The notes beneath the pieces are model-generated. The model saw nothing but the letters and a program-made list of their open reading frames with translations. It ran no database searches and was not told where the DNA came from. DNA of 56,686 nucleotides, filler included, from Jimgerdemannia flammicorona (lineage: Eukaryota): NCBI GenBank assembly GCA_003990765.1. It is 2 parts of 2 records of this genome, joined end to end, with 100 filler letters (N's around TTAATTAATTAA, not from the genome) between each part and the next. Parts side by side here need not be neighbours in the genome. Positions count along the whole stretch, not along the records: positions 28,399 to 56,686 come from RBNJ01000573.1; 1 more part is not named here. One strand, 5' to 3'. Position numbers and translations under genes: made by a program. Of this stretch, positions 1-56,686 are shown piece after piece. Position 1 is the stretch's first letter. Each line of letters begins with the position of its first letter.

Positions 1-1931
1 ATCTTTATACTTGAACACTATCTTACCATCCACTACCCCAATCCTCTCTCCACTCTACCAACAAATTTTCTCTACCAAACAATACCTCTGACCACTCTGC
101 AGACCCCATCCCAGCCACCAGTCCATCAAGATATTCTCCATCAACTCTTCTCACCACAATAGCCACTCCTCTAATTCCAAATACCTCCCTTCCTCAAATA
201 CAAATAACCAGTATCCTACCAGCCCCACCTATATAGCTAAAACCTAATCCAAAATGAGCCACTCCTTTCTGATCTCTCTCACCAATCTATCTCTCAGATT
301 CTCCCATCAACTCTGCTCACTATCCTCCCTCCTCACAACACCCAATTGATTTCTAACTACTAACCAAAAGTCACTAAGTATCTCACACTCTCCTAGCTAA
401 TATTCTGACATCTGTACAAACTCCTCTTTCTGTTCTATATTATAATACTCCTCACAGTCAAAGTTACTCCCCTCTACTAAGTGATTTGAGTGAAAGTTGA
501 GCATAATATTCCTCTATAGCATATATCATCAAACCACTCATTACTTAGATAGTAGTCATTACTATATCTCTACACTCTAGGTCCAGACTCCATTTCAGTC
601 CCACTCTTCTCCAATATCTTCTATCTACTAACTACTAGGCCAAACATCCTGTCCCAACCCCCTCTAACACTCAACTCTATTACCAATATCAAAGTCAATT
701 AGGAGAGTACCTCCTAATAACACTCAATCTCATCTCTATATCACTGGGCCCCAAGACATCTCTCCTTCATCCTCCTGCCAGCAGATTCTGATATAGTATA
801 CTCCATCAATCACTCTCTACCAGAAATCCTTATGCTGCATATATCTACTATTCTGAAGCCCCACTAAGGACAGTAGATCTCCAATAGAGCTCCTTAGTGA
901 AAACCTCATCTTCCAGACCTTCTTCATCAGAGTGACCTAGCTACCACCCCTCAGTTCTACTGCTCTCTTCATGCTTGTAGACAATGCAGTCTCTTTGAGA
1001 AGTCAACCAGCTCCAGGCCTCCTCTAGTCACTGGTAATGATAAGATTTCCCAACTAATCTGACTCCTTCTTTCCACCCAGATCCATTCTTCGGCCTGCTT
1101 CAATAGCCTCTTTACTACCTAGGCAGGAAATATACCAAATACCACAGCTTTGGCAGCCAGTAGATATTCAAAATTGAAACATACCCTACCAAAGATAAAT
1201 GATGGTCTCCTTAACTCTGCAGGGCCTCCTTCCAGATAGCCACCTATTGCTCCCACCAAGGTTGTAATAGGACTGATCCATATACTAAGAGATAGATGCC
1301 CAAGTACCTTACAGCCTCTCCAGTAGAGAAAATTGTTCCAATGATATCCCCTCCCACCAGATCATTACCTAATACTATCATTTTATACTTATACTAATTG
1401 AGTTTAGCCCCAGAGTATACCTCATACCACTCTACTGTTTTCTGGAGTTTTTTGATATCTGTAACTAATCTCAGACCAATTATTATATTATCTGCAAAGG
1501 CCCCAACTTTCTACACAATTCCAAATACTGAGAGCTCTACTACCTTCTACTGAATCTTATCTATCAAGGGCTCCAAAGATAAAGCATATAAAATAGAAGA
1601 CAGCAGGTCCTCTTGTAGAATATCCCTATCTAGAGGAAACACTACCTCTCAATGCCCATTGCATATGAGTGCTGCTCTACTCTCTTTTAGTAGACTGATT
1701 ATTGTCACTCAGAACTACTGAGAGATACTAATCTTATCTAGTATCTTTGCCAATCAGATCCACTATATATGATCATATGTATGTCTTCTCCTGATTCAAG
1801 AAAACTAATCTCCCATCCAGTCTACAGGCTCAAGTCTCTTCAATAATGTTGTGTACCTAAGCTATACCATCTCTAATAAGCTAGCCCCCTATAAAACCTT
1901 ACTGCTTCTCATCCAAAACTTACTGGGCTAC
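1..1931 (-). mobile_element. LINE-1/Tx1-like non-LTR retrotransposon copy 1, 3' part of ORF2 (RT C-terminal half), decayed; runs off window start
   Basis: Colinear homology with 2065-4005 of LINE copy 2, which encodes the GVPQ..LSP, AFADxI and YLG motifs. It stops at TACTGGGCTAC, where the poly-T of copy 2 begins. Confidence 0.85.
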
Positions 1932-1985
1932 TTTTTTTTTTTTTTTTTTTTTTTCTTTTTATAGTCTCTTGGACTCTGCCATTTA

Positions 1986-4900
1986 TTACCAGTCTATACT
2001 TATAATTACATTATCTCCTCCTACTACCCAATCTCCATAAGGGAATCCCTCTCCCCCTACTTCTTTATACTTGAAAATCACCCTATCCCCCACTACTCCA
2101 ACCCTCCCCCTACTCTGTCTATAGATTCTCTCCACCAGATGATACCACTGGCCACCCTACAGATCCCAACCAAGCCACCAGCCCATCAGAGTGTCCTCCA
2201 TCAACCCTTCCCATCACCTCAGTTACACCTCCAAGTCCAGACATCTTTCTTTCTCAAAAATAAACAACCAATGATCTGCCAACCCCACCCATACAGCTAG
2301 TACTCAACCTAAAGTAAGCTACTCCTTCCTAACCTCTTCCACCAATCTATTACACAAATCCTCCCACCAACCCCACACACCATCCCCCCTCCACATAATA
2401 CTCAGTTGCCTCTCAACTGCTATCCAAAAGTCACTAAGCACTTTGCACTCCTCTAGCCAATGTTCAGGTAACTGCACAAAACCCCCTTTCTGCCTAACAT
2501 TGTAGTACTCCTTACAGTCAAAGATACCCCCTTCCACAAGATAGTCAGAATGAAAGTTGAGTATAATATTCCTCCTTAATATATATCACCAGACCACCCA
2601 ATACTTCAGTAGTAGCTACCATCTAACCTCAGCACTCCAGGCCCAGACTCTATTTCAGTCCCACTCTTCTCTGATGTCCACCAACTACCACTCACTGGGC
2701 CACAGATCCTGCCCCAACTCTCTCTGGCACTCAACCCCATTACCAATATTGAAGTTACTGAGAGGGATACCCCCCAGCAATACTCAGTCCCATCTCCACA
2801 TTGCTGGGCCCCAAGGTATCTCTCCTTCATTTCTCTGCCAACAAATGTCAATGCAGTGTACCCCATCTATGACTCCCCATCAGAAGCCCTTAAACCACAT
2901 GTGCCCATTATTCTGAAGCCCAACCAAGGACAATAGATCTCCTGTAGAGCCTCTTGGTGAGGACCTCATTTTCCAGACCTTCTTCAATAGAGAAACCCAG
3001 CTACCACTTCTTAGCTCCATAGCTCTCTTCAGCCACCATGCTCTCAGGTAGTATAATCTCTTTGAAAAGTCAACCAGTCTGAGTCCCCCTCTAGCTACTG
3101 GCAAAGACAAGATTTTCCAGCTAATCTAACTCCTCCTCCCAGCCCAAATCTACCCCTTGATCAGTTTCAGCAGTCTTCTCATCACTCAGACCAAGAAGTC
3201 CAAATAATAAGTCAAATATCACAACTTTAGCAGCCAGTAAATATTCAAAATAGAAACATGCTCTGCCAGAGACAAGTAGTGGCCTTCTCAACTCTGCAGA
3301 GCCTTCTCCCAGATAACAACCTACTGCTTCTACCAGAGTTTTGGTAGAACTGACCCATATACTGAGAGATAGATACCCAAGTACCTCACTGCCTCCCCAG
3401 TAGGGACAATTGTTCCTATAATATCTCCCCCCTATTAGGCCATTTCCTAGCACTATTGTTTCATATTTGTACTAATTTAGTTTAGCCCCAGAGTGTACCT
3501 CATACCACTCCACAGTCTCCTTGAGTTTCTCAATATTATTAATTAAGCTCAGGCTGACTACTATATTATCTGCAAAGGCACCAACTTTCCACTCTATACC
3601 AAATACTGAAAGCCCTCCTATCTGTTGCCAAATCCTATCCATCAAAGGCTTTAAAGAGAGTATATACAGAATAGGAGACAGCAGGTCCTCCTGAGGAACA
3701 CCCCTATCCAGAAGGAAGACCACCCCTCTATATCTATTATACATGAGTGCAGCTCTGCTCCCTTTCAGTAGGCTGACTATTGCTGCTCAGAACTGTTGAG
3801 AGACACCAATCTGATCTAATATCTTTGCCATCCAGACTCTTCTAATACAGTCATATGCCTTCTCCTGATCCAAGAAGACCAGGTGCCCATCCAGTCTACA
3901 GGCTTGTGCTCCCTCAATAATGTCATGTATCTAAGCTGTACCATCCTGAATGAGCCAGCCTCTGACAAAGTCCCACTGCTCCTCCCCCAAGATCTGTTGG
4001 GCCACCTTCTGCAGCCTTGCTATCACTACCTTAGTGACCAACTTTCTATTTATGTCCAGTAGCATAATCAGTCTCCAGTTCTTCCAGTCCTCTCTCCTGC
4101 CCTTATTCTTATATAGCAGTGCCACCAGCCCCAGATCCTGCTCACCTACCTATCTCCTGGACTATAGCATCTTATCACAAAGTGCCTTCAGCTCTTTCAG
4201 TATACTAGAGATACTCACTATCTTCTTCCAGAAGTCCCAGAGCAGGCCATTCTCTCCTGGTATTATATCTAGCATAGTTATGACAAAAACCTAGTAAATC
4301 TCCTCCTCCTATATTGGCAGCACTAGGTCACTTAGTTCTTCTACCTTTGGTGGGTACCAATCTTCCAAGGCATGCTCAATGGTGGCTGCATCAGCCCCAC
4401 CCTCTTTCTTACTCTACAAACCACTCCACCTCTCCTTCAATAATCTGAGAATATTATATATGCTATATACCAATAGCCCCTTAGAATCAAGAACCCCCTC
4501 TCACCACTGCTGAACTCTCCTTGCCCAAAGAGCTCTCATGAGAAACTTAGAGAGCCTTTTACCTTCCTCCAGCCCCTGCCAATATAGTCTTGCCACCAAA
4601 CTCTACATCTGTGCTTCCTCCTCCTCCCACAATATCTGTTGTAACTCAATAACCTCCTTTTTTATCTATAACAATCTCCAATCCTCCACCCTCTCTAGGG
4701 CCAACAAACCTGTCCAATCTTCCAACAACCTTGTCAGTCTAGTAGAAGCCCACATTATCCTCTTCCTCTTCTGTCTACCAGCCATCTTACTGGCCTCCCT
4801 CCATTATACCCAAGTAGTCTCTTTCAACCTCATCCACCTAACTCTAACTGGAGCACCTTTCTATATCTACCTCTCTACCCTCTGCTGAATATCCTCAACC

Positions 4901-5685
4901 TACTCATCTCATAGTACTATATTGTCTAATAAGGAGAAGTTGAGGCACCAATGTCCCAGTCCATCCCCACTTTCCCCAAAATGACTCTGTCCCAGCAATC
5001 CCCAATGATCTGACCACAGACACTATTCAGTCTCCAGTAACTACCAAACATCCAGACCCCAGTAGTCTACCATCAAAATCCAGTCAATTCTTGTCCCCAG
5101 GCCACTCACCCAATACATATATATCCTTCTATTACTCCAAAACCCCCTGCCAGCATCCAGCAAAGCACTCAGCCACTCTACTTCCTCCCATACCTCCAAA
5201 TCTCCACTCCTACCCTCTGCCCCCTGTCCTCCATTAGTTCTATCTAAAAGTGCATCTCTGACCATATTAAAGTTCCCCCCAAGCACATCTACTCCAGCCT
5301 CTATCAAGGTCCCTCCCTCCTGGAGACCTCTCATCCATTCTACACACTCACTCTACACAACAGGGTAGTAACAGAATCCTACTATAACTGGCTCCTGACT
5401 AGTACAAATTCACTCTCTCCAAACCAATCTGTCTCTTCAGTTCTACATATCTCATACCTCCCCTCTGCTCCTCCTGACCAGAATCCCAACCTTGCTCTTC
5501 CAAACTGCCTCCCCTCTCCATTTCTTTATCCATTTCAGTATATCTAAATTATCCTTACATCTGATATCCTGCAAAAGAAAGAGATTGGTCTCCAATTTCT
5601 TTAGCCAAGCAAAAATGTTTCTTTGTTGAAATGAACCCCATAGCTTATTCACATTTAAAGAAAAAATATTAGTTATACTATTCAT
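1986..5685 (-). pseudogene. LINE copy 2 ORF2: APE endonuclease plus reverse transcriptase, many stops
   Basis: APE motifs: MNSITNIFSLNVNKL..LFLLQD, LGGNFN, TRIDWIL. RT motifs: LLYKNKG..KNWRLIMLL, GVPQEDLLSP, AFADNIV, YLG. Confidence 0.9.
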
Positions 5686-6057
5686 AAGGAATAATGTAAA
5701 ATAATAAGCATATCCTCTACTGCTCTATGTTTATCTCCTCTTGAGCAAAGTCTAGATCATATTCAGCACTCATCTCCTCCTCTTCAATTCTCTTAGCCTC
5801 CAATTCAACCAAAAGTTCTACAAGCTCTCCATCTTCTTTCTCCTTGAACTCCTTATGATATTTCAGGCAAGCCTCCTGCCAGAGCTGCAACCCATACTAC
5901 TCTGCCCAACAGAAAGTGGTCCACTCACTAGCAGCAACCACCAGCTCAGCCTCTCTCTCCTTATTAATCTCATACTCTTTCTTCTCCAGGAAAACTGCAA
6001 GAATCTCTGCCTTCAGTACCTCCACCACCCCCTCACTATATAGAATACATGTCTAAT

Positions 6058-8134
6058 TGTAAGTGCACAACCTCCAAGCCACCAAAACCACATGTTACCC
6101 TCTGAACAAGCCACTGAAATCATATGTGACCTCCAAACAAATCTGGAAATCACCTGCAAGATCATGAAGCTGAGTCAAACTGAAGTCACAGCACACAAAG
6201 CTGAGTCAATATGAAGTCATGGAATACAAGAATTACACAAATAGAATCTTACCAATCAGGACCAAATGCATATATACCAAGCACCAAGACATGTCAAAAC
6301 AGAGAACCAAAACAAACAACAACCACAACTTCTGAATATACACAAACATGACTACTGAGATCTATAACTGCATCCGCACTGACATTTGGAATGTCATTGT
6401 CAACCGAGCCACACCCTCTCTGCCCCTCATAAATATCCATAGTCTAGCACCCCTCTACTTTGTGGAAGTCTGATGGAATGCCCTGAACATACTTAGTGAA
6501 GCCCACCAAATCAGACAAATCTCAAGCTACTACCAGGTCAGCTGCCTCCTGGAAGACATAGTCAAATACTATCATGATACAGATATTACCCAGATATTCC
6601 AACACCAGAAACTCATTATCCACAAACATTAAGAACTCTTCTATAAGTATAGCACCATTATCTCCTGCCTCTGAGTTACTACCACCAAAATGGTTGCTAT
6701 TCTGTCTTATGGTCAAATTGATGACATGATACAAGAACTCAATCACAAGTACCTCAAGTATATTCAGACCACAGACAGAACCTTCCTGTACCCCAATGAC
6801 TATATTCTGCAAATACCTCAAGTCAGATACATGATAAAGGATGTCTATGATATAATTTGATTCAATAAAGATGAAGCAGAAGACAATGATCCCTCCAACA
6901 CTAACATGACCTCCAGTCAGTCAGAAATCTCTGCCAACTCTGATCATACCACCAACCTTGCTGATGAACTTGCAACAGTTCATAACCACCTATAAGATCT
7001 ACTGGGACAATGATCACTGGTATGAATATCAACCTATATTCACCCCTGATTACTTCAACTATAATGAAGAGACTGGAGAATATAACCTATATCTTCAGAC
7101 AACTCTCAAGATTGAACCAACCACTCTATTACTTGAGTATGAGCAATATGAACCACAGCCACTAGCTTATTATAACCTAGCAACTCATAGTACTGTAACT
7201 TATAGAAGGTATATAGACAGCAAATCCAATGAAAGTGAAGATGATATATCACTCCTTTGCCCACCAACTCCATACCTAGTATATGAGACAGATGATGCCA
7301 TCCTGTAGGATAGAGATGAAGTCCCAATGTATTATTACCTCAGTAAATAAGGAGAAGTAATCTGCAAACTACTCTTCCTAGATGACTACTTCATCAGAGA
7401 TGATATTATTGATAGTGATGTCATCAAAGACTACCCAGATAGTATTTAAACTTATAAATAGCTTAGCAGTCATAGTATAGTTAGATTAGCCTTATATAAT
7501 ATGATAGTAAACTGACTCAGCAATCAGACAATCTCTTGACATGTCAGATCACACTTATACTATGTAACTGCATTCCAACTCAGCAAGGCACTAAGTGCTA
7601 CATCCATATCTAGCATAGTCTAGATAACCCCTCACTAGTATAAATACCCCCTCCCCCAGACTCAGAATCTCAGACTTAAACAGACTTAAACACACAAGAA
7701 CATTCCTGAATACTTCTCCACAATATCCCTTTATACAACTACTCCTAGTATAGCAATATCATAAATAGCAAATAAACCTATTTAATAACCCACAAACTAC
7801 TCTTAAGTAAATCCACTCCCTGTTAGGTCCCACTCCTAACCTCATTATGAAATTTCCTAATTAGATATTATCTGCAGTGATATGCTAATTTAACTAAGCT
7901 GGTCTTAGTTTCTTGAACTTCCTGAAATACAGAAAATCCTGAATATCCAGAACTAGTCCAAAAAAGGACTTTGGTTGAGATGTCAACCCAATCTTGAAAT
8001 CAATAAGCATAGAGGATGTACTCTATATGAAATTGATCTTGACCTTAAGAAAATGGTCTTTCAGAATATCCAGAACTTCCAGAAAACCCTTCCAGAACTA
8101 TGTAACAGTTACCCTAAAAAGCAACTCTCTTACA
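6058..8134 (+). repeat. 5' LTR of copy A (type I, ORF-containing)
   Basis: TGTAAG start, CTTACA end, followed by the PBS ACTTGGTAGCAG. Direct repeat of 14653-16709. Confidence 0.95.
6348..7449 (+). pseudogene. LTR-encoded ORF of unknown function, decayed copy
   Basis: Homologous to 30089-31186 (MTTEIYN...DYPDS); stops and a 4-bp AGTC duplication frameshift. Confidence 0.75.
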
Positions 8135-9095
8135 ACTTGGTAGCAGTGGTTTACAATCCAATTCCACTTCAAGATGCTTCCTTATTCTGCTACAAATTTC
8201 TCTGAGAATTTCTACAAGTTCATATAAAGTCCAACCTCTGAACTAGAATTTATCCTGAACCATCTGACAATCTAGAGAGAATTGAACCTGATATACAAGG
8301 ACAATTTGACCTCCATACCTGTAATAAGTGGGACAAACTTCACTCAAAGAAAGAAGTACTCTGATTAAACCAGTAGATAGGTGAAACCTTATTCACCAAA
8401 CTCCTTGCTCTACACCCAGTAAGTCAAGATGAAGAAGGTCTTATAGAAGTCTTCTTTACTCTTCTCAACAAGAGTTTTGTCAGCTCCACAAATCTAAGCA
8501 ATCTAGGACAATCAGCAGTAGTCTTTCTAGCCTTAGTTCCTCACAAAGCCCAAGCCTCTATAGCCAAGTGGCTCAACTCTACCGACTTTCACCATACTAG
8601 GACCAAGGCCACATCATACTACTGATTCCAGAACAACAATGCTCACCATATTCTTAAAGAAGAAGCAAGAGAAACTCTTCATCAACAATCTGATCCTGAA
8701 CTAGAAGCAGGCCCAGCTATAGCTCTACCTGAACCAGAAACCAATATCAAACCAGAACTTGACTTTGAATTAAGTCCATCCAAAATCAGATATATAACTG
8801 ATTCTGTCTACTTTGACACTAAGCAAACCCAATTACACAGGGACCAAACTGAAGAGGAGGAGGAGTATCTTAGTGAATTTGATCCTGGATATACCACTAA
8901 AGGAGACACACCTCCATCAGGACAGAATACACCTATACAGCAACAGACAGCTATCTATTGAGCCCTTACTCCAGACCCACAACTATTACTCCAGCAACTT
9001 AACAGATCCAAAGAACACCCTCACACTCTGTACCAGTACCTCAAGTAGTACCAGTAACACCACTACCAGCAGTCCAACCACCTCTAGTAAACAAC

Positions 9096-12000
9096 ATAGC
9101 AAACTAACAGATTCTAGACCTTACAGCCCAGGTAGCCATAATGGTAGCAACCATTACTGCCTTAGTGGAACAGATCTGACTTATCAAAAATCTGAGCCTA
9201 CTTACCTTCAATAGTACTGCACAAGAAGTCCAAAGCTTTATTAGTATAGTTGATACCAACTTCAAAGCCAATCAATGGACCAATGAGCAAGTTGCTGACC
9301 ACCTTCTGACAAATAATTAAGACTACACTCTGAAACAACTTTTTGCTACCACTACAGCCTATGTCTGCCAAGTTGTTACATTCTTCCAAGGACCCACCGA
9401 AGAATGGTAGTGAACCCTTTCTGAAAAACCCCTTATATGGGATACCTGACCTATAGTAGTTGCTCAAAATACAGCAAACAATGCCCCAGGATATGGAGCC
9501 CATCCTACAGTCCCTGGACTCAAACAACTCATAATTGCTCAATACCACAGTGAAACCATGATTGCTGAATCTCGAGTAAAACTCTGCAATCTCAAATTTG
9601 ATATACATATATAGCAAGGAAGAATTTGAAACCTTATGTACAAAACTTGAGTCACTTCTGAACACTGTTGGCCTAGGATATATTGCCAATGATGAAGTAT
9701 GAAATAGTACAAGAGCAGACCATCTATTTGATATACTACTTGAATGGCTTACTAGAAAAATCTGAGAACAAGACTGCCCAGTTGGTTGTGATCACCAACA
9801 ATAGTACCTGGCAAGAATCAAGACCATGGTCAAGTGAATCCTAACAGCTGGACCAATTCTGCTCTAAAGACAATTTAACAACAAGAAAAAGACTTGGACT
9901 AAGAAAAAAGAACCCAAGCATGAAGCATCCTGAGCTCTCTCAACATCCACCTCATGGATACTCAGAAATCATGAACCTACCCAGCTGAGTACCTTTAAGA
10001 AACTCACTGAAGGAGAAAGAAACGAACTTCAGAGAAGTGGAGCATGCTTCTATTGCCAAAAGACAGGATATATAGTCAGTGCTTGCCCCAACTGAAAACC
10101 CCAAACAGCAATATGAGCAACTATTACTACTCTACACCACCTCAATAACCTGACTACCAGAATACTAGACTTTGTCAAGTTAAGACAAACTGCTAAGACC
10201 CCAACCAAAGGAAGTCAAAAGGCAGCTAGATATGACCTATATGCAGCCAAAGAAGCTACAGTTTCCAACCGAGAAGTCAAGCAAGTCTATACAGAAATCA
10301 GCATCCAAATCTCTGAAGGATATATTGGAAGAATATGCTGTCACAGCAGCCTAGTATTGAAAGAACTCTCAGTAGAAGGAGGAGTCATTGATGAAGATTA
10401 TACAGGCAAAATTATTGTTCTCATTCAAAACCATAGTTGGATACTCTTCAAGATCTCTATTGGTTTCTGCATCACCCAGATCCTATTTGAGAAAATCAAG
10501 TCAACTCTGACAGTCAAGAAAGTCTCTGAACTACTGCCCACCATCTGAGGATCCAAAGGATTTAGCTCATCAAACAAAGCCCCAGCCCAACCTACTATGA
10601 GCAAAGAAGAACAATTCTACAAGAAAATTGAAGATGGATATATACCAAGTGGCTGATGTCCCCATGGCATTGGAATGTATTCTTCCTGAATGATTGATGA
10701 TTGCTTCTCTTGTATCAATGAATTGGCTCAAAGAAGAACTAACAGAAGGAAAGCTCCTACAACTAAAATTACTACCATTGGATTAGACAAACTGCTTACA
10801 CTCCAAGCTTTTGTCAACCGAGCACCTGTTAAGATTATAATAGACAGTGGTGCCTCAGGCAACTTCATCAATGAAGAAACAGCCAATAGACTCAAGGTCT
10901 TCACCTCCCCAGTACAACAAACTCAAGCAGTTGCTATAGCTGATGGAATCTTACATGTCATTAGCAAGGAAGTTTGCAATCTACCCTTCCAAATTGGTTA
11001 CTACCAAGTACATATTACTCTCTAGATCATACCACTTTCTGATAATGAAATCATCCTTGGAACCCCATGGTTGAAACAAGAAAACCTTATGATCAATTGG
11101 ATGAACCATTCTCTGACCATCAAGAAAGGATGCCACAACTTCAAACTGCAAGGTGAAAAGGACCCACTCAACTCTAGTGACCCTGGACCAAAGATCACTC
11201 ACATCAATAAGCTACAGCTCAAGAAATTGGTCAAGAAATATCCTCTCTTTGCCATCTCTATCCATCCATCCAAAGGAGAACCCAAGAACTCTGAAGAAGA
11301 CTTTTCTAAAGTTGACAGCTGTATCAGACCACTACTCCAGAAATTCCAAGACATATTTCCAAAGAAGCTCCCAAAAGGTCTACCTCCTAAATAAGCAGTA
11401 TACCATATCATTAAGACTATTCCAGATGCCAAGCCAGCCTTCAAGTCAATCTACCACATATCTCTGAGAGAAATTGATATACTCAAGAAAGAAATTGATG
11501 AACTCCTAGAATAAGGATTCATCAGACCCAGTGTATCACCATATAGTGCACCAGTCCTCTTTGTTGTCAAGAAAGAAGAAGACCTACAAATGTATATTGA
11601 TTACTATAACCTCAATGAACAGACCATCAAGAACTGTTGTCCACTACCCAGAATCAATAAAATATTTGATAGACTTACCAACCCACAATTTATGAGCTCT
11701 TTTGACCTACAAAATGGTTACTGGCAAATTGCTATGAAAGAAGAAGACATCTACAAGACAGTCTTCCAAACTTGCTATGGACATTTCGAATTCCTGATTA
11801 TGCCCTTTGGTCTAACTAATGCTCCTGCAACCTTCCAGATACTGATGAATACCATTCTGCACCCATACCTGGATAAATTCATTATTGTCTACATTGATGA
11901 CATCCTAGTCTTCAGCAAAACCCTGGAAGAACATCTTGAACACCTCAAACTAGTATTACTGAAACTCCAAGAAAACCAACTCTTTGCAAAACTCAGCAAG

Positions 12001-14222
12001 TGTGAATTTCTCCTGAAAGAAATTCAATTCCTTAGACACATTGTCATGCCAAATAGAATCAAAGTAGACCCTAGCAAAATCTCTGCAATCAAGGATTGGC
12101 CCAGACCCAAGAAACTGAAAGACCTTCAGTCATTCCTGAGATTAGCAAACTATTATAGGTGATTTGTTACCAACTTTACTAAAATCACTACTGCTCTTAC
12201 CCAAATGACCAAGCACAATAAGAAAGAAGAACAGCCCTGGACCATGAAAAAGAAAAAGACTTCAACAATCTTGCAAATTGGGGACCTGAACAAGATATAG
12301 CCTTTCAAGTACTAAAAGATACCTTGATAATCACTCTAGTACTTCAAGTGGCAAACTCTGCCCTACTATATAAAGTTACTACTGATGCTTCTGACCTAGC
12401 ACTTGGAGCAGTACTCATGCAAGAAGGACACCCTGTGACCAATCACTCTTGAAAGTTTAATGATGCTGAAATCAACTACACAACTCACAAGAAGGAAATG
12501 TTAGCCATTATAGACACTCTGATTAAATGGTGACCATATCTAGAAGGAGCACACTTCACTGTATTGACTGACCATAAGTCATTAGTCAACATCAAGACCC
12601 AGGCTACCCTTTCTTGAAAGCAAGCCAGATAGATGAAAGTCCTTACCAACTTTGACTATGAAATCCAGTATCACCCTGGCAAGAAAAATATTGTTGTCAA
12701 TGCAATCTCCAGACCACCAATCAAAAAAGTTATCCAAACCTCACCTTGGTTACAAACTCCATCATGGAACAAATCATTACTGCATATGCTGATGATAAAG
12801 AAGCTCAAGCACTCTGAGAAATTCTGAACCATGATGATGCTAATAAGTATACCCAGTACAACTAATACCAACTCAAGAATAATACTATCTACTACAAGGA
12901 CAGATTGTATGTTCCAAACAACTGAGACCTCTGAAGAACTATCCTATTCAAATATCATAATATCCCAACAGCTGGATATTTAGGATTTGACAAATGCTAT
13001 GAAGTTATCTCCCGAAACTTCTATTGGCTCCACATGGCAGATCAGCTCAAGATCTACATTACTTCATGTGATACCTGTCAACAGAACAAGTTCTCAACAC
13101 TAGCAAAACCTGGTCTACTCTACCCTATCTCAGTACTATCCACTAATTGGAAACAAATCTCTATGGACTTTATTGTACAACTACCCCAAACTAAGAATGA
13201 GAAAGATACAATTGTTGTCTTTATGGATTATCTCAGCAAACAAGCCCACTTTATATCAACTACTACTACTGCAATAGCACCAGATATAGTCACACTCTTG
13301 TTTGACAATATCTTCTGCTATCATAGTCTTCCCAAAATCATTATTAGTGACCAAGATCCGAAATTCACCAGCCATTTTTGGAAAGCCCTCCATGCATACA
13401 AAACTCGCACTATCTACAGCCTTTTACCCTGAAACTGATAGCCAAACTGAAAGAATGAACTGAACTCTGGAACAAATGCTAAGGAACTATGTTTCCTACA
13501 GATAAGATGATTGGCATGAACATCTCACCACAGTTGAGTTTGCCTATAATAATAGTAAGTAAGTCTCTCTTGGAATGACCCCATTCTTTGCCAATACTGG
13601 ACAAAACCCAAACACCCTACTGACACTTATCTGAACTACTGATGAACCCTCCACAGTTGAAGCTGTTGAAGAATTCCTGCTCCGAATATGCAATCTAAGC
13701 CAGATTGTGATTGAAAACTTATTATGAGCTCAAGAACAACAGTTACGGTATATTAATCAGCACTGCTGAGAGGAAACTTTTGATATTGGAGAAAAAGTTC
13801 TATTGGACATCTGAAGATACTGAGTTGACAACCTCAAGCACAGACCATCTATCAAACTGAATAGTAAGTTTATTGGACCATTCAAAGTTATTGCACAGGT
13901 CTCTCCTACTTCCTACAAATTAGTACTACCAGATACTATTAGGATTCACTCAGTCTTTAATGTCCAATGTCTCAAGCAATACAATAAGAATGACGATGAA
14001 CTATTCCCAAACCAAACCACAGAACCACCTGTATCTGTTATTATTAATGACTAAGAAGAGTATAAAGTTGAACAAATTCTCAACAAAAATAGCAACAAGA
14101 ACCACCCTGAGTACCTTGTCAAATGGAAAGGTTATCCAATCCATGATGCATCATGGGAACCCAAGACCAATCTCCAGAATGCCACTAACTTAGTTCAGAA
14201 ATATGATTCCTTGAATAACTAA
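9096..14222 (+). pseudogene. gag-pol: Copy A gag-dUTPase-PR-RT-RH-INT-chromodomain polyprotein, decayed
   Basis: GVIDEDYTG (dUTPase), IDSGASGNF (protease), MPFGL and YIDD (RT), MDFIVQLP and SDQD (integrase), YLVKWKGY (chromodomain). Confidence 0.93.
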
Positions 14223-14652
14223 AATCTAAATACTCCTGCACCTATCAGTTTATACTATATATTACTCTTCTAAACATATTAATTATCATGAACCAAATTA
14301 AGAACTCAGCAAGTCAAGACAAAAGAATACCAACCCTCTAGAAAAATAGTAAAACTGAAAGCCAGCCTATTCTCCCTGTATCACTGGTGGGAAATGAGAT
14401 ATAGACATTTAAGAAGATTCCTTAGAGGAAATTCTCTAACAGTGAATGATGTCAGAATCACTTCTGGTACACAGTATTGAACATATGATCCTTTAATATG
14501 TGAATCCAATATATTAGGCAACTGTACTATGAGTATGCCACTTTCTGAGAAAAATAGACTTTACCAGACTTTTGACCTCCCAAATGATATAACAACACTA
14601 GAACAAATTAGAAGGCCCCAATGAGAATGTTGAAAGCTAAGAAGGGAAGAGT

Positions 14653-16709
14653 TGTAAGTGCACAATCTCCAAGCCACCAGAACTACACATCACCCTCTGA
14701 ACAAGCCACTGAAATCACATGTGACCTCCAAACAAATCTGGAAATCATCTGTAAGATCATAAAGCTGAGTCAAACTAAAGTCACAGTACACAAAGCTGAG
14801 TCAACATGAAGTCACAGAATACAAGAATTATACAAACAGAATCTTATCAATCAGGACCAAATGCATATATACCGAGCACCAAGATATGTCAAAATAGAGA
14901 ACCAAAACAAATAATAACCACAACTTCTGAACATATACAAACATGACCACTAAGATCTATAACTGCATCCATGCTGATATTTGGAATGCCATTGTCAACT
15001 GAGCCACACCCCTCTGCCCCTCATAAATATCCATAGTCTAGCATCTCTCTACTTTGTAGAAGCCCAATGGAATACCTTGAACATGCTTAGCAAAGCCCAC
15101 TGAATCAGACAAATCTCAAGCTACTACCAGATTGGCCACCTCCTGGAAGATATGGTTGAACACCATCATGATACAGACATTACCCAGATGTCCCAACATC
15201 AGAAACTCATTGTCCACAAACATTGAGAACTCTTCTATGAGTATAGTACTATTATCCCCTGCCTCTGAGTTACTACCACCAAAATGATTGCTACCCTGTC
15301 CTATGGTCAAATCAATGACATGATACAAGAACTCAACCACAAGTACCTTGAGTATGTTCAGACCACAGACAGAACCTTCCTACACTCTAATGACCATATT
15401 CTACAAATGCCTCAAGTCAGATACATGATGAAGGATGTCTATGATATAATTTGGTTTGATGAAGATGAAGCAGAAGATAATGATCTCTCTAATGCTGACA
15501 TGACCTCTAGCCAGAAATCTCTACCAACCCTGATCATACCACCAACCTTGCCAATGAACTTACAATAGTTCATAACCACCTATGAGACCTACTGGAACAA
15601 TGACCACTGATATGAATACCAACCTGTGTTTACCCCCAATTACTTCAACTATAATGAAGATACTAGAGAACACAACCTGTATCTTCAGACAACTCTCAAG
15701 ATCGAACCAACCACTTCACCACCTGAGTACAAGCAATATGAACCACAGCCACCAGCTTATTATAACCTAGCAACTCATAGTACCATAACTTATAGAAGAT
15801 ATACAGACAGTGAATCCAATGAAAGTGAAGATGATACATCACTCTTTTGCCCACCAACTCTATATCCAGCATATGAGATAGATGATGCCATTCTGTGGGA
15901 TGGGGATGAAGTCCCAATATATTATTACCTTAGTGAATAAGGAGAAGTAATCCGCAAACCACTCTTCCTAGATAACTACTTTATTAGAGATAATATCATT
16001 GATAGTGATATCATCAAAGACTATCGAGATAGCATCTAAACCTATAAATAGCTTAGCAGTCATAGTATAGTTAGATTAGCCTTATACATACAATATGACA
16101 GTAAACTCAGATGATCTCTTGATATATCAGATTACACTTGTACTACATGACTGCATTCTGACTCAGCAAGGTATTAAGTACTATATCCATATCTAGTATA
16201 GTCCAGATAGCCCCTCACTAGTATAAATACCCCCTCCCCCAGACCTCAGAATCTCAGACTTGAACAGACTTGAACACACAAGAACATTTCTGAATACTTC
16301 CCCACAATATCCCTTCATACAACTACTCCTAGTATAGCAATATCATGAATAGTGAATAAACCTATTTAATAACCCACAAACCACTCTTAAGTAAATCTGC
16401 TCTCTGTTAGGTCCCACTCCTAACCCCATCATGAAATTTCCTAATTGGGTATTGTCTGCAGCAATATGCCAATTCAACTAAGCTGGTCTTAGTTTCTTGA
16501 ACTTTCTGAAATATGGAAAATCCTGAACTAGTTTGAAAAAGGACTTTAGTTGAGACATCAACCCGATCTTGAAATCAATAAGCATAGAGGATGTACTCTA
16601 TATGAAATTGATCTTGACCTTAAGAAAATAGTCTTCCAGAATATCCAGAACTTCCAGAAAACCCTTCCAGAACTATGTAACAGTTACTCTAAAAAGCAAC
16701 CCTCTTATA
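14653..16709 (+). repeat. 3' LTR of copy A; contains a decayed LTR-ORF at 14943-16039
   Basis: Preceded by PPT AAGAAGGGAAGAG; direct repeat of the 5' LTR. Confidence 0.95.
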
Positions 16710-16714
16710 CCAAT

Positions 16715-18370
16715 GCTCTTCATTCATTACTTGCAGGTCTACCTCCCAGCTCCTCTACTATAAAGTTATTTATCATCTTGCACATTCATAAAAGGATTCC
16801 CACCTCCTTCCTCTCAGGAGTCACTGGCCTCTCTCTATCCAATATTGAGATATCAGCTCCTATGCTCACAGTCTTATCTCACTCCTCCTCTTAGATATCC
16901 ACCAGTTCATCCTCACCAGTTGCTACCACCTACCCCCCCTTCACTATCTCAGGAACTCCAAAGTGTACTTACTGGGCTCCCCACATAGATACATCCTCTG
17001 CCACTCTACCCCTTGAAGCTGGACCTTATCTAATAAGAAGTGTGGAGGTTAGGGATGGCTCCTAGACTTCAAAGGTACCATCTGCATAAGAGTTATACCC
17101 ATTCATCTCCTTTTCTACTTCTGGCCCCTTCTCTGCATTCCTGCCATCTTTGCTGGCCCAGACACTCTCCTTGGCTCCCCTTATGATTTCAATGCTACCA
17201 GCATCCTTCTTTGCCCTGCTCTCCAGGTTCACCAACAGCTCTCTCTTGCATCCTTGGGATCTTTCCCACAGCCTCTTATCTATATAAATCCTCTTTTTAT
17301 CCATTACTTCTAAATGTATCAACTCTATATATATCTTCCAAGCCTTTGCTCTCTACTTTATAGCACTACTCAGCTCCTTCAATACCTCTAACAAATCCTC
17401 TTCCTCCTCCTCACTCTTCTTCACCCTTATCACCTTGCATAAGAAAGCCCTCCAAACCATTACTATAGACCAGTCTCTAGTCTTCCCAGTAGCTTCCTTT
17501 TCTGCCAACCAAATTCTAACATTAATATCCCTAGTCTGGAATGAGGTCCCCTCTCAGACCTGGAACCCAACATCAACTATCTCTCCATACTCAGCTATGA
17601 CTTCTTCAACTCTCCTTCTCATCTCCTTAGCAGTCACCATGAGCATACAACTGCACTACTCTGGGGTCCCACCTCAAGCAGTATGCCATCAGAACACATA
17701 CCTCTCTAACAGTCAGTCCAGCCTTCAGTACTTCCTCCAATGGCCCAGCCTCCTCAAAGCCAACCTCCACTCCTTTCAATCCTTTCAGGAACTTCATAGA
17801 CATAGCTCCAGCCACCTGCTTAGCAATTAGCCCCAGCACCATTTTTGTCATTACTGCTAAGCCCCAGAAGTACAAAGTAACTGTGAACTCTGAGATTGAC
17901 TTCTTGAGTAATGGGGCCACTGCCAGGCCCATTACACCATCTGCCAGGTATCTCATCCATCTAAGCCCCATCCTCTCAGCTCCATCATCTACAGTCACAT
18001 CTGGATTTTTTTTCAGATTGGCAGTTCTATTGCCATCAGCCATCACACTTACCTCAGCCACTATGTCTTCAGCTCCACTGCCCCTACTACCAAGGACCAC
18101 TCCCTTCTGCTCAGTTGTCTTTACCATCTTCTTGCCCTTTCTCAGCCAGCTCTTCAGTCCAGACACTGGCCATTCTCCCTTTGCTACATCTGCAAAACTT
18201 ACTCTCACTGACCCCTGCCCTCTGACCCTGCTCTCTTCCCATCTATATCCTCTCACCAGCAGACCCCTCATACTTCCCCCCAAGCCAGGGCCCCTCTCCA
18301 CATACTGCCAGTTGAACATGCTAGGGCCACTCTGCTCAGTATATACCTCAGAATATATATTGGTTGCCAT
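16715..18370 (-). pseudogene. LINE copy 2 ORF1, 5' portion; the remainder lies at about 5690-6057
   Basis: 247-aa ORF fragment 17627-18370 lies upstream of ORF2 and is homologous to 21436-21813 in LINE copy 1 (NLKKNPDVT..GLAVAPLLKKSI). Confidence 0.7.
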
Positions 18371-18454
18371 GTTGCTAGACTCTTCTCTCCAAAAACTATA
18401 TTGTGAGTATTGCCAAAAGATTGTATAATCTGAATGTTACCAGAGAAAGATATG

Positions 18455-21400
18455 TACTGGGTCATCTTCTGCAGTCTTGCCACCACTACCTTGGTGATCA
18501 ACTTTCTGTTCATATCCAGAAGTATGATAGGCTGTCAGTTCTTCTAGTCCTCCCTCTTGCTCTTGTTCTTATAAAGCAGTACTACCAGCTCTATATCTTG
18601 CTCACTCACCCACCTCCCTGACTGTAGTACCAAGTTACACAGTATCATTATCTCTTCTAGTATACCAGAGACTTCTATCATCTTCTTTCAAAAGTCTCAG
18701 GGCAAAACATCCTCTTCTGGTACCATGCCCAGTATAGTTATGGCAAGAATCTAGTAAATCTCCTCCTCCTGAACTGGTATCACTAAGCTGCCCAATCCAT
18801 CTACTTATAGTGGGTGCTAATCCTCCAAAGTATGTTCAATGATAGCTATATCAGCCCCACCCTCCTACTCACTCCACAAACCACTCCACCTCTTCTTTAG
18901 TGAGTCTAAAATATCCTGGAGACCTTACATAAGTAGCCCATCTGAATTCAGTACCCCCTCCCATCTCTGCCTTACTCTCCTCACCTGAAGGATCCTTGAA
19001 AGGTACTGAGAGGGTCTCTCCCCCTCCTCCAGACCTTGCCAGTATAATCATGTAGCCAAACTCTACATCTGTGACTCCTTCTCCTCTCTCAATATCTGTT
19101 ATATATAACTCTGCAACCTCTAGCTTAGCCCACATCAATCTTCAGTCCTCCACCCCCTCTATGGCCAAAAGATCTGCCCAATTGTCCAGAAGTCTAGCTA
19201 ATCTAGCAGAAGCTCAGAACACCCTCTTCTTCCTCTGCCCACCCACTGTCTTACCAGCCTCCCTCTAATAAACTCTAGTAGCCTCCTTCAACCTTATCTA
19301 TCAGATACCAACTGGGGCACTCTCTCATATCCAACCTTCTACTCTCTGCCAAATGTCCTCAGCCCACTTGTCCCACAGTACCTTCTCAGCTAATAAAGAG
19401 GAATTGAGACACTAATGTCTAGGCCCATCTCTACTCTCCTCAAAATGACCCTGTCCCAATAGCCTCCAATAATCAGACCATAGATACCACTCAGCCTCTA
19501 GCAACTTCCAAATATCTAAACCCCAGCAGTCTGCTGTCAGCACTCAGTCAATCCTTATCTCCAGGCCATTTGCCCAGTATATATATATCCTTCTATTTCT
19601 CCAGAATCCTGCTCAGCCTTTTCACATCCTCTCACATCTCCAGGTCCCTGCTCCTATTCTCAGTCCCCTACCCTCTATCAGTCCTATCCACTAGTATATA
19701 CTGGACTATATTAAAGTCTCCTCCAAGAATGTCCACTACAGCCTCTGTAAGAGCCCCACTTTTCTAGAATCTCTTCACCCATTCCACTCACTCATCCTGC
19801 ACAGCAGAGCAGTAGCAGGAACTTACTATAATTGGCTCCCAATCTGGTTGAATTCACTCTCCCCAAACCAGTCTATCTCTCTAGCTCCTTGTATCTTGTA
19901 TCTTCCCTCCACCTCTCCAGACCAGGATCCCAACCTTGCTCTTCCAAACTACCTCTCCTCTCTATTCCTTCATCCATTCCAGTCTATCTAAATCATCTTT
20001 ACATCTAATATCCTATAAAAGAAAGAGATCAGCCTCCAAACTCTTTAGCTAAGTAAAAATATTCTGATATTGAGCTGATCTCCATAGCTTATTTATATTC
20101 AAAGAAAAAATGTTCATTATACTATTCATAAGAAATAATGTTAAAAGTCAAGCATATTCTCTATAACTCTACATTCATCTCCTCCTGTACTAAGTTCAAA
20201 TCATATTCATTAGCCACTTTTTCCTCTTCAATCCTCTTAGCCTCTAAAGTTCAGCTAGCTCCCCATCCTCCTTTTCCTCAAAGTTCTCATGATACTCTAA
20301 GCAGGCTTCCTACCAGAGCTACAGTCTCTCTCTGCTCACTAGAGGGTAGTATACTCCCCAGCAACAACTGTCAGCTCTGCCTCTCTTGTCTTATCAATCT
20401 CATATCCTTTCTCTTCTAAGAAACTGCAAGCACCTCCACCTTCAGAGCCTCCACCACTTCATCTCTCTGCAAGATTTATGCCCATTGATCACCACTAAGT
20501 ACTCTCAGGTCTATATCACCCAACTCCTCAGCTACTAAGTTATTCATCATCTGACATATTCACTGTAGGTTTCTCATCTTCTTTTTACCTGAAGTCGATG
20601 ATCTTCTCTCTCTCAACATTAAGGTATTGGCCTCTATACTTATAGTCTCATCTCACTCCTCCTCAGAGATATCCACCAGTTCATCTTCATCAGCCACTAC
20701 TACCTGTCTCTCTTTCACTATCTCAGAAACTCTAAAGTATACTTACTGAGCTCCTCATATAGGCATATCCTCTACTACTCAGCCCCTCAAAACTGGACTC
20801 CTTCTGATAAGAGGAGGAGTATTCTCTCAGACTTCAAACATACTATCTATATATAGATCTTTGCTCAGCACCTTCCCAACTCCTTCTGGGCCCTTCTCTA
20901 TATTCACTTCACCTTTGCTAGCCCAGATACTCACTTTGGCTCCCCCAGTACTCTCAATACTATCAGCATCCCTCTTCACCTTTCCCTCCAGACTTGCCAG
21001 CAACTCTCTTTGCCTCTTGTATCCTTGGGACCTCTCTCACAACCCCTTATTAATGCAGATGTACTTTCCATCCACTATCTCTAAATGCATCAACTCTATA
21101 TAAGCCTTTCAAGTCTTTGTCCTCTGCTCTACTATACTACTTAACTCCTCCAGTACCTCTAACAAATCCTCCTCCTCCTCCTCCTTGCTCCCCTTTACCC
21201 TTGTTACCTTACATATAAAGACTCCTCACACTATTACTGACAGCCAATCATGAGGCTTCCTGGTAGCCTCTCTCTTGATCAACTGAATCCTGACATCAAC
21301 ATCTCTAGTTCTAAATGAGATCTCTTCTCAGACCCAAAACCCAATATTGATCACCTCTTTATACTCAGCTATGATCTTCTCAACTCTCTTTCTTATCTCC

Positions 21401-22256
21401 ACAGCAGTCACTATAAGTACTTCTTTTACCAGAAGTTACACTACCCTGGGGTTCCACCTCAAGCAATGCACCATCAAGATATACACCTCCCCAATAGTCA
21501 GCCTAGTCTTCAGCACATCCTTCAACAGCTCAGTCTCATCAAAGCCCACCTTTACCTCTTTCAAACCCCTCAGAAACTTCATGGATGCTATACTATCCAT
21601 CTGCTTAACAATTAGCTTTAAGACTATTTTCACCATTACTGCCAAGCCCCAGAAGTATAAAGTAACTATAAACTTCAAGATTGACTTTTTGAGTAATGGG
21701 GCCACTGCCAGGTCTGTCATACTATCTGTTAGATCCCCCAACTGTCCAGGCCCCATCTTCTCAGTCTCATCATCAGTAGTCACATCTGGATTTTTTTTCA
21801 GATTACTAGTCACTACTCAATCAGCAGTTATGTATACCTCCAGCCACTATACCACTAGCCCTGCTACTTGATACTCCCAAGAGAGTCCCTCCTAGCCCCC
21901 AAGCAGTAGCCTTCTTCTTTCCACCCTACAGCCATCTATCCAGCCCAGCTATCATATCTCCTATTTGACCTTCTCAGTAAAGCTCATCTGCTTCTCTCTT
22001 GACTATACTATATCTTCTTCTCTACTACTACTAACCTCTCTTCCTCTCAATAAAGTGCTCAGTATCTCCAACCCTACTCTCTGACCCCTCCCCACATGCT
22101 GCTATCTGAATGCACTGAGGCCACTCTGTCCAGTATACTCTGTAGAACTCTGATTTGAGGATATGTTCTTTAGATATTTCTCTAAAGAATAGTATAAAAG
22201 TAGTTGATATATATTTGTATAATATGAGATATATCAGGAAGAGACTGGAGAGATAT
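18455..22256 (-). mobile_element. LINE copy 1, 5' part (ORF1 about 20135-22165; ORF2 start at 20129, endonuclease to RT N-terminus); 5' boundary approximate
   Basis: Colinear with LINE copy 2. It has the same ORF2 start (MNSIMNIFSLN) and its RT continues from position 1931. Confidence 0.8.
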
Positions 22257-22712
22257 ACTCTCATTTTCTAATGAGTCTAATAGATCCTTAAGTTGATCAA
22301 TCAAGAGATTATATATCAAAATTGCAGAATATATCATTAGAAACTTTTACCAAAACAACTTCTTTTATATATTAATTAAAATATTAAAGTAAAATAAAGA
22401 GTAAAAGTATAAAAAGAGATGAGCAAAATAATACTAAATCAGTAAAAATACTGATAAGCACTCTTCTACTTACTTGTAAAACTTTAATAACTTTTCTTAA
22501 TTTCTCTCACTCACTCTTCTCAATTACCATATCTCATATTTCTCTATCTGCAGCAGTAGCAGAATCTAGTGCCTGAATTATATTTAAATAAGTTAATATT
22601 AATTAATAAGTCTGATACTATTCTCCAATATTATTATTAGTAACCTACTATAGTAAGTATTAGTGTATATTTAATTATTGTAAATATTAAGTTTCAATAT
22701 ATACTAACATTC

Positions 22713-22894
22713 AAAATAAGTAAGGAGAGATGGGGTAGTGAGTAGTAAGATAGTATTTAAGTATGAAGATATGGGGGAGGAAGGGGCCCTAGGGGGATTG
22801 GGTAGTGAGAGAGAGTACTGTATTTATATTTAATAAACTAGTAATATGTAAATGGTAAAGTCTAAGTGACTATAAAAAAAAATATAAAAAAAAA
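22713..22894 (+). mobile_element. Short 5'-truncated copy of the same LINE family with A-tail
   Basis: Matches the reverse complement of 1-45 and of the LINE 3' end (..AGTCTAAGTGACTATAAAAAAAA). Possible TSD AACATTC on both sides. Confidence 0.75.
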
Positions 22895-23029
22895 CATTCT
22901 TTTAGAGCAAGATTGATTACTTTACATTATTCAGTAAGTTTTTTTTATTACAATAATGATAATTGGATTATAATGATTAATTTGTATAACTTTGAAATGG
23001 TATTAGAGCTTATATAAATTTTACTTCAA

Positions 23030-24112
23030 TTATCAAAGAGTTGTGTGAGATAATCTTGAACAGTAAGATTCAGAACATAGGCCTGACACTATATATAGTA
23101 TTGTCTACATCAAAGATTATATTTTCTTGTTGAAGTTTAGTTACCAAAATATGGAAAAATGTAATATTATTAAAGATATTATCTATTATAATGATCAATA
23201 TCTATATTTCAAAATTTTAATATATAAAATTATATAAAAAGTAGTTAATGATTAAAAGTAAAAAATATGTTTTTTTCTTTTTATCCTCTTTTAACATCAG
23301 TTTAAAAATAAAAACTTCTATACTTTAGTTGTAACTCTAAGCTCTTGAATATAGTTTATGAATACTTCTGTAATATTTTCTTCAGAATGAGGACCCTCAA
23401 GCTTTATAAAGTCAAGAGTGAGAGTTTAAAGCTACCAATTAGTATCAATCTAATATCTAGTAATACTAAGAAATGAAATGATATTTGGAGATATTCAGAT
23501 ATTAATTGTGAATAAAATTTTACCCACTATACTCTGTAGTAAAATTTGAAATATAGTTAGCAACTATATTTGATTCAATGATATCTTTAATATTACTAAT
23601 AATAATCTGAATACTTTTATCTGAAGTTTTTGATAGAGATTATTATACTCTTTTTTATAGGCCTCTATAATATCATTATAAATAGTATCAATACTTGAGA
23701 TATATAAATCAGGCTTGATAAGACCAAAGAGACTTCATAATAAAGTGCTCTCAATAGCTGTAAATAGTTAGTCTTCATATATAATTCAATAAATAAGTTG
23801 ATTTTGAAACTTCAATATAGAATATAGCTAAATTGTTTTTCAAAAAAAAAGAAAAAAAAACTTAAGAGGTATAAAAGATATATTTTTAAATCTATACTAA
23901 AATAAGAGAGAGATCATCTATTTATTATAGCTAAAATATCAATTTTATTTAATATTATATTCAATTCTATTTTATCTGAATATTAAGCTTTCATGTACTT
24001 ATTATATTTATAGTAGAGTTATCATACATCTTGTACTTCTGCCTGTATTTTAAAAATTTTACACATATATCAAACAAACTATAAATATATCTAAAGTATT
24101 ACAAATTTTACT

Positions 24113-24152
<40 letters not shown>

Positions 24153-24260
24153 ACCCATAATACTTATAAGTATCTTCATTTTTACTAGTCTTGGTACAAT
24201 ATTACTAAACTTCAGAATGAGAAGTATAGTATGGAATATTATTCAAAGAAGATTGAATAT
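23030..24260 (-). pseudogene. Intron-containing hAT-family transposase remnant (BED finger plus N-terminal DDE region); not present in the ORF track
   Basis: Manual minus-strand translation gives: SEV*xY..YK (BED start); *IIYED*LFTAIE..LFGLIKPD; GKILFTINI*ISPN..FLSIT.Y*IDTNW.L.TLTLDFIKLEGPHSEENI; DNIFNN (DNASNN-like); CQAYVLNLTVQD (CxAH-LNL motif). Short GT..AG AT-rich introns are present, e.g. about 24092-24154. Confidence 0.85.
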
Positions 24261-24404
24261 TGTTTAAAGAAGTCTAACTTAAAGTATTATCAGTACTATA
24301 AAATATTGATGGCTGGTCTATTAACATTGATATAGTATATATATATATTTATATGTATGTATTTTGCTCATATGTTCTTTTGTTTATATATATTGATAAA
24401 TCAT

Positions 24405-24683
24405 ATGATAGGTTTGAATTTGAGATTTGAATCAGATAGTTCAAGTTAAATAATTTGAATTTAACAATTTAAATCTGGAGATTTGAATCTAGTGATTTGA
24501 ATTAATAACTCCAAGATTTAAATCAGAGTAGTCACAATTTGAACTAATTTAAATTAATCATATAATGAATTTGAATTGATTTCAATTATATAGTTCAAAT
24601 TAATTATATAATGAATTTAGATTAGTTTTAATCAGGAATAGTTACAATTTGAATCAATTCAAACTAACTTATTTGGAGTACTA
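24405..24683 (-). repeat. 5' terminus of the hAT element: subterminal TTTGAAT/ATTCAAA repeats and terminal inverted repeat ending GGAGTACTA
   Basis: The terminal sequence matches the TIRs at 26212-26223 and 27901-27912, and it lies upstream of the transposase. Confidence 0.7.
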
Positions 24684-25725
24684 ATAACTACTAGTATAAA
24701 TATCAATCTGTATTCATATCTGATTACTTTAACTATAAGAGAACATAATCTGTACCTCTAGATAATCTTTGAGATTGAACCAATAAATCTATCTTTTGAG
24801 TATAAATAATATGAATAATAACTACTAGTATACTATAACTCTGCAACACATAGTATCATAACTTATTAAAGATATACTGACAGTGAATCTGATGAAAGCA
24901 AAGATGATATACCTCTTCCACCTACCAATACCCTATCAAGTATATGAGACAGATAATACTATCTTATAAAATAATAATATAGTTTCAATATACTACTATA
25001 TAAATAGACAGAGAGATATAATCTAAAAACTGCTCTTCCTAGATAACTACTTCATCAGAGATGATATCATTGATAGTGATCTTATTGAAGAATTTCCAGA
25101 CAGTATCTAAATCTATATAATAGTTATTAGTATAGTTAGATTAGCCTTATACTATATAACTATATTCTGACTCATCAAAGCACTAAGTACTATATCCATA
25201 TTTAGCATAATTCAGATAGCCTCCTATTAGTATAAATACTCACTCTCTCAGATCTCAGAATTTTAGACAAAAACAGATAAATAAGTTAAGAACACTCCTC
25301 TATACAAATATCTCTTCACACACTACTCTTAATATTAGTCAATAGTAATATTATAAATAGTAAATAAACCTATTTAATAATCCATAAACTACTCTTAAGT
25401 AAAACTATACTATATTAGATTCTACTTCTAATTAGATTCTAAAATTTTCTAATTGAGTATTGTCTATAGTGATATACCTATTCAACTAAGCTGGTCTTAG
25501 TTTCTTAAACTTCCTAAAATATAGAAAATCCTGAACATCTAGAATAAGTCTGAAAAAGAACTTTGATTAAGACATTAATTCAATCTAGAAATCAATAAGT
25601 ATAGAGAATATACTCTATATGAAATTGATCTTAACCTTAAGAAAACAGTCTTCCAGAATATCTAGAACTTCCAGAAAACCCTTTCAGAACTATGTAATGA
25701 TATCTTAATAAAGTACCCTCTTATA
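24684..25725 (+). repeat. Old 5'-truncated solo LTR fragment of the chromovirus family; includes the 3' part of the LTR-ORF
   Basis: Colinear with about 30747-31872 but strongly AT-shifted. It ends CCCTCTTATA with no PBS after it. Confidence 0.85.
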
Positions 25726-26075
25726 CTTAATATATATATATTAAGAAGTCTTTTAATTATTCTTTTATTTAATAGTATTATATACTAAGATTTGAAAAAG
25801 TACTATTTCTTTATAGTAGAATAAAGGTGTTACTCTCCTTTAGTAACTATTAAAAGAGACTTGTTCTTGCTATACACAGACTAAATCTCTTGTCATTTAG
25901 ATTAAAAGAGATTTTTTTTTTAGATTTATATATCAGTTCTTAGTTCTGGTAGAAGTTAGTTAGACTTCTGGAGTTTAGTCAGAAACACTAAAGTAACTTA
26001 AGGTTCATTACTAAGGAACTCAGAGGAGTGTATATAGAGGGGAATTTGTACTTGACTAAGAGCTGGTTTTCCGGC

Positions 26076-26223
26076 TAGTGCTCTCAATAAATCAAATTGA
26101 CCCAAATTCAATTTGATTCAATTCAAATTGAATCAAAGGTCCAATTTGATTCAAACTTTATTTGAATTGAAAAATCCCCAATTCAATTCGATTCGAATTG
26201 ATTCAATTCGTTTGGGAGCACTA
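26076..26223. mobile_element. 148-bp non-autonomous hAT element (MITE)
   Basis: TIRs TAGTGCTCTCAA / TTGGGAGCACTA; 8-bp TSD TTTCCGGC / TTTCTGGC; internal ATTCAA/TTGAAT repeats. Confidence 0.9.
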
Positions 26224-26390
26224 TTTCTGGCTATCTGCATATGACTAATTGGGTATGTGATGCTTAGTTATTTGTTCCAAAAACCATTGACCTTTGTGTT
26301 CAGGACAGTTGCTTTTGGTAATGCATTTGTTAAGTAATACAGTTGTTGTGGCCCTGGTGCAGGTTCCAGTGTTCAGGAGGTTTGGTATTT

Positions 26391-26525
26391 CGTTTTCCGC
26401 GTTCGTCTCCTTTGCCTCTTCGTCTTGTTCGCGTGTCTCTCGTTCGTGACGTCATCGCCGGGTCACGTGATCGCTGTTCGCGGATTCTTATTACAATCAT
26501 ATACTATCATAGTATTGATTATCGC
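26391..26525. promoter_or_regulatory. CpG-dense patch with CRE-like TGACGTCA (26447-26454) and E-box CACGTG (26464-26469); putative promoter-like site
   Basis: About 16-17 CpG in 135 bp within otherwise CpG-depleted DNA, plus two palindromic motifs. Confidence 0.4.
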
Positions 26526-27157
26526 TCCTTTCTCCACTACCTTACTGGTCACAAGGTTTGGTAGGCAACCTTCTGAGTCCCCTTTCTCCTATTATTACCC
26601 CCTCTACCTTGGGTTGGTTTGCTGTGCCTGCAGGGGTATGATGAGAGGAGAGTAATGGTAATAAGTTGCCCTTTTATTGGTATCAGATCAGTATCTTCTC
26701 CACTTTTTTGCAGTTTCTGGTGCCTTCAGCTGTATCTGGGGTATACTCATTTTGGTGCAGCACCTTCTTCCTTTTGCTGTCACTAACAAGATATTGTCTC
26801 AATACATCACAGGTTATATAGGGAGTCAGCTGACCTTGGACATTAAGTGCTCAGTATAGATTATCTACAGGTCCTTAGTGTCTATGGTGGGGCCCTCTGA
26901 CTTTGGTAAGCTTCCTGGTGAGCATGGTTCTGGCATAGGTGACTGTTTTTTGGATATTGTTGAGATAGGAGGAGAGATGGCTATCATAGATAAGAAGAAG
27001 AGCAATAATAATAGACCAGTAGGGTACCAGGCTGGGGGTGGTCATCAGGGCTGGGATAGGTGCTGTTTCAGTGGGGCCTTTTGATTGGTGCAGTATTGTT
27101 AGGTGATAGATATCACTCTTAGCTTCTTTTGACAATTCAGCAAATTGGGCCCTGATC
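26526..27157. repeat. Unclassified dispersed repeat X (decayed, coding-like on the minus strand)
   Basis: Homologous to 45805-46313 in direct orientation and to 45261-45803 in inverted orientation. Confidence 0.8.
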
Positions 27158-27320
27158 ATTGAGAGAGGTTGGGGAGCCCAAGACTATTTATTTCAGGCAT
27201 CTTAGCTATACTCAACTGGAACTGGGAGCTGATATGGCAATATGATTGAGGCCCACAGACTTGAGTAGTGGAATATTGGGAGTCTCCTCCCATCTCACAT
27301 ATAAGTCCTCTACTTATCTC

Positions 27321-27912
27321 TAGTGCTCTGAATGAGTCAATCCAGATGAGATTCAGATGGATTTGAATCAACCATTGTTTTGATTTCCAAATTAGACAAT
27401 TAAATGTTTACATCAATAACTTAATGCATAATTATTCAAATTTAATAATCTTAGTGTCATTTGAAAGCCCTTAATAAAGCCTTTCTAATGATACTAAGAA
27501 CATTAAAATCAGATTACGTGTTGCTGAGATATTAAGAAAAACATTCTATTTGACGAAATTTCCAAAATTGGCAAATCAAAGAATTTCCAAAATTGGCAAT
27601 TCAGACGTTTTCCTTCATAACTCAGCAATGCATAATCCGATTTCAATGTTCTTGGTATCATTAGATAGGTCTTATGAAGGGCTTTCAAATGACACTAAGA
27701 TTATCAAATTTGGATGATTATTCATCAAGTTATTGATGTAAACATTTAATTGTCTAATTTAGAAATCAAAACAATAGTTGATTCGAATCCATCCGAATGG
27801 GATTCGAATCCATCTGAATGGGATTCGAATCCCATCCAAGTTGATCTGGATGGGATTCAATCTGAATCAATCCAAATCCAATCCAGATCAAATTGACTTA
27901 TTAGGAGTACTA
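27321..27912. mobile_element. 592-bp non-autonomous hAT-like foldback element
   Basis: TIRs TAGTGCTCTGAATGAGTCAAT / ATTGACTTATTAGGAGTACTA; ~190-bp internal inverted arms; partial TSD CTTATCTC / CTTATGTA. Confidence 0.8.
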
Positions 27913-28298
27913 CTTATGTACCTCATTTGAGAGAACCAGGCCCTATCCATTATATTGTACTTTGATGAGGGTTTTTCTTTACCTATTATTCTCTTTGGGG
28001 TGGCAGGGGCTATTCTATTCAGCTTGAGCATACCTTGTACATATGTTGGGATTTTGGGCATACACTTTCAGTCATTAGTATATGGCTGAGTTCTCTCTGG
28101 TAGTAGAGAGAGCATGGTATACAGAATGAGGTACAGGCCAATATAGGCCCTGCTGTATCTGGTATGGTTAAGCTGCTGGACAATAGCTAACCTAGGTTAA
28201 TGGGGAGGCAGTGTTCAGTGGGTGGTGGAGGAGGGTTTTGGCCTATATAGTCTAGGTTCTCTTCTAATAAAAATCCACAGAACTATAAGTCTATTAAA

Positions 28299-28398
28299 NN
28301 NNNNNNNNNNNNNNNNNNNNNNNNNNNNNNNNNNNNNNNNNNTTAATTAATTAANNNNNNNNNNNNNNNNNNNNNNNNNNNNNNNNNNNNNNNNNNNN
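28299..28398. other. Assembly gap (100 nt) with artificial TTAATTAATTAA linker
   Basis: N44-TTAATTAATTAA-N44. Confidence 0.97.
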
Positions 28399-29994
28399 AA
28401 CAAGTCTATACAGGAATCAGTATCCAAATCCCTGAAGGACATGTTGGAAGAATATGCTGTCACAGCAGTCTAGCACTGAAAGGACTCTCAGTAGAAGGAG
28501 GAGTCATTGACGAAGATTATACAGGCGAAATCATTGTCCTCATTCGAAACCACAGTTGGACACCCTTCAAGATCCCTATTGGTTTCTGCATTGCCCAGAT
28601 CCTATTTGAAAAAATCGAGTCAACCTTGACAGTCAAGGAAGTCCCTGAACTCCTGCCCACTATCCAAGAATCCAAAGGATTTGGTTCATCAAACAAAGCC
28701 CCAGCCCAATCTACCATGAGCAAAGAAGAACAATTCTACAAGAAGATCGAAGATGGATATGTACCAAGTGGCTGATGCCCTCATGGTATTGGAATGTACT
28801 CTTCCTGAATGATTGATGATTGCTTCTCTTGTGTCAACGAACTGGCTCAAAGAAGAACTAACAGAAGAAAGACTCCTACAACTGAAATCACCACCATTGG
28901 ATCAGACAAACTGCTCACCCTTAAGGCTTTTGTCAATGGAGCACCTGTCAAGATTATGATAGACAGTGGTGCCTCAGGCAACTTCATCAATGAGGAAACA
29001 GCCAACAGACTCAAGGTCTTCACCTCCCCAGTATAGCAAACTCAAGCAGTTGCTACAGCTGATGGAACCTCACATGTTATTAGCAAAGAAGTCTGCAATC
29101 TACCCTTCCGAATTGGTGACTACCGAGTACATATTACCCTCCAAATCATACCACTTCCTGACAATGAAATCATCCTTGGGACTCCATGGTTAAAACAAGA
29201 GAACCTCATGATTGATTGGGTAAACCATTCTCTGACCATTAAGAAAGAATGCCACAACTTCAAACTACAAAGCAAAAAGGACCCACTCAACTCTAGGGAC
29301 CCTGGACCAAAGATCACCCACATCAACAAGCTACAACTCAAGAAATTGGCCAAGAAATGCCCTCTCTTTGCTATCTCCATCCGACCATCCAAAGGAGAAC
29401 CCGAGAACTCTGAGGAAGATTTTTCCAAAGTTGACAGCCATGTCAGACCACTACTTCAGAAATTCTGAGACATATTCCCAAAGAAGCTCCTGAAAGACCT
29501 ACCTCCTAAACGAGCAGTAGACCACGCAATCAAGACTATTCCAGATGCCAAACCAGCCTTCAAGTCAATCTACCATATGTCTCGAGAGAAATTGATGCAC
29601 TCAAGAAGGAAATCGATGAACTCCTAGAACAAGGATTCATCAGACCCAGTGTATCACCCTATGGTGCACCAGTCCTCTTTGTTGTCAAAAAAGAAGGAGA
29701 CCTGCGAATGTGCATTGACTACCGCGATCTCAATGAACAGACCATCAAGAACTGTTGCCCACTACCAAGGATCGATGAAATATTTGATAGACTTACCAAC
29801 TGTAAGCGCACAACCTTCAAGCCACCGAAATTACACGTCACCCTCTGAACAAGCCACTGAAATTACACATGACCTCCGAACAAATCTGGAAATCACCTGC
29901 TCAATCACGAAGCTGAGTCAAACCAAAGTCACAGTGCACAAAGCTGAGTCAATATGAAGTCACGGAATACAAGATTTACATAAACAGAATCTTA

Positions 29995-30019
29995 CCAATC
30001 AGGACTAAATACATATATA
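29995..30019 (+). promoter_or_regulatory. Putative promoter of the LTR-ORF (CCAAT plus TATATA about 70 nt before the ATG)
   Basis: CCAATCAG..ATATATAC is conserved in all full-length type I LTRs and is followed by an A/C-rich leader and AAACATG. Confidence 0.5.
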
Positions 30020-30088
30020 CCAAGCACCGAGATGCATCGAATCAGAAAACCAAAACAAACAACAACCACAACTTCCAAATACACAAAC

Positions 30089-31186
30089 ATGACCACTGAG
30101 ATCTACAACTGCATCTGCGCTGACATTTGGAATGCCATTATCAACTGAGCTACACCCCCTCTGCCCCTCATGAATATCCATAGCCTGGCACCCCTCTACT
30201 TCATGGAAGCCCAATGGAATGCCCTGAACATGCTTAGCGAGGCCCACCGAATCAGACAAATCTCAAGCTACTACCAGATTGGCCACCTCCTGGAAGACAT
30301 GGTCGAACACCACCATGATACGGACATTACCCAGATGTCTCAATACCAGAAGCTCATCGCTCGCAAACATCGAGAACTCTTCTATGAGTACAACACCTTT
30401 ATTCCCCGCCTCCGAGTCACTACCAGCAAAATGGTTGCTACTCTATCCTACGGCCAAATCGATGACATGATATAAGAACTTAATCATAAGTACCTTGAGT
30501 ATGTCAAAACCACAGACAGAACCTTCCCGCACCCTGATGACCATATCCTGCAAATGCCTCAAGTCGGATATGCCATGAAGGATGTCTACGATATAATCTA
30601 CTTCGACGAAGATGAAGCAGAAGACAATGATCCCTCTGATGCCGACATGACCTCAAGCCAAGGATCTCTGCCAACCCTGATCACGCCACCAACCTTGCCA
30701 ATGAACTTACAACAGTTCATAACTGCATATGAGACTTATTGGGACAATGACCACTGGCACGAATACCAACCTGCGTTCACTCCCGATTACTTCAATTACA
30801 ATGAAGAGACCAGAGAACACAACCTATACCTCCAGACAACCCTCGAGATCGAACCAACAACCCTACCACCTGAGTATGAGCAACATGAACCACAGCTACT
30901 AGCTTACTACAACCCCGTGACTCATAGTGCTGTAACCTATAGAAGATATGCAGACAGCGAATCCGATGAAAGCGAAGACAATACATCCATCCTTCGCCCA
31001 CCAATACCTTATCCAGCCTACGAAGCAGATGATGCTATCCTGTGGGATAGAGACGAAGTCCCAATGTATTACTACCTCAGCGAACAAGGAGAAGTAATCC
31101 GTGAACCATTATTCCTAGATGACTACTTCATCAGAGATGATGCAATTGATGGTGATGTCATCGAAGACTACCCAGATAGTGCCTAA
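30089..31186 (+). pseudogene. LTR-encoded ~365-aa protein of unknown function (two premature stops in this copy)
   Basis: A single frame MTTEIYNC...IEDYPDSA* joins track ORFs 30170-30475 and 30554-31186. The two stops are CGA>TGA and CAA>TAA, and they are sense codons in other copies. Confidence 0.85.
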
Positions 31187-31243
31187 ACCCATAAATAGCC
31201 TAGCAGTCATAGTATAGTTAGATTAGCCTTATACGACATGACT

Positions 31244-31514
31244 GTGAACTGACTCAGCAGTCAGATGATCTCTTGACATGTCAGATCACACTTGTACTAC
31301 ATGACTGTATTCCGACTCAGCAAGGCACTAAGTGCTACATCCATATTTAGCATAGTCCAGATATCCCCTCACTAGTATAAATACCCCCTCCCCCAGACCT
31401 CAGAATCTCAGACTTAAACAGACTTGAACACATAAGAACATTCCTGAATACTTCCCCACAATATTCCTTCATACAACTACTCCTAGTATAGTAATATCAT
31501 GAATAGCAAATAAA
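31244..31514 (+). promoter_or_regulatory. Main LTR promoter/poly(A) region: TGACTCA (AP-1/Gcn4-like) site and hairpins, TATAAATA at 31376-31383, AATAAA at 31509-31514
   Basis: The TATA and AATAAA motifs are conserved in every LTR copy, including the type II LTRs. Confidence 0.6.
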
Positions 31515-31875
31515 CCTATTCCATAACCCATAAACCACTCTTAAGTAAATCTGCTCCCTGTTAGGTCCCATTCCTAACCCCGTCACAAAATTTCCTAATT
31601 GGATATTGTCTGCAGTGATACACCAATTCAACTAAGCTGGTCTTAGTTTCTTGAACTTCCTGAAATACAGAAAATCCTGAATATCCAGAACTAGTCTGGA
31701 AAAGGACTTTGGTTGAGACATCAACCCAATCTTGAAATCAATAAGCATAGAGGATATACTCCATATGAAATTGATCTTGACCATAAGAAAACGGTCTTCC
31801 AGAATATCCAGAACCTCCAGAAAACCCTTCCAGAACTATGTAACAGTTACCCTAAAAAGTAACCCTCTTACAACT

Positions 31876-31898
31876 TGGTAGCAGCAGTTTTCAATCCA
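31876..31898 (+). promoter_or_regulatory. Primer-binding site, tRNA-iMet-like (TGGTAGCAG)
   Basis: Starts 3 nt after the LTR end and is complementary to the ..CUGCUACCA 3' end found in many eukaryotic initiator tRNAs. The same sequence occurs in copy A (8138-8146). Confidence 0.75.
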
Positions 31899-32833
31899 AT
31901 TCTACTTCAAGATGCTTCCTCACCCCGCTACAAACCCTTCTGCGAATTCCTACAAGTTGGTATAAAGCCCAACCTCTGAACTGGAATTTATCCAAACCAT
32001 CTGACAATCTGGAGAGAATTGAACCTAACATATAAGAACAATTTGACCTCCACACCTGTAACAAGTGGGATAAACTTCATTCAAAGAAAGAAGTACTCAA
32101 GTTAAACCAGCAAATAGGCGAAACTCTATTCATCAAACTCCTTGTACTACACCCAGCAAGTCAAGATGAAGAAGGTCTTATTGAAGCCTTCTTTACTCTT
32201 CTTAACAAGAGTTTTGTCAGCTCCACAAATCCGAGCGACCTAGGACAACCAGTAGCAGTCTTTCTAGCCTTAGTTCCTCATGAAGCCCAAGCCTCTGTAG
32301 CCAAGTGACTCAACTCTACTGACTTTCACCACACCAGGACCAAGACTGCCTTATACTACCGATTCCAGAACAGTAAGACCCGCCATATCCTTAAAGAAGA
32401 AGCAAGAGAAACCCTTCATCAACTATCTGACCCTGAACCTAAAGCAGGCTCTGCTATAGTGCTACCTGAATCTGAAACCAATACCGAACCTGAACTTGAC
32501 TTTGAATTAAGTCCATCTGAAATCAGATATATAACTGATTCTGTCTACTTTGATGCTGAGCAAACCCAATTACATGGGGACCAAACTGAAGAAGAGGAGA
32601 AGTATCTCACTGAATTCGATCCTGGATATACCACTGAAGGAGACACACTTCCATCAGGACAGAATATACCTACACAGCAACAAACAGTTATCTATCAAGC
32701 CCTTACTCCAGATCCACAACTACTACTCCAGCAACTTACATAGACCCAAAGAACCCCATCACACTCTGCACCATTACCTCAAGTAGTACTAGTAACACCA
32801 CTACCAGCAGTCCAACCGCCTCCAGCAATCAAT

Positions 32834-35800
32834 ATGGCAAACCAACAGATTCTTGATCTCATAGCCCAAGTAGCTATAATGGCAGCAACCATTACTGCCT
32901 TAGCTGAACAGACTCAACCTACCAAAAATCTGAGCCTACCTACCTTCAATGGTACTGTACAAGAAGTCCAAAGCTTCATTAGTGTAGTTGACACCAACTT
33001 CAAAGCCAATCAATGGACCAATGAGTGAGTTGCTGACCGCATTCTGACAACCAATCAAGACCACACCCTAGAACAACTCTTTGCTACCACTACAGCCTAT
33101 ATCCGCCGAGTTGTTACATTCTTCCAAGGACCTGCCAAAGAATGGTGGCAAACCCTTCTTGAAAAACCCCTCACATGGGATACCTGACCTGCAGTAGTTG
33201 CTCAGAATGCAGCAAACAATGCCCCAGGATATGGAGCCCATCCTGCAGCCCCTGGACTCAAACAACTTATGATTGCTCAATACCACAGCGAAACCATGAT
33301 TGCTGAATCTTGAGTAAAACTCTGCAACCTCAAATTTGATATACATGGCAAAGAAGAATTCAAAACCTTCTGTACAAAACTTGAGTCACTCCTGAACACT
33401 GTTGGTCTAGGATACATTACCAATGACAAAACATGAAATAGTACAAGAGCAGACCATTTATTTGATGCTCTGCCTGAATGGCTTACTAGAAAAATCCAAG
33501 AGCAAGGCTGCCCAGTTGGTTGTGATCACCAACAATGGTGTCTGGCAAGAATCAAGACCATGGTTAAGCGAATCCTAACAGCTGGACCAATTCTGCCCTG
33601 AAGACAATTCAACAACAAGGAAAAGACTTGGACCAAGAAAGAAGAACCCAAGCATGAAGCATCCCGAGCTCCCTCCACATCCACCTCTTGGACACCCAGA
33701 AATCATGAACCCACCCAGCCAAGCACCTTCAAGAAACTCACTGAAGGTGAAAGGAACAAACTTCAAAGAAGCGGAGCATGCTTCTATTGCCGAAAGACAG
33801 GACACATGGCCAGTGCCTGCTCTAACCGAAAACCCCAAACAGCAACATGAGCAACTGTTACCACTCTGCACCACCTCAACAACCTGATCACCAGAACACT
33901 GGACTTTGTCAAGTTAAGACAAACTGCTAAGGCCCCAACTAAAGGAAGTCAAAAAGCAGCTGGATATGACCTGTATGCAGCTGAAGAAGCTACAGTTTCC
34001 AACCGAGAAGTCAAACAAGTCTATACAGGAATCAGTATCCGAATCCCTGAAGGACATGTTGGAAGAATATGCTGTCGCAGCAGCCTAGCATTGAAAGAAC
34101 TCTCAGTAGAAGGAGGAGTCATTGATGAGGATTATACAGGTGAAATTATTGTCCTCATTCGAAACCACAGTTGGACACCCTTCAAGATCCCTATTGGCTT
34201 CTGCATTGCCCAGATCCTATTTGAAAAAATCGAGTCAACCCTGATAGTCAAGGAAGTCCCTGAACTACTGCCTACCATCCGAGGATCCAAAGGATTCGGC
34301 TCATCAAACAAAGCCCCCACCCAACCTACCATGAGTAAAGAAGAACAATTCTACAAGAAGATCAAAGATGGATATGTACCAAGTGGCCGATGCCCTCATG
34401 GTATTGGAATGTACTCTTCCTGAATAATTGATGATTGCTTCTCTTGTGTCAATGAACTGGCCCAAAGAAGAACCAATAGAAGAAAGGCTCCTACAACTGA
34501 AATTACCACCATTGGATCAGACAAACTGCTCACCCTCAAGGCTTTTGTTAATGGAGCATCTGTCAAGATTATGATAGACAGTAGTGCCTCAGGCAACTTA
34601 ATTAATGAAGAAACAGCCAACAGACTCAAGGTCTTCACCTCTCTAGTACAACAAATGCAAGCAGTTGCTACAGCTGATGGAACCTCACATGTTATTAGCA
34701 AAGAAGTCCGGAATCTACCCTTCCGAATTGGCGACTACCGAGTACATGTTACCCTCCAAATCGTATCACTTCCTGACAATGAAATCATCCTTGGGACTCC
34801 ATGGTTAAAACAAGAGAACCCCATGATTGATTGGGTAAACCATTCCCTAACCATCAAGAAAGGATGCCACAACTTCAAACTATAAGGTGAAAAGGACCTA
34901 CTCAACTCTAGTGACCCTGGACCAAAGATCACCCACATCAACAAGCTACAACTCAAGAAATTAGCCAAGAAATGCCCTCTCTTCACCATCTCCATCTGAC
35001 CATCCAAAGAAGAACCCGAGAACTCTGAAGAAGACTTTTCCAAAGTTGACAGCCATGTCAGATCACTACTCTAGAAATTCCGAGACATATTCCCAAAGAA
35101 ACTCCTGAAAGGCCTACCTCCCAAATGAGTAATAGACCATGCAATCAAGACTATCCCAGATGCCAAACCAGTCTTCAAGTCAATCTACCACATGTCTCCG
35201 AGAGAAATTGATGCACTCAAGAAGGAAATCGATGAACTCCTAGAACAAGGATTCATCAGACCCAGCATATCACCCTATGGTGCACCAGTCCTCTTTATTG
35301 TCAAAAAAGGAGGAGATCTGCGAATGTGCATCAACTACCGCAATCTCAATGAGCAGACCATCAAGAACTGTTGCCCACTACTGAGGATTGATGAAATATT
35401 TGATAGGCTCACCAACCCACAATTCATGAGCTCCTTTGACCTGCAAAATGGTTACTGGCAAATTGCCATGAAAGAAGAAGACATCTACAAGACAGCCTTC
35501 CGAACTCACTATGGATACTTCAAGTTCCTGGTTATGCCCTTTGGCTTAACTAATGCTCCAGCAACCTTCCAGACACTGATGAATACCATTCTGCATCCAT
35601 ATCTGGACAAATTTGTTGTTGTCTACATTGACAACATCCTAGTCTTCAGCAAAACCCTGGAGGAACATCTTGAACACCTTGAACTAGTACTACTGAAACT
35701 CCGAGAAAACAGACTCTTTGTAAAACTCAGCAAGTGTGAATTTCTTCTGAAAGAAATTCAATTTCTTGGACACATTGTCACACCAAATGGAATCAAAGTA

Positions 35801-37966
35801 GACCCCAGCAAAATCTCTGCAATCAAGGATTGGCCCAGATCCAAGAAGCTAAAGGACCTCCAGTCATTCCTGGGATTAGCAAATTATTACAGGCAATTTG
35901 TTGCCAACTTTGCTAAAATCGCTACTGCCCTCACCCAAATGACCAAGCACAGCAAGAAACAAGAATAACCTTGGACCATGAAATAAGAGAAAGACTTCAA
36001 CAATCTTGTAAATTGGGGACCCGAACAAGATACCACCTTCCAAGCACTGAAAGATGCTCTGATAACCACACCAGTACTTCAAGTGGCAAATCCTGCCCTA
36101 CCATATGAAGTCACCACTGATGCCTCTGACCTAGCTCTTAGAGCAGTGCTCATGCAAGAAGGACACCCTGTGGCCTATCACTCCCACAAGTTCAATGATA
36201 CTGAAATCAACTACGCAACTCACGAGAAGGAAATGCTAGCCATCATAGACACTCTGATAAAATGGCGACCATATCTAGAAGGAGCACACTTCACTGTATT
36301 GACCGACCACAAGTCATTAGTCAACATCAAGACACAGGCTACCCTTTCCCGAAAGCAAGCTAGATGGATGAAAGTCCTTACCAACTTTGACTATGAAATC
36401 CAGTACCACCCTGGCAAGGAAAATATTGTTGCCGATGCAATCTCCAGACCACCAATCAAAGAGGTTATCCAAACTCTGACCTTGGTTACCAACACTATCA
36501 TGGAACAAATCATTGTAGCATGTGTTGATGATAAGGAAGCTCAAGCACTCCGAGAAATTCTGAACAATGATGATGCTGACAAGCATACCTGGTACAATCA
36601 ATACCAACTTAAGGACAATGATATCTACTACAAGGACAGACTGTATGTTCCGAACAACCGAGATCTCAGAAGGACTATCCTATTTGAATGTCATGATGCT
36701 CCTACAGCTGGACATTTAGGATTTGACAAATGCTACAAAGTTATCTCCTGAAACTTCTATTGGCCCCGCATGGCAGATCAGCTCAAAACCTACATCACTT
36801 CCTGTGATGCCTGTCAATGAAACAAGTCCTCAACACTAGTAAAACCTGGCTTACTCCACCCTATCCCAGTACCATCCGCAAATTGGGAACAAATCTCTAT
36901 GGACTTCATTGTACAACTACCCCAAACCAAGAATGGGAAAGATGCAATTGTTGTCTTTGTAGACTACCTCAGCAAACAAGCCCACTTTATGCCTACTACC
37001 ACTACTGTAACAGCACCAGACATAGCTACACTCTTGTTTGACAACATCTTCCGCTATCATGGTCTTCCTAAGATCATTATTAGTGACCGAGATCCGAAAT
37101 TCACTAGCCACTTTTGGAAAGCCCTCCATGCACACCTTGGAACAAAACTTGCGCTATCCACAGCCTTTCACCCTGAAACCAATGGCCAAACTGAAAGAAT
37201 GAACCGAACTCTGAAACAAATGCTAAGGAACTATGTCTCTTACAGACAAGATGATTGGCATGAATACCTCACTGCAGTTGAGTTTGCCTACAACAATAGC
37301 AAGCAAGCCTCTCTTGGAATGACCCCATTCTTCACCAATACTGGACAAAATCCAAACACCCCATTGACACTTATCTGAACCACTGAAGAACCCTCCACAG
37401 TCGAAGCTGTTGAAGAATTCTTACTCTGAATGTGCAATTTAAGCCAGATTGCCATCGAGAATTTATCATGAGCTCAAGAACAACAGTCATACTATATTAA
37501 CCAACACCACTGAGAAGAAACCTTTGATATTGGTGAAAAGGTTCTACTGGACATCAGAGGATACCGAGTTGACAACCTCAAGTACAGACCATCTACAAAG
37601 CTGAACAGCAAGTTCATTGGACCATTTGAAGTCATTGCACAAGTCTCTCCAACCTCCTACAAACTGGCGCTACCAGATACCATTAAGATTCACCCAGTCT
37701 TTAATGTTCAATGTCTCAAGCGATACAATAACAATGATGATGAGCTATTTCCAAATCGGACCACCAAACCACCTATACCTGTCATCATTAATGACCAAGA
37801 AGAGTATGAAGTTGAACAAATCCTCAACAAACATGGCAACAAGAACCATCCCGAGTATCTTGTCAAATGGAAAGGTTACCCGATCCATGATGCAACCTGG
37901 GAACCCAAGACCAACCTTCAGAATGCTACCGATCTAGTTCAGGAATATGATTCCTTGAACAACTAG
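32834..37966 (+). pseudogene. gag-pol: Copy C single-frame Gag-NC-dUTPase-PR-RT-RNaseH-INT-chromodomain polyprotein (~1710 codons), with premature stops but no frameshift
   Basis: Track ORFs at 32834, 34091, 34571, 35192, 36083 and 36899 are all in one frame. Motifs: CFYCRKTGHMASAC, DS(S/G)ASGN, YID(N/D), TDAS, HDAPTAGH..CDAC, MDF/SDRD/GQTER, FIGPF, EYEVEQIL..YLVKWKGY. Confidence 0.95.
33899..34309 (+). CDS. dut: dUTPase domain within the polyprotein (stop-free in this copy)
   Basis: All five motifs are present: AGYDL, RSSL, GVIDEDYTG, (R>C)IAQ, RGSKGFGSS. Confidence 0.93.
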
Positions 37967-38377
37967 AACCAAATATTCTGCACCTATCTACACATACTAT
38001 ATATTATCCTCCTGAACATTATAATTATTGTGAACCAAACCAAGAACTCAGCAAAACAAGACAAGAATACTGAATCTCTGGAAAAATAGCAAAACTGAAA
38101 GCAAGCCTATTCTCCCTGTACCACTGGTAGGAAACAAGGCATAGACATTTAAGAAGATTCCTTAGAGGAAATTCTCCAGCAGTGAATGATGTCAGAATCA
38201 CTTCCGGCACACAGCATTGAACATATGACCCTTTAACATGTGAATCCAACACATTAGGCAACTGTACTACGAGCATGCCACTTTCTGAGAAAATGGACCT
38301 TACCAGACTTTTGACCTCCCAAATAGTGTAACAAAACTAGAACAAATTAGAAGGCCCTGATGAGGACGTTGAAAGCT

Positions 38378-38390
38378 AAGAAGGGGAGAG
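38378..38390 (+). promoter_or_regulatory. Polypurine tract
   Basis: AAGAAGGGGAGAG immediately before the 3' LTR; also present in A, B, D and E. Confidence 0.9.
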
Positions 38391-38391
38391 T

Positions 38392-40460
38392 TGTAAGCGC
38401 ACAACCTCCAAGCCACCGAAATTACACGTCACCCTCTGAACAAGCTACTGAAATTACACGCGACCTCCAAACAAATCTGGAAATCACCTGCTCGATCACG
38501 AAGCTGAGTCAAACCGAAGTTACAGCACACAAAGCTGAGTCAATACGAAGTCATAAAACACAAGATTTACACAAACGGAATCTTACCAATCAGGACCAAA
38601 TGTATATATACCGAGTACCGAGATGCATCAAATCAGAAAACCAAAACAAACAACAACCACAACTTCCAAACACATAAACATGACCACTGAGATCTACAAC
38701 TGCATCCGCGCTGACATTTGGAATGCCATTGTCAACCGAGCCACACCCCCTCTGCCCCTCATGAATATCCATAGCCTGGCACCTCTCTACTTTGTGGAAG
38801 CCCAATGGAATGCCCTGAATATGCTTAGTGAGGCCTACCGAATCAGATAAATCTCAAGCTACTATCAGATTGGCTGCCTCCTGGAAGACATGGTCGAACA
38901 CCACCATGATACAGACATTACCCAGATGTCTCAACACCAGAAGCTCATCACCTGCAAACATCGAGAACTCTTCTATGAGTACAATACCTTTATTCCCTAC
39001 CTCCAAGTCACTACCAGCGAAATGGTTGCTACCCTATCCTATGGCCAAATCGATGACATGATACAAGAACTCAATCACAAGTACCTCGAGTATGTCGAAA
39101 CCACAGACAGAACCTTCCCGCACCCTGATGACCATATCCTGCAAATGCCTCAAGTCGGATATGCCATGAAGGATGTCTATGATATAATCCACTTCGACGA
39201 AGATGAAGCAGAAGACAATGATCCCTCTGATGCCGACATGACCTCAAGCCAAGGATCTCTGCCAACCCTGATCACGCCACCAATCTTGCTGATGAACTTA
39301 CAACAGTTCATAACCGCATATGAGACTTATTGGGACAATGACCACTGGCACGAATACCAACCTGCGTTCACCCCCAATTACTTCAATTACAATGAAGAGA
39401 CCGGAGAACACAACCTATACCTCCAGACAACCCTCGAGATCGAACCAACAACCCTACTACCTGAGTATGAGTGATATGAACTACAGCCGCCAGCTTACTA
39501 CAACCCCACAACTCATAGTACTGTAACCTATAGAAGGTACGCAGACAGCGAATCTGATGAAAGCGAAGACAATACACCCATCCTTCGCCCACCAACACCT
39601 TATCCAGCCTACGAAACAGATGATGCTATCCTGTGAGATGGAGACGAAGTCCCAATGTATTACTACCTCAGCAAACAAGGAGAAGTAATCTGCGAACCCA
39701 TTATTCCTAGATGACTACTTCATCAGAGATGATGCAATCGATGGTAATATCATCGAAGACTACCCAGATAGTGCCTAAACCCATAAATAGCCTAGCAGTC
39801 ATAGTATAGTTAGATTAGCCTTGTATGACGTGACTGTGAACTAACTCAGCAGATGATCTCTTGACATGTCAGATCACACTTGTACTATGTGACTATATTC
39901 TGACTCAGCAAGGCACTAAGTACTACATCCATATTTAGCATAGTTCAGATATCCCCTCACTAGTATAAATACCCCCTCCCCCAGATCTCAGAATCTCAGA
40001 CTTAAACAGACTCAAACACACAAGAACATTCCTGAATACTTCCCCACAATATCCCTTCATACAACTACTCCTAGTATAGCAATATCATGAATAGCAAATA
40101 AACCTATTCCATAACCCATAAACCACTCTTAAGTAAATCTGCTCCCTGTTAGGTCCCATTCCTAACCCCATCACGAAATTTCCTAATTGGATATTGTCTG
40201 CAGCGATATGCCAATTCAACTAAGCTGGTCTTAGTTTCTTGAACTTCCTGAAATACAGAAAATCCTGAACATCCAGAACTAGTCCGGAAAAGGACTTTGG
40301 TTGAGATGTCAACTCGATCTTGAAATCAATAAGCGTAGAGGACGTACTCTATATAAAATTGATCTTGACTATAAGAAAACGGTCTTTCAGAATATCCAGA
40401 ACCTCCAGAAAACCCTTCCAGAACTATGTAATGGTTACCCTAAAAAGTAACCCTCTTACA
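38392..40460 (+). repeat. 3' LTR of copy C; contains the LTR-ORF at 38680-39778
   Basis: Direct repeat of the 5' LTR. Confidence 0.96.
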
Positions 40461-40465
40461 CCAAC

Positions 40466-43015
40466 CCACAATTCATGAGCTCTTTTGACCTGCAAAATGG
40501 TTACTGGCAAATTGCCATGAAAGAAGAAGACATCTACAAGACAGCTTTCCGAACTCGCTATAGATACTTTGAGTTCCTGGTTATGCCCTTTGGCTTAACT
40601 AATACTCCAGCAACCTTCCAGACACTGATGAATACCATTCTGCATCCATACCTGAACAAATTCATTGTTGTCTACATTGATGACATCCTAGTCTTCAGCA
40701 AAACCCTGGAAGAACATCTTGAACACCTTGAACTAGTGCTACTAAAACTCCGAGAAAACCGACTCTTTACAAAACTCAGTAAGTGTGAATTTCTTCTGAA
40801 AGAAATTCAGTTCCTTGGACATATTGTCACTCCAAATGGAATCAAAGTAGACTCTAGCAAAATCTTTGCATTCAAGGATTGGCCCAGACCGAAGAAGCTG
40901 AAAGACCTCCAGTCATTTCTGGGATTAGCAAACTATTACAGGCGATTTGTTGCCAACTTTGCTAAAATCACTACTGCCCTCACCCAAATGACCAAGCACA
41001 GTAAGAAACAAGAACAACCTTGGACCATGAAACAAGAGAAAGACTTCAACAATCTTGTAAATTGGGGACCCGAACAAGATACTGCCTTCCAAGCACTGAA
41101 AGATGCTCTGATAACTACACCAGTACTTCAAGCGGCAAACCCTGCCCTACTATATGAAGTCACCACTGATGCCTCTGACCTAGCTCTTGGAGCAGTGCTC
41201 ATGCAAGAAGGACACCCTGTGGCCTATCACTCCCGCAAGTTCAATGATGCTAAAATCAACTACGCAACTCACGAGAAGGAAATGCTAGCCATCATAGACA
41301 CTCTGATCAAATGGCGACCATATCTAGAAGGAGCACACTTCACTGTATTGACTGATTACAAGTCATTAGTCAACATCAAGACACAGGCTACCCTTTCTCG
41401 AAAGCAAGCTAGATGGATGAAAGTCCTCACCAACTTTGACTACAAAATCCAGTACCACCCTGGCAAGGAAAACATTGTTGCCGATGCAATCTCCAGACCA
41501 CCAATCGAAGAGGTTATCCAAACTCTGACCTTGATTACCAACACTATCATGGAACAAATCATCGCAGCATGTGTTGATGATAAAGAAGCTCAAGCACTCT
41601 GAGAAATCCTGAACAATGATGATACTCACAAGCATACCTGGTACAATCAATACCAACTCAAGGACAATGCTATCTACTACAAGGACAGATTGTATGTTCC
41701 AACCAACCGAGACCTCCGAAAGACTATTCTATTTAAATGTCATGATGCCCCTACAGCTGGACATTTAGGATTTGACAAATGCTATGAAGTTATCTCCTGA
41801 AACTTCTATTGGCCCCGCATGGCAGATCAGCTCAAAACCTACATCACTTCCTGTAATGCCTGCCAACAAAACAAGTCCTCAACACTAGCAAAACCCGGCT
41901 TACTCCACCCTATCCCAGTACCATCCACAAATTGGGAACAAATCTCTATGGACTTCATTGTACAACTACCCTGAACCAAGAACGGAAAAGATGCAATTGT
42001 TGTCTTTGTGGACTATCTCAGCAAACAAGCCCACTTTGTGCCTACTACCACTACTGCAACAGCACCAGACATAGCCACACTCTTGTTTGACAACATCTTC
42101 CACTATCATGGTCTTCCTAAGATCATTGTTAGTGACCGAGATCTGAAATTCACCAGCTACTTTTGGAAAGCCCTCCATGCATACCTTGGAACAAAACTTG
42201 CACTATCCACAGCCTTTCACCCTGAAACCGATGGCCAAACCAAAAGAATGAACTGAACTCTGGAACAAATGCTAAGGAACTATATCTCCTACAGACAAGA
42301 TGATTGGCATGAACATCTCACCGCAGTCGAGTTTGCCTATAACAACAGCAAGCAAGCCTCTCTTGGAATGACCCCATTCTTCGCTAATACTGGACAAAAC
42401 CCAAACACCCCTTTGACACTTATCTGAACTACCGATGAACTCTCCACAGTTGAAGCTGTTGAAGAATTCCTACTCCAAATGTGCAATCTAAGCCAGATCG
42501 CAATTGAGAACTTATCACGAGCTCAAGAACAACAGTCACAGTATGTTAACCAACACCACCGAGAAGAAACCTTTGACATTGGAGAAAAAGTTCTACTAGA
42601 CATCAGAGGATACCGAGTTGACAACCTCAAGCACAGACCATCCACAAAGCTGAACAGCAAGTTCATTGGACCATTTGAAGTCATTGCACAAGTCTCTCCA
42701 ACCTCCTACAAATTGGCACTACCAGACACCATTAAGATTCACCCAGTCTTTAATGTTCAATGTCTCAAGCGATATAATGAGAATGATGACGAACTATTCC
42801 CAAACTGGACCACCAAACTACCTGTACCTGTTATCATTAATGACCAAGAAGAGTACGAAGTTGAACAAATTCTCAACAAATGTGGCAACAAGAACCATCC
42901 CGAGTACCTTGTCAAATGGAAAGGTTACCCGATCCATGATACAACCTGGGAACCTAAGACTAATCTCCAGAATGCTACTGACCTAGTTCAGAAATATGAT
43001 TCCTTGAACAACTAG
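40466..43015 (+). pseudogene. pol: Copy B pol 3' part: RT, RNase H, integrase, chromodomain
   Basis: 375-aa ORF with YIDD and TDAS; 178-aa ORF with the GPF motif and chromodomain. Confidence 0.95.
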
Positions 43016-43227
43016 AACCAAATATTCCGCACCTATCCGTACATACTATATATTATCCTCCCGAACATTATAACTATCACGAACCAAGTCAAGAACTCAG
43101 CAAAACAAGATAAGAATACCGAATCCCTGGAAAAAATAGCAAAACTGAAAGCAAGCCTATTCTCTCTGTACCACTGAACAAATTAGAAGACCCCAACGAG
43201 GACGTCGAAAGCTATGAAGGGGAGAGT

Positions 43228-45256
43228 TGTAAGCACACAACCTCCAAGCCACCGAAATTACACGCAACCTCTGAACAAATCTAGAAATCACCTGCTTGAT
43301 CACGAAGCTGAGTCAAACCAAAGTCACAGCGCACAAAGCTAAGTCAATACGAAGTCACAGAATACAAGATTTACACAAACGAAATCTTACCAATCAGAAC
43401 CAAATGTATATATACCGAGCACCGAGACATGTCGAATCAGAGAACCAAAACAAACAACAACCACAACTTCCAAATACACAAACATGACCACTGAGATCTA
43501 CAACCATATCCGCGCTGACATTTGGAATGCCATTGTCAACCGAGCCACACCCCCTCTGCCCCTCATGAATATCCATAGCCTGGCACCCCTCTACTTCATG
43601 GAAGCCCAATGGAACGCCCTGAACATGCTTAGCAAGGCCCACTAAATCGGACAAATCTCAAGCTACTACCAGATTGGCCGCCTTCTGGAAGACATGGTCG
43701 AACACCACCATGATATGGACATTACCCAGATGTCTCAACACCAGAAGCTCATCACCTGCAAACATCGAGAACTCTTCTATGAGTACAACACCTTTATTCT
43801 CCACCTCCGAGTCACTACTAGTAAAATGATAGCTACCCTATCCTATGGTCAAATCGATGACATGATACAAGAACTCAATCAGAAGTACCTCGAGTACGTT
43901 GAAACCACAGACAGAACCTTCCCACACCCCAATGATCACATCCTGCAAATGCCCCAAGTTGGATATGCTATGAAGGACGTCTACGATATAATCCACTTCG
44001 ATGAAGATGAAGCAGAAGACAATGATCCCTCTGATGCCGACATGACCTCTAGCCAAGAATCTCTGCCAACCCTGATCACTCCGCCAACCTTGCCGATGAA
44101 CTTACAACAATTCATAACTGCATACGAGACTTATTGGGACAATGACCACTGGCATGAATACCAACCCGCGTTCACCCCCGATTGCTTTAACTACAATGAA
44201 GAGACCGGAGAACACAACCTGTACCTCCAGACAACCCTTGAGATCGAACCAACTATACCACCACCTGAGTATGAGCAACATGAACCACAGCCGCCAGCTT
44301 ACTACAACCCCATGACTCATAGTGCCATAACGTATAGAAGGTACGCAGACAGCGAATCCGATGAAAGCGAAGACAATACACCCATCCTTCGCCCACCAAC
44401 ACCTTATCCAGCCTATGAGACAGACGATGCTATTCTGTGGGATGGAGACAAAGTCCCAATATATTACTACCTCAGCCAATAAGGAGAAGTAATCCGCGAA
44501 CCACTCTTCCTAGATGACTACATCAGAGATGATGCAATCGATGGTGATGTCATTGAGGACTACCCAGACAGTGCCTAAACCCATAAATAGCCTAGCAGTC
44601 ATATTATAGTTAGATTAGCCTTATACAACGTGACTGTGAACTGACTCAGCAGTCAGACGATCTCTTGATATATCAGATCACACTTGTACTACGTGACTGC
44701 ATTCCAACTCAGCAAGGTACTTAGTGCTATATCCATATTCAGCATAGTCCAGATAGCCCCTCACTAGTATAAATACCCCCTCCCCCAGACCTCAGAATCT
44801 CAGACTTGAACAATCCGAACACAACTCCTGAATACTTCCCCACAATATCCCTTCATACAAATACTCCTAGTATAGTAATATCATGAATAGCAAATAAACC
44901 TATTCCATAACCCACAAACTACTCTTAAGTAAATCCACTCCCTGTTAGGTCCCACTCCTAACCCCATCACGAAATCTCCTAATTGGGTATTGTCTGCAGC
45001 GATACACCAATTCAACTAAGCTGGTCTTAGTTTCTCAAACTTCCTGAAATATGGAAAATCCTGAACATCCAGAACTAGTCCGGGAAAGAACTTTGGTTGA
45101 GACGTCAACCCAATCTTGAAATCAATAAGCATAGAGGACGTACTCCATACGAAATTGATCTTGACCATAAGAAAACAGTCTTCCAGAATATCCAGAATCT
45201 CCAGAAAACTCTTCCAGAACTACGTATCGGTTACCCTAAAAAGTAACCCTCTTACA
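43228..45256 (+). repeat. 3' LTR of copy B; LTR-ORF at 43484-44578 (262-aa open stretch)
   Basis: PPT, TGTAAG..CTTACA ends, homology to the other LTRs. Confidence 0.95.
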
Positions 45257-45260
45257 CTAG

Positions 45261-46313
45261 GGCCCAATCCACCAAATCACCAAAAGAAGCTTAGAGTGAT
45301 ACCTACCATCTAACTGCTCTGCATCAATCAAAAGGCTCTACCAAAGCAGCACCCACCCCAGCCCTGATGACTGCCCTCAGTCTGACACCCTATTGATTCA
45401 TCATTATTATCCTTTCTCCTATCTGTGATGGCTATCTCTCCTCCCATCCTGACAATATCTGAAAAACAGTCACCTATACCAGAACTATGCTCACCGAGAA
45501 GCTTGCCAAAGCCAGAGGGCCCTACCACAGATACTGAGGACCTGCAGATAACCTATGCTGAGCACTTGATACCCAAGGTCAGCCAACTCCCTATGTAGCT
45601 CATGATATACTGAGACAGTACCTTATTGGCAATGGCAAAAGGAAGAAAATGTCACACTAAAACAGATATACTCCAGATGTAGCCAAAGGTACCAGAAATT
45701 GCAAAAAAGTGGAGAAGACACCAATCTGACACTAATAAAGGGGCAACTCATTACTATTACCTCCCTCTCACTGCCCTGTAATAGGTACAGCAAACCAATC
45801 TAACAGCTTCTTTCTCCACTACCTTATCAGTCACAATGGTTTAGTAGGCAATCTTCCAAGTCCACTTTCTACAATTATTATCCCCTCTACCTTGGGTTGG
45901 TTTGCTATATCTATTGTAGGATAGTGGAGAGAAGGTAATGGTGATAAGTTGCCTCTTTATTGGTATTAGATCAGTATCTTCTCCACTTTTTCACAGTTTC
46001 TGATGCCTTCAACTATATCTGGAGTATATCCATTTTGGTGCAGTATCTTCTTTCTTTTGCTATTACCAACAAGGTGCTGTCTCAATATGTCATGGGCTGC
46101 ATAGAGAGTCAGCTGACCTTGGGCATCAAGTGCTCAGTATAGGTTACCTGCAGGTCCTCGGTATCTATAGTGGGGTCTTCTGGCTTTGGTGAGCTTCCTA
46201 GTGAGCATAGTTCTGGTATAGGTGACTGCTTTTCAGATGTTGTCAGGATGAGAGGGGAGATGGCCATCACAGATAGGAAGAAGAGTAATAATGGTAAACC
46301 AGTAGAGTACTAG
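45261..46313. repeat. Two copies of repeat X in inverted arrangement (arms about 45385-45803 and 45892-46313)
   Basis: The arms are reverse complements (e.g. CAGCAAACCAATCTAA / TTGGGTTGGTTTGCTA) with a ~90-bp spacer. Confidence 0.8.
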
Positions 46314-49300
46314 TATAAGTACACAACCTCTAAGTCACCAAAATTGCATATCATCCTTAGAACCAATTTGGAAACTATATGCAAGACTATAAAACAAGTT
46401 ACTGAAGAGATTATCTGGTTATACAAAATATACCAGTAAGCACAAGAACCCACTACCAAGATACAAGAATATCAGAAGAAGTACTATAACCATAAGACCA
46501 ACTCTGAATCTCTATAACTAGTTTGGTATACTGTACTATTATAAAAAGAAACCAAAAGTATCAAAATCAAACCAAGACAAGAAGAACTCTATCTCATTTA
46601 TCAAAGGTTCATGAACTGTTCTTATCAACTCAAGACCAAGATATACTGCAACTATACAAGATCTCATTACTTAGCAGAAGTAAAACATATTTGAACAACT
46701 CTATTCACTCTATCTGTGTCACTTCTATTAGAGAGTAATGGATGCTTCATCTGAACTCAAGAAAGCTGACATTATTGAAACCAATCTCAAGCTATCCGTG
46801 TGACAGATATTACTACTAGAAATTGCCTCAGATTATAGAAAATATCATTTCTGAGAGGTTTGAACCCCCAGCTGCAACATTGAGAGCCCTCACCCTAGAC
46901 AAGAATAGCCAGTCCTTACAAATACACCAGTAGTCCAAAAAAGAGAACCAAGACCTATTATCCTTATAAAACTACTGCCACCAAGGATAGTCTTAATCTT
47001 GCAAGAGATAGAAGTAATAATACCTTTGAAACTGATGATGTCAGAAGTTAGAAAACTGCTCAGACTTTGTCAGAGATGATGTCATCAATAGTAATATCAT
47101 CAAAGACTAACCAGACAGCTGCTAAATCTATAGATAGCTTAGCAGTTATAGTATAATTAGATTAGCCTTATACAATATGACTGTGAACTGACTTAGCAGT
47201 CAGATGATCTCTTGACATGTCAGATCACACTTATACTATATGATTGTATTTTAACTCAGCAAGGCACTAAGTACTACATCTATATCTAGCATAGTCTAGA
47301 TAGCCCCTCACTAGTATAAATACCCCCTCTCCCAGACCTTAGAATCTGAGACTTGAACAATCTGAATATAACTTCTGAGCACTTTCTCACAATATCTCTT
47401 CACACAAACTACTTCTAGTATAGCAATATTATGAATAGTAAATAAACCTATTTAATAACCCACAAACTACTCTTAAGTAAATCTACTCCCCATTAGGTCC
47501 CACTCCTAACTCCATCATGAAATATCCTAATTGGGTATTGTTTGCAGTGATACACCAATTCAACTAAGCTGGTCTTAGTTTCTTGAACTTTCTGAAATAC
47601 AAGAAATCCTGAACATCCAGAACTAGTCCAAAAAAAGAACTTTGGTTAAGACATCAACCCAATCTAGAAATCAATAAGCATAGAGGATGTACTCTATATG
47701 AAATTGATCTTGACCTTAAGAAAATAGTCTTCTAGAATATCCAGAACTTCCAGAAAACCCTTCCAGAACTATATAATGATTACTCTAATAAGTAACTCTC
47801 TAACAACTTAGTAATAGTGGTTTACAATCCAATTCTACTTCAAGATACTTCCTCACTCTGCTACAAACCCCTCTGAGAATTCCTACAAGTTAGTATAGAG
47901 CCCAACCTCTGAACTGGAATTTATCCTAAACTATCTGATAATCTGGAGAGAATTGAACCTAATGTATAAGGACAATTTGACCTCCACACCTACAACAAGT
48001 GGGACAAACTTCATTCAAAGAAAGAAGTACTCCAATTAAATCAGCAGATAGGTGAAACCCTATTCACTAAACTCCTTGCTCTATACCCCACAAGTCAAGA
48101 TAAAGAAGGTCTTATAAAAGCCTTCTTTATTCTTCTCAACAAGAGTTCTATTAGCTCCACAAATCTGAGTGACTTAGAACAACCAGCAGCAGTCTTTCTA
48201 GCCTTAGTTCCTCATGAAGCCCAGTCTCTATAGCCAAGTGGCTCAACTCTACTGATTTTCACCATACCAGGACCAAGACTACATTATACTACCAATTCCA
48301 GAATAGTAAGATCTGCTATATTCTTAAGGAAGAAGCAAGAGAAACTCTTCATCAACAACCTGACTCTGAATCAAAAGCAGGCCCTGCTACAGCTCTACCT
48401 GAACCTGAAACCAATACCAAACCAGAACTTGACTTTGAGTTAAGTCTATCTGAAATCAGATATATAACTGATTCTGTCTACTTCAATGCTGAGCAAACCC
48501 AACTATATAGAGACCAAGCCGAAGAGGAGGAAGAGTATCTCAGTGAATCCAATCCCAGATATACTACTGAAGGAGATGTACCTCCATCAGGACAGAATAC
48601 ACCTACACAGCAACAAATAGTTATCTATTGAGTCCTCACTCCTGACCCACAACTATTACTCTAGCAACTTACATAGACCCAAAGAACTCTATCACACTTT
48701 GCACCAGTACCTCAAGTAGTACCAGTAACACCACTACCAGCAGTCAAACCATCTCCAGCAAACAATATAGCAAATCAACAGATTCTAGACCTCACAGCTC
48801 AGATAGCAATAATGGCAGCAACTATTACTACCTTAGCTGAACAGATCCAACCTACCAAAAATCTGAGCCTACCTACCTTCAATGGTACTGCACATGAAGT
48901 CCAAAGCTTTATTAGCATAGTTGACATCAACTTTGAAGCCAATCAATGGACCAACAAGTGAGTCACTGACTGCCTTCTGATAAACAATCAAGACCACACT
49001 CTGAAACAACTCTTTGCTACCACTACAGCCTATGTCCACCAAGTTGTTACATTCTTCTAAGGACCCACTGAAGAATGGTGGTGAATCCTTCTTGAAAAAC
49101 CCCTCACATGGGATACCCAACCTGCAGTTATTGCCCAAAATGCAGCAAACAATACTCCAGGATATAGAGCCCATCCTACAGCCCCTGGACTGAAACAACT
49201 CATGATTGCTCAATACCACAGTGAGACCATGATTGCCAAATCTTGAGTAAAACTCCACAATCTCAAATTCAATGTATATGGCAAGAAAGAATTCAAAACT

Positions 49301-52300
49301 TTCTGTACAAAACTCAAGTCACTCCTGAACATAGTTGGCCTAGGATATATTGCCAATGATGAAGTATGAAATGGTACAAGAGCAGACCATCTATTTGATG
49401 CACTAACTGAATGGCTTACAAGAAAAATCTGAGAACAAGGATGCCTAGTTGGTTGTGATCACCAACAATAGTACCTGGTAAGAATCAAGACTATGGTCAA
49501 GCAAATCCTAACAGCTGGACCAATTCTGCCCCAAAGACAATTTAACAACAAGAAAAAGACTTGGACCAAGAAAGAAGAACCCAAGTATGAAGCATCTCAA
49601 GCTCCCTCAACATCCACCTCATGGACACCTAGAAATCATGAACCCACCTAGCTGAGTACCTTTAAGAAACTCACTGAAAGAGAAATAAATGAACTTCAAA
49701 GAAGCAGAGTATGCTTCTATTGCCAAAAAATAGGATACATGACCAGTGCCTGCTCTAACTGAAAACCCCAAACAGCAATACGAATAACTGTTACTACTCT
49801 GCACCATCTCAATAACCTGACCACCAGAATACTAGACTTTGTCAAGTTAAGGCAAACTGCCAAGGCCCCAACTAAAGAAAGCCAAAAGACAGCTGGATAT
49901 GATCTGTATGCAGCTAAAAAAGCTACAGTTTCCAACTGAGAAGTCAAGTAAGTCTATACAGAAATCAGCATCCAAATTCCTGAAGAACATATTGGAAAAA
50001 TATACTATCACAGCAGCCTAGCATTGAAAGGACTCTCAGTAGAAGGAGGAGTTATTGACAAAGATTATACAGGTAAAATCATTGTCCTCATCTGAAACCA
50101 TAGTTGGACACCCTTCAAGATCCCCATTAATTACTGTATTGCCCAGATCCTATTTGAGAAAATTAAGTCAACCCTGACAGTCAAGGAAGTCCCTGAACTA
50201 CTACCCACCATCTAAGGATCCAAAGGATTTGGCTCATAAAATAAGGCCTCAGCCCAATCTATTATGTGCAAAGAAGAACAATTCTACAAGAAAATCAAAG
50301 ATGGATATATACTAAGTGGCCAATGCCCCCATGATATTGGAATGTACTCTTCCTGAATAATTGATAATTGCTTCTCTTGTGTCAATAAATTGGCTCAAAG
50401 AAGAACCAACAAAAGAAAAGCTCCTATAACTGAAATCACCATCATTGGATCAGACAAACTGCTTATACTTCAAGCTTTTGTCAATTGAGCATTTGTCAAG
50501 ATTATGATAGACAGCAGTATCTCAGGCAACTTCATCAATGAAGAAACAGCCAACAGACTCAAGGTCTTCACCTCTCCAGTATAACAAACTCAAGCAGTTG
50601 CCACAGCTGATGGAATCTCACATGTTATTAGTAAGGAAGTCCACAATCTACCCTTCCAAATTGATAGCTATCAAGTACATGTTACCCTGCAAATTGTACC
50701 ACTTTCTGACAATGAAATTATCCTTGGAACCCCATGGTTGAAACAAGAGAACCCTATGATCGATTGGGTAAACCATTCTCTGACTATTAAGAAAGGATGC
50801 CACAACTTCAAACTATAAGACAAAAAGGACCCACTCAGCTCTAGCAACCCTAGACCAAAGATCACCCACATCAACAAGCTATAGCTCAAGAAATTGATCA
50901 AGAAATGTCCTCTCTTTGCCATCTCTATCTGCCTATCCAAAGAAGATCCCAAGAACTCTGAAGAAGACTTTTCCAAGATCAACAGCCATATCAGACTCTT
51001 ACTCCAGAAAGTCTGAGATACATTTCTGAACTGAACCACAGAACCACCTATACCTGTCATTATTAATGATCAAGAAGAATACAAAGTTGAACAAATCCTC
51101 AACAAACATAGCCACAAGAATCATCCAAATGATACAATACTAGATCAAATTAGAAGGTCTCAATGAGGATGTCAAAAGCTAAGAAGGGGAGAGTTGTAAG
51201 TGTACAACCTCCAAGCCACCAAAATTACATATCATCCTCAGAACCAATTTGGAAACCATATGCAAGACTACAAACAAGTTACTGAAGAGATTATCTGATT
51301 ATACAAAATATACCAGTATGTATAAGAACTCACCACTAAGACACAAGAATACCAAAAGAAGTACTATAACCATAAGACTGACTCTGAACCTCTATAACTA
51401 GTTTGGTGTACTGTACTATTACAAAAGGAAACCAAAAGTACTAAAATCAAACCAAGACAAGAAGAACCCTAGCTCATCCATCAAAGGTTCATGAACTATA
51501 CTTATCAACTCAAGACCAAGATATACTGCAACTATATAAGACCTCATTACTTAGCAGAAGTAAAATGCATTTGAATAACTCTGTTCACTCTATCTGTATC
51601 ACCTCTATTGAAGAGTGACAGATACTTCATCTGAACTCAAAAAAGCCAACATTGTCGAAACCAATCTCAAGCTATCTATGTGATAGATATTACTACTAGA
51701 AATTGTCTCAGATTATAGAAAATATCATTTCCAAGAGGTTTGAACTCTCAGCTGCAACATTGTGAGCCCTTGCCTTAGACAAAGATGGCCAGTCCTTATA
51801 AATATACCAGTAGTCCAAAAAAAAAAGAGAACCAAGACCTGTTATCCTTATACAACTACTGCTACTAAGGATAGCCTTAATCTTACAAGAGATAGAAGTG
51901 ATAACACCTTTGAAACTGATAATGTCAGAAGTCAGAAAACTGCTCAGACTTTGCCAGAGATAATGTCATCAATAGTGATATCATCAAAGACTAACCAAAC
52001 AACAGCTAAATCTAAAGATAGCTTAGCAGTCATAGTATAGTTAGATTAGCCTTATACAATATGACTGTATTCTGACTCAGCAAGGCACTAAGTGTTATAT
52101 CCATATCTAGCATAGTCTAGATAGCCCCTCACTAGTATAAATACCTCCTCTCCCAGACCTCAGAATCTGAGACTCAAACAATCTGAACACAACTTCTGAG
52201 TACTTTCCCACAATATTTCTTTATACAAACTACTCCTAATATAGCAATATCATAAATAGTGAATAAACCTATTTAATAACCCACAAACTACTCTTAAGTA

Positions 52301-52626
52301 AATCCACTTTCCATTAGGTCCTACTCCTAACCCCATCATGAAATTTCCTAATTGGGTATTTTCTGCAGCAATATACCAATTCAACTAAGCTGGTCTTAGT
52401 TTCTTGAACTTTCTGAAATACAAGAAATTCTGAACATCCAGAACTAGTCTGAAAAAAGGACTTTGGTTGAGATATCAATCTGATGTAGAAATCAATAAGC
52501 ATAGAGGATGTACTCCATATGAAATTGATCTTGACCTTAAGAAAATGGTCTTCCAGAATATCCAGAACTTCCAGAAAACCCTTCCAGAACTATGTAACAG
52601 TTATCCTAACAAGTAACCCTCTTACA
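46314..52626 (+). mobile_element. Chromovirus copy D: internally deleted (no RT, RH or INT) with type II LTRs at 46314-47805 and 51195-52626
   Basis: Retains leader, gag, dUTPase, protease and a partial chromodomain, plus the PPT. Degenerate TSD ACTAG/GCCAG; the uninterrupted repeat X reads ACCAG at this site. Confidence 0.9.
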
Positions 52627-52637
52627 GCCAGGCTAGA

Positions 52638-55600
52638 TGTAAGAGGGTTACTTTTTAGGGTAACTGTTATGTAGTTCTGGAAAGGTTTCTGAATATTCTA
52701 GATGTTCTGGAAGACTGTTTTTTTAAGGTCAGGATCAATTTTGTATGGAGTACATCCTCTACGCTTATTGATTTCAAGATCGAGTTGATGTCTCAACCAA
52801 AGTCCTTTTTTGGACTAGTTCTAGATGTTCAGGATTTTCCGTATTTCAGGAAGTTCAAGAAACTAAGACCAGCTTAGTTGAATTGATGTATTGCTGCAGA
52901 CAATACCCAATTAGGAATTTTCATGATGGAGTTAGGAGTGGGACCTAACAGGGAGCGGATTTACTTAAGAGTGGTTTGTGGGTTATGGAATAGGTTTATT
53001 TGCTATTCATGATATTGCTATACTAGGAGTATTTGTGTAAAGGGATATTGTGGGGAAGTATTCAGGAATATTCTTGTGTATTCGAGTCTGAGATTCTGAG
53101 GTCTGGGGGAGGGGGTATTTATACTAGTGAGGGGCTATCTGGACTATGCTAGATATAGATGTAGCACTAAGTGCCTTGCTGAGTTGGAATATAGTCACAT
53201 AGTACAAGTGTAATCTGACATATCAAGAGATCATCTGACTGCTGAGTCAGTTCACAGTTATGTCGTACAAGACTAATCTAACTATACTATGACTGCTTAG
53301 GCTATTTATGATTTAGGCACTATCTGGGTAGTCCTCGATGACATCACCATCGATTGCATCATCTCTGATGAAGTAGTTGTCTAGAAAGAGTGGTTCGCGG
53401 ATTACTTTTCCTTGTTCGCTGAGGTAGTAATATATTGGGACTTCATCTCCATCCCACAGGATAGCATCGTCTGTCTTGTATGCTGGATAAGGTGTTGGTG
53501 GGTGAAGGATGGGTGTATTGTCTTCACTTTTATTGGATTCGCTGTCTGCATACCTTCTATAGGTTACGGCACTGTAAGTTGCAGGGTTATAGTATGCTGG
53601 TGGCTGTGGTTTATATTGCTCATACTCAGGTGGTGGAGTGGTTGGTTCGATCTTGAGGGTTGTCTGAAGGTACAGGTTGTATTCTCCAGTCTCTTCATTG
53701 TAGTTGAAGTAATCGAGGGTGAATGCAGATTGGTATTCGTGCTAGTGGTCATTGTCCCAATAAGTCTTGTATGTAGTTATGAACTGTTGTAAGTTCATTG
53801 GCAAGGTTAGCGGTATAATCAGGGTTGGCAGAGATTCTTGGCTAGAGGTCATGTTGGCATCAGAGGGATCATTGTCTTCTGCTTCATCTTTATTGAAGTG
53901 GATTATATCATAGATGTCCTTCATGGCATATCCAACTTGGGGCATTTGCAGGATTTGATCATTGGGGTGTGGGAAGGTTCTGTCTGTGGTTTTGATATAC
54001 TCAAGGTACTTATGGTTGAGTTCTTGTATCATGTCATTGATTTGGCCATAGGACAGGGTAGCAACCATTTCGCTGGTAGTAACTCAGAGGCGGGGAATAA
54101 AGGTGCTATACTCATAGAAGAGTTCTCGATGTTTGTGGGCGATGAGCTTCTAGTGTTGAGACATCTGGGTAATGTCTATATCATAGTGGTGTTCAACCAT
54201 GTCTTCCAGGAGGCAGCCGATCTGGTAGTAGCTTGAGATTTGTCCAATTCAGTGGGCCTTGCTAAGCATATTCAGAGCATTCCATCAGGCTTCTACGAAG
54301 TAGAGGGGTGCCAGGCTATGGATATTCATGAGGGGCAGAGGGGGTGTGGCTCGGTTGACAATGGCATTCCAAATGTCAGCACGGATACAGTTGTAGATCT
54401 CAGTGATCATGTTTGTATATTTGGAAGTTGTGGTTGTTGTTTGTTGTTTGTTTTGGTTCTCTGATTTGATGCGTCTCGGTACTTGGTATATATACATTTG
54501 ATCCTGATTGGTAAGATTCTGTTTGTGTAAATCTTGTATTCTGTGACTTTGTATTGACTCAGCTTTGTATGCTATGACTTCAGTTTGACTCAGCTTTGTG
54601 ATCAAGCAGGTGATTTCCAGATTTGTTCAGAGGTTGTGTGTGATTTCAGTGGCTTGTTCAGAGAGTGACATGTAATTTCAGTAGCTTGGAGGTTGTGCAC
54701 TTATAACTCTCCCCTTCTTAGCTTTCGACATCCTCGTCGGGGCCTTCTAATTTTGTTCTGCTGAGTTCTTGGTTTGGTTTGCAATAATTAAAATATTTGG
54801 GAGGATAATATGTAGTATGTATAGATAGGTGTGGAGTATTTGGTTCTAGTTGTTCAAGGAGTCATATTCCTGAACTAGGTCAGTAGCATTCTGAAGGTTG
54901 GTCTTGGGTTCCCAGGTTGCATCATAGATCAGGTAACCTTTCCATTTGACAAGGTACTCAGGGTGGCTCTTGTTGCTATATTTGTTGAGAATTTGTTCAA
55001 CTTCATACTCTTCTTGATCATTAATAATGATAGGTATAGGTGGTTTGGTGGTCCGGTTTGGAAATAGCTCATTATCATTCTCATTGTATCGCTTGAGACA
55101 TTGAACATTAAAGACTGAGTGAATCTTAATGGTGTCTGGTAGTGCCAGTTTGTAGGAGGTTGGAGAGACTTGTGCAATGACTTCAAATGGTCCAATGAAC
55201 TTGCTGTTCAGCTTTGTAGATGGTCTGTGCTTGAGGTTGTCAACTCGGTATCCTCTAATGTCTAGTAGAACTTTTTCTCCAATATCAAAAGTTTCTTCTC
55301 AGCGGTATTGGTTAATATACTGTGATTATTGTTCTTGAGCTCACAATAAATTCTCGATGGCAATCTGGCTTAAATTGCACATTTGAAGTAAGAATTCTTC
55401 AACGGCTTCGACTGTGGAGGGTTCTTCAGTGGTTCAGATAAGTGTCAAAGGGGTGTTTGGATTTTGTCCAGTGTTGGCGAAGAATGGGGTCATTCTGAGA
55501 GAGGCTTGCTTGCTATTGTTATAGGCAAACTTGACTGCAGTGAGGTATTCATGCCAATCATCTTGTCTGTAGGAAACATAGTTCCTTAGCATTTGTTCCA

Positions 55601-56528
55601 GCATTTGGTTCATTCTTTCAGTTTGGCTGTCAGTTTCTGGGTGAAAGGCTGTGGATAGTACAAGTTTTGTTCCAAGGTGTGCATGGAGGGCTTTCCAAAA
55701 GTGGCTGGTGAATTTCGGATTTCAGTCACTAACAATGATCTTAGGAAGACCATGATAGTGGAAGATGTTGTCAAACAAAAGTGTGGCTATGTCTGGTGCT
55801 GTTGCAGTAGTGGTAGTAGGCACAAAGTGGGCTTGTTTGCTGAGGTAGTCCACAAAGACAACAATTGCATCTTTCCCGTTCTTAGTTCAGAGTAGTTGTA
55901 CAATGAAGTCCATAGAGATTTGTTCCCAATTTGCAGATGGTACTGGGATAGGGTAGAGTAAGCCGGGTTTTGCTAGTGTTGAGGACTTGTTTCATTAGTA
56001 GGCATCACAGGAAGTGATGTAGGTTTTGAGCTGATCTACCATGCAGGGCCAATAGACGTTTCGGGAGATAACTTCATAGCATTTGTTAAATCCTAAATAT
56101 CCAGCTGTAGGGGTATCATGACATTCAAATAGGATAGTCCTTCGGAGGTCTTGGTTGTTTGGAACATACAGTCTGTCCTTGTAGTAGATAGCATTGTCCT
56201 TGAGTTGGTATTGGTTGTACTGGGTATGCTTGTCAGCATCATCACTGTTCAGAATTTCTCAGAGTACTTGAGCTTCCTTATCATCAGCACATGCTGCAAT
56301 GATTTGTTCCATGATAGTATTGGTAACCAAGGTCAGAGTTTGGATAACCTCTTCGATTGGTGGTCTGGAGATTGCATCAGCAACAATATTTTCCTTGCCA
56401 GGGCAGTACTGGATTTTATAGTCAAAGTTTGTGAGGACTTTCATCCATCTGGCTTGCTTTCAGGAAAGGGTAGCCTGTGTCTTGATGTTGACTAATGACT
56501 TGTGGTCAGTCAATACAGTGAAGTGTGC

Positions 56529-56531
<3 letters not shown>
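52638..56531 (-). mobile_element. Chromovirus copy E (inverted): 3' LTR 52638-54705 with LTR-ORF 53313-54410, and pol 54846-56531 (RH end, INT, chromodomain)
   Basis: Reverse complement of the family sequence; PPT at 54707-54719; interrupted by a LINE poly-T at 56532. Confidence 0.93.
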
Positions 56532-56569
<38 letters not shown>

Positions 56570-56686
56570 GTCACTTGGACTCCCATTCTTTATTAATACT
56601 CTATAGATAATACATAAATGCCTCTATCCACCTTAACCGATGCCCCTTGGGTCCCCCTCCTCACCCTCCCCTTCCTCTTTCCTAAG
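56532..56686 (-). mobile_element. 3' end of a further LINE copy inserted into the RNase H region of copy E
   Basis: T35 followed by ATAGTCACTTGGACT, matching the LINE 3' termini at 1961 and about 22860-22875. Confidence 0.85.

Follow-up and report, generated by a model that had tools for sequence, protein, structure and literature searches.

Results and discussion

The locus and its carrier element

The DNA analysed here is a stretch of 56,686 nucleotides, filler included, from Jimgerdemannia flammicorona, and is called the window throughout. Self-BLAST shows that copies of a single LTR retrotransposon family lie nested in the window, and the features discussed below are collected in Table 1. 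Two copies are full length, namely element A (6058-16707), whose LTR pair is 89.4% identical, and element B (29801-40460), whose LTR pair is 93.9% identical. Element B was inserted into the internal region of another copy, element D, which occupies 28399-29800 and 40459-43176 and whose 3' LTR ends at 45256; on both sides of B there is a 5-bp target duplication, CCAAC/CCAAC, and the corresponding duplication of A is CTAAT/CCAAT. On the minus strand, element F contributes an LTR at 52635-54703. Element E (46316-52626) is a deleted relative bearing a different LTR type, and it also lacks the part of pol that matches positions 5285-8531 of element B. Finally, an old LTR fragment is found at 24683-25723, and a GC-poor island (24% GC) extends over 22-26 kb of the window.

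The internal region of B includes a CCHC knuckle and encodes a dUTPase between the gag zinc knuckle and the protease (PR). In its gag-pol product (P0002, with X at the stops), Pfam matched PR at residues 876-991, RVT_1 at 1136-1296, RT_RNaseH at 1401-1499, Integrase_H2C2 at 1589-1647 and rve at 1666-1761, together with the dUTPase and SH3_Tf2-1; a chromodomain (PF00385, Chromo, E=5.8e-16) follows at residues 1972-2020, just ahead of the pol stop. Because the order PR-RT-RNase H-integrase, an SH3-like domain and a C-terminal chromodomain are all found in one frame, the carrier is, as judged from its domains, a Ty3/gypsy chromovirus with a dUTPase. The earlier note on this DNA had already assigned it to the chromoviruses, and the assignment holds, for the Pfam domains, the TG..CA ends, the primer-binding site, the polypurine tract and the short target duplication are all present. 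The closest relatives of its pol are environmental proteins with 50-54% identity, and the named ones (40-50% identity) belong to algae, plants and fungi.

Table 1. Positions of the elements, LTR ORF copies and signals in the window
Feature	Position	Strand	Remarks
5' LTR of element A	6058-8134	+	
LTR ORF copy A5 (5' LTR of A)	6348..7449	+	6 stops, 4-bp insertion
3' LTR of element A	14653-16707	+	
LTR ORF copy A3 (3' LTR of A)	14943..16039	+	7 stops, 1-bp deletion
Old LTR fragment with last ~134 ORF codons	24683..25101	+	8 stops, pieces in three frames, GC 27%
5' LTR of element B, type I, 2072 bp	29801..31872	+	From self-BLAST and sequence reading; TG..CA ends (TGTAAG...CTTACA)
TATA-like motif CATATATAC	30012..30020	+	77 nt upstream of ATG; kept in 6/6 LTRs, with a C/T change at the first base; candidate ORF promoter
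LTR ORF copy B5	30089..31186	+	365 codons + TAA; internal stops at codons 20 (TGA) and 129 (TAA) only; no frameshift
TATAAATA	31376..31383	+	Within a ~45-bp block identical in 6/6 LTRs; presumed genomic RNA promoter, U3/R border shortly downstream
AATAAA	31509..31514	+	Kept in 6/6 LTRs; presumed poly(A) signal near the R/U5 border; ~130 nt past TATAAATA
Primer-binding site TGGTAGCAGCAG	31876..31887	+	3 nt past LTR
gag-dUTPase-PR-RT-RH-INT-chromodomain of B	31892..37966	+	One frame of 2024 codons with 22 internal stops; no frameshift
Polypurine tract AAGAAGGGGAGAG	38378..38390	+	Directly before 3' LTR
3' LTR of element B	38392..40460	+	93.9% identical to 5' LTR
LTR ORF copy B3	38680..39778	+	3 stops, 1-bp insertion close to 3' end
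LTR ORF copy D3 (3' LTR of D)	43484..44578	+	2 stops, 3-bp deletion
5' LTR of element E, type II	46316..47805	+	ORF module replaced by ~700 bp
3' LTR of element E, type II	51197..52626	+	89% identical to E 5' LTR over the compared part
LTR ORF copy F3 (LTR of F)	53313..54410	-	5 stops, no frameshift

A 365-codon frame inside the LTR

Our analysis found one and the same frame of 365 codons, running in the sense of the element, in all six complete type I LTRs (2.07 kb each) and, as a remnant, in the old fragment, so that all seven occurrences listed in the earlier note were recovered. In the 5' LTR of B this open reading frame (ORF), at 30089-31186, takes up 1098 of the 2072 bp, which is indeed about half of the LTR. 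Every one of these six window copies is disrupted, and three of them carry frameshifts (+1 bp, +4 bp and -1 bp) that had escaped the earlier note. All six retain the start codon, an ATG in the context AAACATGAC, as well as the terminal TAA. In the alignment of the six LTRs, indels of 2 bp and 7 bp separate the lineages ahead of this ATG, so the coding region starts there; an upstream extension of the ORF, or a start at the in-frame ATG at 30032, was dropped in view of these indels and since the latter ATG is not conserved.

The LTRs of element E show a variant without the gene. This type II LTR is ~1.45 kb long and has its first ~50 bp and last ~740 bp in common with type I, and of the ORF it keeps just the last ~20 codons. 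A different ORF in the replacing sequence was considered and rejected, as every frame contains 13-23 stops. The arrangement suggests, from the comparison of the two LTR types, that the ORF module behaves as a block which has been lost in the E variant, and that some members of the family can accordingly do without the gene in cis.

Place of the ORF relative to the transcription signals

In the type I LTR, the invariant block containing TATAAATA lies 190 nt past the stop codon of the ORF and has stayed unchanged in spite of the hypermutation described below. Since this block and the AATAAA, both downstream of the ORF, reproduce the usual U3-R-U5 layout, the ORF probably lies in U3, as had been claimed before, the U3/R border being placed by motifs only. 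Upstream of the ORF, the stretch between the TATA-like motif and the start codon is A/C-rich and contains no conserved ATG. The noncoding parts of the LTR are constrained as well, because the differences between A and B outside the CpA/CpG contexts amount to 2.3-3.8% in the LTR flanks (288 bp before and 686 bp after the ORF), less than the ~12% at third codon positions.

The gene could also be real and yet be situated in R, that is, in a transcribed leader of ~1.5 kb, if the genomic RNA started from the upstream TATA-like motif; that RNA would have the ORF as its first cistron, comparable to the additional 5' ORFs found in certain plant gypsy elements. The conservation of that motif ahead of the ATG agrees with such an arrangement, and a transcript running from it to the poly(A) site of the 3' LTR would have a terminal repeat and could be reverse-transcribed. 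On the other hand, the strongest promoter-like element, the invariant 45-bp block with TATAAATA, is downstream of the ORF and is followed ~130 nt later by AATAAA, and a transcript starting upstream would have to skip the poly(A) signal of the 5' LTR ~1.45 kb from its cap. We therefore hold a location in R to be rather improbable and keep to U3 as the place of the ORF in what follows.

The frame was open in the ancestors of the copies

The differences within the LTR pair of one element are nearly all transitions, and the per-site rates of C-to-T change rank as CG > CA > CC >> CT, with 0.167, 0.093, 0.036 and 0.009, respectively, in element B and 0.30, 0.153, 0.087 and 0.026 in element A. This pattern resembles the repeat-induced point mutation or methylation-driven deamination of ascomycete fungi, and together with the type of element and the GC-poor island it would fit a host that is probably a fungus.

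With such a process at work, the stops of the ORF are instructive. They fall in 14 codon columns, six of which have a stop in a single copy, five in two copies and three in three copies, and no column of the ORF frame has a stop in at least four of the six copies. The other two frames have 13 and 27 columns of that kind. In most stop columns the remaining copies read CGA, CAA, CAG or TGG, one transition away from a stop; columns 42, 171 and 265 are exceptions in which more than one change is needed. Accordingly, the observation that the stops revert to CGA, CAA or TGG was borne out for most columns. The other two frames of the same stretch contain 14-21 and 29-50 stops per copy, and at those stop rates the chance of an open run of 365 codons is 6e-7 and 7e-14. 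Overall, the ORF has 25 stops in 2190 codons (6 x 365), or ~1.1 per 100, the same density as that of the gag-pol frame of B (22 in 2024), and the noncoding spacer past pol has 9 in 144. Because no column has a stop in four or more copies and the stop density is that of gag-pol, the frame was open at insertion, as it was in the ancestors from which the six copies descend. Since insertion the ORF has decayed at the pace of gag-pol, through C-to-T hypermutation.

An orphan protein with two environmental relatives

A search of 1.84 billion representative proteins gave three matches only. The first, P0003, is an ENA protein of 247 residues encoded on a 998-bp contig, with 66-67% identity to the C-terminal two thirds of the LTR ORF protein; the second, P0004, is from JGI, has a length of 128 residues and matches the N-terminus at 88% identity; the third, P0005, is a repeat protein matched over 39 residues at E=6e-4 and was rejected as a chance match. 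A search among shorter proteins returned P0004 again and nothing else. The frame of P0003 is open over its 247 codons, and its alignment needs just two gaps, both in frame and of 2 residues each. Against three window copies, 143 of the 247 positions are invariant, among them 21 of 23 tyrosines. In contrast, the old fragment of the window, with 54-61% identity, has accumulated its 8 stops and its pieces in three frames within 134 codons and is neutrally decayed. Since the frame of P0003 stays open at 66% identity with in-frame indels only, it provides independent support for selection on the protein.

Beyond these relatives, neither Pfam (E up to 1) nor PHROGs nor NCBIfam gave a family for P0001, P0003 or P0004, a sequence search of the PDB gave a single match at E=1.1, and BLASTP against the element's own gag-pol gave E=0.16 at best. 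Pattern scans of metagenome_contigs returned 12 and 214 matching stretches, none of them coding for a relative, and those of viral_contigs returned no locus. As judged from these sequence searches, the LTR ORF protein is an orphan.

Selection on the frame

Sites at which the LTR pair of A shares one base and that of B another (lineage sites) mostly date from the replicating phase of the elements, because the two LTRs of a pair are identical at insertion. The ORF holds 89 lineage sites, distributed over codon positions 1/2/3 as 23/13/53, with an NG86 pN/pS of 0.14 in the ORF frame and of 1.15 and 0.91 in the shifted frames; the within-element differences have a pN/pS of 0.33-0.37. As hypermutation can strike both LTRs in parallel, the 89 sites were split by context. 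The 36 CpA-compatible sites comprise 17 synonymous and 19 nonsynonymous changes and the 13 CpG-compatible ones 4 and 9, respectively; the remaining 28 transitions comprise 23 and 5, and the 12 transversions 8 and 4, nine of these 12 being at third positions. Outside the CpA and CpG contexts there are thus 40 lineage sites with 31 synonymous and 9 nonsynonymous changes, and 31 of the 40 are at third positions. For the same class of differences within the LTR pairs, the numbers are 22 synonymous and 25 nonsynonymous (Fisher p=0.004 against the lineage sites).

Part of the third-position excess is mutational, because the within-element set itself has 25 of its 47 differences at third positions; tested against that share, the 31/40 of the lineage sites still gives p=0.001. 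When A5 and B5 are compared with no LTR-pair filter, 44 of 65 differences are at third positions (p=1.6e-8). In the positive controls, the third-position share between A and B is 136/213 for pol and 46/87 for gag; in the spacer it is 11/23. The bias is present in both parts of the protein and is strongest in the tail (34/43).

Since the lineage differences are mostly synonymous and the post-insertion differences are not, we conclude that the protein was under purifying selection while the element lineages diverged. These tests draw on few lineages, since outside the window the family is known from two environmental fragments only. The earlier note had described the non-CpG differences between two copies as often synonymous, which agrees with the 31 of 40 found here. 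On this evidence, we consider it quite likely that a real, formerly selected gene resides inside the LTR of a chromovirus. The main inference of the earlier note, an accessory gene that every provirus holds in duplicate and that persists in remnants of LTRs, is likewise supported by the contrast of 31:9 with 22:25 and by the open frame of the diverged homologue P0003.

It might be thought instead that the ORF was captured from a host gene, or from a different element, and has since decayed neutrally without any function for the retrotransposon. In fact, element E indicates that this LTR segment can be swapped as a block, so the ORF may have come by recombination, and the protein is without a relative among known retroelement proteins. 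However, the changes that arose when the ORF was already in the LTR are the strongly synonymous ones, P0003 is open in spite of its divergence, and no host-gene relative was found among the 1.84 billion representative proteins, all of which makes a neutral fragment very improbable. Still less credible is that the codon-like pattern comes from context-dependent C-to-T hypermutation of an A/C-rich sequence whose low T and G content produced the long frame, for although the ranking of C-to-T rates, the 38% share of C at third codon positions of the ORF and the third-position enrichment within elements all point that way, the same sequence under the same mutation process gave 22:25 within elements and 31:9 between lineages, most transversions are at third positions, and majority-stop columns occur in the other two frames and never in that of the ORF.

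Features of the protein

The product of this gene has an overall pI of 4.3, with 8.5% Tyr and 7.4% Pro. No run of 19 residues in it has a Kyte-Doolittle mean above 0.74; it thus lacks a hydrophobic segment, a membrane anchor and a signal peptide, and the statement that the protein is not env-like stands. AlphaFold2, run on five sequences, gave a mean pLDDT of 33.4, with helices up to about residue 170 and little else; in the Atlas, P0003 has its own model at pLDDT 0.39 with no usable match, and the structure matches of P0004 are below the recognition bar. The description of domains is weak because of the low confidence of the structure model (mean pLDDT 33). It comprises an N-terminal part of ~150-170 residues, weakly predicted to be helical, and a tail of ~215 residues that is acidic (pI ~4), has abundant Tyr and Pro, and is disordered by prediction. 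Despite this predicted disorder, the tail is the most clearly constrained part of the protein, and in the alignment with P0003 its acidic serine cluster is conserved and many of its aromatic residues do not vary.

Copies D3 and F3 contain the motifs PPPEY (PPEY) and PPAY. At 30864 and 30900, almost every contig of four public runs has the C that yields these PPxY motifs; PPPEY and PPAY are thus the common state in this element family. P0003 has neither PPxY nor LPxY, so the motif is not conserved at 66% identity, and for this absence the PPxY motifs are left out of the functional model. Of the domain description first given, a helical N-domain, an acidic linker and a Tyr/Pro/acid tail with PPxY, the composition and the motifs in D3 and F3 could thus be retained, the helix is weakly predicted, and the motifs did not prove to be shared by P0003.

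Comparison with known systems

LTR retrotransposons are usually viewed as gag-pol machines whose LTRs carry cis-acting signals only, and complete genes in U3 are textbook features of a few vertebrate retroviruses. The closest analogue by position is sag of mouse mammary tumour virus (MMTV), a complete ORF of ~320-365 codons within U3, which occurs in two copies in the provirus and also at the 3' end of the genomic RNA, and whose translation depends on a promoter of its own or on splicing; the 365-codon ORF is likewise in the LTR, probably in U3. However, sag belongs to a vertebrate retrovirus and encodes a membrane glycoprotein, whereas here the carrier is a chromovirus without env, and the protein has no hydrophobic segment and no Pfam match; homology to Sag was not found in Pfam (E up to 1) or among PDB sequences (E<1.1). 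By likely logic, the closest are tas/bel of foamy viruses and nef of HIV/SIV, regulatory or adaptor genes that follow pol/env and extend into the U3 of the 3' LTR. Tas possesses an acidic region for activation and is served by an internal promoter of its own, and Nef is an adaptor made of short motifs. These genes only overlap U3, whereas the LTR ORF is wholly within the LTR, and there is no sequence similarity. An env-like third ORF of gypsy elements would be expected to have a signal peptide or a transmembrane segment, and the LTR ORF protein has neither.

Among gypsy-type elements, ORF0 of Retrosat2 is, in the portion of its description available to us, in the internal region upstream of gag-pol (PMC3485330), unlike the LTR ORF, which lies within both LTRs and not between the 5' LTR and gag. 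As far as the available portions of the two sources go, the extra ORFs of Retrosat2, RIRE3 and RIRE8 (PMC3485330) and of bdelloid elements (PMC5408684) are lineage-restricted orphans that evolve faster than pol; these plant and rotifer ORFs resemble the LTR ORF in being orphans on gypsy-type carriers, and no sequence relation to it was seen. Fungal chromoviruses bearing a dUTPase have been described from Phanerochaete, Postia and Tuber (Tmt1), and they share the dUTPase and the chromodomain with the present carrier; the available part of their description mentions no LTR ORF (PMC2864245). In the openly searchable full-text literature, we found no report of an ORF inside a retrotransposon LTR. 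The present case is a selected orphan gene inside a chromovirus LTR, an arrangement otherwise known mainly from a few retroviruses. It means that LTRs can carry genes outside Retroviridae and that solo LTRs may leave coding units behind, and the long LTRs of other genomes merit a check for coding signals before they are masked as repeats.

Possible expression and function

If the ORF is in U3, the 5' LTR holds it in a part that is not transcribed, and the genomic RNA contains it near the 3' terminus, so that its translation would require either a promoter of its own or a subgenomic RNA. The mechanism we prefer, tentatively and from the arrangement of motifs, is an mRNA from its own promoter: a separate transcript of ~1.45 kb would start from the TATA-like motif, which is within the first 288 bp of U3, and would be terminated at the AATAAA of the same LTR, so that on this model each LTR, solo LTRs included, would be a complete transcription unit. 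A spliced subgenomic RNA carrying the ORF is a possible alternative route.

The product could be a trans-acting regulator, or an adaptor made of short motifs, with the tail as an acidic and aromatic activation region or as a docking site for host proteins, and the predicted composition fits such a role. One might go further and regard each LTR, with its own promoter, ORF and shared poly(A) site, as a self-contained gene for a trans-acting regulator, either an acidic/aromatic activator of the element's promoter or a blocker of the silencing of repeats by the host, which would still be expressed after the element is lost. We look upon this fuller picture as speculative and, taken as a whole, unlikely, and the earlier note had likewise offered an anti-silencing or host-interaction role as speculation; if true, it would mean that a regulatory gene of the kind found in complex retroviruses evolved independently in a probably fungal retrotransposon.

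As for the public data, none of the 12 runs listed as containing the stretch is recorded as RNA, and the joints seen in contigs of four public runs (X1, X2, X9 and X4) look like nested insertions or deletion variants in DNA.

Variation within the long terminal repeats

The 365-codon frame carried inside the type I LTRs (the LTR ORF) does not differ evenly along its length between the lineages of elements A and B, two copies of the same Ty3/gypsy chromovirus family. Outside CpA and CpG contexts, third codon positions differ at 10 of 150 sites in the N-terminal 150 codons (30089-30538), whereas the tail (30539-31183) has 34 such differences in 215, and this lower difference in the 5' part may reflect either an overlapping cis-acting constraint there or recombination. 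In the LTR pairs of these two elements we find C-to-T hypermutation with per-site rates in the order CG > CA > CC >> CT, a pattern which, taken with the low-GC island of the window, is RIP-like or methylation-like.

The second LTR type belongs to element E, a deleted relative of the family from which most of pol is missing. Two parts of the common LTR are preserved in its LTRs, roughly the initial 50 bp and the portion with the promoter, R and U5, while the ORF module is replaced by about 700 bp of frame-less sequence.

Features of the elements and of other repeats in the window
Feature	Coordinates	Location or strand	Remarks
Remnants of another repeat	1-6057 and 16708-22000	minus strand	
AT-rich island	22001-26000		24% GC
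Runs of N (assembly gap)	about 28321-28398	immediately 5' of element D internal region	
Acidic stretch	32036-32850	gag-pol frame, 5' of recognisable gag	about 270 codons
dUTPase domain	33851-34420	element B; elements A and D carry it as well	PF00692, E=1e-32
Spacer	37967-38391	pol stop to 3' LTR of element B	425 bp
Inverted-repeat structure	45281-45798 and 45897-46308	between LTRs of D and E	arms about 0.5 kb each, about 82% identical
Second LTR type	46316-47805 and 51197-52626	two LTRs of element E	

Internal region of the elements

The acidic stretch is interrupted by only 2 stops and has no Pfam match, and it may represent an N-terminal extension of Gag or some other coding part. The first surviving Met of the gag-pol frame, in MANQQ, lies near residue 320 (counted from 31892), with none earlier. 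Further along this frame the dUTPase domain stands after the CCHC knuckle and before the protease, an order unlike the dUTPase placements described for Postia elements (PMC2864245). Downstream of pol, the spacer occurs in public contigs with deletions whose joints run from 38058 to 38344 and from 38126 to 38344. As for element D, its 5' part is absent from the assembly, since the runs of N directly precede its internal region.

Other repeats

Because ORF pieces on either side of element A are alike, this element may have inserted into the minus-strand repeat, whose remnants match reverse transcriptase weakly at 3121-3786 on the minus strand (RVT_1, E=8e-5, under the Pfam cut-off). The inverted-repeat structure at 45281-46308 is possibly a foldback or TIR element; a relative of it is also seen at 26524-27131.
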